Below, in pieces: positions 1 to 64,000 of a DNA stretch of 64,000 nt. A program made the position numbers and the translations under genes. The stretch's first letter is position 1. Each line of letters opens with the position of its first letter. The notes under the pieces are model-generated. The model did not search any database. It had not been told where the DNA came from and worked only from the letters and a program-made list of their open reading frames with translations. This stretch comes from Acidimicrobiia bacterium (GTDB lineage Bacteria; Acidobacteriota; Vicinamibacteria; Vicinamibacterales; SCN-69-37), in assembly GCA_016871335.1 (NCBI GenBank), contig VFZF01000003.1, positions 63,205 to 127,204 on the forward strand, written 5' to 3'.

Positions 1-191
1 TCTGGCTGGTGCAGACGGTGGGCGCGATTGTGCCGGCGTTCTCTACCTTCGATATCAAGGCGGAGGTCGTGAACGGCCGGCCGCCGATTGCGTGGGGGTA
101 TGTGGGGCTCACCGCGGCGTATGCCGTGACGTATGCCGCCGCCCTTGTTGGCGCGGCGGTCGGAGTGTTTTCGCGGCGGGAGTTCACGTGA
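1..191 (+). CDS. 3' end of a membrane protein gene, possibly an ABC-2-type transporter permease (5' part outside window)
   Basis: The frame is open from the window edge to TGA 189-191. It ends in a hydrophobic C-terminal helix (LTAAYAVTYAAALVGAAVGVF). The stop overlaps the GTG start of the next gene (GTGA). The family call is weak. Confidence 0.35.
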   Translation, partial: WLVQTVGAIVPAFSTFDIKAEVVNGRPPIAWGYVGLTAAYAVTYAAALVGAAVGVFSRREFT

Positions 192-865
192 TCCTCCTCC
201 GTCGGCTGCTCGTCGCGCTTGTGGTGGTGGCGGTGGTTCTCGTGGCCGGCCGTGTGCTTGACGCCCGCGATCGGCGGTATCCGCAGTCGGATGCCGAGAC
301 CCGTGTGTTGTATCTGACGTCCGGCGACACGATTGGCCGGCTCGCGCTGGGCTTTGATGCCGCGCTGGCGGATGTCTACTGGATTCGCGCGGTGCAGCAC
401 TACGGACGCGATCGCAGAATGCCGCGGTATGCCGGACGATACGAGTTGCTGGCGCCGCTGGTGGACATCACGACGACCCTCGATCCGCACTTCACCACGG
501 CGTATGTCTTCGGCGCGATCTTCCTTGCGGAGCCGCTGCCCAACGGTCCCGATCAGTTTGACGAGGCCGTGGCGCTGCTTGAGAAGGGGCTGCGCGCGGA
601 GCCGGATGCCTGGCGCTACGCGCAGTACCTCGGATTCCTCCACTTCTGGCATCGCGACGATCGGCAGGCGGCCGCCAGGGAGTTTGAGCGCGCGGCGTCG
701 ATTCCCGGCGCGCCGGTGTGGTTGAAACCGCTGGCGGCGCAGATGTTTGTGGAAGGCGGCGATCGCCAGGCCGCACGCACGCTGCTGGAGTCGCTCGCGT
801 TGTCCGAGGAGTCGTGGATCCGCGACCTTGCCGGCAGGCGTCTTCGCGAGTTGGGACCGTCGTGA
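188..865 (+). CDS. Membrane-anchored TPR-like helical-repeat protein
   Basis: GTG 188 overlaps the upstream stop. An N-terminal anchor (VILLRRLLVALVVVAVVLVAG) is followed by helical-repeat sequence (ADVYWIRAVQHYG...ALLEKGLRAEPDAWRYAQYLGFLHFW). The stop overlaps the next start (GTGA at 862-865). The ORF-track start at 92 is probably too far upstream. Confidence 0.6.
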   Translation: MILLRRLLVALVVVAVVLVAGRVLDARDRRYPQSDAETRVLYLTSGDTIGRLALGFDAALADVYWIRAVQHYGRDRRMPRYAGRYELLAPLVDITTTLDPHFTTAYVFGAIFLAEPLPNGPDQFDEAVALLEKGLRAEPDAWRYAQYLGFLHFWHRDDRQAAAREFERAASIPGAPVWLKPLAAQMFVEGGDRQAARTLLESLALSEESWIRDLAGRRLRELGPS

Positions 866-1635
866 CACCGACGGAGATCGTGATCGTCGGCGTGTTCGGT
901 CTGATGATCGGCAGCTTCCTGAACGTCTGCATCGCGCGGTTGCCGAAGGGCGGATCGCTCATGACGCCGGCCTCCACATGTCCCTCGTGCGGCCGGCTCA
1001 TCCAGTGGTGCGACAACATCCCGGTCGTGAGCTACGTGCTGCTGCGAGGGAAGTGCCGCCAGTGCGCGGCGCCGATCAGCGTGCGCTATCCCCTCGTCGA
1101 GGCCGCGACGGCGGCGCTGTTTGTGGTGCAGGCGCTGATGGAGCCGGTGCCAGGCGTGGCGCTCGCCTCGCGCCTCGTCTTCACCGCACTGCTGGTCGCG
1201 CTCGCCGTCACCGACCTTGAGACGTTCCGCCTCCCGAATGCCCTGACCTTTGGTGGCCTGGCCATCGGGCTCGCCCTGTCATGGTTCACGCCGCCGGGAA
1301 TTACTGACGCGCTGCTCGGCGCCGCGCTGGGAGCGGGCGTGCTGCTGGCGATTCGGTGGGGATGGCTTCGCGCGACCGGCACCGACGCGATGGGGCTGGG
1401 CGACGTAAAGATGCTGGCGATGATCGGTGCGTTCCTCGGATGGCAGCAGATCTTCCTGGTGCTGCTGCTGTCAACGTTTGCCGGCGCGCTGATCGGCATC
1501 GCGGTCACGATGGCCGGACGTGGTTCGATGCGCACCAAGCTGCCCTTCGGCGTGTTCCTCGCGATCGCCGCCTTTGTCGCTTCCCTCTGCGGCCAGGCAA
1601 TTCTCGACTGGTATCTCGGACTCCTCGTCATCTGA
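862..1635 (+). CDS. pilD: Prepilin peptidase / N-methyltransferase, A24 family
   Basis: Paired Cys motifs CPSC...CRQC are present. The two catalytic Asp contexts are AVTDLETFRLPN and MGLGDVKMLAMIGAFLG. The protein is polytopic. I use the GTG at 862 rather than the ORF-track start at 718. Confidence 0.9.
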   Translation: MTPTEIVIVGVFGLMIGSFLNVCIARLPKGGSLMTPASTCPSCGRLIQWCDNIPVVSYVLLRGKCRQCAAPISVRYPLVEAATAALFVVQALMEPVPGVALASRLVFTALLVALAVTDLETFRLPNALTFGGLAIGLALSWFTPPGITDALLGAALGAGVLLAIRWGWLRATGTDAMGLGDVKMLAMIGAFLGWQQIFLVLLLSTFAGALIGIAVTMAGRGSMRTKLPFGVFLAIAAFVASLCGQAILDWYLGLLVI

Positions 1636-1765
1636 CCGCGGACCGCGGACTGTCGTTTTGTGACAGGTTCGTATGGCCGCGAGTCGCAGAATCTGCCAGG
1701 AGCCGTCAAGGAGGGCCTGATTTTCGGGCCTCTTGTTGGCCCCGGTGTTGCAAGTCTGTAATGCC

Positions 1766-2125
1766 GTGAGGCGACATTCGGACAACGGATACACGCTCGT
1801 CGAGGTGCTGATAGCGACCGCTGTGGCGTCGATGGTGCTGGCCACGGCTGCGGGCCTGCTGGTCGCAAGTGCCCGCGTCGTTGCCGAAAGCGACGCGGAG
1901 ACGACCGCGACGTGGATCGCGGTCAGTCATCTGGAGGCCTGGCGGGCATCGGCGACACCCGCCGTGGAGACCCGCTCCCGAGAACACGGTCGGTTCGATC
2001 TGCATCTGCGTGCTGAGCAGGATGCGGTGGAGCCGGCACTCTGGCACGTCCGAGTCTCGGTGACCGGCATGGGCCTGCGTGTTCCCGTCCTCCTGCAGAC
2101 ACTGACGACCCGGGAGGCGCCGTGA
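1766..2125 (+). CDS. Pseudopilin / minor pilin with prepilin-type N-terminal cleavage-methylation motif (GspI/PilV-like size)
   Basis: Class III signal: VRRHSDNG|YTLVEVLIATAVASMVLATAAGLLV, with Gly at -1 and Glu at +5. Length is 119 aa. The stop overlaps the next start (GTGA). Confidence 0.75.
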   Translation: MRRHSDNGYTLVEVLIATAVASMVLATAAGLLVASARVVAESDAETTATWIAVSHLEAWRASATPAVETRSREHGRFDLHLRAEQDAVEPALWHVRVSVTGMGLRVPVLLQTLTTREAP

Positions 2126-3012
2126 CGGACCGCACCACTGGGCACTCGATTGTCGAGGTGTTGATCTCGATGACGCTGGGGCTGCTGGTCACCGCCGCCC
2201 TTGTGCTGTTGGTGGTTGAGACGACGAGGCTGGCGTTGGCGCAGTCGGATCGCTTCGAACTGCAGCAACGTGCACGGGTGGCGCTTGATCTGATGACGCG
2301 CGACCTCCGCATTGCCGGAGCGGGTGTGGATCGCGGGCCGGCCACCGGCGCGCTGGCCCACCAGTTTCCGGCCGTGTGGGCGCGGCGGATTGGGCGCGGC
2401 GGGGATGCGCCGACGGTTGCGCGGACTTCGGCGTTCACCGTGGTGGCTGTGCCCGACACGCTCGCGCAGACCACGAGCCTCGACACGGTGATGTCCACCT
2501 CGACGGCCATCACGGTTCACGCTGCGGCGCACTGCACGGCCGCGCGGCCCGCGTGCGGGTTTGCCGCGGGGACCACGTTTGGCGTGTTTGATGACGCCGG
2601 TGCGTTGTCGATCTGGTCGACGGATCGGGTGAGTGGCCAGGCGCTCAGCGTGCGGCCGGTGGCGGTGGCAGCGACTCCCATCGACGCGGATGCGGTGGTC
2701 GCGGAGGTGCTTGTTCGCGGCTATGTGCACGATCCCGCCACACGCCAGCTCAGGTACTTCGATGGGGAGGCGCCGCATCAGCCGCTGATCGACGGCGTGG
2801 ATCAGATGGTGATCCGTTACTTCGATGCGGCCGGCGAAGTGCCGGTCGCGATCTTCAGTGATGGGCCGTGGCTCGGCAGCGGCGAGACCCTGTTCGACGT
2901 GGACCTGCTGCGTGTGCGTCGCGTCCGTATCGAACTGATCCTCAGGGCGGGCCGGGCGGAATTCCGCGCGGTGGCTGAGGTGTCGCCACGCAGTCTGGGG
3001 CGGCGGTCATGA
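2122..3012 (+). CDS. PilW/GspJ-like pseudopilin with prepilin-type N-terminus
   Basis: MTDRTTG|HSIVEVLISMTLGLLVTAALVLLVV has Gly at -1 and Glu at +5. Length is 296 aa. The ATGA overlap with the next ORF indicates translational coupling. Confidence 0.7.
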   Translation: MTDRTTGHSIVEVLISMTLGLLVTAALVLLVVETTRLALAQSDRFELQQRARVALDLMTRDLRIAGAGVDRGPATGALAHQFPAVWARRIGRGGDAPTVARTSAFTVVAVPDTLAQTTSLDTVMSTSTAITVHAAAHCTAARPACGFAAGTTFGVFDDAGALSIWSTDRVSGQALSVRPVAVAATPIDADAVVAEVLVRGYVHDPATRQLRYFDGEAPHQPLIDGVDQMVIRYFDAAGEVPVAIFSDGPWLGSGETLFDVDLLRVRRVRIELILRAGRAEFRAVAEVSPRSLGRRS

Positions 3013-3533
3013 TGCATGTGGTCATGGCCCTCGGGATGCTCGCGACTTCCGTGGCGGCGGGACTCGCGCTGGCCGCTCAGACGGAACGACAGATTGCCGC
3101 GACCTATCGGCACACGGCGCAGCTGGGATACCTGCTCGACGGCAGCGCCGAGCGGGTGGTGACAACGCTTGAGGCGCGCGAGGTGTGGGAGGATGTGCCC
3201 GGCAGTCTGACCGTCGGGGATGTGCGGATCACCGCCGAGCGGGACGCGCGGACCCAGGCACTCAATCAGAGTCTGGCTGCGCGATTCCCGATGGGCGCGG
3301 ATACCCCTCGTTGGCGGCTGGTGGCCACATCGGACGAAGACGATGTCGCCGTGTCAGTGTGGGTCGCAGACGATCCTGCGGATCGCGACGGCAACCACGG
3401 GGCCGACAGCAACGGCCTGCTGGTGGTCAGGGCCGAAGCCCGCGGAGTGCGTGGGGCGCTTCGGGCGGTTGAGGTGCATGTGGCCCGCTCAGGGGCCGGG
3501 ACGCGACGATTGTCGTGGCGGGAGGTCTGGTGA
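3009..3533 (+). CDS. PilX/GspK-like accessory pseudopilin (no canonical G/E motif)
   Basis: It has an N-terminal hydrophobic helix (MMHVVMALGMLATSVAAGLALAA). It is coupled to the two flanking ORFs by overlapping start and stop codons. No family motif is visible beyond position and topology. Confidence 0.5.
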   Translation: MMHVVMALGMLATSVAAGLALAAQTERQIAATYRHTAQLGYLLDGSAERVVTTLEAREVWEDVPGSLTVGDVRITAERDARTQALNQSLAARFPMGADTPRWRLVATSDEDDVAVSVWVADDPADRDGNHGADSNGLLVVRAEARGVRGALRAVEVHVARSGAGTRRLSWREVW

Positions 3534-3691
3534 TGGTGGCAGCGTTGTTGATGCTGGTGGTGGTCGTCTGGAACGCGCCTCCGGCGGTCACCATTCCTCT
3601 CCCTGAGGTGCCCCTCCCCTCACTGCGCCCGGCTATGCCGGGCGCTCAACCCCGTATCTCAAGGTCGCTGGCATCCTGTGGAACCCCATGA
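3533..3691 (+). CDS. Small (52 aa) membrane-anchored ORF coupled to the pseudopilin genes
   Basis: ATG 3533 overlaps TGA 3531-3533. The product begins MVAALLMLVVVVW and has a Pro-rich tail. It is below the ORF-track length cutoff, and I translated it by hand. Confidence 0.3.
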   Translation: MVAALLMLVVVVWNAPPAVTIPLPEVPLPSLRPAMPGAQPRISRSLASCGTP

Positions 3692-3751
3692 TCCCCATGG
3701 TGAGTTCCCACAGAAGCTCCGCGCCTCCGTGCCTCCTGTGAATGAGCGATC

Positions 3752-4834
3752 TCAGCGCAAACCAATCGACCTGAGCGCGGCGGTCAGTTCCTTGCGGGTG
3801 ATGTCGGTGGCGATACGGGTGGCGCCGATCTGCGTCGGGAGCACGAAGTGCAGGGTGCCGGCCGCGACTTTTTTGTCGAGCAGGATGGCGTCGAGGGCCT
3901 CGGACACTTTCAGGTCGGTGGTCGCCGGCAACGGCCCCATGTGGGTGATGACGTCGCGCAGCGCCTCCAGATCGGCGGCAGGGAATTCCCCGCGTGTGTG
4001 TGACAGGGTCGCCGCCGCCAGCATGCCGAACCCGACGGCTTCGCCGTGGCGGAATCGGCGGTACTTGGTGATGGCCTCGAGCGCGTGCCCCACCGTGTGG
4101 CCAAAATTCAGGATGCGCCGCTGGCCGTGCTCGTGTTCGTCCGCCATGACGACCTCGGCTTTGATCCGGCAGCACTCGCCGATGAGTGGTGTCAGCACAG
4201 CCTCGTCCCGCGCAACGATCGCCGTCAGCGATCCCGTGAGGTGATCGAACAGTGACCGCGAGGCGATGACGCCGTACTTGATCGCTTCGTACAGGCCGGC
4301 CCGGAATTCCCGGCGGGGCAGGGGGGAGAGGACCGCCGGGTCGCAGACCACGAGCGAGGGCGCATGGAAGGCGCCGACCAGATTCTTGCCGGCAGCCAGA
4401 TTGACGCCGGTCTTGCCGCCAATGGCGCTGTCCACCTGCGCCAGCAGCGTCGTGGGCACCTGCACAACGCGCAGGCCACGCAGGTAGGTGGCCGCCGCGA
4501 ACCCGGCCGCATCGCCGACGACACCGCCTCCCACCGCGATGACCACCGTGGACCGTTCGGCTTTGCGGGCGACGAACCCTTCGTAGAGTTTGGCCACCGT
4601 GGCGAGGGCCTTGGCGCGTTCCCCATCAGGGATCAGGAGCGGCGGGTGACCACCGAGTACCGGGCCGAGGGCCGGGCCGTGGGCCCGCCAGACCGGGGGA
4701 CAGGACACCACGACCGTGTCAGACACGAGTCGGTGTTCCGCCAGCAGCGTGTCGAGCCGGCCGAGGAGGCCGGACCCCACCAGCACCGAGTAGCGTCCAG
4801 CCGCGTGTGTGACGTCGATGTGTGTAGGTGCCAT
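3752..4834 (-). CDS. aroB: 3-dehydroquinate synthase
   Basis: The product runs MAPTHIDV...VIAVGGGVVGDAAGFAAATYLRGLRVVQVPTTLLAQVDSAIGGKTGVN...NFGHTVGHALE. It is the last 360 aa of the 782-aa ORF 3752..6100, whose upstream part is antisense to proS. Confidence 0.92.
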   Translation of the reverse strand: MAPTHIDVTHAAGRYSVLVGSGLLGRLDTLLAEHRLVSDTVVVSCPPVWRAHGPALGPVLGGHPPLLIPDGERAKALATVAKLYEGFVARKAERSTVVIAVGGGVVGDAAGFAAATYLRGLRVVQVPTTLLAQVDSAIGGKTGVNLAAGKNLVGAFHAPSLVVCDPAVLSPLPRREFRAGLYEAIKYGVIASRSLFDHLTGSLTAIVARDEAVLTPLIGECCRIKAEVVMADEHEHGQRRILNFGHTVGHALEAITKYRRFRHGEAVGFGMLAAATLSHTRGEFPAADLEALRDVITHMGPLPATTDLKVSEALDAILLDKKVAAGTLHFVLPTQIGATRIATDITRKELTAALRSIGLR

Positions 4835-4873
4835 TGCCGACCGGGTTAGGATAACAGGCTGGAGAGTATCGCT

Positions 4874-6325
4874 TTGTCCGACAAGAAAGACGCCTTCGTT
4901 ACTGAAATCACTCCGCGCTCGGAAGACTTCTCGCGATGGTACCTGGATGTGGTGCGCCGCGCCGAACTGGCCGACTATTCGCCGGTCAAGGGCTGCATGG
5001 TGATCCGTCCGTACGGCTACGCCATCTGGGAACACATCCAGCGCATGCTCGATGCGCGCTTCAAGGCCACCGGCCACGTCAACGCGTACTTCCCGCTCTT
5101 CATTCCCGAAGGGCTGATCATGAAGGAGAAGGACCACGTCGAGGGGTTTGCCCCGCAGGTGGCCTGGGTCACGCGCGGAGGCGATGAGGCGTTGGAAGAG
5201 CGACTGATTGTGCGCCCGACCTCCGAGGTCATCATCGGCACGATGTACGCCAAGTGGGTGAAATCGTGGCGCGACCTGCCGATTCTGATCAATCAGTGGG
5301 CGAACGTCGTGCGGTGGGAAAAGGTCACCCGGCCGTTCCTGCGTACGACGGAGTTCCTCTGGCAGGAGGGGCACACGGCGCACGAAACGGCGGAGGAAGC
5401 TGAAGACGAAACGCTGAAGATCCTCGCGCTCTACAAGGAATTTGCCGAACACGAGCTCGCGATGCCGGTCGTCGATGGTGTCAAGAGCGAAAGCGAGAAG
5501 TTTGCCGGCGCCTCGCGCACATATTCGATCGAGGCGCTGATGGGGGACGGCCGCGCGCTGCAGGCCGGCACCTCCCACAACCTCGGGCAGAACTTCGCGA
5601 AGGCGTTCGAGATCCAGTTTCAGGGGCGCGACAAGTCGATGCAGCACGCATGGACAACGTCGTGGGGAGTGTCCACGCGTCTCATCGGCGGCGTGATCAT
5701 GACGCACGGCGATGACAGCGGTCTCGTGCTGCCGCCGGCCGTGGCGCCGCATCAGGTCGTGATCATTCCGATTCCGCGGGGCAACTGGAAAGAGACGGTG
5801 CTGCCGACCTGTGAGGCGATTCGCGACGAACTGACCGCCGCCGGTGTGCGCGTGAAACTCGACGACTCCGAGGAGAACTCGCCCGGCTGGAAGTACGCCG
5901 AGTGGGAGTTGCGCGGTGTGCCGCTCCGTCTTGAAATTGGTCCGAAGGACATCGAGAAGGGCACCGTGTTCTCGGCTCGACGCGACACGCGTGAAAAGGC
6001 GGCGCTGCCGATGGCCGACCTCACGACGACCGTCAAGACGCTGCTGCAGACGATTCAGGACAATCTGCTGGCGCGCGCGCGGGCGTATCGAGAGGAACAC
6101 ACCACGGACGTCTCGACCTGGGCTGAATTCACGGCGGCGATGGAAGGCCGTCCAGGGTTCCTCATCGCGAGCTGGTGCGGCAGCGCGGCGTGTGAGGCCA
6201 CCATCAAGGCCGAGACGCAGGCCACGCTCCGGAACATCCCCATGAATTCGCCACGCGTGGACGGCACGTGCATCAAGTGCAACGGTGCATCAACCGTGAA
6301 GGCGTGGTTCGCGAAGGCCTATTGA
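4874..6325 (+). CDS. proS: Proline--tRNA ligase (archaeal/eukaryote-like type)
   Basis: TTG start with GGAGAG 7 nt upstream. Key sequence: FSRWYLDVVRRAELADYSPVKGCMVIRPYGYAIWE...RPTSE...FLWQEGHTAH...GTSHNLGQNF. There is a C-terminal Zn-type Cys cluster. Confidence 0.93.
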   Translation: MSDKKDAFVTEITPRSEDFSRWYLDVVRRAELADYSPVKGCMVIRPYGYAIWEHIQRMLDARFKATGHVNAYFPLFIPEGLIMKEKDHVEGFAPQVAWVTRGGDEALEERLIVRPTSEVIIGTMYAKWVKSWRDLPILINQWANVVRWEKVTRPFLRTTEFLWQEGHTAHETAEEAEDETLKILALYKEFAEHELAMPVVDGVKSESEKFAGASRTYSIEALMGDGRALQAGTSHNLGQNFAKAFEIQFQGRDKSMQHAWTTSWGVSTRLIGGVIMTHGDDSGLVLPPAVAPHQVVIIPIPRGNWKETVLPTCEAIRDELTAAGVRVKLDDSEENSPGWKYAEWELRGVPLRLEIGPKDIEKGTVFSARRDTREKAALPMADLTTTVKTLLQTIQDNLLARARAYREEHTTDVSTWAEFTAAMEGRPGFLIASWCGSAACEATIKAETQATLRNIPMNSPRVDGTCIKCNGASTVKAWFAKAY

Positions 6326-6348
6326 GCACGGAGGCCCGCACCTGGCGT

Positions 6349-7947
6349 GTGCTCAACATCGAGATGCGTCTCGATGAACCTGAGAGTCAGCTGCGGGATC
6401 GGGCGGCGCGCGCCGCGGGGATCGATCCGGGACGTGTGCGTGGATGCCGTATCGCGCGACGATCGGTCGATGCGCGCAGACACGGCAAGGAGCGCCGCCT
6501 CCGGTTCATTGTCCACGCCGACCTGGTGATTGATGACGGCTACCGGGGTGAGCGTTTTGACGCCGCCGTGCGCGCGGGCAAGGTCGTGGAGGCGCCGCGT
6601 GCCGAGCGCTTCGAAGTCGCCGGGGCCCTCGCGGCAGGGAAGCGGGCCGTCGTCGTCGGCTCCGGGCCGGCCGGGCTGTACGCCGCGCTTGTGCTCGGGC
6701 TCAACGGTGTGGCCGTCGATCTGATTGACCGCGGCGCCGAGCTGAAAACACGAGGCAAGGACGTGGTGCGGTTTCATCGCACCCGCGTGCCAAACCCCGA
6801 GTCCAACCTGTTGTTTGGCGAAGGCGGCGCCGGCACGTATTCCGACGGCAAACTCTATACACGCGTCGATGACCCGCTGGAGGTGCCCTGCCTTGAGATG
6901 CTGGTTGCGTGTGGCGCCCCGCCGGACATCGTCTACGATTCGCGCGCGCATATCGGCACCGACAAGCTGCACAAGATCCTGCCGGTGCTGCGTGGGCGGA
7001 TGGAGGCGCTTGGCGTGCGGTTCCACTGGAACACGCGGCTGGATGGCCTCGTGCTTGATGGCGGATCACCCCAACGGGTGCGGGCGGTGCGGACTTCGTC
7101 GGGCGACATCCCCTGCGATGCGGTATTTCTTGCGGTCGGACACTCCGCGCGCGACAGCATCAGGCTTCTGCACGCGCAGGGCGTACGCGTCGAGGCGAAG
7201 CCGTTCCAGTTGGGCGTGCGCATCGAGCATCCGCAGGAACTGATCACGCGCGGGCGATATGGGACGGGACCGGAGGCCGCGCGCCTCGGACCCGCGTCCT
7301 ACAACCTCATCTGCAAGGCCGAGGGCGGTGTCCCGGCCAGTTTCTCGTTCTGCATGTGCCCTGGAGGCACGATCGTCTCCAGCACCAACATCGCCGGGTT
7401 GTTGTGCACCAACGGCATGAGCAACTCGACCCACTCCTCTCGGTGGGCGAATGCGGCGCTGGTCACGACGTTTGGTCCCGCGGAGTACGGTCCGGGTCCG
7501 TTTGCCGGTGTCGAGTTTCAGGAAGCCCTGGAGCGGACGTTTTTCGAAGCCGGTGGCGGCGACTACACCGCGCCCGCGCAGACGGCCGATGACTTTGTTG
7601 CCGGCCGCCTGTCGGCAGCCACGCGTCACTCGAGTTATACCTTCGGCACGACGCCAGGCCGGATCGACCAACTGCTGCCGCGCCTCGCCCGTGTCGCGAT
7701 CGCGCGCGCCTTGCTCAAGTACGACCAGCAGATTTCCGGATTCAAGTCAGCAGAAGGACTACTCGTCGGTCTGGAGTCGCGCAGTTCAGGTCCGATTCGG
7801 CTGCCGCGCGATCGCGAGACGGCCATTGCCGACGGCTTCGCGAATCTGTTCCCGATGGGCGAGGGCGCCGGCAGCGCCGGCGGCATCATGAGCGCCGCCA
7901 TCGACGGTGCCCGCTGCGCGTTGCATTACGTACGGGACGGTACGTAG
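6349..7947 (+). CDS. FAD-dependent protein, COG2509-like NAD(FAD)-utilising dehydrogenase
   Basis: Dinucleotide-binding motif VVVGSGPAGLYAAL. The N-terminus (M)LNIEMRLDEPESQL matches the usual family start, so I chose GTG 6349; TTG 6322 is the alternative. Confidence 0.8.
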   Translation: MLNIEMRLDEPESQLRDRAARAAGIDPGRVRGCRIARRSVDARRHGKERRLRFIVHADLVIDDGYRGERFDAAVRAGKVVEAPRAERFEVAGALAAGKRAVVVGSGPAGLYAALVLGLNGVAVDLIDRGAELKTRGKDVVRFHRTRVPNPESNLLFGEGGAGTYSDGKLYTRVDDPLEVPCLEMLVACGAPPDIVYDSRAHIGTDKLHKILPVLRGRMEALGVRFHWNTRLDGLVLDGGSPQRVRAVRTSSGDIPCDAVFLAVGHSARDSIRLLHAQGVRVEAKPFQLGVRIEHPQELITRGRYGTGPEAARLGPASYNLICKAEGGVPASFSFCMCPGGTIVSSTNIAGLLCTNGMSNSTHSSRWANAALVTTFGPAEYGPGPFAGVEFQEALERTFFEAGGGDYTAPAQTADDFVAGRLSAATRHSSYTFGTTPGRIDQLLPRLARVAIARALLKYDQQISGFKSAEGLLVGLESRSSGPIRLPRDRETAIADGFANLFPMGEGAGSAGGIMSAAIDGARCALHYVRDGT

Positions 7948-8004
7948 GGCCCGCTGAACTGCAGCGGGCCTTCCTGGCGCGCTCAAGTTCAGCGCGCCCT
8001 ACGT
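7942..8004. terminator. Bidirectional terminator-like double hairpin between convergent genes (two inverted copies of hairpin family 2)
   Basis: Hairpin 7948-7970 is GGCCCGCTG/CAGCGGGCC. Hairpin 7976-7998 is GGCGCGCT/AGCGCGCC. The outer inverted repeat is ACGTAGGG (7942-7949) with CCCTACGT (7997-8004). The two loops are mutually complementary, so one long hairpin is an alternative fold. No strong T-tract follows. Confidence 0.55.
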
Positions 8005-8005
8005 G

Positions 8006-9025
8006 CTACCGTGTCGCGGTCGCGACCAGCAGACCGGCCGTTGGCCACTTTTCGAGGATCTTCTTGAGGGTTGGGTGCCGGCGGGTGATGCCCTCGCGCG
8101 TGACAATCGACCTGAACGCGTCCACCAGGTGGTCGCGCCACCAACGGTCGTCCGCTGGTGTGTCCACCCAGGCTTTGGCGAGCGGCGTGAGGCAGCCGAG
8201 GTCGCCGATGACGGCCGTCGCTGACAGGAACCCGACCGGCAGCGGTCCCGTCGCCTGTTCCAGGGTTTCGCGAAGGTCGTAGAGCGCCAGGCGGCTGTTG
8301 CGTGCGGCGAGCTGCTGGTGCACGGCTCCTCGCACTCCGGCCCATCGAGCCCGGTCGTCGGGAGACGACGAGGCGCGTTCCCTGACCCGGATGGCCTCCA
8401 CCGCCTTCTTCAGCGTCATCAGCGTCGCCCGTTCGCCATCGTCGCGTACGACCGCACCGGCGACGTCCGGATCGCCCGGCAGGCCCTGGGCGACGAGCGC
8501 CTCGAGGGACTCGACGGCGCCGGCCTGACGCCGCGTGACGCGGGCGACCACCCGGGAGGCCGGGTCCTTCGCCAGTGCTTCATACAACGGCTTCAACAGG
8601 CGTTCCGGCTGGCCGTCCAGCGCGGTCAAGGCGGCGAGGCGCCTGGTGGTCGGCGTCCCGGCATCCACCACGATCGAGGCGAGGCGTTCGAATGCCCGCG
8701 TGGCGCGCGCGTCCTTGCCGGTCGCGACCCGGCCCAGCAGGTCGATAGCCGCGACTGCCAGCGTGTCCGGGCCTGGTTCCGTCGCCAGTGTGTGGGCCAC
8801 GGTGGTCGCGCGCAGGTCACCGATGGAGTCGAGCGCCTCAAGGGCCACCACTCTGACGCTGGTGTCGCGGGCACTGTCTGAGGCGACGGCCAGCAGGGCA
8901 GTGGTCGCCCTGGACCCAATGACGGCGAGCCGGGCTCCGGCCAGATCGCGGCGGAGCGCATCACCGGAGGTCAGTTCCTCGATCAGGCGCGCAATGTCGG
9001 CGGCGGCGGATTTCGTGATGGCCAT
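8006..9025 (-). CDS. HEAT/armadillo-like helical-repeat protein, function unknown
   Basis: 339 aa, rich in Ala, Leu, Arg and Asp, with repeated helical units (VRVVALEALDSIGD..., RRLAALTALDG...). I recognise no catalytic motif. Confidence 0.6.
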   Translation of the reverse strand: MAITKSAAADIARLIEELTSGDALRRDLAGARLAVIGSRATTALLAVASDSARDTSVRVVALEALDSIGDLRATTVAHTLATEPGPDTLAVAAIDLLGRVATGKDARATRAFERLASIVVDAGTPTTRRLAALTALDGQPERLLKPLYEALAKDPASRVVARVTRRQAGAVESLEALVAQGLPGDPDVAGAVVRDDGERATLMTLKKAVEAIRVRERASSSPDDRARWAGVRGAVHQQLAARNSRLALYDLRETLEQATGPLPVGFLSATAVIGDLGCLTPLAKAWVDTPADDRWWRDHLVDAFRSIVTREGITRRHPTLKKILEKWPTAGLLVATATR

Positions 9026-9061
9026 AAGAAAAAGGGCCGGGACGCCTATGCGCCCCGGCCC
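9026..9061 (-). terminator. Intrinsic terminator after the OmpA-family gene
   Basis: On the minus strand it reads GGGCCGGGGCGC-ATAG-GCGTCCCGGCCC (one mismatch) followed by TTTTTCTT. The T-tract runs straight into the ATG of the next gene at 9025. Confidence 0.7.
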
Positions 9062-9086
9062 TCAGAATGTCGGCTCGGCTGCGAAC

Positions 9087-10796
9087 TTACTGCAGTCGCA
9101 CCGTGAGCGCGGCGCGGCGGTTCATGCGGCGCGTCTCTTCGCGGGAGTTGTCAAACTTCGGCCGCTCTTCGCCGTAGCTGACCACGGTCAGGCGGTCGGG
9201 ATTGATCCCGCGCGAGTTCAGGTACTCGCGGACGGCCGTCGCGCGCCGTTCGCCGAGCGCCAGGTTGTATTCCGCCGTGCCGATGTTGCACGTGTGGCCT
9301 TCAATCTGGAGACGCAGCGTGGAGTTGGCCTGCATGGCGGTGACGGCTTCGTCGAGCACGCGCAGCGCGTCGGCGCGCAGCGTGTATCGGTCGAAGTCGA
9401 AGTGGACGTCTTCGAACACGAATGACTTCACCGTCGGCTGCACGACCTGAATGTTGACCGAGGCGGTGGCGCTGGCGCCGCGGCTGTCAGTCACCGTCAC
9501 GGTGACGGGCACGGTGCCCGGCGTGTTCGGCGCCGTCCAGGGCGTCTGCCTGTTGGTCGCGCTCGTGAACGATCCGGTGTTCGCCGACCAGCGGTAGGTG
9601 AGGGGGTCGCCATCCGGGTCCTGCGCGTCGGCCGTCACGGTCGAGACACGACCGATTTCGACGGTGCACGGGTCACACGCGGCCGTCACGGTGGGCGGAC
9701 GATTCGCCGACGGTGTCGGTGGCGTGGGTGGTGGCGGTGGAGGCGGCGGTGGGGCCGGGGCCACGTACTTGCGGGCACCCGGGTGGTACCCAATCCGCAC
9801 CTGGAGACCGGCGCGGTCCCCGATGCCGCTTCCAAACACCGGGCACGTGCCCGAGGCGCAGAAGACCGCGTCCGCGCGCTTGTCGAGCGTGCCGGACCAG
9901 TGCACGCCGCCGCCGAGGAAGAACCCGTTGGCGTGCTGGTAGGTCAGACCGAGCGCGGCATAGAGCGGACTGCTGATCCGCGTGGTGGTCGGCGCGATCG
10001 AACCGTCGATGCCCCGGAAGTTCGCCGGTGCCGTGATCTCGTTGTCGAGATACTTCTCGCCGTGCAGTTCCGCCGTGACGCGGATGGGCGATCCGGTCGG
10101 GAACGCCATGCCGGCGCCCCAACGGATGCCATTCGACAGCGTGAACCCATCCGGATTGCCGCGGACCATCATGCCGCCGAAGCCCGACAGTTCCACGACG
10201 CGGAGGTTCTTCGAGAGAATCGCATCCGCCCAGAAGTCGGTCTTGCCGGTCGACGCGCCGAGCGCATCGTCGCCGGTGGCGATCTTGACACCGCCGCGCA
10301 GCGCGAACGCCGCGGACTTCTGGTCGGCCTCCGAGAGCAGGTTGATTTTCGCGCCGAGACGAAGGTCGCCCGGGCGGTTGCCGATCCAGCCCTGCGTCAC
10401 CAACGGATATTCGTTGACGATGCCGCCGTTCGCGCCCGGCGTGGACTGGGTCGAGGTGAAGAAGATCGGCCGCGTGTCGCGGTCGATCCGGGTCATCACT
10501 TCAAAGCTGCCGAACAACTCGACCCGGTTGCCCAGGCCGACGGCGAACGTGGCCGGGACGTTGGTCACGTCGGTGAACCCCTGTCCGAAGTCCGCGTTCT
10601 TCCGGAACAGACTGACGGACCACTTCCGGTTACCCAGAATTTCGGCCGTCGGGACAAACCAGAAGCCGGTATCACCGGTGACGGTTGTAGTGGCCGGTCG
10701 CGTCTCTGCCTGCGGCGGTTCCGCCGTCTGGCCGAAGGCCGGCATTGCGCTGGCGAGCAGCGCGCACATGACACTCGCCCTAAAGAGTCGTTTCAT
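9087..10796 (-). CDS. OmpA-family outer-membrane protein (beta-rich N-domain, poly-Pro linker, PKD/Ig-like domain, OmpA C-domain)
   Basis: Signal peptide MKRLFRASVMCALLASAMPAFGQ. Linker PPPPPPPPPTPPTP. PKD-like DPDGDPLTYRWSANTG. OmpA_C domain FDFDRYTLR...NLALGERRATAVREYL...NRRAALTV. I use the ATG at 10796, not the ORF-track start at 11267. Confidence 0.88.
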   Translation of the reverse strand: MKRLFRASVMCALLASAMPAFGQTAEPPQAETRPATTTVTGDTGFWFVPTAEILGNRKWSVSLFRKNADFGQGFTDVTNVPATFAVGLGNRVELFGSFEVMTRIDRDTRPIFFTSTQSTPGANGGIVNEYPLVTQGWIGNRPGDLRLGAKINLLSEADQKSAAFALRGGVKIATGDDALGASTGKTDFWADAILSKNLRVVELSGFGGMMVRGNPDGFTLSNGIRWGAGMAFPTGSPIRVTAELHGEKYLDNEITAPANFRGIDGSIAPTTTRISSPLYAALGLTYQHANGFFLGGGVHWSGTLDKRADAVFCASGTCPVFGSGIGDRAGLQVRIGYHPGARKYVAPAPPPPPPPPPTPPTPSANRPPTVTAACDPCTVEIGRVSTVTADAQDPDGDPLTYRWSANTGSFTSATNRQTPWTAPNTPGTVPVTVTVTDSRGASATASVNIQVVQPTVKSFVFEDVHFDFDRYTLRADALRVLDEAVTAMQANSTLRLQIEGHTCNIGTAEYNLALGERRATAVREYLNSRGINPDRLTVVSYGEERPKFDNSREETRRMNRRAALTVRLQ

Positions 10797-10873
10797 GCCT
10801 CCAATGGTACACCCGAAACCGTCCAAGTCAATGATTTCAGGCGGGTTCCGGGGTCCAAAGGTATCCCCTGCGG

Positions 10874-10879
10874 TATACT
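10874..10879 (+). promoter_or_regulatory. Candidate -10 element (GGTATACT) upstream of tatA
   Basis: TATACT lies 35 nt upstream of ATG 10915, followed by the RBS-like GGAGAAGG. The same GGTATACT octamer occurs upstream of degP. No convincing -35 element. Confidence 0.25.
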
Positions 10880-10914
10880 GAGGCCGACGAATTTTCCCTT
10901 GGAGAAGGTGCCTT

Positions 10915-11229
10915 ATGTTTCCCTCGCTCGGCATGGGCGAACTGCTAATCATCGGTGTGGTGGCCCTCATCGTGTTCGGGCCGCGCAAATTGCCGGAGCT
11001 TGGCCGTTCGCTGGGCAAGACGCTGCAGGAGTTTCGACGCGCGTCGAATGAGCTGAAGCACACACTCGACGAAGAGATTTCGCTCGAGGAACGGAATGCG
11101 GAGCGCGCGAAGCAGGCCGCTGTTGTGCCGGCCGTGACGGAGCCGGCTCCCACCGATCCCGCCGCGATTGAGTCGCCGGCGGCAACCGAGACGGCGGCTC
11201 CCGAGACGATCGCCCGCGGGCAGCACTGA
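10915..11229 (+). CDS. tatA: Twin-arginine translocase subunit TatA/TatB family
   Basis: MFPSLGMGELLIIGVVALIVFGPRKLPELGRSLGKTLQEFRRA matches the canonical TatA/E N-terminus. Confidence 0.88.
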   Translation: MFPSLGMGELLIIGVVALIVFGPRKLPELGRSLGKTLQEFRRASNELKHTLDEEISLEERNAERAKQAAVVPAVTEPAPTDPAAIESPAATETAAPETIARGQH

Positions 11230-11232
11230 TCC

Positions 11233-11994
11233 GTGTCTGAGCAGGACGACGACCTCGCGCCGGACACCCCCGGCCGGATGAGTTTTCTCGATCACCTCGA
11301 CGAACTGCGTCGACGGATTGTCTATGCCGTCTACTCGGTGCTGGCCGCGCTGGTGGTGGCCTTCATCTTCATCCAGGACATTCTGGCGTTTGTCACGAAC
11401 GCGATGCTCGCGGCGACGCCGTCCGGCAAGTTGCTCGGCACCGGCTCGCTCGATCCGATCATGGTGATCTTCAAGCCGGGCCTCCTGGTGGCGATCATCA
11501 TTGCGTCTCCGCTCATCCTGCTGCAGGTCTGGTATTTCATCGCGCCTGGCTTGTACGCAAAAGAGAAACGGCTGGCGATTCCGTTTGTGCTGAGCGCGAC
11601 GCTGCTGTTCCTGACCGGCGCGTGGTTCGGCCACGATCTGGCGTTCCCGGTGACCTGGGGCATGATGGCCGCCATTGTTCCCGGATTCATGGACTGGATG
11701 CCCACGTGGAACGACGCGTTTGGGCTCTACCTGCGCATCGTGTTGGGGATGGGAGTCATCTTCCAGATGCCGGTCCTGGTGTTCGTCCTCGCGCGCTTCG
11801 GACTGGTCACGCCGAAGTTCCTGATCAAGAACATCAAGTACGCGATTCTGATCATCTTTGTCGTGGCCGCGGTGGCGAGTCCCGGCCAGGATCCCGCCTC
11901 CCAGCTTCTGTTTGCCGCTCCCATGCTGGTGCTCTATCTCATCAGCATCGGCGTGGCTTGGGTGTTCCAGAAGAAGAAGCCTGTCGAGGAGTAA
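11233..11994 (+). CDS. tatC: Twin-arginine translocase subunit TatC
   Basis: MSFLDHLDELRRRIVY, six predicted TM helices, and position 3 nt after tatA. Confidence 0.9.
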   Translation: MSEQDDDLAPDTPGRMSFLDHLDELRRRIVYAVYSVLAALVVAFIFIQDILAFVTNAMLAATPSGKLLGTGSLDPIMVIFKPGLLVAIIIASPLILLQVWYFIAPGLYAKEKRLAIPFVLSATLLFLTGAWFGHDLAFPVTWGMMAAIVPGFMDWMPTWNDAFGLYLRIVLGMGVIFQMPVLVFVLARFGLVTPKFLIKNIKYAILIIFVVAAVASPGQDPASQLLFAAPMLVLYLISIGVAWVFQKKKPVEE

Positions 11995-12003
11995 TATCTC
12001 ACC

Positions 12004-13605
12004 ATGCGCCATTCAAGCGTTCCCGTTGCGGCTGTTGTTGTTGTCGTCGCCGCCCTGGCGGGCGGGATGCTCGGCCACCGTGTCGGAGCGTCGCCGAGTC
12101 AGACCACTGACTGGAGCCGCCTGTTTGCCGTGGCGTTGGCGACCGTCGAAAAGGAGTACGTCGAGGAACTCGACACCGAGGATCTGGTCTACGGCGCGGT
12201 CGACGGGATGTTGCGCACGCTGGATCCGCATTCAAGCTTTTTTGATCCGCGCCAGTACGCCCAATTGCGCGAACGGCAGGAAGGCACCTACTACGGCCTT
12301 GGTCTGAGCATCGTCGTGGTCAACGGCGACATTACGGTCACCAATCTGTTTGAAGGCTCGCCGGCGTACCGGTCGGGCATTCGCCGCGGCGACGTCATCG
12401 CCGTCATCAAGGGCGAGTCCGCGAAAGGCTGGACGTCCGATCAGGCCGTCAGGGAACTGCGCGGACCGAAAGGGACGTCGGTCAGCATTTCGATCCGGCG
12501 CGCCGGCGTCGAGGCGCTGATCCCGCTGGAAGTGGATCGCGACGAAATCAACATCACCACCGTGCGCACGGCGTTCATGATTGCTCCGGGCACCGGCTAT
12601 ATCCGGCTGCAGGACTTCTCCGAGACGACTGATCGCGAAGTGGGCGAGGCGCTCAGGAAGCTGCGGGCCGACGGGTTGGAGCGGTTGGTGCTCGACCTGC
12701 GCGACAACCCCGGTGGCCCGCTCGATCAGGCGATCGCCGTCTCAAACCGGTTCCTGAAGCGCGGCCAGATGATCGTCTACACGCGTGGGCGTGTGCCGAA
12801 TGCCGATGAAGACTATCCGGCGCTTGAAGATGGCGACACGAAGACGCCCCTGATTGTGCTGGTGAATCGCGCCTCGGCGAGCGCGTCGGAGATTGTGGCC
12901 GGCGCGGTGCAGGATCACGATCGCGGGCTGGTAGTGGGTGAGGCGACATTCGGCAAGGCTCTGGTGCAGTCGGTGTATCGCATCAACAACGGCGCCGGAC
13001 TGGCCCTGACGACCGGCCGCTACTACACGCCGAGCGGCCGCATGATTCAGCGGCCGTGGGATGGCACGTTCGACGAGTACCTGACCTACGCGCAGCGCGA
13101 CCAGCAGGCGACGCGGGACCACTCCGCTGATCAGCTGAAGTACACCGACAGCGGGCGCAAGGTGTACAGCGGCGGCGGCATTGAACCGGATCACTTTCTG
13201 GCGGGGCCCGTTGAAGGGTTCAACCCGACGCGGTTTTCGCGGCAGTTGCTGACGCGTGGGTATTTTGTCGGCTTTGCCGAGCGGTTCACGGCGGAAGGCG
13301 ACAAGCGGCCGGCGTCGGCCTCGGCGGCCAGCCATCGTGTGGCGCGTGGCTGGATGGTCACCGACGCGATGCTCAAGGAATTTGCGGCGTATCTCGCCGA
13401 CCAGCGCGTGCGCGTGGACGAGGCGGCGCTCGCCGCCGACGCCACGTTCCTGCGCGCCATGATTAAATACGAGGTCGATCTCGACCTCTTCGGCGTGGAC
13501 GAAGCCCGCCGCCATCTCACGCGGGTCGATCCGCAGGCGCAGTTCGCCCTGCAGTTCTTCCAGCAGGCCCAGCACCTGCTTACGCCGGCCCGCAAGCCTG
13601 ACTGA
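12004..13605 (+). CDS. C-terminal processing peptidase, S41 family, with PDZ domain
   Basis: GLGLSIVVVNGDITVTNLFEGSPAYRSGIRRGDVI is the PDZ domain. Also present are LDLRDNPGGPLDQA and the catalytic-Ser context LVNRASASASEIVAGAVQD. Confidence 0.9.
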   Translation: MRHSSVPVAAVVVVVAALAGGMLGHRVGASPSQTTDWSRLFAVALATVEKEYVEELDTEDLVYGAVDGMLRTLDPHSSFFDPRQYAQLRERQEGTYYGLGLSIVVVNGDITVTNLFEGSPAYRSGIRRGDVIAVIKGESAKGWTSDQAVRELRGPKGTSVSISIRRAGVEALIPLEVDRDEINITTVRTAFMIAPGTGYIRLQDFSETTDREVGEALRKLRADGLERLVLDLRDNPGGPLDQAIAVSNRFLKRGQMIVYTRGRVPNADEDYPALEDGDTKTPLIVLVNRASASASEIVAGAVQDHDRGLVVGEATFGKALVQSVYRINNGAGLALTTGRYYTPSGRMIQRPWDGTFDEYLTYAQRDQQATRDHSADQLKYTDSGRKVYSGGGIEPDHFLAGPVEGFNPTRFSRQLLTRGYFVGFAERFTAEGDKRPASASAASHRVARGWMVTDAMLKEFAAYLADQRVRVDEAALAADATFLRAMIKYEVDLDLFGVDEARRHLTRVDPQAQFALQFFQQAQHLLTPARKPD

Positions 13606-13610
13606 TATAC

Positions 13611-16600
13611 ATGCGACTTTCGAGACTGCACATCAACGGATTCAAGAGTTTTCCCGACCGCGCCGAGTTGTCGTTCGACGACGGCGTGACGGCCATCGTC
13701 GGGCCCAACGGCTGCGGCAAGAGCAACGTGGTGGACGCCATTACCTGGGTGCTGGGTGAGCAGAGCGCGAAGAGCCTGCGCGGCGAGCGGATGGAAGACA
13801 TCATCTTCAACGGCAGCGATGCGCGGAAGCCGACGCAGTCCGCCGAAGTCCGGCTGCGGCTGGCCAACGTCGCGCAGGTTGGCATGACCGTGCCTGTCGA
13901 ACCGGGTCTGGAGATCGTGGATCTCGACCCGGCCGTGCCCCCGGCTGAGGGGGAGAACGGCCAACTGCCGCTGGTGACCCGGGATGTCGAGATCGGCCGC
14001 CGCCTGTATCGATCGGGCGAGAGTGAATACCTGATTGACGGCGAAGTGTGCCGGCTGCGGGATGTGCACGACCTGCTGATGGACTCCGGGCTGGGCGTCA
14101 AGGCCTACGCCGTGATCGAACAGGGCAAAATCGGGCAGATCCTGTCGTCGCGGCCGGCGGAACGTCGGTCGCTCATCGAAGAAGCCGCGGGCGTCACGAA
14201 GTACAAGGCGCGTCGCCGGTCCGCCGAGCTGAAGCTCGAAGCCGCGCAGCAGAACCTGACGCGCGTGGACGACATCATTTTTGAAGTGGAGAAGCAGCGG
14301 GGCGCCCTGAAACGGCAGGCCGCCAAAGCCCGGCGCTACAAGCGGCTCCGTGAGGAATTGCGCCGCTGGGACCAGGTGCAGTTTGCGAAGCGGCACGAGT
14401 CGCTCGCGCGCGACATCGCCTCGGCTGACACGAGGCTCGAGGAAGCGCGTGTACGCGAAGCCGCAGCGGCTGCGCATGTGGCCGAACTGGAGACGGCGCT
14501 CGAAACCCTGCGGATTCAGCTGACGGAAGCGGAGCGGGCCGCGACGGAGACGCGCGAACAGGCGCACCAGCGCGAACTCGGCATCGGCCGTCATCAGCAG
14601 CAGGTCGCGTTCGACAAACAGCAGGTTCAGGAACTCGGACAGCGCCTCGAGCAGTTGACGACGGAAGCGACCGACCTGGACGCGCGCCTGGTCCCGGCGC
14701 GGGAGGCCATCGCCGCCCAGCGCGAGGCCATCAGCAAGGCGACCGCCACCTTGACCGAGGCGCAGGACCGCGTCGCCGCGTGTGAAGAGGAGTATCAGCG
14801 CGCCCAGACCGCCGTGCAGGGCGTGGAGCACGACGCCGACCAGACGCGGGCTGCCGTGATGGCGTCGGCGACAACGTTGTCGGCATTGCGACAGGCGCGT
14901 GACAACGCGGCCGCTGCGCGTGATCGCGTGGCGCAGGAACGCACCCGCTTCGAAGTGGAACTGCGCGACCTGCAGCAGGAATCCGAGCGCGCGACACGCG
15001 ATCGCGAGGAGGTCACGGCGGCGCTGGCCCGGGCGCGTGAGGTCGTCGCCGAGGCGATCACGGATCGCGCGGCCGCTGAAGCCGCACTGGTGGCGGCCCG
15101 CTCGGAGCGCGAGCGGTTGTCGCGCCAGTTGAGCCAGACGCATCGGGATCTGGCGGGCCTGGAAGCGCGGCTCCGGTCGCTCGAAGACATCGAACGCAAA
15201 CGCTCGACGTTTGGTGACGCGGCGCGATTCCTCCTGGCCGAGGCGCCGGAAACCGTGGGACAACACGGCGCGTTCGCCGACTACGTGCAGGTCGAGCCGT
15301 CGTTTGAGCGGGCGGTCGACGCACTGCTGGGCGATCTCCTGCAGCACGTGGTGGTGGATCGCCCCGCACAGGTGCATCAGGCGCTGGCCAGGCTCAACGA
15401 ACGCCAGGCCGGGCGCTGCGGATTCCTCGTGCTGGACGACACACGGTCCACGGCTCCGCGCACCGTCGTCGAGACGCCCGCCGGCGCCCGTGCGCTGAGG
15501 GACGTCGCTCGTGCGACGGGTCCGTACGCCGATCTGGTTGCACGTGTACTGCCCGATGCGTGGATTGCCGAGTCCTTCGAGGCGGCTCGCGCCCTGGCGG
15601 CACAGTTCAATGTGCCCGTGTCCACACGCGCCGGCGAAGTCTTTCATGGCGCCGGCCTCGTCGAAGGTGGTGTCAGCGGCGGTTCACACGGCATCCTTGA
15701 AACCCGCGCAGAGGCACAGACCCTGCGTGCTCAGGTAACCGAGACCGAAAAGCAGGCGCATCAGCTCGCCACCGACGTGACGTCGATCGACTTCGCCATT
15801 CTCAACGGGGAATCGGACGTCACGGCGAAGCGCGCGGCCCAGCACGATCAGGAAAAAGCCATCGTGGGCTTCGAAGCCCGCGTCAGCCGCGCCGCGGACG
15901 AAGTCACGCGCGTGGCGCGCCGCATTGAACTCGTGTCTACCGAGCGGCGGCGCAGCGAGGAAGAGGAAGCCGCAGCGGAACGGCGGCGCGATGAGGCGTT
16001 GCTGGCCATTGTGGCGCACGAGAGTGGACAACTGGAGGCCGAGCAGTCGCTCGGCGCCGTGCTTGCGCGGCTGCAGAGCGCACGCGGAGACGCGGAGACG
16101 CAGATGCGTCGCGTCAGCGATGCGCGCGCCGAGCAGATGGCCGTGGCCGAGCGGGTGTCGTCGCTGCAGGCTGAAGGCCGCCGCCTCGAAGAATCGCTGG
16201 CCGACGTCGAAGCCAGGCTGTCCGCCCGCCGTGCCGAGATGACGCGTGCGGAGGCTCGTCGCGAGGAACTCGGCCAGTCCATTGTGGACACCGAGCGCAA
16301 ACTCGACGACGACGTGCGCGCCTTGAACGAGTTGCGTGAAAGCCTGCGTGGCCTCGACGAGACCGTCAACGAGGTCCGGGCGCAGTTCGGCGCGCGCGAG
16401 ACCGAGATTCGCAGCGCCCGCCATGCGCTCGAAACCGTGCGGTCCGCAGTCATGCAGTCGGAGGTGGCTCGCGCGACCGCACACGCCGACCTGACGCATC
16501 TGGCCGCCGCCTGCCTGGAGGCCGTCAACGCGACGATCGACGAGGTCGTTGCGGAAGTGGCGCGCATGGAAGCCGCCGGAGAACTCGCGGCCCCGGGGCG

Positions 16601-17375
16601 CCGTCTGGCGGCCGCCAGCGCTGCGGAACCGGATGACGATGACGAGACACCCGCGGAAGCGTCGCTCGACGCTCAGGCCGACGCGCAGACCGAAGGTGAG
16701 AGTGACGCCTCGGCCGACGATGCCGGCGAAGAGCTGTCACCCGAAGCGGTGATCGCCAGCCTGCGCCAGAAGATCGAACGTCTCGGTCCCGTGAACATGA
16801 TGGCCATCGACCAGTTCGACGAGCTCGAGACCCGCCATACGTTCCTGACCACGCAGCGGAAGGACCTGCTCGATTCGATCTCGCAGACGGCCGAAGCCAT
16901 CAAGCGGATCGACGTGATCACCCGCGAACGGTTCGCGGAGGCCTTTGCGCAGATCAACGCCAACTTCGAAGTGACGTTCACCACGTTGTTTGGCGGCGGC
17001 AAGGCGGGCCTCGTGCTCATCGACCAGGAGAATCAGGTCGAAAGCGGCATCGACATCATCGCGCAGCCCCCGGGCAAGCGCCTGCAGAACGTGCAGCTGC
17101 TCTCGGGTGGCGAAAAGGCCATGACCGCCATGGCGCTGATGTTCGCCATCTTCAAGTTCCGGCCGAGCCCGTTCTGTCTGCTCGACGAAATCGACGCGCC
17201 GCTCGACGATGCGAACATCGGACGATTTGTCGAAATGTTGCAGGGGATGCAGTCGCACACGCAGTTCATCCTCATCACCCACAACCGCAAGACGATGGAG
17301 ATCGCCGATCGGCTCTATGGCGTCACGATGGAAGAGCCGGGCGTGTCGAAGCTGATCTCCGTGCAGATGAATTGA
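13611..17375 (+). CDS. smc: Chromosome segregation protein SMC
   Basis: Walker A GPNGCGKSN, long coiled coils, a hinge, the signature LSGGEK, and Walker B CLLDEIDAPLD. Length is 1254 aa. Confidence 0.95.
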   Translation: MRLSRLHINGFKSFPDRAELSFDDGVTAIVGPNGCGKSNVVDAITWVLGEQSAKSLRGERMEDIIFNGSDARKPTQSAEVRLRLANVAQVGMTVPVEPGLEIVDLDPAVPPAEGENGQLPLVTRDVEIGRRLYRSGESEYLIDGEVCRLRDVHDLLMDSGLGVKAYAVIEQGKIGQILSSRPAERRSLIEEAAGVTKYKARRRSAELKLEAAQQNLTRVDDIIFEVEKQRGALKRQAAKARRYKRLREELRRWDQVQFAKRHESLARDIASADTRLEEARVREAAAAAHVAELETALETLRIQLTEAERAATETREQAHQRELGIGRHQQQVAFDKQQVQELGQRLEQLTTEATDLDARLVPAREAIAAQREAISKATATLTEAQDRVAACEEEYQRAQTAVQGVEHDADQTRAAVMASATTLSALRQARDNAAAARDRVAQERTRFEVELRDLQQESERATRDREEVTAALARAREVVAEAITDRAAAEAALVAARSERERLSRQLSQTHRDLAGLEARLRSLEDIERKRSTFGDAARFLLAEAPETVGQHGAFADYVQVEPSFERAVDALLGDLLQHVVVDRPAQVHQALARLNERQAGRCGFLVLDDTRSTAPRTVVETPAGARALRDVARATGPYADLVARVLPDAWIAESFEAARALAAQFNVPVSTRAGEVFHGAGLVEGGVSGGSHGILETRAEAQTLRAQVTETEKQAHQLATDVTSIDFAILNGESDVTAKRAAQHDQEKAIVGFEARVSRAADEVTRVARRIELVSTERRRSEEEEAAAERRRDEALLAIVAHESGQLEAEQSLGAVLARLQSARGDAETQMRRVSDARAEQMAVAERVSSLQAEGRRLEESLADVEARLSARRAEMTRAEARREELGQSIVDTERKLDDDVRALNELRESLRGLDETVNEVRAQFGARETEIRSARHALETVRSAVMQSEVARATAHADLTHLAAACLEAVNATIDEVVAEVARMEAAGELAAPGRRLAAASAAEPDDDDETPAEASLDAQADAQTEGESDASADDAGEELSPEAVIASLRQKIERLGPVNMMAIDQFDELETRHTFLTTQRKDLLDSISQTAEAIKRIDVITRERFAEAFAQINANFEVTFTTLFGGGKAGLVLIDQENQVESGIDIIAQPPGKRLQNVQLLSGGEKAMTAMALMFAIFKFRPSPFCLLDEIDAPLDDANIGRFVEMLQGMQSHTQFILITHNRKTMEIADRLYGVTMEEPGVSKLISVQMN

Positions 17376-18469
17376 ACGAGTCCACCGCCACTCGCGTGCA
17401 ACGACTCCGGCGCACGTCACAGGTCGTCGGCGTGCTCGTCGGAGTCGCCTGGCTGATCGTGGTCGTGACCACGCCTGTCGGCCGGTGGATGGCCGACCGC
17501 GTGCTCGTGGTTGCCGGTGGAGGGGAGACGCCGCCAGGCTGGGCGGCGGTCCTGCTGTACCTCAGTGCGCTTGTCGTGGTGTGGAAAGGCCTGGCGCTGC
17601 CGGCCGCAACGCTGGTGGCGGCGCGTGGTGAACGCCGCGTGCGGCGTCACGCCTCAACCGGGAGCGTCGTGTCGGCTGGGCTGCGGGACGTGTGGATCAG
17701 TGCGGCCGTGGCGGTGGCGCTCGGCGCGGTGACCTGGGCGCTGCTGGATGTGGCTGGGCCCTGGTGGTGGATGGTGGCCGGACTGCTCGGTGCGCCGGTT
17801 CTGGTGGGAGCGACGGCGCTTGCCGGTGTCACGGTGCGCGCCGGAGGACGGACGCCGGTCGCGCGTCCGGTGCTGGTGGAACGGCTGGCGCGTCTCACGG
17901 AGCAGGCGTGCGGGCGCCCTGTGCCGGTGCTGGAGTGGGCCGGCACCGCCGGCACGTCGGCGACGGCGCTGGTTACGGGCGTCGGCCAGTCCGGCGCCAT
18001 CCTGCTCGGCCGAACGTTGGTCGAAGACTGGAGCGACGACGAGGTGGTTGTCGTGGTCGCGCACGAACTTGCGCATCACGTCCATCGGGATCTGTGGCGG
18101 AAGGCGGCGCTCGACGCGTGCCTGCTCGTCGCCGTTCTTGGTGCGGCGCATCTGGTGGCGACCTACGTCGGGCCTGGACTCGGTGTGGAGGGCCGACAGG
18201 ACCTGCTGGTGTTGCCGATGATTGGACTCGCCACGTGGGTCGCCTGGTGGCTGCTGCGTCCCGTACGCCTGGCGCAGTCGAGGGCGCAGGAACGGCTTGC
18301 CGATCGGTATGCACTGGATGTCACGGGTGACCGGGAGGCGTTCCGGGCCGCGCTGCGACGGATGGCGGCGCACCACTTTGCGGAAGAACGACCGTCAACC
18401 CTGACGCAGATGTTCTTCCATCGTCATCCGACGGTGGATGAACGGCTCAGGGCCGCGGGGTCACAATGA
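17372..18469 (+). CDS. Integral-membrane M48 (Ste24/HtpX-like) zinc metalloprotease
   Basis: HELAHHVHRD is the HEXXH motif, and there are multiple TM helices. The TTG start overlaps the smc stop; the true start is uncertain. Confidence 0.8.
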   Translation: MNESTATRVQRLRRTSQVVGVLVGVAWLIVVVTTPVGRWMADRVLVVAGGGETPPGWAAVLLYLSALVVVWKGLALPAATLVAARGERRVRRHASTGSVVSAGLRDVWISAAVAVALGAVTWALLDVAGPWWWMVAGLLGAPVLVGATALAGVTVRAGGRTPVARPVLVERLARLTEQACGRPVPVLEWAGTAGTSATALVTGVGQSGAILLGRTLVEDWSDDEVVVVVAHELAHHVHRDLWRKAALDACLLVAVLGAAHLVATYVGPGLGVEGRQDLLVLPMIGLATWVAWWLLRPVRLAQSRAQERLADRYALDVTGDREAFRAALRRMAAHHFAEERPSTLTQMFFHRHPTVDERLRAAGSQ

Positions 18470-18839
18470 GCGTGCCGACCATGCCGCGTTCCCGGCAATT
18501 GTCGTTGGTCAGGGAGCAGTGGAACTCGAAACGGCCGACCTTCTCGGCGCGGAACTCGAAGACGACGTCCTTGCCGGGTTCCACCCGCTTCTGAATCCGG
18601 TAGTCAGGCAGCGTGAAGCTGTGGGGAATGTCGGCCGATGTCAGGGTGATCCGCACCAGGTCGTCCTGACCGACGTGAATCTCGGGTTTGTCGGTGTCGG
18701 CGATTCTGAAGGCGTGCCGCACGGCGGTGACACCGATGTCGCGCCTGGTCTGTGCCGTGACGGCCACCGTCACGACGCACGCCAGCAGCAGAAGCCCCAC
18801 AAGCGGCAGGCGGTGGGAGGTGGTGTGGTGGTGCGACAT
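18447..18839 (-). CDS. Small secreted cupredoxin-fold protein
   Basis: MSHHHTTSHRLPLVGLLLLACVV is the signal or anchor. Then come HSFTLPDY and RFEFHCSLTNDNCRERGMVGTLIV. It is the last 130 aa of ORF 18447..19526. Its 3' end overlaps the convergent M48 gene by 23 nt. Confidence 0.65.
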   Translation of the reverse strand: MSHHHTTSHRLPLVGLLLLACVVTVAVTAQTRRDIGVTAVRHAFRIADTDKPEIHVGQDDLVRITLTSADIPHSFTLPDYRIQKRVEPGKDVVFEFRAEKVGRFEFHCSLTNDNCRERGMVGTLIVTPRP

Positions 18840-18916
18840 GGGCAGGCTCCTCGGACGTTTAGACGGTTCCCTGATTGTATCGGTCTGACGTCGGGGATGC
18901 GTTACGGAGGTGTGGG

Positions 18917-19126
18917 GTGAAACCGTGGGTTCGGCTCGGGGAAGGGCATGCGCCCGATGGCACGCGTCTGGCGCTGATGCGGCGCGACCAGGAGTTCGTG
19001 ATTTCGGCCGATGGACGCCTCCTGATGTCGAGCCGGATGCACGGTTCCGAGGAGGCGCTGGCCACCCAGGGGTGTGCGCATCTGAACGCCATGCCACGTC
19101 CTCGGCCCGCAGGCCATCGGTCGTGA
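18917..19126 (+). pseudogene. Remnant of a spermidine-synthase-like gene (N-terminal ~69 codons only)
   Basis: VKPWVRLGEGHAPDGTRLALMRRDQEFVISADGRLLMSSRMHGSEEALA resembles the N-terminal extension of SpeE-like proteins. The methyltransferase domain is absent in all frames downstream. GGAGG lies 6 nt upstream of GTG 18917. Confidence 0.4.
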
Positions 19127-19245
19127 CCGGCAGGCGCGGCTGCTCCGGTACCGCGGGCCCATGGACGATCGCGAGTGGACCAGCTACCACCCTGACGGGA
19201 AACGGATCTTCGAGGCCCAACGCTTCGCGAGACGTCCGTGGGGTA

Positions 19246-19908
19246 TCAGGGATCGACCCTGATCGGGGACACGCAGTCATCGTCCGTGGCGCGGATCGGC
19301 AGCCACTGATGAAAGTCGGGGCCGGTGGCACCAACAAACATGATGGGCGTGACGGCCTCGGCGTCAAACAAGCCCTGTCCCCGCTGCGCCAGGCTGGCAC
19401 GGAAGGCGGCAATGGCCGGGGAATCCATGACGACGAAATAGGCCTGCCGGGTCCGGCCCGGTTCGCTGATGCGGCGGTGCGCCAGGCACCTGGGCACGTG
19501 TGACACGGATTCGAGTCCGGCCTCACGGGCGGCTGCGAGAAGGTCGTCGGCCGTCATGACGCCAGCCAGACCACGGTCGAACTCGGCGTGCAGCACGATA
19601 GGGATGGACGCCGCCACCGGCGTGTTCATCGACTCCATCTTGCGCTGAAACAGCTGGCGAAAGAGACCTGCGACCAGCTCCTGGCTCGTACGGAGCGAGA
19701 GCAATGGTGCGCCAGGACCGTCAGCCGCCTCGATCACCAGCGTCCAGGGACCAAGGCGCGCCGGCTCCACCGTGTACGGCTCTGACAGTGACGTCTCAAG
19801 AGAGTAGATAAAGAGATAGCCGAGGCCGACGAGCACGACGGCGGCAATGGCGAGCTTGACGAACACATTCGAACGCTTCCGGCTGGGCATTGGCTGATGG
19901 TACGCCAT
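19246..19908 (-). CDS. Single-pass membrane protein, unknown family
   Basis: The N-terminal anchor is [21 protein letters not shown]. The start lies 4 nt after the stop of the molybdopterin oxidoreductase gene. I see no recognisable motif. Confidence 0.6.
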
Positions 19909-19912
19909 CGTG

Positions 19913-21940
19913 TCAGCGGGCCGGCTCGAGTGCGACGAATGTGCTGTACAGTCCGGAGCCCCCGCCCCAGTCGGTGGGCGCCTCGGCCGTGAGTACGTTG
20001 ACGGAATGCCGTGCGCCGGCCCCATCGACGAGTCCTCCGTAGGGCATGAATACGACGCCCGGCTGCACGCGATCACTCACCCGGCAGATTGCGTCGAGGG
20101 TGCCCTGCCCACTGCGGACGCGCACTAATTCGCCGTCGCTGACCCCATGCGCCCGCGCGTCGTCGGCATGCACGTCGATCGTGAGCGTGCCGGTGCGCCG
20201 CCGGTGACGATCGATGTGGGAATACCCGGAGTTGAGGAAATGCAGCGTCTTGCCGGTGATGAGTTGCAGGCCGGAGGCCGACGTGATGTCACCGGGTGCC
20301 GGCAGGGGATCGTGACCGGCGGCCGCCAACGCGTCGGAATACAGCTCCGCCTTGCCTGAGGGTGTCGGAAAGCCCCCCTCAGCGAACGGGCGCCAGTCAT
20401 CCGGGCGGTTGAGCCGCACGTGACCTTCGGCCCACAGCCGCTCGTACGTGATGCCGTCGAGCCACGGGTGCCCGCTGGCGAGGGCGGCGCGAAGCATCGA
20501 CTCGTCGCTCTCAAACAGCCACGGCTCCGTGCGCCCCAGCGCGGCCGCCAGCCGGCGGAACAACTCGGTGTTCGACACCGATTCCCCCTGCGGGGCAATG
20601 GCCGGCCGGTTCAGCGCGAGATGGAGATGGCCCCAGGCGGGGGAGAGGTCGAGATGTTCGATCTGACTGGTGGCCGGCAACACGTAATCGGCATACCGCG
20701 CCGTGTCGGTCACAAACAGGTCGTGCACCACAGTGAACAGGTCCGTGCGCGCCAGGCCACGGAGCACCTGTGATTGATTGGGCATCGATACGGCCGGGTT
20801 CGCGCCGTAGACAAGCAGCGCACGCACAGGCGGCGCCATGTCCGGATCACAGAGATCGCGACCAATGTCGCGCATGTTCAGTGTGCGCACACCGGGGGTG
20901 TCGTGCTGCGGCAGTTCAACGGCCGCCATGTCGAGGGCCGCGAAGTGGAGCGCGTGTGTCGATCGCGCCAGTCCTCCGCCGCGATGCCGCCACGCGCCCG
21001 ACAGGACGGGCAGGCACGCGATGGTGCGGAACTGCATGGCGCCGTTGCGATGGTGTTCGAGCCCGATCAACGGGCGCAGCAGCGACGGATGTGTGGTGGC
21101 GTAGGTGCGTGCGAAACGTTCGATGTCGTCGGCGGAAATGCCGGTGAGCGATGCGACGGCCGACGGGGGATATCGGCGCACCCGTTCCACAAGCGCGTCG
21201 TACCCGGTGGCATACCGCGTCACGTAATCGTGATCCACCAGGCCGTCGCGCACCATGATGTGCATCACACCCAGGGCGAACGCGGCGTCGGTCCCTGGCC
21301 GGATGGGCAGATGCCAGTCCGCTTCTTCCGCCGTCCGCGTCTTCACCGGATCGATGACGACCACAGTGGCGCCGCGGCGGCGCGCCTCACGCACATACGG
21401 CCAGAAGTGCAGATTCGTCACGATCGTGTTGGTGCCCCATAACACGATGAAGCGACTGTGCACGATGTCTTCCGGGTCGATTCCTGAGCCTACGCCGATG
21501 GTTGACTTCAGCCCTGCGGACGCGACGTGGCCGCAGATGGCGCGGTCGAGGCGCGATGCGCCGATCCGGCCGAAGAGCCGAAGGTCCAGCGACTGCATCT
21601 GGATGAGGCCCTGCACGCCGGCAGAGCTGTGCGGCAGGATCGCTTCGGCGCCAGACTCGGCGATGATCGCCTGCCAGCGCTGCGCGATGTCGGTCAGCGC
21701 TTCGTCCCAGCTCACGCGCTCGAAGCGCCCCCCGCCCTTGGCGCCCACCCGCCGCAGCGGGTGGAGGACCCGCTCGGGGTGGTACACACGTTCGAGGTAA
21801 TGATTGACCTTCGCGCAGAGTGTGCCGCGCGTGAACGGATGCTCCGGGTCACCCCCGAGCGAAACCGCGCGCCCATCCTGCACCTCCACCACCCACGCGC
21901 AGGTGTCGGGGCAGTCATGGCCACACGCGCCTCGAATCAT
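19913..21940 (-). CDS. Molybdopterin-dependent oxidoreductase (MopB superfamily, BisC/YdeP-like)
   Basis: The N-terminal Fe-S motif is CGHDCPDTC...C. The sequence is MopB-like throughout (VLWGTNTIVTNLHFWP..., PATSQIEHLDL...). The C-terminal beta-barrel domain reads ELVRVRSGQGTL... Confidence 0.9.
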   Translation of the reverse strand: MIRGACGHDCPDTCAWVVEVQDGRAVSLGGDPEHPFTRGTLCAKVNHYLERVYHPERVLHPLRRVGAKGGGRFERVSWDEALTDIAQRWQAIIAESGAEAILPHSSAGVQGLIQMQSLDLRLFGRIGASRLDRAICGHVASAGLKSTIGVGSGIDPEDIVHSRFIVLWGTNTIVTNLHFWPYVREARRRGATVVVIDPVKTRTAEEADWHLPIRPGTDAAFALGVMHIMVRDGLVDHDYVTRYATGYDALVERVRRYPPSAVASLTGISADDIERFARTYATTHPSLLRPLIGLEHHRNGAMQFRTIACLPVLSGAWRHRGGGLARSTHALHFAALDMAAVELPQHDTPGVRTLNMRDIGRDLCDPDMAPPVRALLVYGANPAVSMPNQSQVLRGLARTDLFTVVHDLFVTDTARYADYVLPATSQIEHLDLSPAWGHLHLALNRPAIAPQGESVSNTELFRRLAAALGRTEPWLFESDESMLRAALASGHPWLDGITYERLWAEGHVRLNRPDDWRPFAEGGFPTPSGKAELYSDALAAAGHDPLPAPGDITSASGLQLITGKTLHFLNSGYSHIDRHRRRTGTLTIDVHADDARAHGVSDGELVRVRSGQGTLDAICRVSDRVQPGVVFMPYGGLVDGAGARHSVNVLTAEAPTDWGGGSGLYSTFVALEPAR

Positions 21941-23163
21941 TCCGCCAGCGCCTTGAGCGTGTCGAGCGCGTCAGCGATATCAGCCTCGGTGTGCGCGGCG
22001 TTGATCTGGAATCGGATCGTCTCGTCGCCTTTGGGCACCACCGGGAAGGTGAGGCCGACCGCCAGGATGCCGCGCTCAAAGAGCCCCTGCACCATCGCAC
22101 GCACGTTGTCGGTGCTGCGGACGAGAAGGGGGACCACCGGATGTGGTCCCGGAATCGATTCCAGGCCGAGCGAGGTGAGTCCGGCGCGGAACTGCCGCGT
22201 CCGAGCGGCGAGGTGGGCGAGTCGGGCGCGCCCCTCGTCGCTGTCGGCGATGTTGATAGCCGCCACGGCTGCCGCCGCATCGGCGGCACCGAGTGGGTTG
22301 GTGTAGATGTAGGTGTCGGCCTTCTGACGAACCGCTTCGATCAGCGTGGGACTTCCCGCGACAAACCCGCCGTTGACACCAAACGCCTTGCCGAAGGTGC
22401 CGATGAAGATGTCGACACGAGCGCCCGCATGTTCCTCGGTGCCGCGCCCGGTCACGCCATAGGCGCCGATGCCGTGGGAATCATCCATCATCGTGATGAC
22501 GCCGTCGCGGAACCGGTGATCGTGCGCCGCGGTGATGCGCAGCAGGTCCTGCAACGGTGCCGCATCGCCGCGCATGCTGAAGATGCCGTCGAAGATCACG
22601 ATCACACGTCCCACCCCCTCGGGCACCGCCTCGAGGCAGCGGGCCAGATCGGCCGGGTCGTTGTGGGCGAACACGGCGCGCCGCTCGGACGGGATGTTCG
22701 CGATGCGCATCGCACGGATGATGCAGTTGTGGTTGAGCGCGTCCCCAATCCAGCAGGTGTCGGGGCCGGACAAGGCAATCGCGGTGCCCAGCACTGTTGT
22801 GTAGGCCGAGTTGAATGCTTTGGCAGCGGGACGGTCCACAAACGCCGCAATGCGTGCTTCCAGCGCCGTATGGGGAATCGCCGTGCCGTCGATGAAGCGG
22901 ACGGCGCCAGGGCCCGCGCCGAAGATCCGCGCCGCCTCGTCGGCAGCATGGAGCAGTGCCGGATGATGCGACAGTGACAGATAACTGTTTGAGTTCATCC
23001 GGAGAAACGCGCCCGGACGTCCCTCAAGCGTGTACCGCGGCCCCTGGCTTCCACTGGCCGGGATGTATCCGTTGATGACACGTTCTGGGGCTTTGGCGCG
23101 TCCCTGGTTCGCAAGGTCGGCAATGTCGGCGGCGAGGGAGAGGTCAAGTCGGTCAAGGGCCAT
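21937..23163 (-). CDS. PLP-dependent alpha-oxoamine synthase (glycine C-acetyltransferase / 8-amino-7-oxononanoate synthase family)
   Basis: NSNSYLSLSHHP, DALNHNCIIRA, FDGIFSMRGD, MMDDSHGIG, the PLP-Lys context GTFGKAFG, and FPVVPKG. The stop overlaps the downstream start (ATGA). Confidence 0.88.
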   Translation of the reverse strand: MALDRLDLSLAADIADLANQGRAKAPERVINGYIPASGSQGPRYTLEGRPGAFLRMNSNSYLSLSHHPALLHAADEAARIFGAGPGAVRFIDGTAIPHTALEARIAAFVDRPAAKAFNSAYTTVLGTAIALSGPDTCWIGDALNHNCIIRAMRIANIPSERRAVFAHNDPADLARCLEAVPEGVGRVIVIFDGIFSMRGDAAPLQDLLRITAAHDHRFRDGVITMMDDSHGIGAYGVTGRGTEEHAGARVDIFIGTFGKAFGVNGGFVAGSPTLIEAVRQKADTYIYTNPLGAADAAAAVAAINIADSDEGRARLAHLAARTRQFRAGLTSLGLESIPGPHPVVPLLVRSTDNVRAMVQGLFERGILAVGLTFPVVPKGDETIRFQINAAHTEADIADALDTLKALAE

Positions 23164-23199
23164 GGCGTTGTCTAGAGTACTACCTCGCCGCTGTGCATC

Positions 23200-24246
23200 G
23201 TGCGCGCCATGATGAATAATCAAAGGGTGATGATGAGCCTGTGGCGAGCAATGGTGATGGTGCTGGCGACGGCCGGGGCGCTGTCGTGCGCCTCCGTGTC
23301 GTCCCTGGAACCGGGGAGTCGCGTCTCGCTCGACGCGTATGCGGAGTTTCGTCTGAATGACCTGCTGATCGTCGAGGGGCAGCGGGTGTCCGTCGATGCG
23401 GCCACCGTCTTCAGGGGGCGTCATGCCCGCAGCCTGGGCCAGATCGTGCTCGGGGATGAGGTCAGGGTCCGCGGGGTCCGAGCGGCGGACGGCAGCGTCC
23501 GTGCCCTCGATATCGAGGCAAAACCAAACGGGGACGCACTCTTCGAGGCCGAAGTGCTCTCGGTCACCAACGAGATGGAAGGGCTCTGGGTCAAGCGCGG
23601 GATGATGTTTGAACCCGGTCCGACCGACGAGGACATCGCGGTGATCGGTTCACTGCTGACCTCCGGGCCCCAGGTCGATCGCGTGGCGCGGATTACCCGT
23701 CGGTTGATGCCCGCCTATCTGCCGGCATCAGCCATCCGCGTCTATGTCGTGGACACGGACGAATGGAACGCCGCGGCGATGGGCAACGGTGCCGTCTGGG
23801 TCTATACCGGCCTGATGGAGGCCATGTCGGACGATGAACTCGCGGTGGTCATCGGACACGAGCTGGCGCACGTGACCCACGAGCACTCGCGCCGGTCAGC
23901 CAAGTCGGAGGTCTGGAGGCAGCTGTTGGGGTTGGGGGTGGCGGCCGCCGCCGAGACCATCGAGAACGACGTGTTGCGCACGGCGGTGCAGGTGACGGCG
24001 CTGGCCGGCACCGTGGCCAGCCTGAGCACATACAGTCGCGGCCATGAGGACCAGGCCGACCGTGTGGGCCTGCGGTATGTGCACGAGGCCGGGTTCGACG
24101 TGACGGCCGCGCCCAGAGTGTGGACCCGGTTCCAGGAGAAGTATGGCAACGACAACCGTATGCTCAACTTTTTCCTCGGCAGTCATTCCAGACCCGCGGA
24201 TCGGATCCGGAACATGGAGGCCGAACTGGCCCTCAATTACCGATAG
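23200..24246 (+). CDS. M48-family zinc metalloprotease, probable lipoprotein
   Basis: Lipobox-like ALSCAS, an N-terminal beta-rich domain, then HELAHVTHEH with a downstream HEDQADRVG. The start is ambiguous: GTG 23200 or the ATGs at 23209-23236. Confidence 0.8.
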   Translation: MRAMMNNQRVMMSLWRAMVMVLATAGALSCASVSSLEPGSRVSLDAYAEFRLNDLLIVEGQRVSVDAATVFRGRHARSLGQIVLGDEVRVRGVRAADGSVRALDIEAKPNGDALFEAEVLSVTNEMEGLWVKRGMMFEPGPTDEDIAVIGSLLTSGPQVDRVARITRRLMPAYLPASAIRVYVVDTDEWNAAAMGNGAVWVYTGLMEAMSDDELAVVIGHELAHVTHEHSRRSAKSEVWRQLLGLGVAAAAETIENDVLRTAVQVTALAGTVASLSTYSRGHEDQADRVGLRYVHEAGFDVTAAPRVWTRFQEKYGNDNRMLNFFLGSHSRPADRIRNMEAELALNYR

Positions 24247-24540
24247 GCATTCCCGGATGGATGAGCGGGGGCCCCGGCCCTGAACTGGCGCCGAAGTTCC
24301 GGACTTTGCCGGTGCGCACGAGATCGTGCAACGCGTCCAGCGTCTCGTCCACTTCGCTCACCCCCAGCGATGACATGTCCGCGGTGTCGAAGAAGTTGAT
24401 GCCGGCGTCCAGTGCCCGCACAAAAAATGGTCGCGCCGCGGTTTCATCGAGCGCCCAGGGCCGCCAGGCCGGCGATCCGTCACTCATGCACCCGATGCCG
24501 AGCCGCGCCACCCGCGCTGGCGCCGTGCAGGTGGCGGTCG
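24233..24540 (-). pseudogene. Aldo/keto reductase remnant (YajO-like) with internal deletion and 3' truncation
   Basis: RVARLGIGCMSDGSPAWRPWALDETAARPFFVRALDAGINFFDTAD...SE joins directly to VDETLDALHDLVRTGKVRNFGASS. About 70 aa between these motifs and about 180 C-terminal aa of a normal AKR are missing. Confidence 0.5.
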
Positions 24541-24758
24541 TTGGAGTAGATGCGCGTGACGCCTTCGGCGCTGGCCGTGACCAGGTGCAGCGCATCGAGC
24601 GACCGCAGGAACGTCGACGCGTTGAGTCGCGCGAACGCGGCCAGATGCCAGAGGCTGCGCCTCAGGTCGTGGGCGAACCGGCGCTGCGCACCCAGGCACC
24701 CGTGCGCCGATGGAGTTCGCGAATCGAGATTGTCTCGATGTGTGCCATGGTCATACAT
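24480..24758 (-). pseudogene. PIN-domain (VapC-like) remnant
   Basis: The C-terminal PIN motif LRSLDALHLVTASAEGVTRIYSNDRHL is clear. The N-terminal half, including the first catalytic Asp motif, is missing or degenerate. No antitoxin ORF lies upstream. Confidence 0.4.
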
Positions 24759-24903
24759 GAAGGGATCCCGATCAAAGCTGGTCCAGGGAGAGATCCCCGG
24801 ACTGCTGGTCGTTGCGGGATCCGGCCTGCCGGTAGGGAGGATTGTGCCCTGGTGTATGGTGATGGGCGCGGGAGGCGTCCCGCCCGGAAGGAGCGGTCGG
24901 ACC

Positions 24904-25362
24904 ATGGTCACTGTCACCGTCACCAATACGATCAACGCGCCTGTCGATACCGTCTTTGGCTTGTTCACAGACCTTGAACACTGCAGTGAGCGGGTCTCCG
25001 GCATCAAGAAGTGCGAGATCCTCACTGTGGGGCCGTTCGGCCTCAGGACGCGCTGGCTTGAAACACGGGAAGTGGTGGGCCTCGGGGCGACTGAGGAACT
25101 CGAGGTCACGGCGTTCGAGCACAACCGCGCCTACACGATTACCAGCACCGGCCATAACGTCCGTGTGGACACACAGTGCACCTTCCAACCCCGCGGCGAG
25201 GACACCGACCTGACCATTACGTTCAGCACCGAGGCGCAGTCGCTCCCGTCCCGGCTGCTGTCACCGCTGGGGTGGACGATGGCCGGGACGATTCGGAGGG
25301 CGATCGAACACGATGTGCTGGACGTCAAGCGCATGGCCGAACACCACGCTGCCGGTCACTGA
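24904..25362 (+). CDS. SRPBCC-superfamily (polyketide cyclase/dehydrase-like) small protein
   Basis: MVTVTVTNTINAPVDTVFGLFTDLEHCSERVSG is the typical SRPBCC N-terminus. Length is 152 aa. Confidence 0.75.
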   Translation: MVTVTVTNTINAPVDTVFGLFTDLEHCSERVSGIKKCEILTVGPFGLRTRWLETREVVGLGATEELEVTAFEHNRAYTITSTGHNVRVDTQCTFQPRGEDTDLTITFSTEAQSLPSRLLSPLGWTMAGTIRRAIEHDVLDVKRMAEHHAAGH

Positions 25363-25364
25363 CA

Positions 25365-26090
25365 ATGGCGATAAAACTGGCAGGTGCGGGAACGCTGCTT
25401 TTTGGTCTGGTCGCCGTCGCCGTGGGGCTCTGGCGGCACTTGGAAACCGGCGGTAACCCAGACGCGGTCTGGTTCGGCATCGTGATGGGCGCCGTGGCGC
25501 TGGCTGGGGGCGTGCTGATCCTGCGCGGCCGGAATCGGAACGGATTGGCACGGGCCGCCGTGTCGCTGTCCTGTTGTCTCGTCCTTTCCGGTTGTGCGAC
25601 GGGAAAAGCGGGCGCCACGCCGGCCCCCTTGCAGCTCGTCGACCGGCTCGACCTGCCGGCCTTCATGGGAGACTGGCACGTGCTCGGGCACCTCCCGACG
25701 CCGGACGAGGAGGGCTGTCATAACGCGCTTGAGCAATACACGCTGCGCGACGACGGCCAGGTCGCGATCACGTTTTCATGCAACAAACATGGATTCGACG
25801 GCACACGGATCGTCAGACGTTTTACGGCTACGGTGCAGAATCCGGGTCTCAACACGGAGTGGCGCGTGAGGATGAAGTTCCTGGGGTTCATCCCGATCAA
25901 GCTGCCGTTCCTCGTCATTGACCTTGCCGACGACGGCAGCTACACGGTGATTGGGTACCCGTCACGGAAGTACTTGTGGATCATGGCCAGGACGAAGACA
26001 CTCCCGGATGACGTGTGGGCGGGGATCTACACCTCGCTCCGCGCACAGGCCTACAACACCGACGCCATTGTCCGTGTCCCGACCCGCTAG
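25365..26090 (+). CDS. Bacterial lipocalin (Blc-like) lipoprotein with an extra N-terminal two-helix segment
   Basis: Lipobox LVLSGC, then the lipocalin core LPAFMGDWHVLGHLP...YTVIGYPSRKYLWIMARTKTL. ATG 25365 lies 2 nt after the SRPBCC stop. The alternative start is ATG 25485. Confidence 0.8.
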   Translation: MAIKLAGAGTLLFGLVAVAVGLWRHLETGGNPDAVWFGIVMGAVALAGGVLILRGRNRNGLARAAVSLSCCLVLSGCATGKAGATPAPLQLVDRLDLPAFMGDWHVLGHLPTPDEEGCHNALEQYTLRDDGQVAITFSCNKHGFDGTRIVRRFTATVQNPGLNTEWRVRMKFLGFIPIKLPFLVIDLADDGSYTVIGYPSRKYLWIMARTKTLPDDVWAGIYTSLRAQAYNTDAIVRVPTR

Positions 26091-26261
26091 AGCCGGTCGC
26101 ATCTGGACCAGCGCACAGATGAACCCGTTCGGTGAGCACGTGTGATTCCTGCTCGCCTGACCAAGCCGTTGCGCCAGGTGCTCTGTCGAGGGGTGTACGG
26201 CGATGTGCCCGGGAGTGGATAACTGCAGGCCCACCCCCCGTCCGAGGGGGCTGTGTGGCCG

Positions 26262-26882
26262 TCACGACACCTTGACCTCCATCTTCCGGGACGCCGCCGT
26301 GGGGCAGAGAAGACACACCACCTTGTCGGCGAGTGCCGCAAGGCGCCTGCAAGCGTTCGGTGCCCCGACCGGCACCGCAACCACGATCTGCGCAGGGCGT
26401 CGCTGTCGTACTGCCGCGATCGTCACCTCCATCGTCGCACCTGTCGCCACGCCATCGTCCACGAGGATCACGATCCGGTCCCGGATGGGGGCATGCGTCA
26501 CGTCGCGGCGATACATAAGGGCACGGCGATCCAATTCCTGGCGCTCCCGTGCGGCAATCTCGTCGAACACGGACGCGGTGATGCCGAGGGCCTGCATGGC
26601 GTCTGTGTGTCTGACCTGTGTGCTCCCTTCCCCAATGGCACCCAGCGCGAGCTCTTCGTGGCCCGGCGCACCCAGCTTGCGGACGACCAGCACATCCAAC
26701 GGGGCGCGCAGGGCGTCGGCAATGGGTCTGGCGACAGGCACACCGCCTCTGGGCAATGCGAGGACGGTGACATCTGAACGATCCGAAAATTCCCGCAGTG
26801 CTTCTGCCAGGTGCAGCCCGGCGTGATGACGATTGGCGAAGTGCAGAGGCAGGTTCACGGTGGCAGCATTCGTGCACTGCAA
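26262..26882 (-). CDS. Phosphoribosyltransferase-family protein, C-terminus apparently replaced
   Basis: VLALPRGGVPVARPIADALRAPLDVLVVRKLG and the PRPP loop VILVDDGVATGATM are present. After ADKVVCLLCP the usual conserved tail is absent and the ORF ends in unrelated residues. Confidence 0.75.
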   Translation of the reverse strand: MQCTNAATVNLPLHFANRHHAGLHLAEALREFSDRSDVTVLALPRGGVPVARPIADALRAPLDVLVVRKLGAPGHEELALGAIGEGSTQVRHTDAMQALGITASVFDEIAARERQELDRRALMYRRDVTHAPIRDRIVILVDDGVATGATMEVTIAAVRQRRPAQIVVAVPVGAPNACRRLAALADKVVCLLCPTAASRKMEVKVS

Positions 26883-26887
26883 GTGCA

Positions 26888-26912
26888 GTGCCGTGCCGTG
26901 CCGTGCCGTGCC
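26888..26912. repeat. Pentanucleotide microsatellite (GTGCC)x5
   Basis: Five perfect tandem GTGCC units, read directly. A 7-bp hairpin GCACTGC-AAGT-GCAGTGC (26874-26891) lies immediately upstream. Confidence 0.9.
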
Positions 26913-26917
26913 TTCTC

Positions 26918-27390
26918 ACATCTGGTCCATCATTCAGGCCGCAGGTGCCGGCCGCAGACTCTCCGGCGTGACCGGCGGCGTGCCGAAGCAGTTCTTTCGT
27001 CCATCCGCTGGCGAGTCTCTCCTCAGCATGACGCTCGCGAGAACTGCTCCACTCGCCCGCCCTGACCGCACCGTGGTCATCGTCGATGAGTCCCACCGGC
27101 CGCTGCTGGACCCGGGTGACGTTCCCAGGGGGACGACCGTGCTGTTTCAGCCGACAGGTCGAGGCACGGCCACCGGCGTACTGATGGCCTTGATGCCCGT
27201 GCTTGCCGCAGCGCCTGACGATGTCGTCGTGCTGACGCCCTCCGATCACGCGGTGGCGGACGGCGATGCGTTTCGGCGTGGGGTCAGAGCGGCGGTGCGA
27301 TTCGCGGAGGAGCAGGGGGCCATCACCTTGTTCGCGGTGGAGCCGTCGGAAGCCTCCCCCGACTTCGGCTGGATTATTCCGGGTCACCGG
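26918..27390 (+). pseudogene. Mannose-1-phosphate guanylyltransferase-like nucleotidyltransferase remnant (N-terminal ~160 aa, no start codon)
   Basis: IIQAAGAGRRLSGVTGGVPKQFFRPSAGESLLSMTL...VVLTPSDHAV...FAVEPSEASPDFGWIIPG. Homology stops near 27390 and the frame then reads nonsense. There is no ATG, GTG or TTG at the expected N-terminus. Confidence 0.55.
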
Positions 27391-27398
27391 AATGGGCC

Positions 27399-27929
27399 CA
27401 TGGCGCGTGTGGCCTGCAGCAACTGGGCGGCGACATCCTGGTGGTGCATCCAAGCGATCTGGAGCGGCATCGCCATGACGTGCGTGGGCGCGTGGCTGAT
27501 GCCGTCGCGAGCATCGCCGCGTTGCATCTGCGCTGTGCGCCTCTGAACGTGCGTCTGGCTGTGGAGTCTCCGCTGCCGCACTTGATCGGGGGGGCTCCGG
27601 CTGAATTCGCCGCGATTCTGGAGGGCCTTGACCCGGCGGTTGGCGTCTGTCTGGACACCGGACATACCTGGCTCGGTGGGAGCTGGCGTCGTTTCGTGGA
27701 GGTCGCCGGTGCCCGGCTCACGCATGTCCACATCCATGACAACCATGGCTACCTCGACGACCATTTGCCGCCCGGTGACGGGGTCCTCAACTGGAACGAG
27801 ATACGTCAGTCTCTCGATGACGCGGGCTTCGACGGGTGGGCGATGCTCGAACTGCGGTGCCCAGTCGGCGAGATAGGGACGTTCTTTCGTCGTGCGATTG
27901 CGCAGGCGCGTGAGCGCCTTCTCCGGTGA
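27399..27929 (+). pseudogene. Xylose-isomerase-like TIM-barrel (sugar phosphate isomerase/epimerase) remnant, C-terminal ~175 aa
   Basis: LGGDILVVHPS...LAVESP...VGVCLDTGHTWLGG...HVHIHDN...DGWAMLEL. The N-terminal ~90-100 aa are missing. It abuts the nucleotidyltransferase remnant in a different frame. Confidence 0.55.
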
Positions 27930-27974
27930 GCCCGCCTGCCCGCGCTTCACGCAGGACTGTGGAATGATTGAGGC

Positions 27975-29444
27975 ATGTTGCTCGTCACCGGTGCGACCGG
28001 ATATGTGGGGGGGCGCCTGGTCCCGAGGCTGTTGGAGGACGGCTATCGCGTCCGTGTAATCGCGCGCGATCCAAGCCGGCTGCAGGGCCGTGCCTGGGCC
28101 GACCACCCGCAGGTGGACATTGTGCAGGGTGATGCCCTGTCGGCGGCGTCGCTCGGACCGGCGATGGCGGGTGTGACCTGCGCCTATTACCTGATCCACA
28201 GCATGCAGAAGACCGCCGGCGCGGCCGGCGATTTTCATGAACGTGACCTGACGGCTGCGAGGAACTTCGGCGCGGCAGCACGGCACGCCGGCGTGCAGCG
28301 CATCATCTACCTTGGCGGACTCGGCGATCCTGACGCCGACCTCTCTCATCACCTGCGGTCCCGCCAGGAGACGGGTGACGCCCTGCGGGAGGCGGGAGTG
28401 CCGGTCACCGAGTTTCGCGCGGCCGTGATTGTCGGCGCGGGCAGCGTGTCATTCGAGATCATCCGGCACCTGACTGAACGGTTGCCCGCCATGATCTGTC
28501 CGCGCTGGGTGTATACACGCGCGCAGCCCATCGCCATCAGCAACGTGCTCGACTATCTGGTGGCAGCGGTCCGGACCCCGGAGGCCGCCGGACGCGTCGT
28601 CGAGATCGGCGGCGCCGATGTACTGACCTACGGCGACATGATGCTCGGCTACGCGCGCGTGCGCGGGTTGCGCCGCTGGCTCGTGCCGGTGCCGGTACTC
28701 ACGCCGCGGCTGTCGTCGTACTGGGTGCACTGGGTGACACCGATTCCGGCCGAGATCGCGGTGCCGCTCATCGAAGGCCTGCGCAATGAGGTGGTGGTGC
28801 GCGACGATGCGGCCCGGCGTCTGTTTCCCGGTGTGCACCCACTCGACTACCGGACGGCCGTGGCTCAGGCGCTCGGGGAACTCGATGTGCGCCACGTGGA
28901 ATCGTCATGGAGCGATGCGCTGGCCACCTCGCAGCGCGACCGGATGCCGCTGGTCTTCACCGCGCAGGACGGCATGTTCATCGAGCGGCGGCAGCACCTG
29001 GTGCCGGCGTCGGCGGCAGACGTCTTCCGGGCGTTCACGCGGATCGGCGGGGAGTGGGGCTGGCCGAGTTTCAACTGGCTGTGGCGACTGCGGGGCGGAC
29101 TCGACCGGCTGATGGGCGGCGTGGGATTCCGTCGCGGCCGCCGTGACCCGGATGAACTGCGCCCTGGGGACGCGGTCGACTTCTGGCGGGTCGAGGCGGT
29201 TGATCACAACCGGCTGCTTCGCCTCCGCGCCGAGATGAAGGTGCCCGGCCGTGCGTGGCTGCAGTTCGAAGCCAGACCGCAGGAGGATGGCCGCACACTG
29301 CTCGTGCAGACCGCCTTCTTTGCGCCAAAGGGCCTGCCCGGATTGATGTACTGGTATGCCGTGTACCCGCTCCACGGGCCGGTCTTCAGCACGATGATTG
29401 CCCGGCTCAGTGCACGCGCAAGAACGAAGCCGGTCACCCGATAG
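27975..29444 (+). CDS. NAD(P)-binding SDR-family protein with C-terminal DUF2867-like domain
   Basis: The Rossmann motif is MLLVTGATGYVGGRLV. The long C-terminal domain contains FWRVEAVDHNRLLRLRAEMKVPGRAWLQF. Confidence 0.85.
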   Translation: MLLVTGATGYVGGRLVPRLLEDGYRVRVIARDPSRLQGRAWADHPQVDIVQGDALSAASLGPAMAGVTCAYYLIHSMQKTAGAAGDFHERDLTAARNFGAAARHAGVQRIIYLGGLGDPDADLSHHLRSRQETGDALREAGVPVTEFRAAVIVGAGSVSFEIIRHLTERLPAMICPRWVYTRAQPIAISNVLDYLVAAVRTPEAAGRVVEIGGADVLTYGDMMLGYARVRGLRRWLVPVPVLTPRLSSYWVHWVTPIPAEIAVPLIEGLRNEVVVRDDAARRLFPGVHPLDYRTAVAQALGELDVRHVESSWSDALATSQRDRMPLVFTAQDGMFIERRQHLVPASAADVFRAFTRIGGEWGWPSFNWLWRLRGGLDRLMGGVGFRRGRRDPDELRPGDAVDFWRVEAVDHNRLLRLRAEMKVPGRAWLQFEARPQEDGRTLLVQTAFFAPKGLPGLMYWYAVYPLHGPVFSTMIARLSARARTKPVTR

Positions 29445-29579
29445 CAGTGGTGGCCATATCGCTCGCTGGCCAACGGTGGTGAGCGCAGCGCCCGTGGCGG
29501 GTGATGAGGCCGCGTCTCTGGACCCGCGACGTCCTGCGACGGCGGTCGAGGTACACTCTCCACGGGTGAGTGCCCTGCG

Positions 29580-30107
29580 ATGATTCGTATCCTGGTTGCC
29601 GATGATCACCCGGTTGTGTGTCTTGGCCTCCGTCACCTGCTGAATGGACAGCCGGACAGCACGGTCGTAGGAGAGGCCGCTGACGGACGAGACGCGCTGA
29701 CGCAGATCGCGAACCTGCGCCCTGACGTGCTGCTGCTCGGTCTGCACATGCCGAACCTGCCTGGACTGGACACACGCCGGGAACTGGCCGACTGTATTCG
29801 CACGGTGGTACCGGGCGGCTACCGGTTGCGAGGCCGTGCCGTCACCAACCTTGTCACGGAGCTGGAAACGCTGGTGCGATCGCAACGCGACGCTCCGGTG
29901 TCCCGTGTGCAGCTGACACCCCGCGAGATGGAAGTGGTGCGCCAGGTGGTGATCGGCGGCACGAATCGGGATATCGCGACGCAGCTGGGAATCACCGAAG
30001 ACACCGTCAAGCGTCACCTGACACATGTCTTCGACAAGACCGGCGTCTCATCGCGCCTCGACCTCGCCCTGTTCGCCCTGAAACATCTCGGCCTCGCCGT
30101 GGTCTGA
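29580..30107 (+). CDS. LuxR/NarL-type regulator with degenerate receiver domain
   Basis: ILVADDHP is followed by DVLLLGLHMP, with Gly where the phospho-acceptor Asp is expected. The receiver is about 35 aa shorter than normal. The HTH is intact (LTPREMEVVRQVVIGGTNRDIATQLGITEDTVKRHLTHVFDK). Confidence 0.8.
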   Translation: MIRILVADDHPVVCLGLRHLLNGQPDSTVVGEAADGRDALTQIANLRPDVLLLGLHMPNLPGLDTRRELADCIRTVVPGGYRLRGRAVTNLVTELETLVRSQRDAPVSRVQLTPREMEVVRQVVIGGTNRDIATQLGITEDTVKRHLTHVFDKTGVSSRLDLALFALKHLGLAVV

Positions 30108-30260
30108 CGCGATGACTGGGGCGGCCGGCCTGGACGGGGAGCCTCCTCCTGCACGCCGTCGCCACGGCTTTCGGCCAGGGAACCCGCTGGTTGCGTGACC
30201 GGTTGTCCACCGTGACGGTCGTGCAGGAGGCGCTCGACAGGCACTGTGCCACAATCGCGC

Positions 30261-31301
30261 ATGCCGATCCCCCGTCCCTGTGCGCCTCGTCGTCCACGCG
30301 CTGCCCTGTGGCTCTGTCTCCTGTGGGCCCTGCTGGCGCCGTGGCACGCCGCCGCTCAACCGCCGCAGGCCCTCGCCCTGCGCGATCAGCTGGCGGTGGG
30401 CTATCTGCAGCTGGAGCTGGCCCTGGCCGAGCGCCCGGTCACGGCCACCGACGCCCGCATACAACTCAATCGTGAGTTCGATCGCCTGACCCTGACCTTC
30501 TTCGCGGGCAACATGACCGGCGCGATAGGCATGCTCGACACCCTGGTCCGTACCACCGTGGGTGATGCCGCACGTCTGACGATCCTGCGGTCGCGCGCGG
30601 AGGAGCGTCTGACCGCACTGACGGCCGCCCGCCGTGTGCAGCAGGTCGGTGCGGCGACTGTCCCGCATTTGTTGCACGTGCCACCGGGCGAGGCGCCGGC
30701 GGCGGGTTGGCCGGTCGTGGTGGCCGTACACGGCAGCGGCGGCGACGAACGGATGTTCTTCGGAGGGTACGGTGCCGGATCCATTCGGGCGCTTGCCGAG
30801 TCCCACGGTGTGGCCGTCGTCACTCCGCTGGCGCCGCTGTCACCTGCGGCCCTGCTGGGACTGGTGGACGCCTTGGCGGACTCACATCGCCTTGACGGTA
30901 CCCGCGTCGCGCTGCTCGGTCACTCCATGGGGGCGGGCGTCGTGTCACGCGCTGCGGCGGAACACCCCGCTCGGGTGCACGCCGTCGTGTGCATCGCCGG
31001 CAGTTGCGCGGCCGCCGCAGCAGAGGGCGCGCGGATGCCGGTGCTGGTGATCGCCGGTGCGCTCGATCCGCTGGCCGGTGCAGCTGGACTTGAACAGCAG
31101 ATGGGGGCCCTGCGGCGTGATGGCCGTGTCGTCCAGTTCCGGCGGTACGACACGGAAGGGCACACGCTGGTCGTCGGTCAGGCGTTGCCCGACGTCATGC
31201 GCTGGCTGGCCGACCAACTGTCGCAGCGAATGCCCCGCAGCGGCCTTCAGTCCATCCGTCAGCAGGATCACGCCAGGGAGAAACAGACCCACGCCCGGTG
31301 A
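30261..31301 (+). CDS. Secreted alpha/beta hydrolase (esterase/dienelactone-hydrolase-like)
   Basis: Signal peptide MPIPRPCAPRRPRAALWLCLLWALLAPWHAAAQ and nucleophile elbow LLGHSMGAG. I prefer ATG 30261 to GTG 30246. Confidence 0.75.
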   Translation: MPIPRPCAPRRPRAALWLCLLWALLAPWHAAAQPPQALALRDQLAVGYLQLELALAERPVTATDARIQLNREFDRLTLTFFAGNMTGAIGMLDTLVRTTVGDAARLTILRSRAEERLTALTAARRVQQVGAATVPHLLHVPPGEAPAAGWPVVVAVHGSGGDERMFFGGYGAGSIRALAESHGVAVVTPLAPLSPAALLGLVDALADSHRLDGTRVALLGHSMGAGVVSRAAAEHPARVHAVVCIAGSCAAAAAEGARMPVLVIAGALDPLAGAAGLEQQMGALRRDGRVVQFRRYDTEGHTLVVGQALPDVMRWLADQLSQRMPRSGLQSIRQQDHAREKQTHAR

Positions 31302-31342
31302 CGCCCCCGGGGCGGAACGTCACACCGAGTCTGTGGCGGGGG

Positions 31343-31401
31343 CCCTTCACGCCTCGTTGTGACGCGTGGGGCAGTGCGCCGTACCGGCGCGGACCGCCGT
31401 C
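31343..31401. repeat. Direct repeat copy A (imperfect duplicate of the pnp stop-codon region)
   Basis: CCCTTCACGCCTCGTTGTGA...TGGGGCAG...ACCGGCGCGGACCGCCGTC aligns with 41574-41634 at about 80% identity by hand count. The blocks that align exactly are 14, 8 and 15 nt. Confidence 0.7.
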
Positions 31402-31440
31402 GGTGGTGCTGCTGACTGTGCGTTGGGCCATGCGGCAATC

Positions 31441-33123
31441 CTACCGGCGGGCTGTTTCGACAGTGTAAGTGTGCCGCCCGCCCATGACCGTCAGCCTGGC
31501 CTTGACCTGATGGAGCGTCGTCGGCGGCACTGCGAAAATATCCTCGGACAACACGACAAAGTCGGCGAACCTGCCGACCGCCAGCGTGCCCTTCACATCG
31601 TCTTCAAAACTCGCGTACGCCGCATCACGGGTGAAGTGACGCACCGCGGCGTCCACCGAGATTCTCCCCTCGGGATACCAGCCGCCTTCAGGGGTGCCAT
31701 CCGGCAACTGGCGCGTGACGGCCGCGTGGATGCCACGCATCACCTCCATCGTGAACACCGGGTAGTCACTGCCGAATGCCTGCACGGCGCCCGCGTCATC
31801 AAACAGCTTGAACGCGTTGGAGCGAGACGCGCGATCAGGTCCCAGTGCCGGTGCGTAGTTGGTGAGCGTGATCGCGTCAGGGCTGGCGAACATCGCCTGC
31901 GTCGAGGCGATGACGCCAAGCGCCTTGAAGCGCGGCAGGTCGGTCAGGTCGGGCACCTCGACGTGCTCCACGCGATGGCGCCGGTCGCGCGGGCCGTTGA
32001 CCCGCGCTGCGTGTTCAAACGCGTCGAGCGCCATCCGGATCGCGCGGTCGCCGATCGCATGCAGCTGCACCTGCAGCCCCACGCGGTCGTAGTCCGTCAC
32101 CACGCGGTTGAGATCCTCCTGCGGCCACATCGGCAGGCCCGTTTCGCTGTGATGGGCGTAGGGGTCGAGCAGCGCGGCCGTATGGGCGTCGACCGTGCCG
32201 TCGAGCATACCCTTCGCAATGCCGAACTGCAGCAGGCCGTCGCGATGCGCGTCGCGCACGGCGACGAACTCCTGCAGGCGCTCCGGCGTGATGTCGCGCG
32301 CGAACGGTACGGCCACTCGAAGCCGGGCCTTCAGCGTCCCTTCGCGCAGCGCCCGCGTGTACGCCTCGAACTCGATGCCAGACGCGCCGCTGCCGCTCGC
32401 GACCTGCAGCGAGGTCAACCCGAACGACGCGGCCGTGTCGAGTTGTTCCAGCAGCGCGCGGTACACCTGGTCGGCGGTCAGGTCGGGCATCAGCCGACGC
32501 ACCAGTCCCGACGCCGCCTCCTTCAACACCCCGGTCGGCTCGCCGCGGGTGTCGCGGTCGATGCGGCCGTTCTCGGGATCGCGTGTGGCGCGTGTGATCC
32601 CTGCCAGCGCCAACGCGTGCGAGTTGACGACCACTTGATGCCCATCGCGATCGGTGAGCACGACGGGGCGGTCAGCAAACACCTCGTCGAGGTACCGGCG
32701 ATGCGCGCGGTGGTCCGGAAAGTCCGACGGTCCCCATCCGCGTCCAGTCACCCACTCGTCGGGCCCAAGCGTGGCGGCAAACTCGCGCAGCCGACGCTGG
32801 ATTTCGGCGACGGTGCCGGCCTCGACCAGATCAGCCGTGCGCCGTGTCGGCAGATGCCAGTGCGCGTCGTTGAACCCGGGTACCACACGGGCGCCGCCAA
32901 GATCCACCACCCGCGTCGCGTCGATGCGATGCCGTTCCACCTCATCCGCAGTCCCAATCGCGACGATGCGGCCTGCGGCGATGGCGAGGGCCTGCGCCTC
33001 CGGCTGCGCGGCCTCGCCGGTCCAGATCCGCGCATTCGTGTAGATGACCTCCGCAGGCGGCCGGGCACGGCTGCCGCACGCGACAACGTGAAGGGTCAGG
33101 GCAAGAGCCACGGCGTGGCGCAT
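31441..33123 (-). CDS. Amidohydrolase-family metal-dependent hydrolase (YtcJ-like), probable lipoprotein
   Basis: MRHAVALALTLHVVACGS, then VIYTNARIWTG...VPGFNDAHWHL. C-terminal metal ligands follow (HAIGDRA..., HRVEHVE, GSDYPV). I use the ATG at 33123. Confidence 0.88.
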   Translation of the reverse strand: MRHAVALALTLHVVACGSRARPPAEVIYTNARIWTGEAAQPEAQALAIAAGRIVAIGTADEVERHRIDATRVVDLGGARVVPGFNDAHWHLPTRRTADLVEAGTVAEIQRRLREFAATLGPDEWVTGRGWGPSDFPDHRAHRRYLDEVFADRPVVLTDRDGHQVVVNSHALALAGITRATRDPENGRIDRDTRGEPTGVLKEAASGLVRRLMPDLTADQVYRALLEQLDTAASFGLTSLQVASGSGASGIEFEAYTRALREGTLKARLRVAVPFARDITPERLQEFVAVRDAHRDGLLQFGIAKGMLDGTVDAHTAALLDPYAHHSETGLPMWPQEDLNRVVTDYDRVGLQVQLHAIGDRAIRMALDAFEHAARVNGPRDRRHRVEHVEVPDLTDLPRFKALGVIASTQAMFASPDAITLTNYAPALGPDRASRSNAFKLFDDAGAVQAFGSDYPVFTMEVMRGIHAAVTRQLPDGTPEGGWYPEGRISVDAAVRHFTRDAAYASFEDDVKGTLAVGRFADFVVLSEDIFAVPPTTLHQVKARLTVMGGRHTYTVETARR

Positions 33124-33324
33124 GCCGCGCAGTCTACACGCATCCGCCCGCCGATCGGCGCAGGAAAGAGCCACGGAGCAAAAACCCCGGGGCTTCATGA
33201 CGATGTGCGGATGGGGCAGCACCTGCCGCGCCACGTGGCGGCCAGGCAGACGTCGACGACGACTGGATCGAGCGAAGCGCGCGCCACAGGGCGCCGCTGC
33301 CAGACACGAACCGGCGGACTGTCC

Positions 33325-33945
33325 TCAGGTCGTCCTGCGTTTACTCTTCGAGACGGTCTGCAGCAGCGTCGCGGCCGTGAACGGCTTGGGCAGCCTGGCC
33401 GAGACGGAGATGTCCTGCGGCAGGTGTCGGGTGTCAACGTCCGACTGGCCGCTCATCACGACGCAGGGCACCCGCGGGTCGAGTTGCCTCATCGCGCGCA
33501 GCGCCTGCGGGCCGTCGAGCACGGGCATTGTGAGATCCGTGATCACCAGAGCGATGGACGAGTGCGCCTTGCGGAAGCGCTCGATCGCTTCTGCTCCGTC
33601 CTGCGCGAGCAGCACACGATAGCCGAACGCCTCAAGGGTGGCGGCCATCGTGGTTCTCACGGAGCTGTCATCTTCGACCACGAGCAGCATGTCGCCGTCC
33701 CCGCGCGGGAGATCGATCGTCCGAGCCTGGGGCTCGCTGCCGACGGCATCAGCATCGGCATCGGCGGGGAAGTACAGACGGAAGACGCTGCCCTTCCCGA
33801 CGTCACTGTAAATCATCATGAAGCCCCCATGGGCCCGGACGATGCTGAGCGTCGTGGGAATGCCGAGCCCCGTGCCGCTCCCGACCGGCTTGGTGCTGAA
33901 AAACGGCTCATAGATGTGCGAGAGCACCTCGAGCGTCATCAAGGG
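33325..33945 (-). pseudogene. Hybrid histidine kinase remnant: end of HATPase domain plus intact receiver domain
   Basis: [24 protein letters not shown] is followed by a full REC domain (MLLVVEDD...VITDLTMPVLDG...KPF). The sensor, HisKA and the N/G1 boxes are absent. The REC could still be made from an internal Met. Confidence 0.65.
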
Positions 33946-34456
33946 CGTGGACTGGGTAACGGCCAACGCCGTGCACCCAGCCGTGGCCAACATGAGCCTT
34001 GGTGGCGGCGTCAGCGAGGCGCTCGACGCTGCGGTGGTCAAATCCGCATCCAGCGGTGTGTTCTATGCGATTGCCGCCGGCAATAGCAGCACCGACGCTT
34101 GCACGTCGTCGCCCGCAAGAACGGGCCGAGGCGACAACGGCATCATGACCACCGCCGCGATCGACAGCTCCGACTCGGAAACCAGCTGGAGCAATTACGG
34201 CGCGTGCGTCGATGTCTGGGCGCCGGGGCAGAACATCCTGTCCACCAAACGAGGGGGCGGCACAACGACCATGTCTGGGACGTCGATGGCGTCGCCGAAC
34301 GTGGCCGGGACGGCAGCGCTGGCGCTGCTCAAACCCAAGATTGCAGTCGTCGACGCGTCAGGGCTGGAGATTAGACTGAAGAGTGACCTGGTCAACACCT
34401 CCAAGTTTGGCAAGGGGAGCGTCCTGATCATGCGCGTCAACGCCGACCCGTACTGA
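33926..34456 (+). pseudogene. Subtilisin-family (S8) peptidase remnant, C-terminal half only
   Basis: IKGVDWV...ANMSLGG...AIAAGN...SWSNYG...VWAPG...MSGTSMASPNVAG. The Asp and His catalytic regions are absent. The 5' end abuts the kinase remnant head to head. Confidence 0.7.
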
Positions 34457-34715
34457 GCCCACCCAAAAAGGCCGTCCCCCTGGAGTGAACGACCCGCTGA
34501 CGCGAGCCGGACGTGCTCGGCGCCATCCGATGCATCGTGCCTGTCTCGCTGCCGCCAGGCGCGTAGTCCGGTCGACCTCCTCGTCCTCGACCCAGCGTCG
34601 GATAAGGGATAAGATCGGCGGTGAAGCTCCGGCCGTATGGCCGTGGTGACCGAGGGGGCTACGATCTCGGCGCCCTGCGCGAGGGGATCGAGGCGATTAT
34701 GACCGCGCTGGACCA

Positions 34716-36737
34716 ATGACATCCACGCTCCGGAAACTGGCGGTCGGGCTGGTCATCGGGCTGGCTGCCTGGCTGGCCGCGACGGGGCTGGCGCGATTCG
34801 GCCTGCTCGACGATATCGAACTGGCGGCCTTCGATCGGCGGCTCATCGCCACGCATCGGCCCGCTGACGCCCACGACGACATCGTCATTGTGGAGATCAA
34901 TGAGTCGTCGCTCGACGCGCTGGAACCGGTGTTCGGCCGGTGGCCCTGGCCGCGGCTGGTGCACGCCGGGGCCGTGGATTACCTGTCGCGCGCCGGCGCG
35001 CGGGTGATCGCCTACGACATCCTGTTCGTGGACCGCGACCTTCGCGGCGCGTTTCCGGTGGGGGGGCGCACCGTGAGCGGCGCCGAGTCCGATCAGGCCC
35101 TGATTGACAGCGTGGGCCGCGCCGGGAATGTGGTGCTTGCCGCCAATGCCGCGTTTGAGGGGCTGGAGAGCGGCGCGGCTCCGGAGGCCGTTGCACCGCC
35201 GCTGCCCGGGATTTCGTACGCGCCGGGCGAAGGATTCCAGCGGCGCCCCTATCTCACGTTGCCGATCGAGCCGCTGGCGAATGTGGCTGCGGGCGTGGGC
35301 CACACCTTCCTGGTCCTGGATCCGGACGGCACGGCACGCCGCATCCTGCCGTTCGTCGAGGCGCAGGGGCGGATGATTCCGTGGCTCGGACTGAGCGCCG
35401 CGCTGGCCGCGACGAATCGGCAGCCGGAGGACGTGTCGGTTGACGGCGAGTGGCTGCGCATCGGCGACACACGCCTCGCGCTGCTGGCCGATCCGGTGCC
35501 CGGCACGCCGCCGCAGCCGTCCCGGCAGATGCTGCTCCGGCAGCATGGTCCGTACGCCACGGCGGACGGCGCCCGCACGTATCCGTCGTACTCGTTTTAT
35601 GACGTGCTGCGCGCTGAGGACGCATGGCACGCGGGGGAGGCGCCGGCGCTCGATCCTGACGTCTTTCGCGACAAGGTGGTGTTCGTCGGTCTGACCGCAC
35701 TCTCGGAGAACGACGTGCACACGTCGCCGTTCGGCGGACCGCCGCTGCCAGGCGTACAGTTGCACGCGGCCGCGGCCGATGACCTGCTGTCGGCCCGCAC
35801 CATGCGGCGCGCGCCGGCGTGGGCCAGCGCGGCCGTGACGGCGGCGGCGAGCGTGGTGACCGGCGTGTTGGCGGTGGTGTGTCTCCTGCGCCTCGGCCTG
35901 CCGGCGATTGCCGTCTTTGCCATGACGCTGGCCTGGGGGCTCACGAGCGCCGTCGGGCATGGCCTCTGGCTGGCCAGTGTGACGCCGGCGCTCGGGCTGA
36001 CGCTGGCGTTGTTTGGCGGGACGATCTGGCAATGGGCGGTGGAGGGCCACCAGAAGCGGCAAATCAAGGCGCTCTTCGGGAAGTATGTGTCGCCGGATGT
36101 GTTCTCGCATCTGGTCGCGCATCCCGACGTGGCGCTGGGCGGACAGCGGCGCGAGATGTCGGTGCTATTCTCTGACATCCGGGGATTCACCTCCACGTCC
36201 GAGAAGGCCTCGCCGGAGGCGGTTGTCGCCCAGCTGAACGAGTACTTCACGGCGATGGTCGAGGTGCTCTTCCGGCATCAGGGCACGCTCGACAAGTTCG
36301 TCGGCGACATGGTGATGGGGCTGTTCGGGGCGCCGGTCGCCGATCCCCGGCATGCCGACCATGCGGTCGGGGCGGCGGTCGAGATGGTGACGGTGCTCGA
36401 CCGGCTGAACGCCGGCTGGGAGGCGAGGGGGATGCCGCGGCTGGAGATCGGCATCGGGGTCAACTCCGGTGAGATGATTGCGGGTAACATCGGTTCCTCC
36501 TCGATCATGAGCTACACGGTCATCGGAGATGCGGTGAACCTCGGCGCGAGGCTCGAGTCGCTCAACAAGGACTTCGGCACGCGCATCCTGATCAGCGAGG
36601 CGACCCGGGCGCGGCTGACGATGCCGGTGGCGACGCGCGAGATGGGGGCGGTGACGGTCAAGGGCAAGACCACGGCGGTGCTGGTGCACGCGGTGGGTGC
36701 CGGGGCCGGCCGGGATGGCATGCAGGAGGTCGGGTGA
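34716..36737 (+). CDS. CHASE2-sensor class III adenylate/guanylate cyclase
   Basis: N-terminal TM helix and CHASE2-like periplasmic region (IVIVEINESSLDALEPVFGRWPWPRLVHA...AYDILF), then several TM helices. The cyclase core is REMSVLFSDIRGFTS...DKFVGDMVMGLFGAP...YTVIGDAVNLGARLES. Confidence 0.9.
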   Translation: MTSTLRKLAVGLVIGLAAWLAATGLARFGLLDDIELAAFDRRLIATHRPADAHDDIVIVEINESSLDALEPVFGRWPWPRLVHAGAVDYLSRAGARVIAYDILFVDRDLRGAFPVGGRTVSGAESDQALIDSVGRAGNVVLAANAAFEGLESGAAPEAVAPPLPGISYAPGEGFQRRPYLTLPIEPLANVAAGVGHTFLVLDPDGTARRILPFVEAQGRMIPWLGLSAALAATNRQPEDVSVDGEWLRIGDTRLALLADPVPGTPPQPSRQMLLRQHGPYATADGARTYPSYSFYDVLRAEDAWHAGEAPALDPDVFRDKVVFVGLTALSENDVHTSPFGGPPLPGVQLHAAAADDLLSARTMRRAPAWASAAVTAAASVVTGVLAVVCLLRLGLPAIAVFAMTLAWGLTSAVGHGLWLASVTPALGLTLALFGGTIWQWAVEGHQKRQIKALFGKYVSPDVFSHLVAHPDVALGGQRREMSVLFSDIRGFTSTSEKASPEAVVAQLNEYFTAMVEVLFRHQGTLDKFVGDMVMGLFGAPVADPRHADHAVGAAVEMVTVLDRLNAGWEARGMPRLEIGIGVNSGEMIAGNIGSSSIMSYTVIGDAVNLGARLESLNKDFGTRILISEATRARLTMPVATREMGAVTVKGKTTAVLVHAVGAGAGRDGMQEVG

Positions 36738-37819
36738 TGATGCGGCTGATGATCGGGGGCACACTGGTGATGGCCGGCCTGGCGGCGCCGGCCTCGGCGC
36801 AGCTGGGGCAGGTGGCGGGCCGGGTCCGCAACGCGGTGGACGCGGTCGATCAGGTGAAGGACCTGATCATCACCGAACAGGAAGAGATGGCGATGGGGGC
36901 CGCGATCAGCGAGAAGCTGCGGCAGAAGTACGGCGTGGTGCAGAATCAGGCCGTCCACAAGTATGTCTCGCTGGTGGGACACGTCCTGGCAGCCTCGAGC
37001 ACCCGGCCCGCCCTCTCCTGGACGTTCATCGTGCTCGACACCGATGGCGTCAATGCGTTTGCCGCGCCCGGCGGGTACATCCACATCACCCGCGGGGCGC
37101 TGGCGCTCATCCGCAACGAGTCGGAGCTGGCCGGCGTGCTCGGCCATGAACTGGCCCACGTCACGCAGAAACACACGATCAACGCGATCAGGAAGTCGAA
37201 GACGCTCGATCTGGGTACGACTGCGCTTTCACGCAGCCAGTTGCTCGATCGGGTCACCGACGCGGCGTATGAGAGCCTGCTCGAGAACAACTTCGACCGC
37301 GGGGACGAGAACTCGTCGGACGAGATCGGCATCCAGTTGTCGAATGCGGCCGGCTATGCGCCGTCGGGCCTCGGGTCGTTCCTCACCAAGCTGGCCGACC
37401 GCAACAAGGACCTGCAGGAGCGCAGCGGCGTGTTTGCGTCGCACCCCGAAACCAAGAGCCGGCTCGACCGCCTGAAGAGCCAGATCAGCTCGAAGAAGCT
37501 GACGGCCACCGCGACGGTGGCGGCGCGGTACACGGCCACGATCACCTACGCCCCCACGCCCGTCACGGCGGTCGCCACCGCTGCGCCCGGCGCGGCCGCG
37601 ACGCCGGCGGCCCCCAAGCCTGGTGACAGCCGCTTCGGCCTGGGCGGGCTGACCTCGAGGCTCGGCGGGGAGAAGACGGGCAACCAGACGGTGGCGTCGG
37701 CGGGTTCCCGCGGGGTGAATCCGGATCGTGACGCAAAGGGCGGGCCGAATCCACGGGCGGTGGCGGTGACGATTACCGCCGCGGACATCGCGGCGTTCCG
37801 CCAGGGCATTACGGGGTAA
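36737..37819 (+). CDS. Periplasmic M48-family zinc metalloprotease
   Basis: Signal peptide MMRLMIGGTLVMAGLAAPASAQ, the motif HELAHVTQKH, and a downstream GDENSSDEIG. The start codons (GTG 36734, ATG 36737 or 36740) overlap the cyclase stop, and GGAGG lies at 36725-36729. Confidence 0.85.
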   Translation: MMRLMIGGTLVMAGLAAPASAQLGQVAGRVRNAVDAVDQVKDLIITEQEEMAMGAAISEKLRQKYGVVQNQAVHKYVSLVGHVLAASSTRPALSWTFIVLDTDGVNAFAAPGGYIHITRGALALIRNESELAGVLGHELAHVTQKHTINAIRKSKTLDLGTTALSRSQLLDRVTDAAYESLLENNFDRGDENSSDEIGIQLSNAAGYAPSGLGSFLTKLADRNKDLQERSGVFASHPETKSRLDRLKSQISSKKLTATATVAARYTATITYAPTPVTAVATAAPGAAATPAAPKPGDSRFGLGGLTSRLGGEKTGNQTVASAGSRGVNPDRDAKGGPNPRAVAVTITAADIAAFRQGITG

Positions 37820-37824
37820 CGCGC

Positions 37825-39267
37825 GTGGACCACTCGGCGGCCGGTCATTTCTACGCCAGCCTGGCCCTGCTGGCCGGCGTGGCGCTGCTCTCGCTGGTGG
37901 CGCGCAACAGCAGGATCCGCCGGCGCCTGCACCTGACCGCCATGGTCGCGGGTGCGGCGGTCGTGTTGCACCTGGCGCTCGCCGGCGGCCCCTGGCTCGC
38001 GTCCGTCGGCGCGCAGTTGGCGGTGACCGAACGGCTGCTGCTCACGCTTGGCGTCATCCACGCGACGGTCACCGCCGCCTTTAATCCCTGGTTCGGCGAC
38101 AGTACCCGGGAGCGGACCCCCGGCATCGTCCAGAACGCGGTGGTGCTGGCAGTGTTCGGTGTGTGCGCGACGATGGCCTTCCCCGGCCAGCTGCTGGCGA
38201 CGTCGGCGGTCGGCGCCGTCGTCATGGGATTCGCCGTCCAGGACACGCTCAGCAATTTTTTCGCCGGACTGGCGCTGCAGATCGACCGGCCGTTCAAGCC
38301 CGGCCACTGGATTGAGGTTGGACCATTCCAGGGGCGTGTGCAGGAAATCACCTGGCGCGCGACCAAGATCCAGACCAAGGCCGGCAACCTCGTCGTGGTG
38401 CCCAACAACATCGTCGGCAAGGAAGCCATCAATAACTACTCCGAGCCGGCGGCGCCCACGCGCCTCATCGTGGAGGTGGGCACCGGCTATCAGCATCCGC
38501 CGAATGTCGTGCGCGAGGCCCTGATGGCCGCGATGCGGCGGTGTCCGAGGGTTCTGGCCGAACCGAGGCCTGATGTGGTGATGACCGACTTCGGTGCCTC
38601 GGCGCTCATCTTCCACGCGCGGTTCTGGGTGTCCGACTTCTCGACGGATGCGCGCGCCCGTGACGAGGTGCGCACGGCGATCTGGTACGAGTTCCGCCGC
38701 CGCGGGATCGAGATTCCCTGGCCGATTCAGATTGAGTATCAGCGCGAGGAGGCGCCGGTCGATCTTGATGCACAGCTGGAGCGGCGGCGGAGCCATCTCG
38801 CGGCGGTGCCGCTGCTGGCGCCGTTGCCGCCCGAGGGGCAGCTCGCGCTGGCGGGGGCGGCCACCGAGCGGCTGTTCGGCCGTGGGGAAGCCCTCGTCAG
38901 CGAAGGGGAGCCTGGCGCCTCGATGTTCATCGTGCTGGACGGGTCGGTGGCCGTCACGGTGGGCGGGGAGCGGCGCGAGGTGGCGGTCACGCAGGCCGGT
39001 GGCTATTTCGGGGAGATGTCGCTGCTGACCGGCGACGCGCGGTCGGCGACGGTCACTGCACGGGAGGACACCACCGTCCTGGAAATTTCCGCCGACGCGT
39101 TTGGCGCCTGCGTGCGCAGCCATCCGGCGCTGCTGGGCGCCATTGCCGATGCGGCGGTGGCGCGCCGCCAGGAACTCGACGCCGTCCGGCAGGCGCCCGG
39201 CGCCGCGCGCGCGCCGGCGGCGGCGTCCCTGATCGAGCGGATGCGGCGGTTCTTCCGCGTCCACTGA
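37825..39267 (+). CDS. MscS-family mechanosensitive channel with C-terminal cyclic-nucleotide-binding domain
   Basis: MscS core LSNFFAGLALQIDRPFKPGHWIEV...GRVQEITWRATKIQT...VVVPNN. The cNMP domain reads GEALVSEGEPGASMFIVLDGSV...GGYFGEMSLLTGDARSATVTA. Confidence 0.9.
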   Translation: MDHSAAGHFYASLALLAGVALLSLVARNSRIRRRLHLTAMVAGAAVVLHLALAGGPWLASVGAQLAVTERLLLTLGVIHATVTAAFNPWFGDSTRERTPGIVQNAVVLAVFGVCATMAFPGQLLATSAVGAVVMGFAVQDTLSNFFAGLALQIDRPFKPGHWIEVGPFQGRVQEITWRATKIQTKAGNLVVVPNNIVGKEAINNYSEPAAPTRLIVEVGTGYQHPPNVVREALMAAMRRCPRVLAEPRPDVVMTDFGASALIFHARFWVSDFSTDARARDEVRTAIWYEFRRRGIEIPWPIQIEYQREEAPVDLDAQLERRRSHLAAVPLLAPLPPEGQLALAGAATERLFGRGEALVSEGEPGASMFIVLDGSVAVTVGGERREVAVTQAGGYFGEMSLLTGDARSATVTAREDTTVLEISADAFGACVRSHPALLGAIADAAVARRQELDAVRQAPGAARAPAAASLIERMRRFFRVH

Positions 39268-39449
39268 GTCCGCCAGGGACATCGGGACTGGGACGCGTGA
39301 TCGGCTCCTCGTCCTGCGTCATCGCCTCCGAGAACAACGTGCCGTCGGCAATGGGGGCCGTCCGAGGTTTCGGGGCTTGACCGTCGCAATGGCGGCGGTG
39401 TCTGATGAACGCGTTTGTCCCCGCAAGGGGCGGAACAGGGAGGGTGACG

Positions 39450-40100
39450 GTGAGCAAACGAATCATTGAGGTGGCTGGTGTCGTGGTGCTGATGAGCGTG
39501 GCGACGGCGTGCGGCAAGTCGGCGGAACAGCAGGCGGCCGACGAAGCGGCGCAGGCCGCGGTCACCGCGGCCCAGAATACGGCCGCTTCTGCGGCCGACA
39601 TGGGCAAGACCCTGGAAGGATTCACCAATGCATTGAGCGGTGGCAATGAGGGCACGGCGACCGTCGAACCGGTCACCTTCCAGTCACTGATCGCCCTTCT
39701 ACCTGACGTGAATGGCTGGGAAAAAGAGAAACCCAGAGGGGAGCGGATGACTATCCCCGTGCCGTTTTCGCAGGCGGAGGTCAGCTACCGGAAGGGCGAT
39801 GCGAGTGTGGACCTCACGATTGTCGACACCGGTTTTGCGCAGCTGCTGTTTGCGCCGTTCAGCATGATGATGGCCACCGGATACAGCCGTGAGTCGAGCG
39901 ACGGCTACGAGCGCGCCGTCACCATCGACGGCCATCCCGCGCTGGAGGAATGGCGCAACGACGGCCACAGCGGCGAACTCACGGTCGCGGTTGCCAAACG
40001 GTTTCTCGTGACGGTGCATGGCTCGGCGGTGCCGGATGGGGCCACGTTGCGGACGTTCACGTCGGCAATGAATCTGGGGAAATTGGCCGGACTGAAGTAG
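39450..40100 (+). CDS. Lipoprotein, unknown family
   Basis: GTG 39450 has GGGAGG 6 nt upstream. The signal peptide (M)SKRIIEVAGVVVLMSVATAC carries a lipobox. The ORF-track start at 39405 is less likely. Confidence 0.6.
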   Translation: MSKRIIEVAGVVVLMSVATACGKSAEQQAADEAAQAAVTAAQNTAASAADMGKTLEGFTNALSGGNEGTATVEPVTFQSLIALLPDVNGWEKEKPRGERMTIPVPFSQAEVSYRKGDASVDLTIVDTGFAQLLFAPFSMMMATGYSRESSDGYERAVTIDGHPALEEWRNDGHSGELTVAVAKRFLVTVHGSAVPDGATLRTFTSAMNLGKLAGLK

Positions 40101-40311
40101 ACCGGATGGGGACGCCGGCCCCAGGCATGACACCCTCCATGTCCGACGATGGGAGCGCCCCCCTCAGGCCGGAGCTGGGAGTTGTCCTGGAGAACGTCAA
40201 CCCTCGGCGTGCCTGAGGATGGGCGTGCGCTGTTCTGTCAGCGCGACCGTCGCCTGAGTGCCGTCAGTCGCATCGGGGGCGGGCTTCGATGCGGTGTCTG
40301 TCCGCCGGCAA

Positions 40312-40779
40312 TCAATCAGCACGATGCCGGAAGACCTGCGGAACATATTTCGCCGCGAGGCGGGCAAATCGAACCGGGTAATACAAGGGGAACAGCGCAG
40401 GCGGCAAACTCACCAGCGCCAGATCCGGTTCGGCCGGCGCCCTGAGCAGCGCGGCGTAGTGACGCACTTTGTCCCACGGCGCCTCGGCCAGCCGGGCGTT
40501 GAACCGGGTGAGTTCCATGGTCGTTGGGTGTGCCAGCACGGTGCGTCGAAGGTATGACGTCACGTGCGCCGCAGCAGCGGTGACCGAGCGGTCCGCGCGC
40601 GCGCGGTCGAGCAGTGCGTCTGGACTGCCAGCGTCCAGCACGTCATGCGCAAGCAGAAGTCCCAGCAGCACGGGGCGCGCACATCGGGCGTGTACCGCGA
40701 GATCGAACGCCTCGGTCCAGTCGAGCGTCAGGCGAACCAGGCGCGCAATATCTGCCAGCCAAATCAGGCGCCGGGGGAC
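40312..40779 (-). pseudogene. Remnant of an uncharacterised nucleotidyltransferase (PF14907-like), C-terminal part only
   Basis: RRLIWLADIARLVRLTLDWTEAFDLAVHARCARPVLLGLLLAHDVLDA resembles the C-terminal helical region of that family. The N-terminal catalytic half is absent. Confidence 0.4.
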
Positions 40780-40858
40780 GCCAGAGAGCCTTCTGTACTG
40801 ACTGCCGATGCTTAAGCATCGGCTCCGATCGGGCGTTGAACGCCCCGGGGGAATCGCC

Positions 40859-41400
40859 GTGATCTGTGACCGAGCCCGTCCTGGCGCCATTGAGGCGGAC
40901 ACGGCATGGCGCACCATCGTCAGAAGACGGACCGGGGGGCGAGCGCTGGCGGTGGGGCTCGTCCTCGTGTCGGCCCGCGGAGCCGGTGTTCATGGCGCTG
41001 CAGCCCCGCTGGTCGGGCAGACGCCACGACCGCTCTCGGTCACCGATGCCGGCGATTTCTATTTCTTCGATGGCAAGCCGGTGCATCTGGACCGCGCCAC
41101 ATCCGAATGCGTGGTGGGACTCGCCGATGGGACCGACCCGCAGGCACTCGTCGAGAGCCTGCCAGTGCCTCTTGCTGCAGGGCAGCCCATGCTGGTGAAG
41201 GGGCGGCGGTTCGTCCTGCTGACGCTGCAGGCGTCTCAACCGGCCGTCGGTCTCAAACGGGTACTCGCGGCATTGCGCGCCAGGCCAGACGTGTGGTTTG
41301 TATCGCGTATCTCCTGCCAGCCGGCGACGAACGAGGTGGTCGTGAGGTATGCGGGCGGCGTGAACGCGTTTGGCCGACTCGCGCAGCGAACCCCGGCGCT
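40859..41400 (+). pseudogene. Possible remnant of a secreted-protease N-terminal (pro)domain
   Basis: Strong G/C bias at third codon positions supports this frame. A signal-like RRRTGGRALAVGLVLVSA is followed by FYFFDGKPVHLDRATSECVVGLADG...EVVVRYAGGV. No catalytic domain follows, and the ORF runs through the pnp terminator. The family call is tentative. Confidence 0.3.
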
Positions 41401-41477
41401 TCAACGTGTGTCGCAGCCGAGGACCGAAGGGCCCGTTATGTTCGGGAAAGACCCACGTAATACGGACTATCGGCGAG

Positions 41478-41509
41478 AAAAAAAAGCCGGGCAGGTAAGC
41501 CTGCCCGGC
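41478..41509 (-). terminator. Intrinsic terminator of pnp
   Basis: On the minus strand it reads GCCGGGCAGG-CTTA-CCTGCCCGGC, a 10-bp perfect stem, followed by TTTTTTTT. Confidence 0.9.
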
Positions 41510-41530
41510 TCTCGTGTTGTTCGGCGTGCC

Positions 41531-41560
41531 GGCCGACTTCAAGTTCAGTCGGCCCTACGT
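41531..41560 (-). repeat. Hairpin family 2, third copy (in the pnp 3' UTR)
   Basis: On the minus strand it reads ACGTAGGGCCGACTGAACTTGAAGTCGGCC. It has the same ACGTAGGGC leader and the same CTGAACTTG loop region as the two copies at 7942-8004. The variable stem triplet is different but compensated. Confidence 0.75.
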
Positions 41561-41573
41561 ATTGTGCTCCCAG

Positions 41574-41613
41574 CCCTCCACGCCTCGTTGTGAGGCCAGT
41601 GGGGCAGCGCAGT

Positions 41614-41634
<21 letters not shown>
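41574..41634. repeat. Direct repeat copy B (covers last 7 codons, stop and first ~40 nt of the 3' UTR of pnp)
   Basis: Aligns with 31343-31401 in the same orientation. It contains a small hairpin, CCAC-GCCTC-GTTGT-GAGGC-CA-GTGG. Confidence 0.7.
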
Positions 41635-43815
<2,181 letters not shown>

Positions 43816-43867
43816 GTGTCTTGTCCTTCTGCTCTCTACTGTGTGCTTGTGGTGCGTGCGCGGGAGG

Positions 43868-44134
43868 CTACTTGCGGATGCCGAGGCGCTTGATCAGCTC
43901 CAGGTAGCGATCCGCGTCCTTGCGCTTCACGTAGTCCAGCAGACGACGCCGCTGGCCGACGAGCTTGAGCAGGCCGCGGCGTGAGTGATGGTCCTTCGCG
44001 TGCGTCTTGAAATGTTCCGTGAGGTAGGTGATGCGTTCTGAGAGAATCGCCACCTGCACTTCGGGGGAACCTGTGTCGCCTTCGTGGGTCTTGTAGGTGG
44101 TGATGACTTCTGTCTTACGGTCTTTGGTGAGCAC
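43868..44134 (-). CDS. rpsO: 30S ribosomal protein S15
   Basis: [53 protein letters not shown] start with GAAGGAA upstream. Confidence 0.97.
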
Positions 44135-44233
44135 GATCTATCGTTCCTTCCACGAGCGCCCCAGAGTGCACGGAAGTGTGCAGGACCAGAACGCCGTAAC
44201 TCTTACCCCAACAAAGGGTTAATTGTAGCCCGG

Positions 44234-45157
44234 TCAGCCGAGCACTGTCGAGGGCTGGAGCAGCCCGCCGCGCAGGTCGGCGAGGGCCACAAGGGCGCCT
44301 GACTCGTCGAGCAGGCGGATCTTCCGGAGGGTGTCCGAAGCCGGAACCCATGGCCCTTCAATCAGTTGCGGGCCGATGGGGTTGCCGTGCCTGACATTGA
44401 CCAGGCCCGCTTCCGACACCCGGACGGCCGGCAGGTCGGACAGGGCCTCGGCCATGGGCACCAGGTGCGCTTCGACCTCCGGGCCCAGCCGCTCGGCCTC
44501 AGCCAGGGGGAGGGCCCGGGTCACGTCGAACGGGCCCGACCGCGTGCGCCGCAGGGCGTCCAGATGGGCGGGGCAGCCAAGAGCCTCACCCAGGTCGCGG
44601 GCCAACGAGCGCACATAGAACCCGGCAGAGACCGACACACGGATGTGGAGCCGGTCGTCCTCGCGCCCCAGCCACTCCCACCCATGCAGCGCCACCGACG
44701 CCCGCTTGAGGTCTATTGGTTTGTCCTGCCGCGCAAGGTCGTACGCCCGCTGACCGTCGACCATCTTGGCGGAGTATCGGGGAGGCAGTTGTTCAAACGG
44801 CCCGACGGTCGCATCGAGGGCGGTGCGTATCGCGTCGTCCGAGAGAACCCGCCCGTCTCCCCACCCACCCAACTGCCCATCCGCCCATCCGCTCACCTTG
44901 ATGGGTTCGCCAGCGGCGTCATCCGTCGTGGTCGCAAAGCCAAACCGAATCGTGGCGTCGTAGGCCTTGTCGTGTCCGGTGAGAAGTGTGGCGATGCGGG
45001 TGGCCTTGCCGAGCATCAGGACGAGCAGGCCGGTGGCTCGGGGATCGAGCGTGCCTGCGTGTCCGATCGATCGCTCGCCGCTGACACGGCGCATCCGGGC
45101 CACAACGTCGTGCGACGTCGGGCCGGATGGCTTGTCGATGAGCAAAACACCGGTCAT
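44234..45157 (-). CDS. truB: tRNA pseudouridine(55) synthase
   Basis: GVLLIDKPSGPTSHDVV...GHAGTLDPRATGLLVLMLGKATR carries the catalytic Asp motif. Confidence 0.93.
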   Translation of the reverse strand: MTGVLLIDKPSGPTSHDVVARMRRVSGERSIGHAGTLDPRATGLLVLMLGKATRIATLLTGHDKAYDATIRFGFATTTDDAAGEPIKVSGWADGQLGGWGDGRVLSDDAIRTALDATVGPFEQLPPRYSAKMVDGQRAYDLARQDKPIDLKRASVALHGWEWLGREDDRLHIRVSVSAGFYVRSLARDLGEALGCPAHLDALRRTRSGPFDVTRALPLAEAERLGPEVEAHLVPMAEALSDLPAVRVSEAGLVNVRHGNPIGPQLIEGPWVPASDTLRKIRLLDESGALVALADLRGGLLQPSTVLG

Positions 45158-45163
45158 GGAAAA

Positions 45164-45218
45164 TGAGCTCGGAGGCGATTCCTCGCCGCATCCAGACGAA
45201 AAATCGCCTCCGAGCTCA
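45164..45218 (-). repeat. Palindromic element family 1, copy 1
   Basis: 17-bp perfect stem TGAGCTCGGAGGCGATT / AATCGCCTCCGAGCTCA with a 21-nt loop. The right arm contains the metK stop codon. On the minus strand it is followed by TTTTCC and then the truB ATG. Confidence 0.85.
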
Positions 45219-46391
45219 GGACACCGCTTTGCGCAGCGCCGCGACCTTGTCGGTCCGTTCCCAGGTGATCGCGTCGAGGTCGGTCGTCTTGCCGAAGTGG
45301 CCGTAGTTGGTGGTGTGCGAGTAGATCGGGCGCAGCAGCTTCAGCGTCTGGATGATCGCCGCCGGCTTGAAGTCGAACACCTTGCACACCGCGTTCAGGA
45401 TGGCCGCATCCGAGATGTTGCCGGTGCCCATCGTGTCGATGTGCACGCTGACGGGATCCGGATAGCCGATCGCGTACGCGAACTGCACTTCACACTTGTC
45501 GGCGAGTCCGGCAGCGACGACGTTCTTGGCGACGTAGCGGCCCATGTAGGCGGCCGAACGGTCCACCTTGGACGGGTCCTTGCCCGAGAACGCGCCACCA
45601 CCGTGCCGGCCCATGCCGCCGTAGGTGTCGACGATGATCTTGCGGCCGGTGAGGCCGGAGTCACCATGCGGACCACCCACCACGAACTTGCCGGTCGGGT
45701 TGATGAGGAACTCGGTCTTCTTGTTCAGCATCCCCTTCGGCAGCACCTTGCGGATGATCTCGTTGATGCAGAAGTCCTCGATGGTCTTGTGCTTCGCGCT
45801 CGCCGCGTGCTGGGTGGAGATGACGACGTTGGTGATTTCGGTGGGGACGCCGTCCACGTAACGGACCGAGACCTGGCTCTTGGCGTCGGGGCGGAGCCAC
45901 GCGACCTTGCCGGCCTTGCGGACCTTGGCGAGGTGGCGGCCCAACCGGTGGGCGAACATGATTGGCGCCGGCATGAGCTCCGGCGTTTCGTTGCTGGAGT
46001 AGCCGAACATCAGGCCCTGGTCGCCCGCGCCCTGTTCCGCCTTCTTCTTGCCTTCGGCCGCGACCGCGTCGACGCCCTGGCTGATGTCGGGGCTCTGCGT
46101 CGTCAGCAGGTTGGTGATGAACACCTTGTCCGCATGAAACACGTCGTCGTCATTCACGTAGCCGATGCCGCGAATCGCCTTGCGGATGACTTCGTTGTAG
46201 TCGAACTTCGCCTTGGTGGTGATTTCACCGGCGATGACGACCTGGTTGCTCTTGACCAGGGTTTCGCAGGCCACGCGGCTGCGTTTGTCCTGGGTCAGGC
46301 ACGCGTCCAGAATCGCGTCGGAGATGGTGTCGGCAACTTTGTCGGGATGGCCTTCACCGACGGACTCGGACGAAAAGATGTACTCACTCAT
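45216..46391 (-). CDS. metK: S-adenosylmethionine synthase
   Basis: [23 protein letters not shown]...[11 protein letters not shown]...[19 protein letters not shown]. Confidence 0.97.
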
Positions 46392-46428
46392 AGCCGGGAA
46401 AGGCTATCACACGGGCCCCCGTGTGCCT

Positions 46429-47439
46429 CTACTCCTCGGTCTTCCAGTGCCCGGGTGCCGGCATCGCCGGTGCCGCCGCCGTGCCCGTCAGGTGGGCCAC
46501 GATCTGCCGTGCGTGGAACCGGCCGTTTTCGATGAACCAGCGGCCGGTGTTCATGCCGCCGCACACGGTGCCCGCAATGTACACGCCGGGCCGCATGGTC
46601 TCGAATGTCGTGGGATCACACACCGGCGTCTTCACGCCGTCGTCGGCCAGCGTGATCCCCAGGCGCTGAAGGAAATCAAAATCCGGATGGTATCCGGTCA
46701 TCGCAAGTACCCAGTCGTTTGGAATTTCACGCCGCCCGTCCGGGCCGCGGACGATGAGTGCGGTCTCACGAATCTCCTCGACACCAGTGTTGAAGTGCGC
46801 GGTGATGCTGCCTTCCTTGATGCGGTTTTCGAGGTCGGGGCGAATCCAGTATTTGACCCGGTCCGACAGCGCCGGCCCTCGCACGATCAGCGTGACCGCT
46901 GCTCCGTGGCGATGGCAGTCGAGTGCGGCCTTCGCTGCGGAGTTCTTCGCGCCGATCACCGCAACGCGCTGCTGCGCATACGGGAAAGCTTCGCGGTAGT
47001 AGTGTGTGACCTTGGGCAGGTCTTCGCCGGGCACGTTGAGCCTGTTGGGATAGTCGAAGAAGCCTGTGGCAATCACCACGTGTCGGGCGTGATGGGGGCC
47101 GCGACTGGTGGTGATGGTGAAGTCGCCGCGAGTTCCGGAAATCCCCTCGACCGCCTCATACAGCCGCACGTCGAGCGCCTCGCGAGCGGCGACCATCCGG
47201 TAGTACTCCAGCGCGTCCTCGCGGGTGGGTTTGTAGCCGGTGACGGGGAAGGGGTGGCCGCCAATCTCGATCAGGTCCGGCGTGGAGAAAAACTCCATCA
47301 GCGCCGGGTAGCCGAGAATGGAATTGGCGAGGGCGCCTTTGTCGAGCACCCGGGCCGTGAGTCCATGCCGCCGGGCTTCGATGGCACACGCGAGCCCCAC
47401 CGGGCCGGCACCGACAACGAGCAGATCGGTCGGGGCCAT
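46429..47439 (-). CDS. ypdA: YpdA-family FAD/NAD(P)-dependent putative bacillithiol-disulfide reductase
   Basis: LLVVGAGPVGLACAIEARRHGL...VLDKGALANSILGYPALMEFFSTPDLIEIG is collinear with Bacillus YpdA as I remember it. A second dinucleotide motif is VAVIGAKNSAAKAA. Confidence 0.8.
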   Translation of the reverse strand: MAPTDLLVVGAGPVGLACAIEARRHGLTARVLDKGALANSILGYPALMEFFSTPDLIEIGGHPFPVTGYKPTREDALEYYRMVAAREALDVRLYEAVEGISGTRGDFTITTSRGPHHARHVVIATGFFDYPNRLNVPGEDLPKVTHYYREAFPYAQQRVAVIGAKNSAAKAALDCHRHGAAVTLIVRGPALSDRVKYWIRPDLENRIKEGSITAHFNTGVEEIRETALIVRGPDGRREIPNDWVLAMTGYHPDFDFLQRLGITLADDGVKTPVCDPTTFETMRPGVYIAGTVCGGMNTGRWFIENGRFHARQIVAHLTGTAAAPAMPAPGHWKTEE

Positions 47440-47440
47440 G

Positions 47441-47881
47441 TCAGTCCGTTCCCAGCAGCGGATTCTCGATCGTCACATCCGGGAAGCGGCTGAAGTCCCG
47501 GTCTGTTGAATACAGCGTCGTGACGCCGTGCCGCCGGCAGAGTGCCGCGATCCGTGCATCATGAATGGCACCACCGGTCACCAGCGACCGTTCCACCATC
47601 GGCCGCAGGGCGGCCCAGTAGCCCTCTTCCTCGTGCAGGAGCACGAGCGTCGGAGACTCACGCCACGCATCGATCTGGATCAACGCATCCGCCACCGGCG
47701 TCGGCGGTTTGTAGATGCGCGGATGGGTGACGATGGCAAAAAACTCGTGGAGACAGGGCCAGGGAATCGCCCACGCCGACGGCCTTTCGGCGAGTGCCGT
47801 CACCACGGCGTCAGCGTTGAGATGGAACGGGGAGTCTGCGCGGTGCGCGTAGACCAGAATGTTGGTGTCGACCGCAATCAT
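47441..47881 (-). CDS. vapC: PIN-domain ribonuclease toxin VapC
   Basis: MIAVDTNILVY, ...LHEFFAIVT..., IHDARIAALC and LYSTDRDFSRF supply the four acidic PIN positions. The stop lies 1 nt before the ypdA start. Confidence 0.85.
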   Translation of the reverse strand: MIAVDTNILVYAHRADSPFHLNADAVVTALAERPSAWAIPWPCLHEFFAIVTHPRIYKPPTPVADALIQIDAWRESPTLVLLHEEEGYWAALRPMVERSLVTGGAIHDARIAALCRRHGVTTLYSTDRDFSRFPDVTIENPLLGTD

Positions 47882-47885
47882 CGGC

Positions 47886-48119
47886 TCAACCCAGCCGGTA
47901 GATGGTGTCGCGGATGGACTCCCAGTCAGCATCGTGGCGGAGCAACCCCTCGCCCCTGAACGTGTGCTTCTTCAGGCGGAAGGGGACTCGTGCCGAGCTC
48001 TGCGCCAGGCGCTGCCGGAGCGCTTCCTCCACCACCTCCCGCAACGTCTTCCCCTCGCGTTGCGCCTGCCGCTTCGCCCGCACAAGCACGTCATCGGCAA
48101 TCTCGATGGTTGTCTTCAT
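47886..48119 (-). CDS. vapB: VapB-type antitoxin
   Basis: MKTTIEIADDVLVRAKRQAQREGKTLREVVEEALRQRL. Length is 77 aa. It ends 4 nt before the vapC start. Confidence 0.7.
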   Translation of the reverse strand: MKTTIEIADDVLVRAKRQAQREGKTLREVVEEALRQRLAQSSARVPFRLKKHTFRGEGLLRHDADWESIRDTIYRLG

Positions 48120-48146
48120 ATGGGTACCCAGATTACACCGCATTTT

Positions 48147-48168
48147 CGGACTGCGGACTGTCGGACTG
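48147..48168 (-). promoter_or_regulatory. Three tandem CGGACTG heptamers upstream of vapB (candidate operator)
   Basis: CGGACTG occurs at 48147-48153, 48154-48160 and 48162-48168, which is 28-50 nt upstream of the vapB ATG. A TGTAAT -10-like hexamer (minus strand, about 48132-48137) lies between them and the start. A hairpin at 48166-48185 overlaps the last unit. Confidence 0.35.
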
Positions 48169-48274
48169 GGGACGAGCGTCCCCAGCACACGCGACGGTAC
48201 GATCCGCGTCACAAGACGCGCTCCCGGAAATCCGCGGAATCGATCGACGGCACCGGCCGGCTGCTGATGTCCGG

Positions 48275-48637
48275 CTACGACAACGTGGTGAGCTGACCGG
48301 GGGCCTGTTTGAGAGCCGCGAGGATCGCCGCGGCCATCACGCGGAAATGGGACGCGTGCCAGACGACGCGACCGTCAATAACAAGCACCACCTGGGGCGA
48401 CTCGTGACGGACGCCGAGTTGCTGTTCGATTGCTCGCGAGACCTCTCGGGCTTCCTGGATACGGACGATGGAGATATCCGCGTCAAGGTCGGCACAGTTG
48501 GCCAGGTTCTGGATCTCCTCCATCGCCATCGCGCTCGTGCCGCACGTCAGGCTGTGTTTGAAGATCACGGCCGGCCGTTGGGCCGACTGGGCAAGGGCCG
48601 CCTGCCAGGCGCTGATCGAATGGAGCTCGCGAAGCAC
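48275..48637 (-). CDS. ytxJ: YtxJ-like thioredoxin-fold protein (bacillithiol-system monothiol protein)
   Basis: AVIFKHSLTCGTSAMA matches the YtxJ/DUF2847 FKHS-x-x-C-x-x-S motif. Length is 120 aa. Confidence 0.75.
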   Translation of the reverse strand: MLRELHSISAWQAALAQSAQRPAVIFKHSLTCGTSAMAMEEIQNLANCADLDADISIVRIQEAREVSRAIEQQLGVRHESPQVVLVIDGRVVWHASHFRVMAAAILAALKQAPGQLTTLS

Positions 48638-48757
48638 TCCCCATTGTCCAACACGCCGGGACGCGTCGCACCAAAATTGTTATTGATCTCCTCCCGGCGA
48701 TCGCGCATCGCATAGCGCGGCATCTTGCCGTCCTCTTTGTTGCTCCGGAGTGCTTGT

Positions 48758-49138
48758 ATGAGACCGAATCTGAAGTCCGCCGTCATCGCCTCGTGCCTTG
48801 CGGTCATCGCCCTTGCGTCCATCACCCTGCAGGCCACCCAGCAGCGCCGCAATCTCGATTTCACGCTGGTCAACCGGACCGGTCTGACCATCATGGAGGT
48901 CTACCTCAGCCCGACCAGCTCCGACGAATGGGGCGAGGACGTGATGGGCAAGGATGTGCTCGCAAACCGCGAGAAGGTGGACATCGTGTTCTCCAGCGCC
49001 GAGACCGAGTGCAACTGGGACCTCAAGGTTGTCGACGAAGACGACGACTCGATCGAGTGGACCAAGCTCAACCTGTGCACGGCGTCAGAGATCACGCTGA
49101 TGTACGAAGGCAAGAAGCCCACCGCGATCATCAAGTAG
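48758..49138 (+). CDS. Small secreted protein, unknown function
   Basis: ATG 48758 has GGAG 7 nt upstream. Signal peptide MRPNLKSAVIASCLAVIALASITLQA. The mature part has two Cys (CNWDLKVVDEDDD...LNLC). Confidence 0.6.
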   Translation: MRPNLKSAVIASCLAVIALASITLQATQQRRNLDFTLVNRTGLTIMEVYLSPTSSDEWGEDVMGKDVLANREKVDIVFSSAETECNWDLKVVDEDDDSIEWTKLNLCTASEITLMYEGKKPTAIIK

Positions 49139-49153
49139 CTCTCCGCGAGGGTT

Positions 49154-50122
49154 CTAGAAGAGCGCGCCGATCGCGCGCACGACGGACTGCGTCACGTCGG
49201 CACGCGACCCGGGAATCGAGCAGGCGGCTGCGTTCACATGGCCCCCGCCTCCGAACTGGACGGCCACCGCGCGCACGCTGACGTCGCCCTTTGACCGCAT
49301 GCTGACGCGATACTGCGCGTCGCTCTGCTTGCGTACGAGCGCCACCGCGAGCACGTTCTTCGCGCCGAGCGGCAGGTTCACCAGGCCATCGGTGTCGTCA
49401 GACGTGGCCCCGCACGCCGCCAGCAGCTCGTCGTCGTAATACAACACGGCGAGACGGTCGTCGTGGTGCAACTCCATGGCATTAAGCAATGCGCCGGTGA
49501 GCCGGACGCGGCCGATGGAGAAGCTGTCGAAGATCTCGCGGGAGAGCCGCGCGGGAGAGACGCCGGTGGCCGCGATGCGCGCACAAATGGAGAACGTGCG
49601 CTCAGAGATGGGGCCGTGCCGGAACCCGCCGGTGTCGGTCGCGATCCCGAGATACAGATGCGACGCGATGTCAGGCGTCCAGGTGACACCCAGGGCGTCG
49701 ATGACATCCGCCACCATCTCGGCACACGCGGCTGCCGAGGCGTCGAACCAGTTCACCGTGCCGTACATCGCATTACCGATGTGATGGTCGATGTTGATGA
49801 CGGTGGGACGATCCAGCCCGTCCACCTCGGGCCGCTTCAGATCGCCACATTCCATGACGATGGTGGCTTCTGCGGCCAGGGGAACGCCCTCGAGGGGGGG
49901 CACGGCGCCCGCCACGATGATGCGATCCGCGCCGGGGAAGCCGCGATAGGCGCCGGGCACCGCGTCCTTGTTGACCAGGCGGACACGCTTGCCGAGCGCG
50001 TCCAGCGCAAAGGCCATCGCCAGCTGCGATCCGATGGCATCGCCATCAGGCCGTGCGTGTGAGGTCAGAAGGAAGTGGTCGTGCGCGCGGATGGCGGCGG
50101 CGACGTCGAGGGCGGAACTCAT
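49154..50122 (-). CDS. nrnA: DHH-family phosphoesterase (NrnA-type oligoribonuclease / pAp phosphatase)
   Basis: The motifs are SHARPDGDAIGS, the DHH motif NIDHHIGN, and FGGGGHVNAA. Confidence 0.88.
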   Translation of the reverse strand: MSSALDVAAAIRAHDHFLLTSHARPDGDAIGSQLAMAFALDALGKRVRLVNKDAVPGAYRGFPGADRIIVAGAVPPLEGVPLAAEATIVMECGDLKRPEVDGLDRPTVINIDHHIGNAMYGTVNWFDASAAACAEMVADVIDALGVTWTPDIASHLYLGIATDTGGFRHGPISERTFSICARIAATGVSPARLSREIFDSFSIGRVRLTGALLNAMELHHDDRLAVLYYDDELLAACGATSDDTDGLVNLPLGAKNVLAVALVRKQSDAQYRVSMRSKGDVSVRAVAVQFGGGGHVNAAACSIPGSRADVTQSVVRAIGALF

Positions 50123-50493
50123 TCGTCGGTCGGCTCGCGTTCGTCGCGTTCCTTCTTCAGGTCGAGCAGGATCTGCTCGATGCGGTCCTGATGGGCGATC
50201 GCCTCGTCGTAGAAGAACTGGAGCTCGGGGACGCGGCGCAGCCGCACGCGCGAGCCGATCTGCCGGCGCAGGAAGGGCATCGCGCGCTCGAGCGCCTTCT
50301 GGGTGTCCTTGCGCTGCTTGTCGTCACCCATGACGGTGTACAACACACGCGCCAGCTGCAGGTCGGGCGTGACCTTCACACGCGTGAGCGTGAGGAAGCC
50401 GATGCCCGGATCGTGCACCTGCTGGGCAATGATCTGGCTCAGCTCCTGCCGGATGTGTTCGCCGACACGGTCGGGCCGTGAGCCTTGCGCCAT
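50119..50493 (-). CDS. rbfA: Ribosome-binding factor A
   Basis: RVGEHIRQELSQII...LTLTRVKVTPDLQLARVLY...RRVPELQFFYD. The stop overlaps the nrnA start (ATGA). Confidence 0.93.
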   Translation of the reverse strand: MAQGSRPDRVGEHIRQELSQIIAQQVHDPGIGFLTLTRVKVTPDLQLARVLYTVMGDDKQRKDTQKALERAMPFLRRQIGSRVRLRRVPELQFFYDEAIAHQDRIEQILLDLKKERDEREPTDE

Positions 50494-50497
50494 GGGG

Positions 50498-53374
50498 TCA
50501 GAACACCGCCGCGATCTTCTGGATGTGGAAGACCTCGATCATGTCGCCGACTTCGATGTCGTTGTACTTGTCGAGGCTGATGCCGCATTCCATCCCCGAC
50601 TTGACCTCGCCGACGTCGTCTTTGAACCGGCGCAGCGAACTGATGCGCCCGGTCCACAGCACCTCGCCGCCGCGGAGCAGGCGGGCCTGCGCGTCGCCCG
50701 CGCGGGTGATCTTGCCCTCGGTGACCATGCAGCCGGCGACGGTGCCGGCCTTGGGCGTGGAGAACGTCGCCTGGACCACCGCCGCGCCGATGCGCGCTTC
50801 CTTGAGCGTCGGCTCGAGCAGCCCCGTCATCGCCTTCTTGATCTCGTCGGTAACGTGGTAAATGACCGAGTGCTGACGAATCTCGACTTCCTCACGCTCG
50901 GCCACGTCCGCCGCGTTGCGGTCTGGCTTGACGTTGAAGCCGATGATGACGGCGTCGGACGCGGATGCGAGGAGTACGTCGGACTCGTTGATGGCGCCGA
51001 CGCCCGTGTGGATGATGCGCACCTTCACGCGTTCATCGGAGAGCTTCGCGAGGGTGTCGGCGAGCACTTCGGCGGAACCCTGCACGTCGGCCTTGATGAT
51101 AATGGCGAGTTCCTTGAGGTTGCCCTCGGCCATCTGCTGCTGCAGCGATTCCAGTGTGAGACGTGAGCCACGCGCGCCGAGCGCCTTGGCCTTCGCCTGC
51201 GTCTGACGATAGGTGACGATCTGACGCGCCTTGAGCGAGTCGTCCACGACCTGGAGGATGTCTCCGGGCGAGGGGAGTGCCGACAAACCGAGAATTTCGA
51301 CCGGCGTCGCCGGACCCGCCGACTTGATCTTGCGGCCCAGGTGATCGAACAACGCGCGGACCTTGCCGTCCACGGTGCCGGCAATGAACAGATCGCCTTC
51401 GCGGATGGTGCCGTCCTGCACGAGCACGGTCGCCACCGGACCACGGCCCTTGTCGAGTTTGGCTTCGAGCACGGTGCCCTGCGCCATGCGCGTCGGATTC
51501 GCCTTGAGCGTGCCGATGTCGGCCACGAGCAGAATCATTTCGAGCAGCTGATCCAGGTTGGTCTGCTGCTTCGCCGAGACCTCGACCGTGACGGTGGTGC
51601 CGCCCCATTCTTCCGGCTGCAGCCCCAGCTCCGACAGCTCGCGCTTCACGCGCTCGGGGTTCGCGCCGGGCACGTCAATCTTGTTGACCGCAACGATGAT
51701 CGGCACGTTCGCCGCCTTCGCATGGTCAATCGCTTCCTTCGTCTGGGGCATGACGCCGTCATCGGCCGCCACCACGAGGATGACAATGTCGGTGACCTTG
51801 GCGCCGCGGGCGCGCATCATCGTGAACGCCGCGTGACCGGGGGTGTCGAGGAACACGACCCGGCGCTTGTTCACATCAACGGAGTAGGCGCCGATGTGCT
51901 GCGTGATGCCGCCGGCCTCGCCCTGCGCGACCTTGGCCTTCCGAATCGCATCGAGCAGCGTCGTCTTGCCGTGGTCGACGTGACCCATGACGGTGACGAC
52001 CGGAGCGCGTTCGACCATGTCTTCCGGCTTCGATGCCGTGGTTTCGACGTCCACCACTTCTTCTTCGAAGGAGCGGATGAGCACTTCCGCACCGAAGTCG
52101 CGTGAGACGAGCTGTGCCGTCTCGGCGTCGAGCGTCGAGTTGATGGTCATCATCATGCGACGGTCCATCAACTTCTTGAGGACGTCCTTCGCCTTGACCT
52201 CGAGCTTGTCCGCCAGGTCCTTCACCGTCATGCCCTCGGCGAGGGTGATGAGTTTGGTGATCGGCGGCAGTTCCATCGCCATCGGCGCCTGGGACGGCCG
52301 ATCGTCGCGGCGCGGACCACGCGCGCGCGGACCCGAGTAGGCCGGGCGATAGGTCGACTGGCCCGGGCGCTGCTGTCCGAACGGCGGACGACTGCCCGGA
52401 GCTCCGGCGGGTTGACCGGAGCGCACGGGTTGCGAGGGCAGGGGACGCGGACCGCCGAGTGGTGGACGCGGACCGGCGGGAATCGGACGACCGGTCAGGC
52501 CGGGACGCACGGCCATGCCAGGCTCGGCAGGGCGTGTCGGGGCCGGGGCAGAAACGGAGGGACGCACTGCCGGACGCAGCGGCATCGGCCGCGCAGCCGG
52601 CGCTTCACCCGTGAGCGGATCTTCGATGCGCAGACGACGCGACGGCGGCACCACGCGACCGGGACGAATGATCGGCTTCGTGACCGGGCTAATCGCGGGT
52701 GGAGCCGGTGGCGTGACTGCCGCCGGCGCCTGGGGCACGCGGGCCGGAGGGGGGACCGGCACCGTCGCCGTTGGTGTGGGCCGCGCCCCCACAGGCGGGG
52801 GCTCGGTCTCGACTTTCAGTCTGCCGCGAGGCGCAAGCGTTGTGGGCGCAGGCGCAGGTGCCGGCTCGGCTGCGGCCACACCAGCCACCTCGGGAACATC
52901 AGGCGCCGCGACCGGCTCGGCCACCAGTCCTGCCGCAACAGCATCGGCCGCCTCGGCGACAGGAGCCAGGGGCTCTGCAGCCGGTGCAGGGGGCGCCGCG
53001 ACGTCTTCCGCAGGCGCGGTGCCATGGGCGTCTTCGGGCTGGCCACCGGCCGGCTTGACGGTCTTGACCAGGCGCGGCCGTAGTGCGGGCGCAGCCGGCT
53101 TCGGAGGCTCGACGACTTTGCCGGCCTTGGCGCCGGCCTTCACGGCGCCCTTCTTGGGCGGCGCAGGGGCATCGGCGAAGAGGGCGGTCGGCGGCGGCAA
53201 CGCGATGCGGCGCTTGCGCGCCTCGCGCTCGACAAACTGCCGCGCAACGATCTCCTCGACGGAACTCGAGGCACTCTTCACCTCGATGCCGGTCTCGCTC
53301 TTGAGCAGGCTCATCGCGTCCTGGCTCGACAGACCCAGGAGCTCAGCGACTTTGTAAATCCGGACAGTGGCCAA
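50498..53374 (-). CDS. infB: Translation initiation factor IF-2
   Basis: GTPase motifs [21 protein letters not shown] and NKID. The N-terminal region is long and rich in Pro and Ala. Length is 958 aa. Confidence 0.97.
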
Positions 53375-53382
53375 ACGCTACC

Positions 53383-54666
53383 TCACTCGTATTCGGTCGT
53401 CGTCGCGGAACCCGCAGCTGCGAGCACCGCCTCGACCGTTTCCGCATCGAACCCGGGAATCGCGGCCAGCGCCTCGGTGCCGGCCTCGCGAATCTTGTCT
53501 GCCGACGTAAAGCCTGCAGCCTTGAGCTGCGAGATGACTTCGTCGTGGATATCGGGCAACGTCAGGGGCGCTTCAGCCTCACGTGTCTCGCCGAACTCGA
53601 GGCCGGCCAACTGCAGCTCGACTTCCTTCTTCTTGTCCTCGTCGCTCTTGATGTCGATCTTCCAGCCGGTCAGCTTCGCGGCGAGCCGCACGTTCTGACC
53701 CTTCTTGCCGATGGCCAGCGACAGCTGCCGATCTTCGACCAGCACCTCCATCACGCGCGCCTCATCGTCGACAATCGTGACGCGCTGGACACGGGCGGGG
53801 CTGAGGGCCTTGGTGACGAAGTCGACCGGATCTTCCGACCATTCGACAATGTCGATTTTTTCGCCGCGGAGTTCGCGGATGATCGCCTGCACACGGGTGC
53901 CGCGCATGCCGACGCAGGCGCCGACCGGATCCACGTCGCGTTCGCGGGAGAACACGGCGAGCTTCGCACGATCGCCCGCCTCACGCACGCAGCCGCGAAT
54001 CATGACCGTGCCGTCGTAGATCTCCGGCACTTCCTGCTCGAACAGCTTGATGAGCAATGCCGGATCCGTGCGCGAGAGCACGACCTGCGGGCCCTTGGCG
54101 TTGCGCGTCACGGTCTTGATGACGGCGCGCACACGGTCGCCGATGGCGTAGTTTTCGGCGCGCGACTGTTCCCTGCGCGGGATCTGGCCTTCGACGCGGC
54201 CGATCTCCACGATGAGATCGCCGCTTTCGAAACGCTTGACGAGGGCATTGACCACTTCGCCGACGCGCTGGCTGAACTCGCCGTGAATCTTCTCGCGCTC
54301 CGCTTCGCGCACGCGCTGGGCGATGACCTGCTTGGCCGTCTGCGCCGCGATGCGACCGAGCTTTTCGGTTTCCTTCGGGAATTCGATTTCCATCCCCGCT
54401 TCGGCTTCTTCGCCGTATTCCGCCTGGGCATCGGCCAGCGCGATTTCACGGTGCGGGTCGGCTACCGCCTCCACAATCTGCTTCACCGCGTAGAGTTCCA
54501 CGAGCCCGGTGTCGAGGTTGAACCGTGTGCGCAGGTCTTCTTCTTCCTTGAACACCTTGCGCGCGGCCGCGAGATACGCGTCCTCAATCGCTCCGACAAC
54601 GATGGACGGGTCGATGCCCTTGTCCTTCGCTACCACGTCAATCATCTGCTGCAGTTCGGTCGCCAT
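53383..54666 (-). CDS. nusA: Transcription termination/antitermination factor NusA
   Basis: S1 and two KH domains (ACVGMRGTRVQAIIRELRGEKIDIV; AIGKKGQNVRLAAKLTGWKIDI). Confidence 0.97.
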   Translation of the reverse strand: MATELQQMIDVVAKDKGIDPSIVVGAIEDAYLAAARKVFKEEEDLRTRFNLDTGLVELYAVKQIVEAVADPHREIALADAQAEYGEEAEAGMEIEFPKETEKLGRIAAQTAKQVIAQRVREAEREKIHGEFSQRVGEVVNALVKRFESGDLIVEIGRVEGQIPRREQSRAENYAIGDRVRAVIKTVTRNAKGPQVVLSRTDPALLIKLFEQEVPEIYDGTVMIRGCVREAGDRAKLAVFSRERDVDPVGACVGMRGTRVQAIIRELRGEKIDIVEWSEDPVDFVTKALSPARVQRVTIVDDEARVMEVLVEDRQLSLAIGKKGQNVRLAAKLTGWKIDIKSDEDKKKEVELQLAGLEFGETREAEAPLTLPDIHDEVISQLKAAGFTSADKIREAGTEALAAIPGFDAETVEAVLAAAGSATTTEYE

Positions 54667-54668
54667 AA

Positions 54669-55181
54669 TCAGAACTCCACGTCCAGCCGGGCGCGTTTGA
54701 CCGCCGCCACCGGCACCCGGTGTGTCCGCCGGCCTTCTGCCAGCAACACCGATCCTTCGTCCACTCCCGTGATCCGGCCCGAGAAACTCGTCTGGCCGTC
54801 CACTGGCGCTGACGTCACAATCTTCGCGAGACGCCCGGTGAACCGCCGGTAGTCGTCTTCGCTTCGTAACGGTCGATCCAAACCCGGTGAGGACACTTCC
54901 AAGGTGTAGGCCTTGTCGAGTGCCGCCCCGAGGTCGTCTTCCACGTCGAGCAGGGCGCTCAGGTCATGACTGACCTTCTGGCAATCCCCAATCCCGACCG
55001 CGTCTCCGGGCTGTTCGGGGCCCTTCGACACGTCCCATGGTCGATCGACCATCACCCGCAGCACCCAGCCGATGGATTCGCGCCGGAACTGAAGATCAAA
55101 AATCGTCAGTCCGTGGCTTTCGGCCACGCGTTGTGCCGCTTCGCGCACACGGTCGACGGCTTGCTCGCGGGTCGTAGCCAC
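54669..55181 (-). CDS. rimP: Ribosome maturation factor RimP
   Basis: LEVSSPGLDRPL is present, and the gene sits immediately upstream of nusA. Confidence 0.92.
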   Translation of the reverse strand: MATTREQAVDRVREAAQRVAESHGLTIFDLQFRRESIGWVLRVMVDRPWDVSKGPEQPGDAVGIGDCQKVSHDLSALLDVEDDLGAALDKAYTLEVSSPGLDRPLRSEDDYRRFTGRLAKIVTSAPVDGQTSFSGRITGVDEGSVLLAEGRRTHRVPVAAVKRARLDVEF

Positions 55182-55221
55182 GTCAGGATCCTGCAGGTTG
55201 CCGGAACGGGAAAAAGGGGCC

Positions 55222-55253
55222 TAAAAACAGAAAAAGTGGGCACGGGCCCACTT
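55222..55253 (-). terminator. Intrinsic terminator between the SGNH hydrolase gene and rimP
   Basis: On the minus strand it reads AAGTGGGC-CCGT-GCCCACTT followed by TTTCTGTTTTT. Confidence 0.6.
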
Positions 55254-55367
55254 ACCACCGCATTCCCGCTACGAGCACCCGCAAGTATACACCGCGCGTG
55301 GGTTACTGGTTCATCGGTTCATGGTTCATGGGCTACCAACCGCCCAGTCACCCAGTTGCCCAGCAGC

Positions 55368-56219
55368 TCAGTTCATGAACACGCACGCCGTGGCCGGTGC
55401 CCCCGGGGGGGTGGCGATGGCCTCCGAGACCAGGTCCGCCAGTCGGCGGTAGCCGACATCATTGGGGTGGAAGCCGTCGGAGGAGTAGTTGCCGGCGTCG
55501 TACATCGGGGCGTGGCACATGAGATCCACGATGAGCACGTCGGCGGACCGGGTGGCGTTCATGGCCGCCGAATAACCCACAGCCAGCCGCCGCATCCACT
55601 CGCGTTCGGTCGGGTTCAGGCTGCTGGCGTAGGGCAACCGCGACAGGTTCGGCAGGTTCAGAACAATGACCGTGGTCGTCGTCGCCCGGGCGCGGATGCC
55701 GGTGAGCAGGTCCCGGAATTCCTGCGCGAAGGAGGTGATCTGGGCCGTAATGTAGGCGTCCACGTTGCCGTTGGCCTGACCGGCCTTGACCGCCGCCGCG
55801 ACGATGTTGACGTCATTGCCACCGGCAAAGACGGTAACCAGTGTGGAGGCCCGGGGCACAAAGGGCATTTGGGCATCGATGAAATTGGTCACCGGGTCGC
55901 GCCCCACGGATTTGCCCAGATCGAGCAACCGGCGGCTCACGACTGCGCCCGGAATGCCGAGATTGGTATCTGAAAAGTCGGAGTGCGCGGATTTCAGGCG
56001 CCGGCTGACGGTCTGGACGTAGCCCGTGCCATCGGGACAGGCCGCAAACGGCTGGCACACCACGGAGCCGCCGTAGCCGATAGTGTCGCTCGCGCCGACG
56101 GCCGCGTAACGCACGGCCCCGGCGGGGAGGCCCGGCTCTGTCGGGGCTTTCAAGGCCTCGCACGCGGCCAGAGCGGTGACAGGCAACACGGCAAACACGA
56201 GACGCACGGGACGCTTCAC
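55368..56219 (-). CDS. SGNH/GDSL-family hydrolase, probable lipoprotein
   Basis: GTG 56219 has GAGAGGA upstream. The lipobox is LAACEA. Block I is AAVGASDTIGYGG, and the DxxH block is DGFHPN. Confidence 0.8.
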   Translation of the reverse strand: MKRPVRLVFAVLPVTALAACEALKAPTEPGLPAGAVRYAAVGASDTIGYGGSVVCQPFAACPDGTGYVQTVSRRLKSAHSDFSDTNLGIPGAVVSRRLLDLGKSVGRDPVTNFIDAQMPFVPRASTLVTVFAGGNDVNIVAAAVKAGQANGNVDAYITAQITSFAQEFRDLLTGIRARATTTTVIVLNLPNLSRLPYASSLNPTEREWMRRLAVGYSAAMNATRSADVLIVDLMCHAPMYDAGNYSSDGFHPNDVGYRRLADLVSEAIATPPGAPATACVFMN

Positions 56220-56264
56220 CTTAGTCCTCTCGGCTGTTGGGGGGCCTCCCGTTATAAGAAAAAT

Positions 56265-56304
56265 GAGCTCGGAGGCGATTTCTTCCGAAATCGCCTCCGA
56301 GCTC
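56265..56304 (-). repeat. Palindromic element family 1, copy 2
   Basis: 18-bp perfect stem GAGCTCGGAGGCGATTTC / GAAATCGCCTCCGAGCTC with a 4-nt loop. It starts 1 nt after the glbO stop. On the minus strand it is followed by ATTTTTCTT. Confidence 0.9.
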
Positions 56305-56305
56305 G

Positions 56306-56686
56306 TCAACGGCGGTTGACCATGAACGTGGTGGTCTGGTCGAAGAAGCTGCGAAGGGTGAGGGTGACGTCGTCGGGCAGCGTCGCCTCGTCAAGGGCTC
56401 TCGTCATGAGCTGCATCCAGCGGTCGCGCGCCGCCTGATCGACCGCAAATGGCGCGTGGCGCTGACGCAACCGCGGGTGGCCGCGCTGCTGAATATAGCG
56501 ATCCGGCCCGCCAAATCGGCCGATCAGGAAGTCACGCAGCCTCGCTTCCGCGCCGGCCATGTCGCCGGGCGGATACATCGGCCCCAGGATGTCGTCAGCC
56601 GGAACCTGCGCATAAAACGCCCGAACCAGCCGATCAAACCCGTCCTCGCCGATACGCTCGTAAATCTGGAGTTCGCCAATCTGCAT
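56306..56686 (-). CDS. glbO: Group II truncated haemoglobin
   Basis: IYERIGEDGFDRLVRAFYAQV...HPRLRQRHAPFAVD...RDRWMQLMTRAL. Confidence 0.88.
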   Translation of the reverse strand: MQIGELQIYERIGEDGFDRLVRAFYAQVPADDILGPMYPPGDMAGAEARLRDFLIGRFGGPDRYIQQRGHPRLRQRHAPFAVDQAARDRWMQLMTRALDEATLPDDVTLTLRSFFDQTTTFMVNRR

Positions 56687-56687
56687 G

Positions 56688-56733
56688 AATGAGCTCGGAG
56701 GCGATTTTGTCAGAAATCGCCTCCGAGCTCATT
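56688..56733 (-). repeat. Palindromic element family 1, copy 3
   Basis: AATGAGCTCGGAGGCGATTT / AAATCGCCTCCGAGCTCATT has a 20-bp stem and a short loop. It fills the whole gap between the rimO stop (56736) and the glbO ATG (56686). Confidence 0.9.
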
Positions 56734-56735
56734 TT

Positions 56736-58100
56736 TCAGAGGGGGGTGACGACGAGGTCGTAGCCGCGGGCGCCGGTGATGGTGGCGTCCACGAGGGTGC
56801 CGGGGACGAGGGTCGCGGGGTCGCACTGATCGAAGTACACGAGGGCGTCGATGTCGGGTGCCTGGCCTTCGAGGCGCCCGAGCACGACGAGGTCGGAGTC
56901 GGGGGACGGGCCGTCGACCATGACTCGCACGGCCTGGCCCTTTCGGGCCCTCATCCGCGCGGCCACGATTTGTTTCTGCAGCCTCATCACGCGGTCGCGA
57001 CGCGCCTGTTTTTCCGCCGCCGGCACGTCATCGACCATCTCGAACGCCCGCGTGTCTTCCTCGTGCGAATACGTGAAGACGCCGACGTGGTCGAAGTTGG
57101 TGTCGCGAACAAACGACAGCAGTTCCTCGACGTCCTGCTCGGTCTCGCCGGGGAAGCCCACGATGAATGTGGTGCGCAGGGTGACCTCCGGAAGGAAACG
57201 GCGGATGCGCGCGAGCAATTTGTCGTAGCTGTCGCGATTGCCGGGACGTCGCATGCGGCGCAACACGTCGGCAGAGGCATGTTGCAGCGGCAGGTCGATG
57301 TAGCGGCACACCTTCTCGCACTCCGCCATCGCCTGCAACACGTCATCCGTGATCGTGGTGGGGTAGAGGTACAGAAGCCGGACCCAGGCGAGGTCCTCGA
57401 CCTGATTCAGACGCCGGAGCAATTCCGCGAGCGCACCTCGTTTGCCCTTGTCGATCCCGAAAAACGTCGTGTCCTGCGAGATCAGCAGCAGTTCGCGCAC
57501 GCCACGCGCCGCCAGTACTTCCGCTTCCTGCACGATCGCGTCGATGTCCCGGCTCCGATACCTGCCGCGCAATGTGGGAATGATGCAGAACGCACACGTG
57601 TAGTCGCAGCCTTCGGCGATCTTCACGTAGGCGAAGTGTTTCGGCGTGGTCTGAACCCGCGGGGTGTCGGAGCCGTAGAGGTACGTGATGTGGGGGGCTG
57701 GGTGCTCAGTGCCCAACGCGGCGGCGCGCGACTTGAAGAGTCGCATCGGCGCTGGTTGGCCGGCGATTGCGGGGACGATGTCGAGTACTTCGCCGGTGCC
57801 GAGGCACACGTCGATCTCCGGGATCTCGGTCTTGAGCTGATCGCGATAGCGCTCGGCCAGGCACCCGGTGACGATCAGCTTCTTGCACGATCCATCGCGT
57901 TTGTACTGCGCCATCTCGAGGATGGCATCGACGGACTCTTCCTTGGCGTTGTCGATGAACGCGCACGTATTCACCACGATCACGTCCGCCGTGGACGCCT
58001 CACTGGTCAACTCATGCCCTGCCGCCTGCGCCATGCCAAGCATGACCTCGCCATCAACGAGGTTCTTCGGGCACCCGAGTGATACAAATCCAATCTTCAT
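56736..58100 (-). CDS. rimO: Ribosomal protein S12 methylthiotransferase (radical SAM)
   Basis: MKIGFVSLGCPKNLVDGE. The radical-SAM cluster is CDYTCAFC. There is a TRAM C-terminus. I prefer ATG 58100 to TTG 58115. Confidence 0.93.
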   Translation of the reverse strand: MKIGFVSLGCPKNLVDGEVMLGMAQAAGHELTSEASTADVIVVNTCAFIDNAKEESVDAILEMAQYKRDGSCKKLIVTGCLAERYRDQLKTEIPEIDVCLGTGEVLDIVPAIAGQPAPMRLFKSRAAALGTEHPAPHITYLYGSDTPRVQTTPKHFAYVKIAEGCDYTCAFCIIPTLRGRYRSRDIDAIVQEAEVLAARGVRELLLISQDTTFFGIDKGKRGALAELLRRLNQVEDLAWVRLLYLYPTTITDDVLQAMAECEKVCRYIDLPLQHASADVLRRMRRPGNRDSYDKLLARIRRFLPEVTLRTTFIVGFPGETEQDVEELLSFVRDTNFDHVGVFTYSHEEDTRAFEMVDDVPAAEKQARRDRVMRLQKQIVAARMRARKGQAVRVMVDGPSPDSDLVVLGRLEGQAPDIDALVYFDQCDPATLVPGTLVDATITGARGYDLVVTPL

Positions 58101-58107
58101 CAGGGAT

Positions 58108-58156
58108 ATCAGCAATCAGCAATCGCACTCAGCACAGTGCACTGTGCACTCAGCAC
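58108..58156. repeat. Composite repeat/palindrome block between asnS and rimO
   Basis: (ATCAGCA)x2 lies at 58108-58121. A 16-bp perfect palindrome, GCACAGTGCACTGTGC, lies at 58132-58147. The 11-nt direct repeat GCACTCAGCAC occurs at 58125-58135 and 58146-58156. Confidence 0.85.
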
Positions 58157-58160
58157 CGGT

Positions 58161-59453
58161 CTATGGATACATCCGATACAACATCCGGGGATACGGAATG
58201 GCTTCGCGCAGGTGGTCGAGTCCGCAGATCCAGGACACGACACGTTCGATGCCCATGCCGAAACCGGCGTGGGGCACGCTGCCGAAGCGGCGCAGATCGA
58301 GATACCACTCGAACGCTTCCTGCGGCAGGTTGTGGTCCTTGATGCGCTGCAGCAGCACGTCGAGGTCTTCGAGGCGCTGACCGCCGCCGATGATCTCTCC
58401 GTACCCTTCCGGCGCGAGGATGTCGACCGACAACGACACCTCGGGACGACCATCCATCGGCTTGAAATAAAACGCCTTGATCTCACTCGGATACCCCGTC
58501 ACCGCCACAGGACCATCAAAGTGCTCCGACAGCGCGGTCTCATCCGGACTGCCGAAGTCGCCACCCCACTCAAAGGGCAGGCCCTTGCTCTTCAACAACG
58601 TCACGGCATCGTCATAGGTGATGCGCGCGAAGGGTTTCGCGATGCGCTCGAGCTTCGCGGTGTCTCGCTCGAGCACCTTCAGCTCACGCTGCTTCTTCTC
58701 GAGCACCCGTTCGATCACCGAAACCACCAGGCCCTGCGCCAGTTCGATGATGTCCTCAAGGTTGGCGTAGGCCACCTCGGGTTCGACCATCCAGAACTCC
58801 GTCAGATGCCGGCGTGTCTTGGATTTCTCTGCGCGGAACGTCGGACCGAAGCAGTACACCCGCCCAAGTGCCATCGCATTCGCTTCGTTGTAGAGCTGAC
58901 CACTCTGTGTCAGATAGGCCGTCGCATCGTCGAAGTACTGCACCGGGAAGAGCGTGGTGGTGCCTTCACAGGCGGACGGCGTGAAGATCGGCGTGTCGGC
59001 CAGCACAAAGCCAAGGTTGTTGAAGTAGTCGCGCACGGCATCGATCACTTCGTGGCGGATGCGGAGGACGGCCTGCTGCCGCTGCGAACGAATCCACAGG
59101 TGACGGCGATCCATGAGGAAGTCCACGCCGTGTGCCTTCGGCGTGATGGGGAAGTCGGTCGCGGCGCTCACCAGCTCGAGGCCGGTGATATCGAGCTCAC
59201 ACCCGCCCGGCGCCCGCGAATCCGCGCGCGCGGCGCCATGCACGATGATGGCGCTTTCCTGGGAGAGGTGGCTGGCCACGTCGAACGTCTCGTCGCCGAC
59301 CTGCGCCTTCGACATCACGGCCTGGATGAACCCGGAGCCGTCGCGTACCTGGAGGAAGTGGATCTTACCGCTGGACCTGCGGTTCGCCAGCCACCCCTTG
59401 ATGGTGACCGGGGAGCCGACGTGCTTCGCGATGTCTTCGATATAGACGTGCAT
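58161..59453 (-). CDS. asnS: Asparagine--tRNA ligase
   Basis: Class IIb motifs [10 protein letters not shown]...[12 protein letters not shown] and GGGQR...[15 protein letters not shown]. Length is 430 aa from ATG 59453. Confidence 0.9.
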
Positions 59454-59463
59454 CCGTTCTAGT

Positions 59464-60462
59464 CTAGCGGAACTCCTCAACGTACCGGGCGAGCAGGTCC
59501 CGCAGGGGGGCAAAGCGCTGGTACTTGTGGACCTGAGCCCGGGCGTAGCGCAAGGTTCGCGGGATGTACTGGATGTAGACCGTATTGGACTTGGCGGTCG
59601 TCTGGTAGCCGAACGTGCCCAGGGCCTTGAGGTTGCGCTGCAGGGCCATCTCGTCGAACCGCCGCCGGAAGTCGGTGCCCTCACCCGACCGGCCGCCCAG
59701 TGCCAGAAAGTAGGCCAGCAACTCGTCCACGTCCTCGTCGGAAATATCGACGTACGAATCGCGGAGCAGCGACACCAGGTCGTAGGTGTCCGGGCCCATG
59801 CGCGCGTCCTGAAAATCGATGATCCACAGCTGCCCGTGCGCCAGCATCAGATTCCGGCTGTGGTAATCGCGATGGCACAACACCCTCGGCTCGGCCGCGA
59901 GCGTGGCCACGAGCGCCCCGAGTTCCGTACGCAGGGCATCCCGATCTCCCGGCGCAAACTCGACGCCCCGAAAGGCTTCGAGGAAGTGTTTGAGGAAGAA
60001 GTCCATCTCCCACGTGAGCTTCTCGACATCAAACGCGATCCCGTACGGCACGTACTTCGGACTGGCCAGTTCCCGCCCGCGCCGCTGCATCGTCTCGATG
60101 AACCCGACCGCCTGCCGATAGAGGGCCGCGTGTTCCGCAGACGGCGCCGCACCGACGTGGGCCTGCATCGTGACGTCCCCGAGATCGCTCAGGGCGAGCA
60201 CGCCGTGATCGGCCGCTTCACCCAGGATGGTCGGCACCGGCACCGGCATCGCGGCAAACAGCTCCGCGACGTTCACGAAGGGCAACGAGGCGTAGTCGAA
60301 GGCCGCCGCATTCACCGCCAGGACAAACGACCGCCCCTCCTTCGGGATGACCCGGAAATACCGCCGGTCCGACGCATCGCCGGTCAGGGGGACCACGCGC
60401 GCAGACGTTTGTTTGGTGCGATCGAGATAGATCTGGACGGGAGCGGGAAGCGCGCGAGACAC
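59464..60462 (-). CDS. amgK: Aminoglycoside-phosphotransferase-fold kinase, probably anomeric MurNAc/GlcNAc kinase
   Basis: [14 protein letters not shown], the catalytic loop [10 protein letters not shown], and IIDFQDA. It is paired divergently with a MurU-like nucleotidyltransferase. Confidence 0.65.
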
Positions 60463-60485
60463 GTCGCTAGTCTACTCGTGCGCAT

Positions 60486-60549
60486 GGAGGATTGGGGATT
60501 GGGGATTGAGGATGTGAATTGGGGAATTGCGTGATCGAGGAATTGGAGG
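60486..60549 (+). repeat. Degenerate G-rich heptamer repeats in the amgK-murU divergent region
   Basis: The sequence is GGAGG ATTGGGG ATTGGGG ATTGAGG ATGTGA ATTGGGG AATTGCG TGATCGAGG AATTGGAGG. The last GGAGG serves as the murU SD. Confidence 0.8.
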
Positions 60550-60562
60550 ATGATCTACGTCG

Positions 60563-61456
60563 ATGTTGCCCACCATCGTTCTCACCGCCGGCCTTGGAAC
60601 CCGACTGGCGCCGCTCACGCGGCTGCTGGCCAAACCGGCCGTGCCTGTGGCTGGCAAGGCGCTGATTGTGCGCGTCCTTGAATGGCTCGAGCGTGAGGGC
60701 GTGCGGGACCTCGTGCTCAACCTCCATCACCTCCCTGCGACAGTCACGGGCATCGTCGGTGACGGTTCGCAGTGGGGTGTGCGGGTTCGGTATTCCTGGG
60801 AGCGCGAGATCCTCGGGTCAGCCGGCGGGCCCAAACTGGCGCTGTCCCTCTGGCCTGGCCATGACGGCCCGTGCCTCATCGTCAACGGCGATACGTTGAC
60901 GGACTTCGCGTTGTCACCCCTGATCGCGGCGCACAACGCCGCCCGCGCCGAGGGAGCGGTGGCGACGATGGCGGTGGTGGAAAATTCGAGGCCGGATCAT
61001 TACAACGGGCTGCGACTGGATGCGGACGGTCGTGTGATCGCCGTTGTGCCGAAGGGGCACACCGAAGAGACGTGGCATTTCATCGGAGTCCAGGTGGTCG
61101 AATCGCGGGTCTTTGCGGACGTCCCAGCGAACACTCCTGCCGAGACAGTTGCGGGCATTTATCGGACGCTCGTCGCCAATCAGCCCGGCGCCATCCGTGC
61201 ATGGCGTGTGGACGCACCATGCATCGACGTCGGTACGCCGGCGGACTACCTGGATGCCGTCTTGCGAGTTGCGCGCGCGGAAGGGCAGAGCACAACCCCT
61301 GTGGTCGAGGCCCCTTGGGCGCCAGACCAGTCACCGGCGGTCATCGATCCCACAGCGCAATTAAGAGATTGTGTGGTGTGGCCCGGGGCAGTGGTGGGCG
61401 CAGGCGCCGCGCTGACGCGGTGCATCGTCTTTCCAGATGGGCAGGTGGACGGCTGA
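60563..61456 (+). CDS. murU: Sugar-1-phosphate nucleotidyltransferase, probably MurNAc-1-P uridylyltransferase
   Basis: VLTAGLGTRLAPLTRLLAKPAVPVAGKALI is the nucleotidyltransferase signature. It is paired with the AmgK-like kinase. Confidence 0.65.
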   Translation: MLPTIVLTAGLGTRLAPLTRLLAKPAVPVAGKALIVRVLEWLEREGVRDLVLNLHHLPATVTGIVGDGSQWGVRVRYSWEREILGSAGGPKLALSLWPGHDGPCLIVNGDTLTDFALSPLIAAHNAARAEGAVATMAVVENSRPDHYNGLRLDADGRVIAVVPKGHTEETWHFIGVQVVESRVFADVPANTPAETVAGIYRTLVANQPGAIRAWRVDAPCIDVGTPADYLDAVLRVARAEGQSTTPVVEAPWAPDQSPAVIDPTAQLRDCVVWPGAVVGAGAALTRCIVFPDGQVDG

Positions 61457-61460
61457 GCCA

Positions 61461-61490
61461 CCGCCCACCCGCCCATCGACCCACCCGCTC
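61461..61490 (-). other. G-quadruplex-type motif (minus strand) in the convergent murU/degP gap
   Basis: The minus strand reads GGGTGGGTCGATGGGCGGGTGGG: five G3 tracts with loops of 1-5 nt. There is no hairpin terminator in this 39-nt gap. Confidence 0.6.
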
Positions 61491-61495
61491 AACTC

Positions 61496-63058
61496 TCAGC
61501 GCTTGCGAATCGGCACCGACTGCTCGGCGCCCTCGCGCCAGACGCCGACCACGATCAGTGAACCGGCCCGCGCACTGCTCAGGCGCTTGGCCACTTCGTC
61601 CACCGACGTCACCGCGACGCCATTGATCGCGAGGATGACGTCACCACGCGCAAACAGACCGCGTGCGGCACTTGACGGATCCACGTTGGCGACGACGGCA
61701 CCGCCCCGTCCTTGCGGAATGCGGAGCTGGCGCGCCGCCGCCGGTGTGATCGGCTCGATCGAGAGGCCGAGGCCGATCTCGGTCGGGGCTTCAGGTTCCG
61801 GCGTCACCTCCGGACGTTCGTCGCCGCCGGCGGTCTCCACTTCCGTTGCCAGGTCCAGCTCTTCGATCGTCACAGTGAGCGTCAGCGGCTTGCCGCCACG
61901 GACGACTTTGAGGGGCACCTTCGTGCCGGGGGCCGTCCGCGTGACCATGTTGGTCAGGTCGTCGCTCTTGCTCACCGGCTTGCCGTTGTATTCCACGACG
62001 AAGTCGCCGGATTTCACGCCCGCGAGATCCGCCGGGCCCTTGGCGTTGACCTGCGAAATGAGTGCGGCACCCGTCGAGGGCAGGCCCAGGTCGCGCAGAT
62101 CGGCCGCGCTGATCGGCTGGTTCGACACGAACACGCCGATGCGCCCTCGCACGACCTTGCCGCCGCGCAGCCCGGTGAGGATTTCCTTGACCGTGTTGAT
62201 CGGGACCGCAAAGCCGATGCCGATGTTGCCGCCGGACCGGTCGGAGATGATCGCCGTGTTCACGCCGACCACTTCACCGCGCACGTTGAGCAACGGCCCG
62301 CCGGAATTGCCGCGATTGATCGCCGCATCCGTCTGAATCATCTCCAGATCACGCCCGGGCACCGGACGAAGGTCCGCATCGGTCCTGCCGACCGCACTCA
62401 CCACGCCGACGGTCACCGTGTTCGTGAAACCGAACGGGCTGCCGATGGCCATGACCCAGTCGCCGGGGCCAAGCTGATCGGAGTCACCAAACTTCGCTTC
62501 CGTCAGGGGCGTCTCCGGCATTTCGGTCAACTGAATCAGCGCGCTGTCGGTCAGCACGTCGCGGCCGACGACCTTCGCCGACAGGCCGGACTCAAGGCCA
62601 TTCGGATCCATCCCGTAGAGAAAGACTTCAATGCTCGACGCGTTTTCCACGACGTGGTTGTTCGTGAGGATGTAGCCCGCCTTGTCGATCACAAACCCGC
62701 TGCCGCCACCTTCCGCGGGGGGCAACTGCTGCTGGGGCGGAGCCTGCCGCCCACGGGGCTGGCCGGGCATCTGGAAGAACTCTTCGAGGAGGCCACCGTC
62801 CCCGCCGCCGCGACCGGAGCGACGTTCGGTGCGCGTCCGGATGCTGACCACGACCGGATTCTGCGAGGACGCAATGTTCCGGAACGTGGACGCATCCAGC
62901 GGCCCGTCAAGCGGGGCGCTGTTCGTCGCCGGAATATTGACCGTGCGGGCGAACGATGCGGGCGTCAGATCGAGGCGTGACGCGATCACCATGCCGGCCG
63001 CCAGCGAGGCGACGGCGATCAGGAAACTATAGAAGAACGTGGCCTTACGGTTCGACAT
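61496..63058 (-). CDS. Do/DegP/HtrA-family serine endoprotease with two PDZ domains
   Basis: The catalytic triad contexts are TNNHVV, DSALIQL and GNSGGPLLN. Two PDZ regions follow. An N-terminal anchor is present. I use ATG 63058. Confidence 0.92.
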   Translation of the reverse strand: MSNRKATFFYSFLIAVASLAAGMVIASRLDLTPASFARTVNIPATNSAPLDGPLDASTFRNIASSQNPVVVSIRTRTERRSGRGGGDGGLLEEFFQMPGQPRGRQAPPQQQLPPAEGGGSGFVIDKAGYILTNNHVVENASSIEVFLYGMDPNGLESGLSAKVVGRDVLTDSALIQLTEMPETPLTEAKFGDSDQLGPGDWVMAIGSPFGFTNTVTVGVVSAVGRTDADLRPVPGRDLEMIQTDAAINRGNSGGPLLNVRGEVVGVNTAIISDRSGGNIGIGFAVPINTVKEILTGLRGGKVVRGRIGVFVSNQPISAADLRDLGLPSTGAALISQVNAKGPADLAGVKSGDFVVEYNGKPVSKSDDLTNMVTRTAPGTKVPLKVVRGGKPLTLTVTIEELDLATEVETAGGDERPEVTPEPEAPTEIGLGLSIEPITPAAARQLRIPQGRGGAVVANVDPSSAARGLFARGDVILAINGVAVTSVDEVAKRLSSARAGSLIVVGVWREGAEQSVPIRKR

Positions 63059-63077
63059 TGCCTTCAGCTCCCAACAA

Positions 63078-63083
63078 AGTATA
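63078..63083 (-). promoter_or_regulatory. Candidate -10 element (GGTATACT) upstream of the degP-like gene
   Basis: The minus strand reads GGGTATACT, 19 nt upstream of ATG 63058, and GGGAGCTGAAGG lies between them. The octamer matches the one upstream of tatA. Confidence 0.25.
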
Positions 63084-63147
63084 CCCAACCCATAGGACGA
63101 CCCCGCGCGCCTGAAAGTTTTCGGCCGGCCGGCCTTTAACGCCGGCT

Positions 63148-63606
63148 TTACATTTCGCCGTTCCAGTCCTCAGGCTCGGGCGCCGTGGACCGGAACACTT
63201 CGAGATGCCACTTCCCGCCACCCCACGGCTCGATGATGTCGGCCGCGATGACGTCCACCAGGATTTCGTGGAACGTCCGCTGTTCGGGGTCCTTCTCGAG
63301 GTGATACGCCGGGTCTTCCCAGGTGAACGTCGGGTAGAGCAGCACGGTCAGAAACAGGTCAAACCCATCGTCGATCACCATGATCATGCCGACCGGGCGC
63401 TTCTGGGTGGCGTGATACACGAGGTACTTCTCGGCGCTCTGGGCCCGGATGTACCGCTTCAGGGTGAACTCGCGCGCCACGATGTCTTCGACGGCGATCT
63501 TCTTGTCCCAGCAGTCGCGGCAGTACCGCTCGTCGCCACGGGGTTCAACGACGTCCTTTGCGCTGCAGAGCGCACAGCGGATGGGTTCCGTCCCTTTTCG
63601 AGCCAT
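63148..63606 (-). CDS. Zinc-ribbon-containing protein, unknown function
   Basis: N-terminal CALC-x13-CRDC, followed by about 110 aa with no motif I recognise. Confidence 0.6.
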   Translation of the reverse strand: MARKGTEPIRCALCSAKDVVEPRGDERYCRDCWDKKIAVEDIVAREFTLKRYIRAQSAEKYLVYHATQKRPVGMIMVIDDGFDLFLTVLLYPTFTWEDPAYHLEKDPEQRTFHEILVDVIAADIIEPWGGGKWHLEVFRSTAPEPEDWNGEM

Positions 63607-63623
63607 GTATCAGTGGTCCAATT

Positions 63624-64000
63624 CTATCGCTTGAACGCAGGCGCGTACGCCCGCTCAATGTAGTCCTTCAGCATGCGCCGCGTGCTGAACCGCGGGGTCA
63701 CCGTCGCGATCGACCGCCGGACGATGGCCAGCCAGCGTGTGGGCAGGTTCTTCGGGCCACGCGTATAAAACGCCGGGATGACCGACTGTTCGAGCAGGTC
63801 GTAGAGTGCCGCAGCGTCGGCGTCATCGACGACGCCCTGGTCCGTCGTTTCCGCGCGCCCGTCGATGAGCCAGCCGTTGTCGCCCGCGTAGCCTTCGGCC
63901 CACCAGCCGTCCCCAATCGAGAGGTGCGGCACACCGTTCATCGCGGCCTTCATGCCCGAGGTGCCGGAGGCTTCCAGAGGTTTCCGCGGGTTGTTGAGCC
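63624..64000 (-). CDS. glgP: Alpha-glucan phosphorylase (GT35), C-terminal part; gene continues beyond the window
   Basis: The PLP-Lys motif EASGTSGMK is read by hand at 63950-63976. It is followed by AAMNGVPHLSIGDGWW. The frame is open to the window edge. Confidence 0.85.
   Translation of the reverse strand, partial: LNNPRKPLEASGTSGMKAAMNGVPHLSIGDGWWAEGYAGDNGWLIDGRAETTDQGVVDDADAAALYDLLEQSVIPAFYTRGPKNLPTRWLAIVRRSIATVTPRFSTRRMLKDYIERAYAPAFKR

Follow-up and report, generated by a model that had tools for sequence, protein, structure and literature searches.

Repetitive extragenic palindromes of the REP and REPIN type are reportedly associated with RAYT proteins, and hotspots of horizontal gene transfer that lie between core genes and are free of integrases are said to exist. 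Islands inserted at the 3′ ends of tRNA, tmRNA or protein genes are bounded by direct repeats, attL and attR, one of which covers an intact gene end; accessory DNA lies between the repeats, and tandem accumulation is possible. In another process, ‘sequential displacement’ of the type ascribed to homology-facilitated illegitimate recombination (HFIR), 3′ pieces are left behind a conserved gene as orphans, as in the T6SS effector-immunity arrays of V. cholerae (PMC5361080), and the same displacement has been proposed for rhs loci (Jackson et al. 2009, as cited in PMC5361080). The locus studied here lies in a 64-kb window (by the window we mean the whole stretch of DNA analysed, 64 000 nucleotides) and has the end of pnp, the gene of polynucleotide phosphorylase, repeated 10 kb downstream of the gene. 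It resembles the T6SS and rhs arrays in that a conserved anchor gene is kept whole, with new DNA behind it and no integrase, and the 3′ pieces of earlier events have been moved downstream as orphans, accumulating event by event; in both cases the mechanism is a deduction. It differs from them in that the anchor is a housekeeping gene and not a polymorphic toxin gene, and in that toxin-antitoxin pairs, enzymes and signalling genes are mixed in the cargo, with no evident logic of retained immunity. With attL/attR islands it shares the repeats and the accessory DNA between them, but it has neither an integrase or integrase remnant, nor a fixed repeat length or core, nor mobile-element cargo, its composition is native, and inserts can be as small as a few hundred bases. 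We lean modestly towards the view that the distal copy is an old pnp 3′ end displaced by pnp-anchored illegitimate or Campbell-type recombination, and not half of an integrase-made attL/attR pair.

The repeated pnp end

The intact pnp gene (41614..43815, minus strand) is the last of the conserved nusA-infB-rbfA...metK-truB-rpsO-pnp cluster, and its product has 97% and 96% amino-acid identity to the pnp proteins of two Vicinamibacterales MAGs, L001 and L002, respectively. A sliding-window comparison of pnp revealed a divergent patch at 42864-43230, and no breakpoint between donor and recipient stands out clearly towards the 3′ end. The proximal copy of the repeat (41573..41635, minus strand; MAFFT, repeat finding and blastn) comprises the last 7 codons of pnp, the TAG stop codon, a spacer and a REP-like motif, TCACAACGAGGCGTGGAGGGCTGGGAG. 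This motif, a member of a dispersed family, matches exactly at 41567..41593 (minus strand) and is predicted to form the first of three hairpins in the 3′ UTR; the second predicted hairpin (ACGTAGGGCCGACTGAACTTGAAGTCGGCC; 41531..41560, minus strand) has a GTAG prefix. The intrinsic terminator, a GC-rich hairpin with a T-run, lies at 41480..41511 (minus strand), and it is about here that similarity to the nearest relatives stops: with the terminator itself for L002 and L093, and earlier, at ∼41531, for L001, because the L001 terminator is of a different type. The GTAG hairpin recurs behind pnp in L001, L086, L091 and L093, and variants were recognized by eye in L005, L006 and L072 and at a non-pnp site in L092/L096. 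The combination of REP variant, GTAG hairpin and terminator type differs among close relatives.

The distal copy (31342..31402, minus strand) is in the same orientation and has 84.1% identity to the proximal one over 63 columns, with one 2-nt indel (MAFFT, repeat finding and blastn; blastn E of ∼5e-11 to 6e-11). When the window was compared with itself at E < 1e-6, this pair constituted one of only two repeat families. The original prediction, which had placed a direct ∼60-bp repeat of the pnp end at 31343-31401 and 41574-41634, is thus borne out, and its details hold in alignment and translation: the blocks CACGCCTCGTTGTGA, TGGGGCAG and ACCGGCGCGGACCGC are identical in both copies (MAFFT), and the pnp TAG is mutated to TAC in the distal copy, the frame of which reads DGGPRRY against DRGPRR-stop in pnp. 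Since the distal copy with its flanks (181 nt) is 100% identical in 10 out of 10 independent assemblies (JGI, ENA and Logan), and all five assemblies reaching the proximal copy have the identical sequence there (231 nt), an assembly artefact is excluded. Every contig found to carry the window's amidohydrolase or pnp protein has the same arrangement, with no population variant lacking the insert among them.

The repeat consists of two layers, a pnp-specific one of 36 nt on the pnp side (last 7 codons, stop codon and spacer) and, beyond it, a REP-like one of 21-27 nt. In the distal copy, the pnp-specific layer (GACCGCGGTCCGCGCCGGTAG NNN GCGCTGCCCCAC) lies at 31366-31401 with 33 of 36 matches, i.e. 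three mismatches, and the REP-like core at 31342-31362 with 20 of 21 matches (both minus strand). No further site was found for the 36 nt, and 100 shuffles gave no match; the pnp tail sequence is confined to pnp and the window relic. One could imagine that the two copies are independent members of a dispersed REP-like or MITE-like family and that the DNA separating them did not arrive as one unit. Indeed, among the 14 metagenome loci with the core TCACARCGAGGCRTGRAGGGC there are only 3 pnp ends, and TCACAACGAGGCGTGGAGGGCTGGGAG is present in 11 non-pnp loci of related metagenome contigs. Three contigs have two copies each, and L084, L089 and L090 carry inverted doublets; the non-pnp intergenic sites, found among L084-L097, are mostly 3-12 nt past a stop codon, and the longer loci have a composition like that of the window (r ∼0.97-0.985). 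The 3′ half of the repeat is therefore similar to REPs and REPINs in being short, dispersed and extragenic, often as hairpin-capable inverted doublets and usually just past stops. Unlike them, it has no identified RAYT and no 5′ GTAG (the neighbouring hairpin has one), and the REP family leaves the pnp-specific part unexplained. Independent copies appear very unlikely to us, because the distal copy shares those further 36 nt with the pnp tail whereas non-pnp copies share nothing 5′ of TCAC, because ∼1.2 Mb of pnp-centred loci (L001-L079) contains no copies except at the pnp ends of L001-L003, and because long or internal pnp coding fragments in L004, L078 and L091 would not be accounted for. 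The original prediction had considered that the repeat might be a multi-copy REP-like element; this is the case for its 3′ part and not for its 5′ part. The distal copy derives from a pnp 3′ end, and it is nearer to that of L002 (90% over 61 nt; blastn E = 1.5e-13) than to the window's own (84%).

The zone behind pnp and its counterparts in relatives

At least 14 Vicinamibacterales relatives have, 0.15-2.6 kb past the pnp stop codon, the start of a block that is colinear with the window from ∼18.8 to 9 kb. Its first gene, the ancestral downstream neighbour of pnp, is cupredoxin-like (18447..18839 in the window, minus strand; Pfam, synteny and direct reading of L029 and L016). Relatives with short pnp-cupredoxin spacing include L009, L010, L011, L014, L015, L016, L017, L029, L031, L060, L061 and L073; in L050 a 4.7-kb insert separates pnp from the colinear block, and in L003 synteny resumes at window position 23.2 kb. 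The original prediction had expected an empty site with pnp next to the alpha/beta-hydrolase gene, but relatives join pnp to the cupredoxin gene instead. Given this neighbourhood, ∼18.9-41.5 kb (22.6 kb) is a single plasticity zone, missing from at least 14 relatives, and the 10 kb between the repeats do not form a separate island.

The proximal block of the zone (31403..41479; tetranucleotide r = 0.98 against the rest of the window, no recombinase found) contains an amidohydrolase gene, which sits away from its usual amidase operon, and a CHASE2-cyclase, an M48 peptidase and an MscS-cNMP gene, all four intact (Pfam), as well as a lipoprotein-like ORF. It also contains remnants of HK-REC (profile 37-110 only of HATPase_c, plus REC), S8 peptidase (profile 95-259 of 288) and NTP_transf_5 (C-terminus only, a weak match). 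The four intact genes and these remnants had been predicted accordingly; a further, supposed protease-prodomain-like remnant had no Pfam match and is not confirmed. The distal block (18886..31341; r = 0.97) comprises a hypothetical gene and genes for a molybdopterin oxidoreductase, an aminotransferase (common to L003), M48-DUF5666 (common to L091, in opposite relative orientation there), SRPBCC, a lipocalin, an NTP transferase, NmrA-DUF2867, a short REC-GerE regulator and the alpha/beta-hydrolase. The zone cargo includes no phage, ICE, plasmid or other mobile-element genes, the DNA between the copies has no internal duplication in the self-comparison, and tetranucleotide composition is native. 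The locus is similar to integrase-free hotspots, with its mosaic of accessory genes and pseudogenes between core pnp and the cupredoxin block that varies among close relatives and lacks mobility genes. Unlike them, it retains recognizable duplicates of the flanking core gene 3′ end, which points to single-anchor rather than double-crossover events.

Four other close lineages have pnp 3′ relics of their own downstream of pnp: one of 60 nt in L003, three copies in L004, one in L078 that extends from pnp nt 1355 as far as the terminator, and one of 78 nt in L001/L091. Orientation is direct in 7 out of 7, the window's relic included, and no locus has a pnp-coding fragment upstream of pnp. The left breakpoints of the duplications are at pnp nt 1355, 1557, 1761 and 2178 and at +37 past the stop codon; the right boundary is the terminator end wherever the terminator is kept. 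The L004 relics, 94-97% identical to the pnp of L004 itself, become shorter and more deleted with growing distance from pnp. Cargo is wholly different between sister lineages, the smallest being a HicA toxin pair of ∼0.5 kb (L078), a 62-aa ORF (L003) and a MazF toxin (L004). These relatives are MAG contigs, some of which may be chimeric assemblies, but diverged and deleted relic copies are unlike products of mis-assembly. Taken alone, the window relic is weaker evidence than those of L004 and L078, because it is short and half of it is a dispersed repeat.

According to the original prediction, the two copies are attL and attR of an old integrative element, i.e. an integrase-encoding island or prophage with a mimic of the pnp 3′ end, the mobility genes of which were lost later. 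Direct repeats with one copy over the end of a reconstituted pnp would fit such an origin, the tandem relic arrays of L004 look like tandem islands at tRNA genes, and toxin-antitoxin modules are common island cargo. Several results make it unlikely nonetheless. Recombinase fragments, a search for which had been suggested along with the prediction, were found neither in a six-frame Pfam scan of the non-genic gaps, nor among the ORFs of the entire 18.8-41.6 kb zone, nor in the Pfam annotation of population contigs, nor in the inserts of L003, L004, L078 and L091, and the same is true of transposases. Duplicated extents vary by >800 nt between events, and such widely differing start points imply that there is no fixed core. 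Inserts of 0.3-0.5 kb are too small to encode an integrase, the cargo lacks phage, ICE and plasmid genes and is native in composition, IMG/VR contigs contain neither the motif nor the pnp tail or pnp C-terminus, and the empty site of relatives disagrees with the proposed boundaries. What is supported is that DNA was placed between pnp and an older pnp end, the present pnp end and terminator being intact; the attL/attR mechanism and the 10-kb boundaries are not.

A tandem duplication could also have arisen in situ, without import, from the pnp 3′ region and the DNA downstream of it, to be altered later by deletion and replacement. Such an origin would agree with direct repeats, native composition and the closeness of the L004 relics to their own pnp. 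It is quite improbable in view of the nearness of the distal copy to the L002 allele, of the lack of internal duplication between the copies and of the completely different cargo of sister lineages. Another possibility is that a trans-acting recombinase (RAYT/IS200-type Y1, XerCD or integron-like integrase) inserts cassettes at the pnp 3′-UTR hairpins, so that new cassettes would come to lie behind pnp and displace the older ends outward. Small recombinase-free cassettes (a toxin-antitoxin pair, the 62-aa ORF) do lie between hairpin-bearing repeats, the right boundaries of the duplications are the terminator end, and the UTR has REP-like elements, one with the 5′ GTAG that is typical of RAYT substrates. 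However, terminator and hairpin copies were found only with pnp ends or relics and no array of same-hairpin cassettes was seen; relics with as much as ∼800 nt of pnp coding sequence, beginning at variable points, are not what a hairpin-specific reaction predicts; and neither a Y1 transposase nor an integron integrase was seen within the window. We give this mechanism a small chance only.

Proposed displacement of an older pnp end

If an old pnp end was displaced, as we favour, the incoming DNA would have recombined into the chromosome anchored by homology to the highly conserved pnp. It could have been a linear fragment, the far end of which was joined by illegitimate recombination (HFIR), or a circular molecule with a pnp 3′ segment, entering by a single Campbell-type crossover. 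By both routes a complete pnp with its UTR and terminator would be rebuilt from incoming DNA and cargo placed behind it, while the recipient's old pnp end would be shifted downstream and decay there; the proximal copy would thus be donor-derived and the distal one recipient-derived. The relic would consist of tail codons, 3′ UTR with the REP-like motif and terminator, probably reaching ∼31283, and repeated events with deletions and rearrangements may have led to the 22.6-kb zone between pnp and the cupredoxin gene. We know of no documented case of HFIR or natural transformation in Acidobacteriota, and no donor arrangement, with pnp followed by the same cargo in another lineage, was found. Exchange between lineages is suggested by sequence comparison: the distal copy is nearer to the L002 allele than to the proximal copy, pnp has a divergent patch, and UTR modules are reshuffled.

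Marks of illegitimate junctions in the window are the truncated HK, S8 and NTP_transf_5 genes, the stop loss of the alpha/beta-hydrolase gene and the amidohydrolase gene torn from its amidase operon; no microhomology was demonstrable at the window junctions. Past the repeat, similarity probably runs on into a decayed terminator-like hairpin behind the distal copy (CCGCCCCGGGGGCGTCACCGGG...; 31283..31334, minus strand). In alignment, it looks like pnp terminators of the CCCCGGGG type, as found in L001, L003 and L004, but has no T-run, and its fold is not significant (z = -0.45). The alpha/beta-hydrolase gene (30246..31301, plus strand; Pfam) is convergent on the relic, and its stop codon falls within this hairpin. 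Its product has a 25-aa C-terminal extension (∼31227-31301) that is absent from the aligned homologues P0002, P0003, P0008 and P0009, from which it follows that the native stop was lost at a junction. Homologues of this hydrolase are found in other genomic contexts.

A displaced copy of the pnp 3′ end

The segment that closes the pnp ORF (41614-43815, minus strand), i.e. its last seven codons, the TAG stop and about 40 nt of 3′ UTR (copy A, 41573-41635, minus strand), recurs in the same orientation at 31342-31402 (copy B, minus strand), between the convergent alpha/beta-hydrolase (30246-31301, plus strand) and amidohydrolase (31441-33234, minus strand) genes. Blastn aligned the two copies with 84.1% identity over 63 columns, with one 2-nt indel (E ~5e-11), and the pair is one of only two repeat families detected at E < 1e-6 when the whole window is compared with itself. 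As direct repeats they bracket an insert, copy A covering the 3′ end of a pnp gene that is itself intact. The whole arrangement is 99.95-100% identical across ten independent assemblies (JGI, ENA, Logan), copy B being identical in all ten and copy A in the five that reach it; the arrangement is therefore real and apparently fixed in that population. The original prediction was right about both copies, and also about the pnp stop, which reads TAC instead of TAG in copy B, as confirmed by comparison of the 36-nt pnp tail.

The 3′ part of the repeat corresponds to a motif, TCACAACGAGGCGTGGAGGGCTGGGAG, located in the pnp 3′ UTR at 41567-41593. A metagenome scan with its 21-nt core gave 14 loci, whose host may not be the window's genome: three are pnp ends and 11 are not, and further diverged copies exist beyond these 14. 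Ten of the 11 non-pnp copies are intergenic, usually 3-12 nt past the stop codon of an unrelated gene; the copy in L088 lies in apparent coding sequence (L-numbers designate related loci or MAG contigs, mostly from Vicinamibacterales or metagenomes). Three contigs hold two copies each, and in L084 (453-512), L089 (2100-2144 and 8159-8246) and L090 (3604-3645 and 5839-5914) the motif makes up one arm of an inverted doublet. Most of the loci come from the same lake-metagenome series as the window, and the longer ones match its composition. Occurrence at 11 non-pnp loci, partly as inverted doublets, thus identifies the last 21-27 nt at the 3′ side of the repeat as a REP-like dispersed element. 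Two properties of REP/REPIN elements are indeed found: the motif is short, extragenic and scattered over many unrelated loci, and it has a palindromic organization with inverted doublets. No RAYT (Y1 transposase) was seen in the scanned parts of the 64-kb window and in the short loci.

Could the REP-like element alone explain the repeat, as a multi-copy sequence unconnected to pnp? This holds for the dispersed 3′ 21-27 nt but not for the 5′ 36 nt, which are specific to pnp: beyond the motif, copy B and the pnp tail match at 33 of 36 positions, and no other matching site for this stretch was found within the window, nor any in 100 shuffles. The non-pnp copies of the motif have nothing in common 5′ of TCAC. 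Because these 33 further positions match, while the non-pnp copies lack them, copy B is a pnp 3′ end in which a REP-like motif was by chance included. The REP-only explanation, which also leaves the long relics of relatives unaccounted for, is very unlikely. For annotation, this calls for caution: a repeat over the 3′ end of a gene is not by itself an att site, and half of the present one is a dispersed REP-like motif. Beyond copy B, the relic probably extends into a decayed CCCCGGGG-type hairpin (31283-31334), which resembles the terminator of L001, L003 and L004 and is devoid of a T-run.

Sensitive blastn and tblastn searches of the window, notably near 18.9 kb and 23.2 kb, revealed no pnp relic other than the one at 31.3 kb; a weak match at 37515-37667 was rejected, as its resemblance to the Arg/Gly tail seems to come from GC-rich low-complexity sequence. 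An Rfam scan at gathering thresholds and a tRNA/tmRNA scan of the window gave no matches: the locus involves neither a known RNA gene nor a tRNA target.

Extent and content of the plasticity zone

The window pnp product is 97% identical to that of L001 (a Vicinamibacterales MAG), 96% to that of L002 and 75-91% to many others, and the upstream nusA-infB-rbfA...metK-truB-rpsO-pnp cluster is syntenic in relatives. A separate observation concerns L110, where a PIN-domain (VapC-like) gene, a small upstream ORF and a BrxC-annotated 120-aa ORF (L110:5179-6375, about 47.4-48.6 kb in the window) are inserted inside the otherwise conserved rbfA...metK-truB-rpsO-pnp part of this cluster. Downstream of pnp, at least 14 relatives (including L009, L010, L011, L014-L017, L029, L031, L060, L061 and L073) carry, starting 0.15-2.6 kb past the pnp stop, a block colinear with the window from about 18.8 down to 9 kb, the first gene of which is small and cupredoxin-like (18447-18839). 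Since this block lies so close to pnp in relatives, the 22.6 kb separating them in the window (~18,886-41,479) is extra DNA in its lineage. The 10-kb bracket that had been proposed as a unit is only the pnp-proximal part of this zone. Nor is the expected empty site, with pnp beside the alpha/beta-hydrolase gene, what relatives display: they have the cupredoxin block after pnp, and the hydrolase homologues P0002 and P0003 are not near pnp and lack the motif. Intermediate states are provided by L050, with a 4.7-kb insert, and by L003, where synteny resumes 8 kb past pnp at an aminotransferase gene (21.9-23.2 kb in the window). L091, a further such state, shares an M48-DUF5666 gene with the window, in the opposite relative orientation. 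The closest relatives, L001-L008, carry unrelated DNA directly past the pnp terminator. Exact-protein look-ups returned the same arrangement in every match, and no allele without the insert was present among the population contigs found in this way.

The genes of the zone are of ordinary chromosomal type, and several are truncated: the HK-REC remnant covers only positions 37-110 of the HATPase_c profile, the S8 peptidase remnant positions 95-259 of 288, and the NTP_transf_5 remnant is a C-terminus with a weak match. A fourth remnant in the original prediction, protease-prodomain-like, is without Pfam support. Compared with four homologues, the alpha/beta-hydrolase is 25 aa longer at its C-terminus (SQRMPRSGLQSIRQQDHAREKQTHAR, 31227-31301); the added stretch reads into the flank of the relic, and the ORF terminates within the decayed hairpin, as though a junction had cost the gene its native stop. 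The amidohydrolase (YtcJ-like, Amidohydro_3; 31441-33234) is full length and isolated; its homologues of 75-76% identity (L108, L109) overlap the upstream amidase gene in a DsbD-DUF1028-amidase-amidohydrolase operon. Two side observations may be added. A NarL-type (REC-GerE) response regulator of 175 aa (29580-30107), the receiver of which matches only positions 1-65 of the 111-position profile, is possibly internally deleted. Also, three separate M48 peptidase genes lie within 20 kb (17372-18469, 23200-24246 and 36734-37819), one with a DUF5666 domain and one in a CHASE2-cyclase/M48/MscS-cNMP unit.

Mobile-element cargo is absent from the zone: no recombinase, transposase, phage or conjugation domain appeared in its ORFs, in its non-genic gaps scanned with Pfam in six frames, or in precomputed Pfam annotation of the population contigs. 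Nor is its composition foreign: by tetranucleotides, each half of the zone is as native as any other part of the window (r = 0.97-0.98).

Relics in sister lineages and a proposed single-anchor recombination

Displaced pieces of pnp are also found in sister lineages. L004 contains three: nt 1557-1596, 1811-1994 and 2061 to the end of the terminator at 3.2 kb past pnp, nt 1895-2012 plus terminator at 7.1 kb, and nt 1912-1967 and 2017-2049 at 8.2 kb; they are shorter and more deleted with growing distance from pnp. The relic of L078 starts at pnp nt 1355, runs as far as the terminator and has lost internal segments; it lies behind a toxin pair, of which HicA is confirmed and the partner only weakly so, and is followed by a ParE-type toxin-antitoxin pair. 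In L003, the last 60 nt of the UTR plus the terminator recur 375 nt downstream, around a 62-aa ORF, and L001/L091 have a 78-nt internal pnp fragment 5.8 kb downstream. With that of the window, all seven relics, from five lineages, are direct and downstream; upstream of pnp, none of the loci compared has a fragment of its coding sequence. Their left ends, at pnp nt 1355, 1557, 1761, 2178 and +37 past the stop, are spread over more than 800 nt, and their right boundary is the terminator end wherever the terminator is retained.

The original prediction read the repeat as a possible footprint of site-specific integration (attL/attR). Direct repeats overlapping the 3′ end of a gene are one of the five features of site-specifically integrated elements that were tested, and this one is present; the other four are absent. 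In particular, independent insertions have no common repeat extent or core, their left ends being different. No integrase or integrase remnant was detected in the gaps (six-frame Pfam), ORFs, population contigs or relatives' inserts (L003, L004, L078 and L091), which encode no recombinase, and three scans of IMG/VR for a free form (attP) found the motif, the pnp tail and the pnp C-terminus on no contig. A decayed integrase-borne island at pnp is thus rather improbable. The footprint logic of the original prediction partly holds, in that inserted DNA pushed an older gene end aside; the mechanism and boundaries that it proposed are wrong or at least unsupported. A hairpin-specific recombinase acting in trans would account for tiny recombinase-free cassettes and for right boundaries aligned with terminators, but not for the variable stretches of pnp coding sequence, and we consider it quite unlikely.

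We lean, with slightly better than even confidence, towards single-anchor recombination at pnp as the origin of both relic and insert. Incoming DNA would pair with the very conserved pnp and supply a complete pnp end, its terminator and whatever lay behind pnp in the donor. Closure could be illegitimate, at a joint close to where the recipient's pnp ends (homology-facilitated illegitimate recombination), or, if the incoming DNA were circular, by a Campbell-type single crossover; the recipient's old pnp end would be displaced and then decay. A 'sequential displacement' of this kind has been proposed for the T6SS arrays of V. cholerae, and likewise for rhs C-terminal displacement (PMC5361080), and the pnp locus may follow the same logic. 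An intact anchor with partial 3′ copies downstream, in direct orientation only, characterizes such arrays and is found at pnp. The same is true of variable illegitimate breakpoints with junction-truncated genes (HK, S8, NTP_transf_5 and the stop-less alpha/beta-hydrolase) and, in the three copies of L004, of older relics being further out and more decayed.

Signs of exchange between lineages are also visible. The REP variant, the GTAG hairpin and the terminator type are shuffled among close relatives; a pnp patch of ~350 nt (42864-43230) is 84-85% identical to L001/L002 within flanking pnp at 93-98% and looks like a recombination mosaic inside the gene; and copy B is nearer to the pnp end of L002 (90%) than to the resident copy A (84%). 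Such allele relationships, and the absence of internal duplication, contradict an in-situ tandem duplication, which in our opinion is hardly probable. The junctions are too diverged for microhomology to be read; apart from the divergent patch no clean donor/recipient breakpoint was found in pnp, and no other lineage was found with the donor arrangement, i.e. pnp followed by the same cargo.

One could go further and imagine that, in this Vicinamibacterales clade, the pnp 3′ end is the docking site of a self-propagating, integrase-free cassette system. The resident pnp end and a displaced copy would recombine into circles containing the cargo and one pnp-end/hairpin copy, and these would re-enter the pnp of any relative through homologous recombination or a host hairpin-specific enzyme. 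If this were true, the 3′ end and terminator of a housekeeping gene would be a portable attachment site building arrays of toxin-antitoxin pairs, small ORFs and enzymes; we regard it as improbable. As to the kind of process, the pnp locus adds one more case to a type already known, the hotspot that lacks an integrase and keeps displaced gene-end relics. It offers a clear multi-lineage case of accessory DNA accumulating behind a conserved housekeeping gene without mobile-element machinery, in a poorly studied phylum of soil and freshwater. Each event leaves a dated 'fossil' of the old pnp end, and the relics could serve to order insertion events and to estimate the share of single-anchor recombination, relative to integrases, in the building of hotspots.

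Motifs and hairpins behind pnp

In L001-L003, the pnp stop is followed by the conserved motif TCACA(A/G)CGAGGC(G/A)TGGAGGGCTGGGAG and then by the terminator; L004 and L078 have a diverged variant at the same post-stop position. The pnp 3′ UTR of the window is predicted to fold into three hairpins (z = -5.2). One of these regions, shared with L001 and L093, is an additional GTAG-prefixed hairpin between the motif and the terminator (ACGTAGGGCCGACTGAACTTGAAGTCGGCC; window 41531-41560, L001:12254-12281, L093:1060-1086), variants of which occur in L005, L006 and L072. A 5′ GTAG is typical of RAYT-type REPs, and at a non-pnp locus (L092/L096) this hairpin again occurs together with the first motif. 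The latter belongs to a dispersed REP/MITE-like family with the arm TCACAACGAGGCRTGGAGGGC(TGGGAG), present as singlets just past stop codons and as inverted doublets of 40-95 nt, with members also in L085, L087, L092 and L094-L097. A second sub-type (TCACAGGGAGGCGCGGAGG) lies at L095:1497, and variants similar by eye follow pnp in L004, L078 and L050. An attC-like cassette array of terminator hairpins was considered and ruled out, copies of these hairpins being confined to pnp ends and relics.

Very stable hairpins, unrelated to one another in sequence, come after the pnp stop throughout Vicinamibacterales (L068:949-1095, L014:12206-12350, L005:12200-12340, L007:5955-6095, L013:7683-7823, L017:5964-6060, L073:799-945), and several of them are built from short tandem repeats arranged as giant palindromes. 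That of L068 is ~55 bp long (-117 kcal/mol, z = -12.5), and that of L014 has a z of -9.5. Such hairpins may have been selected convergently because they protect the 3′ end of an mRNA that encodes a 3′-5′ exonuclease. Finally, a second palindromic repeat family (GAAAAATGAGCTCGGAGGCGATTT...AAATCGCCTCCGAGCTCATTTTTC) occurs in the window at 45157-45204, 56258-56304 and 56691-56737: two inverted copies flank a 386-nt segment at 56.3-56.7 kb, and the third, partial, lies between truB and metK.

Follow-up and report, generated by a model that had tools for sequence, protein, structure and literature searches.

The only CHASE2 cyclases characterised so far are CyaK, CyaD1 and CyaD2 of Sinorhizobium meliloti. 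Their signal, to which they respond by way of the dedicated envelope protein NsrA, is a protein, uL2, that is sensitive to protease (PMC13001267; PMC7529298). In this NsrA-CyaK/CyaD1/CyaD2-Clr system, the adenylyl cyclase adjoins and is translationally coupled to an extracytoplasmic accessory protein (locus L169), namely a FecR and TPR (plus barrel) outer-membrane protein, and the cAMP receptor is the Crp-type transcription factor Clr. At the other end of cyclic nucleotide signalling, the bCNG channels, as far as they are covered in a 2026 review (Caldwell et al. 2010 and Malcolm et al. 2012, as cited in PMC13591265), have been described mostly from cyanobacteria, have no solved structure and are of unknown physiological role. 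The same review reports that they gave E. coli no protection against osmotic downshock and that there is as yet no structural explanation of how they respond to cyclic nucleotides (PMC13591265). No link between these channels and a cognate cyclase or protease was found in the literature searched.

The locus described here places a CHASE2 adenylyl cyclase, as in S. meliloti, next to an extracytoplasmic protein to which it appears to be translationally coupled, but this partner is an M48 protease, and the predicted cAMP receptor is a channel instead of a transcription factor. The three genes, all intact and on the + strand, belong to an acidobacterial genome and occupy positions 34716-39267 of the window, that is, of the whole 64,000-nt stretch of DNA that was analysed. 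On balance, their sequence and spacing favour a conserved three-gene operon that would be transcribed as one unit. The ORFs lie where the initial annotation had placed them, a Pfam search recovers the domains that it had named (CHASE2, Guanylate_cyc, Peptidase_M48, MS_channel and cNMP_binding), and its motifs DKFVGD, SYTVIGD, HELAH and FGEMSLLTGDARSATV are all present.

Reading the cyclase/M48 junction directly (36724..36742, + strand), we found AGGAGG at 36724-36729, ahead of the candidate M48 starts. Two of these, GTG 36734 and ATG 36737, overlap the cyclase stop TGA (36735-36737), as had been claimed, and a third, ATG 36740, lies 3' of it. The M48 stop TAA (37817-37819) is followed 5 nt further on by the channel start GTG 37825, and no terminator-like sites were seen inside the unit. 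As the 4-nt start-stop overlap is found in most related loci, coupled and roughly stoichiometric synthesis of cyclase and protease is suggested. Whether the unit extends to the predicted lipoprotein gene (39405..40100, + strand, 231 aa) is uncertain. The spacer before this gene measures 137 nt (39268-39404), shorter than the roughly 180 nt initially estimated, with no terminator-like site seen within it, and a weak terminator-like site follows the gene at 40207-40228. The product carries a plausible lipobox, VATAC, and matched no Pfam family; in 40 of the 80 best species loci a homologue is present, but 4-7 kb downstream and on the other strand.

The first gene (34716..36737, + strand, 673 aa) encodes a predicted receptor-type class IIIb adenylyl cyclase, with Pfam matches to CHASE2 (1.2e-49) and Guanylate_cyc (1.1e-23). 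Pfam and hydropathy place its CHASE2 domain (aa 19-380, nt 34770-35855) between an N-terminal transmembrane helix (aa 8-26) and a C-terminal transmembrane cluster (about aa 366-440), a position that argues for an extracytoplasmic sensor. The cyclase domain that follows (aa 479-653, nt 36150-36674, by Pfam) aligns with the PDB cyclases 2W01, 3R5G and 1WC0, the best match reaching 1e-37. Its two metal-binding Asp residues (in FSDIRGF and GDMV) and its transition-state Asn/Arg pair (in VNLGARLES) line up with their catalytic counterparts in 3R5G and 1WC0. In the same alignment, the substrate Lys in DKFVGD and Thr in SYTVIGD fall on the DKFVGD and T-x-IG positions of Pseudomonas aeruginosa CyaB (3R5G) and Spirulina CyaC (1WC0), whereas in the Synechocystis guanylyl cyclase Cya2 (2W01) these positions are occupied by Glu and Gly. 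In subclass IIIb, Thr replaces the Asp of other subclasses, and the Lys/Thr pair specifies ATP, not GTP. Alignment to 3R5G and 1WC0 thus supports the earlier reading of this pair as that of an adenylyl cyclase. The catalytic and substrate motifs are kept in 73-79 of 79 orthologous loci, and Glu at the substrate-Lys position occurs in none of the 79 orthologues. The domain carries every residue needed for cAMP synthesis and is predicted to be active.

The third gene (37825..39267, + strand) matches MS_channel_2nd (4.2e-20), MS_channel_3rd (2.6e-11) and cNMP_binding (6e-21). Behind N-terminal transmembrane helices predicted from hydropathy comes the MscS-type part of the protein (aa 121-307, nt 38185-38745), with the pore-lining helix and the cytoplasmic beta and alpha-beta domains. 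It aligns with residues 94-279 of E. coli MscS, and the alignments include MscK (7UW5) and MscS (2VV5). Canonical MscS, the osmotic safety valve, was rejected as an identity, since the PRK10334 score of 69 bits falls short of the cut-off, 321. A C-terminal cNMP-binding domain (aa 349-432, nt 38869-39120, by Pfam) completes the architecture shared by bCNG channels, in which this domain follows the MscS pore helix and vestibule. The phosphate-binding cassette FGEMSLLTGDARSATV (aa 395-410, nt 39007-39054) fits the pattern G-E ... R-[ST]-A and aligns to those of PKA, PKG and MloK1, so that it is intact, as initially proposed; FGE[ML] is kept in 69 of 70 orthologues. At an E-value of about 5e-12, the domain also aligns with its counterpart in MloK1 (PDB 1VP6, 4MUV), a prokaryotic K+ channel modulated by cyclic nucleotides, and the MloK1 cassette, FGEMALISGEPRSATV, closely resembles that of the present channel. 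The pores differ, being tetrameric and K+-conducting in MloK1 and of the MscS type here; solved MscS structures are heptameric. We therefore assign the gene to the bCNG-type MscS-like channels, with a cytoplasmic domain of the cAMP-binding type that is predicted to bind cAMP.

Between them lies the gene for a putative secreted M48 zinc metalloprotease (36734..37819, + strand, 361 aa; Peptidase_M48, 2e-28). Among solved structures its best sequence matches are 3C37 (7e-25) and BepA (5e-18), and Foldseek returned the same two, each with a probability of 1.00. Like E. coli BepA (YfgC) and the Geobacter M48 peptidase of PDB 3C37, it combines a periplasmic location, a signal peptide, the M48 fold and HExxH. 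The signal peptide (aa 1-22), already noticed in the initial annotation, is predicted to be cleaved between PASA and QLG; the HELAH zinc site (nt 37145-37159) lies within the protease domain (aa 46-252, nt 36869-37489), which is like that of BepA and in which HExxH is present in 80 of 80 orthologues, and the His of an SHP motif falls on BepA's THP motif. Unlike BepA, the protein has no TPR repeats and carries a disordered, motif-bearing linker followed by a 30-residue C-terminal element. Two named identities were rejected: the beta-barrel assembly-enhancing protease BepA itself, for which no TPR match was obtained and NF052400 gave 115 bits where the cut-off is 570, and the lipoprotein LoiP (YggG), since the predicted cleavage site has no lipobox Cys and NF052399 gave 58 bits where the cut-off is 365. 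By sequence, the second gene product is an M48 zinc protease that resembles BepA but lacks TPR repeats, and that is soluble in the periplasm.

A relative of the protease is encoded by 406 GTDB species, and we examined gene neighbourhoods in the best 80 loci, from Vicinamibacterales/Acidobacteriota species. The cyclase gene lies directly 5' of the M48 gene in 79 of these 80 loci and the channel gene directly 3' of it in 72. Co-occurrence, on which the proposal of a unit had been staked, is thus above chance. Spacing is also kept, with a median cyclase-M48 gap of -4 nt, overlap of the stop with a candidate start in 63 of 69 loci, and a median M48-channel gap of 7.5 nt. In a mirror-tree comparison of 35 species loci, the divergences of the triad's five domains were strongly correlated, so that the triad looks co-inherited with the lineage, and these comparisons indicate that across Vicinamibacterales the genes have been passed on as a set. 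The most strongly correlated pair was CHASE2-M48 (r = 0.88, partial r = 0.62), with a signal only marginally above that of the other pairs, and this co-divergence lends weak support to a functional pairing. Elsewhere in the Acidobacteriota the gene order changes, the cyclase and M48 genes being divergent in L166 and L167, and M48 preceding the cyclase, with a convergent MscS-cNMP gene, in L168. The linkage of cyclase and protease outlasts these changes.

The same pairing is found further afield. Among distant, short M48 relatives with adequate flanks, a CHASE2 protein or a cyclase lies at most 4 kb away in 11 of 26. Metagenome-assembled genomes annotated as Gammaproteobacteria or Gallionella carry a CHASE2 cyclase, an SH3_3 gene, an M48 gene and a further gene of about 420 aa, with a CHASE2 class III cyclase 5' of a secreted M48 on the same strand, as in the unit described here, in L159, L171, L172 and L173. 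The SH3_3 gene and the gene of about 420 aa, which lies 3' of M48, set these cassettes apart from our unit. In L172 and L173 only, the latter gene matches FadL/Toluene_X and would encode a FadL-like outer-membrane barrel; it has no Pfam match in L171 and L159, and SH3 or barrel genes occur in none of 91 Acidobacteriota loci. The proteobacterial cassettes, with their short M48, lack both the tail motif of the protease, discussed below, and the cNMP-gated channel. As the channel is also absent from 8 of the 80 best loci, it is an optional output of the system. What is conserved at the core is therefore the pair of cyclase and M48, with the channel a clade-specific addition. M48 is not a universal CHASE2 partner either, as no M48 gene was found beside the rhizobial CHASE2 cyclases. 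The literature searches located no description of the proteobacterial cassette, no paper relevantly joining CHASE2 with M48 and none joining CHASE2, a cyclase and a mechanosensitive channel, in keeping with the earlier impression that the arrangement is uncharacterised.

What might such an operon do? Hydropathy places CHASE2 and M48 in the periplasm and the cyclase and cNMP-binding domains in the cytoplasm. We lean, with modest confidence, towards an operon that would convert an extracytoplasmic cue into ion or solute flux via cAMP. The protease, sharing a compartment with the CHASE2 sensor, may act on its input side, where its processing of a ligand (a protein or a peptide), or of the sensor ectodomain itself, could determine how active the cyclase is; cAMP from the cyclase would then bind the C-terminal domain of the channel and alter its gating. 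A somewhat unlikely alternative is a co-regulated envelope-stress operon, in which all three proteins are needed under one stress, osmotic or envelope for example, and M48 is a general periplasmic quality-control protease that leaves the CHASE2 input untouched. BepA and LoiP, the closest characterised M48 relatives, are proteases of this sort, the channel is a member of the MscS superfamily, which is osmoprotective, and a second, unlinked M48 paralogue in the window (23200-24246) attests to housekeeping roles for M48 enzymes in this genome. However, a housekeeping M48 would not be expected beside a CHASE2 cyclase through three gene orders, nor to recur in this pairing in another phylum with different partner genes. 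The 4-nt overlap with the cyclase gene in most loci also speaks against it, as do the missing BepA TPR and LoiP lipobox and scores far under both cut-offs.

The input-side role that we favour for the protease directs attention to its tail. A linker (aa 267-328, nt 37532-37717) with AF2 pLDDT below 50 joins the protease domain to a structured C-terminal element (aa 329-361, nt 37718-37816), where 10-residue blocks spanning aa 331-360 score 74-87. The linker bears a motif, SRFGLGGL...ASAGSRGV, in a tail that does not vary among 15 aligned sequences and is still conserved in relatives with as little as 34% identity. We found no match of the motif to any known family. It is present in one copy here and in 3-4 tandem copies with spacers in P0149, P0314, P0318 and P0326, and in the AF2 monomer model it is not docked on the protease domain. 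With both of its ends anchored to the protease fold, the motif probably serves as a bait in regulation or as a docking loop. These same features, namely its disordered position between two structured parts, its conservation, its tandem amplification and its lack of known relatives, would also suit a self-contained peptide signal, cut out by M48 or another enzyme and sensed by CHASE2 on the same or neighbouring cells, the more so as characterised CHASE2 cyclases sense a proteinaceous signal. We consider this improbable: cleavage of the tail is hypothetical, a role in docking or autoinhibition would suit the motif just as well, and the proteobacterial cassettes lack the tail, which therefore cannot be a general CHASE2 ligand.

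The unit had also been placed in a repeat-bracketed accessory segment. An imperfect direct repeat of about 62 nt is indeed present at either end of 31403-41572, and the flanking DNA is unlike that of relatives, whose usual flanking genes are missing from the window. On the other side, the triad looks co-inherited with the lineage and its G+C is that of its surroundings, leaving the accessory-island framing weakly supported. That a rearranged 10-kb mobile or accessory segment brought the genes together by chance, as the repeat, the missing flanks and the truncated kinase and subtilase genes just 5' of the unit might suggest, is very improbable, since the same order and spacing recur in 72 other species in a different, mutually syntenic context, the segment showed neither an integrase nor a transposase and G+C does not deviate.

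It is tempting to go further and speculate that a large branch of CHASE2 sensors relies on M48 proteases as a hitherto missing co-receptor outside the cytoplasm. In Acidobacteria the tail motif of the protease, tethered and open to tandem amplification, would be the ligand or pro-ligand, presented or released as a peptide for CHASE2 to read, and cAMP from the cyclase would alter membrane flux through the channel, a reading that we regard as a long shot. If it were true, the operon would be a self-contained bacterial counterpart of the eukaryotic sensory pathways that run from receptor-cyclase to cyclic-nucleotide-gated channel. The operon, together with the recurring pairing of sensor and protease, provides a testable lead on the roles of two poorly understood protein families.

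The genes for a CHASE2 cyclase, an M48 protease and an MscS channel carrying a cNMP-binding domain are tightly linked, keep one order and are conserved, and the link between cyclase and protease persists across gene orders and phyla. In the window, the cyclase ORF (34716-36737, + strand; Pfam CHASE2 1.2e-49, Guanylate_cyc 1.1e-23) is followed by the protease ORF (36734-37819, +; Peptidase_M48 2e-28) and the channel ORF (37825-39267, +; MS_channel_2nd, MS_channel_3rd and cNMP_binding, the last at 6e-21). Both junctions are as tight as the initial annotation had described: GTG 36734 and ATG 36737 overlap the cyclase TGA (36735-36737), with AGGAGG at 36724-36729 near this junction, and the channel GTG lies 5 nt past the M48 TAA. 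A fourth ORF with a lipobox-like VATAC (39405-40100, +) matched no Pfam family, in agreement with the lipoprotein of no known family noted there, and starts 137 nt past the channel gene rather than after the spacer of about 180 nt first given. Our scan placed no terminator-like site within the three genes and a weak one 3' of the fourth ORF, while Rfam had no match in window 30000-44000. The scan for sigma-70-like promoters found none, using a model that is uninformative for Acidobacteriota.

How widely is this arrangement kept? A search with the protease returned thousands of homologues, the taxon-named ones being from Vicinamibacterales, and relatives turned up in 406 species when GTDB was scanned with one genome for each species. 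The best 80 of these 406 species loci were fetched and searched by tblastn with the window proteins. The co-occurrence of the three genes was borne out: in 79 of the 80 loci the gene directly upstream of the protease, on the same strand, is the CHASE2 cyclase, and in 72 the MscS-cNMP gene is directly downstream, some of the apparent gaps being frameshifts in long-read MAGs. The cyclase stop overlaps a candidate protease start in 63 of 69 measurable loci (median gap -4 nt), and the median gap between protease and channel is 7.5 nt. The orthologues also keep the key motifs, namely DK[FY]xGD (77/79), the Thr motif (78/79), HExxH (80/80) and FGE[ML] (69/70). Between the five domains, pairwise divergences correlate strongly (r = 0.75-0.88), which argues that the three genes have been inherited together; in this mirror-tree comparison the CHASE2-M48 correlation is the highest of the domain pairs, by a slight margin. 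Some GTDB records with this acidobacterial locus (L029, L031, L032, L064, L073 and L082) bear the titles Bifidobacterium, Bifidobacteriaceae or Acidimicrobiia, and are likely mislabelled MAG records.

The domains originally assigned to the three proteins were confirmed, and the reading placed on them is supported. Domain content, catalytic competence and compartment logic are established here at the level of sequence. The solved structures closest to the cyclase are 2W01, which we take to be Synechocystis Cya2, Pseudomonas aeruginosa CyaB (3R5G) and Spirulina CyaC (1WC0), and in the alignments both metal-binding Asp residues and the Asn/Arg pair are present. The substrate positions are occupied by Lys (DKFVGD) and Thr (SYTVIGD), residues common to CyaB and CyaC; 2W01 aligns with Glu and Gly at the same positions. 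The Lys/Thr pair is the signature of class IIIb adenylyl cyclases. By hydropathy, a single TM helix lies at the N-terminus and a cluster of them past the CHASE2 domain, a layout that puts the CHASE2 sensor in the periplasm and the cyclase domain in the cytoplasm.

The protease begins with a Sec-type signal peptide (ending PASA|QLG), contains a HELAH site and is structurally closest to the Geobacter M48 peptidase 3C37 and to the protease domain of Escherichia coli BepA. It is not itself BepA or LoiP, as NCBIfam scores fall far under the cut-offs and neither a TPR nor a lipobox is present. Its tail was also compared with known families and has no Pfam match. A low-complexity linker C-terminal to the protease domain holds the conserved motif SRFGLGGL...ASAGSRGVNPDRDAKGG (peptide sequence SRFGLGGLTSRLGGEKTGNQTVASAGSRGV), and after it comes a conserved last segment, V.VT.T..E.A.FRKGI.G. 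The AF2 monomer model leaves residues 267-328 disordered, with the motif undocked, and places the last ~30 residues with pLDDT 74-87; the strongly conserved motif is therefore in a loop anchored at its two ends. Full-length protease relatives with the same tail reach 34% identity in a search of 1.84 billion representatives, and in four relative proteins (P0149, P0314, P0318 and P0326) the motif, as SRFGLGSL...AEVTGSGAARGLGDEG, occurs in 3-4 tandem copies separated by Lys/Glu-rich spacers. It could serve as bait, docking element or pro-ligand. The window also encodes a second, unrelated M48 paralogue (23200-24246, 348 aa) with an N-terminal DUF5666 and no linked cyclase. One relative, P0122, is a 962-aa gene call in which a CHASE2 cyclase runs straight into the M48 signal peptide; we do not take it for a true fusion, since read-through or an artefact of gene calling where the two genes overlap is the probable cause.

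The third protein has the architecture seen in bacterial MscS homologues gated by cyclic nucleotides (bCNG). Its pore helix and cytoplasmic core align with MscK and MscS, its C-terminal domain aligns with PKA, PKG and MloK1, and it keeps an intact phosphate-binding cassette, FGEMSLLTGDARSATV, at aa 395-410.

The three genes were initially placed within a repeat-bracketed accessory segment. The bracket is real: an imperfect direct repeat of ~62 nt (31342-31402 and 41573-41635) flanks a 10.2-kb segment, with 76-84% identity over two gapless segments and a 15-nt exact core, CACGCCTCGTTGTGA. The repeat is reminiscent of attL/attR sites, and no integrase was seen with the segment it brackets. At its right copy the repeat overlaps the 3' end of pnp, and a strong intrinsic-terminator-like hairpin (41482-41513, - strand; 14-bp stem, T-run) is found downstream of that gene. 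Upstream of the cyclase gene, within 33325-34456, a 5'-truncated HK-ATPase fragment with a receiver (-) and a 5'-truncated S8 subtilase fragment (+; profile positions 95-259 of 288) are divergent and overlap at 33914-34041; the pair resembles the scar of a deletion or rearrangement. In relatives the three are flanked by genes for UbiA, COX15, TPR, OCD and proline racemase, none of which occurs in the window. Lipoprotein homologues in relatives, present as one or two paralogues (for example at L001 14935-16136), lie 4-7 kb downstream on the opposite strand in 40 of the 80 loci; in the window the lipoprotein gene adjoins the channel gene on the same strand. The missing flanking genes, the relocated lipoprotein gene, the repeat and the remnants together argue that the locus has been rearranged in this genome. 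Local rearrangement within a repeat bracket thus stands, while the accessory status of the three genes does not, as they are an ancestral, lineage-wide unit.

The pairing of cyclase and protease extends beyond Vicinamibacterales. Relatives of the representative protease P0141 include proteins annotated Acidobacteriota or Thermoanaerobaculia, and in these the protease and CHASE2 cyclase genes adjoin in an altered gene order: the two are divergent in L166 and L167, and L168 has the protease, the cyclase and then a convergent MscS-cNMP gene. The best eight loci on metagenome contigs show the acidobacterial arrangement, with the cyclase beside M48 in 8/8 and the channel in 6/8. Of 26 more distant short M48 proteins whose flanks were adequate, 11 are encoded within 4 kb of a CHASE2 protein or cyclase. 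These distant loci make up a second, proteobacterial cassette, present on contigs whose MAGs or M48 relatives carry the annotation Gammaproteobacteria or Gallionella (L159 3787-9068, L171 3152-8089, L172 186-5381 and L173 3364-8068). Its order is CHASE2 cyclase, SH3_3 protein (~160 aa), M48 (~280 aa, no tail) and a ~420-aa gene that overlaps the M48 stop, matching FadL/Toluene_X in L172 and L173 and no Pfam family in L171 and L159. These cassettes contain no cNMP channel, SH3 or barrel genes occur in 0 of 91 Acidobacteriota loci, and we found no description of the cassette in the literature searched.

M48 is not a universal CHASE2 partner, as M48, SH3 and barrel hits are all missing from the loci of Sinorhizobium meliloti cyaK and of Rhizobium jaguaris. 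In S. meliloti pSymB, cyaK is coupled to an upstream ORF with FecR, TPR and a faint C-terminal barrel match (L169 1850-5509) that ends exactly at the cyaK start; we equate this ORF with the published NsrA. PLSDB has no annotation for these stretches of the rhizobial plasmids.

What could this unit do? The main rival reading is that the protease is a co-regulated quality-control enzyme without any role in signalling. This reading is weakened by the pairing itself, which persists through rearrangements and in a cassette of different composition. We favor a second-messenger module built on a receptor cyclase and served by envelope accessory proteins of its own. In such a module the M48 protease would act in the periplasm on the CHASE2 input, processing either the ectodomain itself or a ligand that is a protein or peptide; the cyclase would make cAMP, which would bind the C-terminal domain of the channel and alter its gating.

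As the initial annotation had supposed, the three-gene unit appears uncharacterized: the literature searched held no paper joining CHASE2 with M48 or, in the relevant sense, a metalloprotease, and none joining CHASE2, a cyclase and mechanosensitive channels, the original bCNG papers being outside that search. To our knowledge, CHASE2 domains are widespread, with ligands essentially unknown outside one rhizobial pathway, and CyaK, CyaD1 and CyaD2 are the sole functionally studied CHASE2 cyclases. Vicinamibacterales are known mainly from metagenome assemblies, and their signalling is, as far as we know, mostly uncharacterized. In S. meliloti, the signal for these three cyclases is the protease-sensitive ribosomal protein uL2, acting via NsrA (PMC13001267, PMC7529298). 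The physiological role of bCNG channels is poorly explored and no structure is available, according to a 2026 review (PMC13591265). The unit is of interest because it supplies concrete, testable partners for these two poorly understood families. That a dedicated and conserved periplasmic protease accompanies the sensor in two phyla, with differing accessory genes, hints that proteins or peptides are processed in the course of CHASE2 sensing and makes the M48 protease a concrete protein to test. Likewise, a cognate cAMP source encoded beside the channel offers a natural system for asking what gates bCNG channels, and why.
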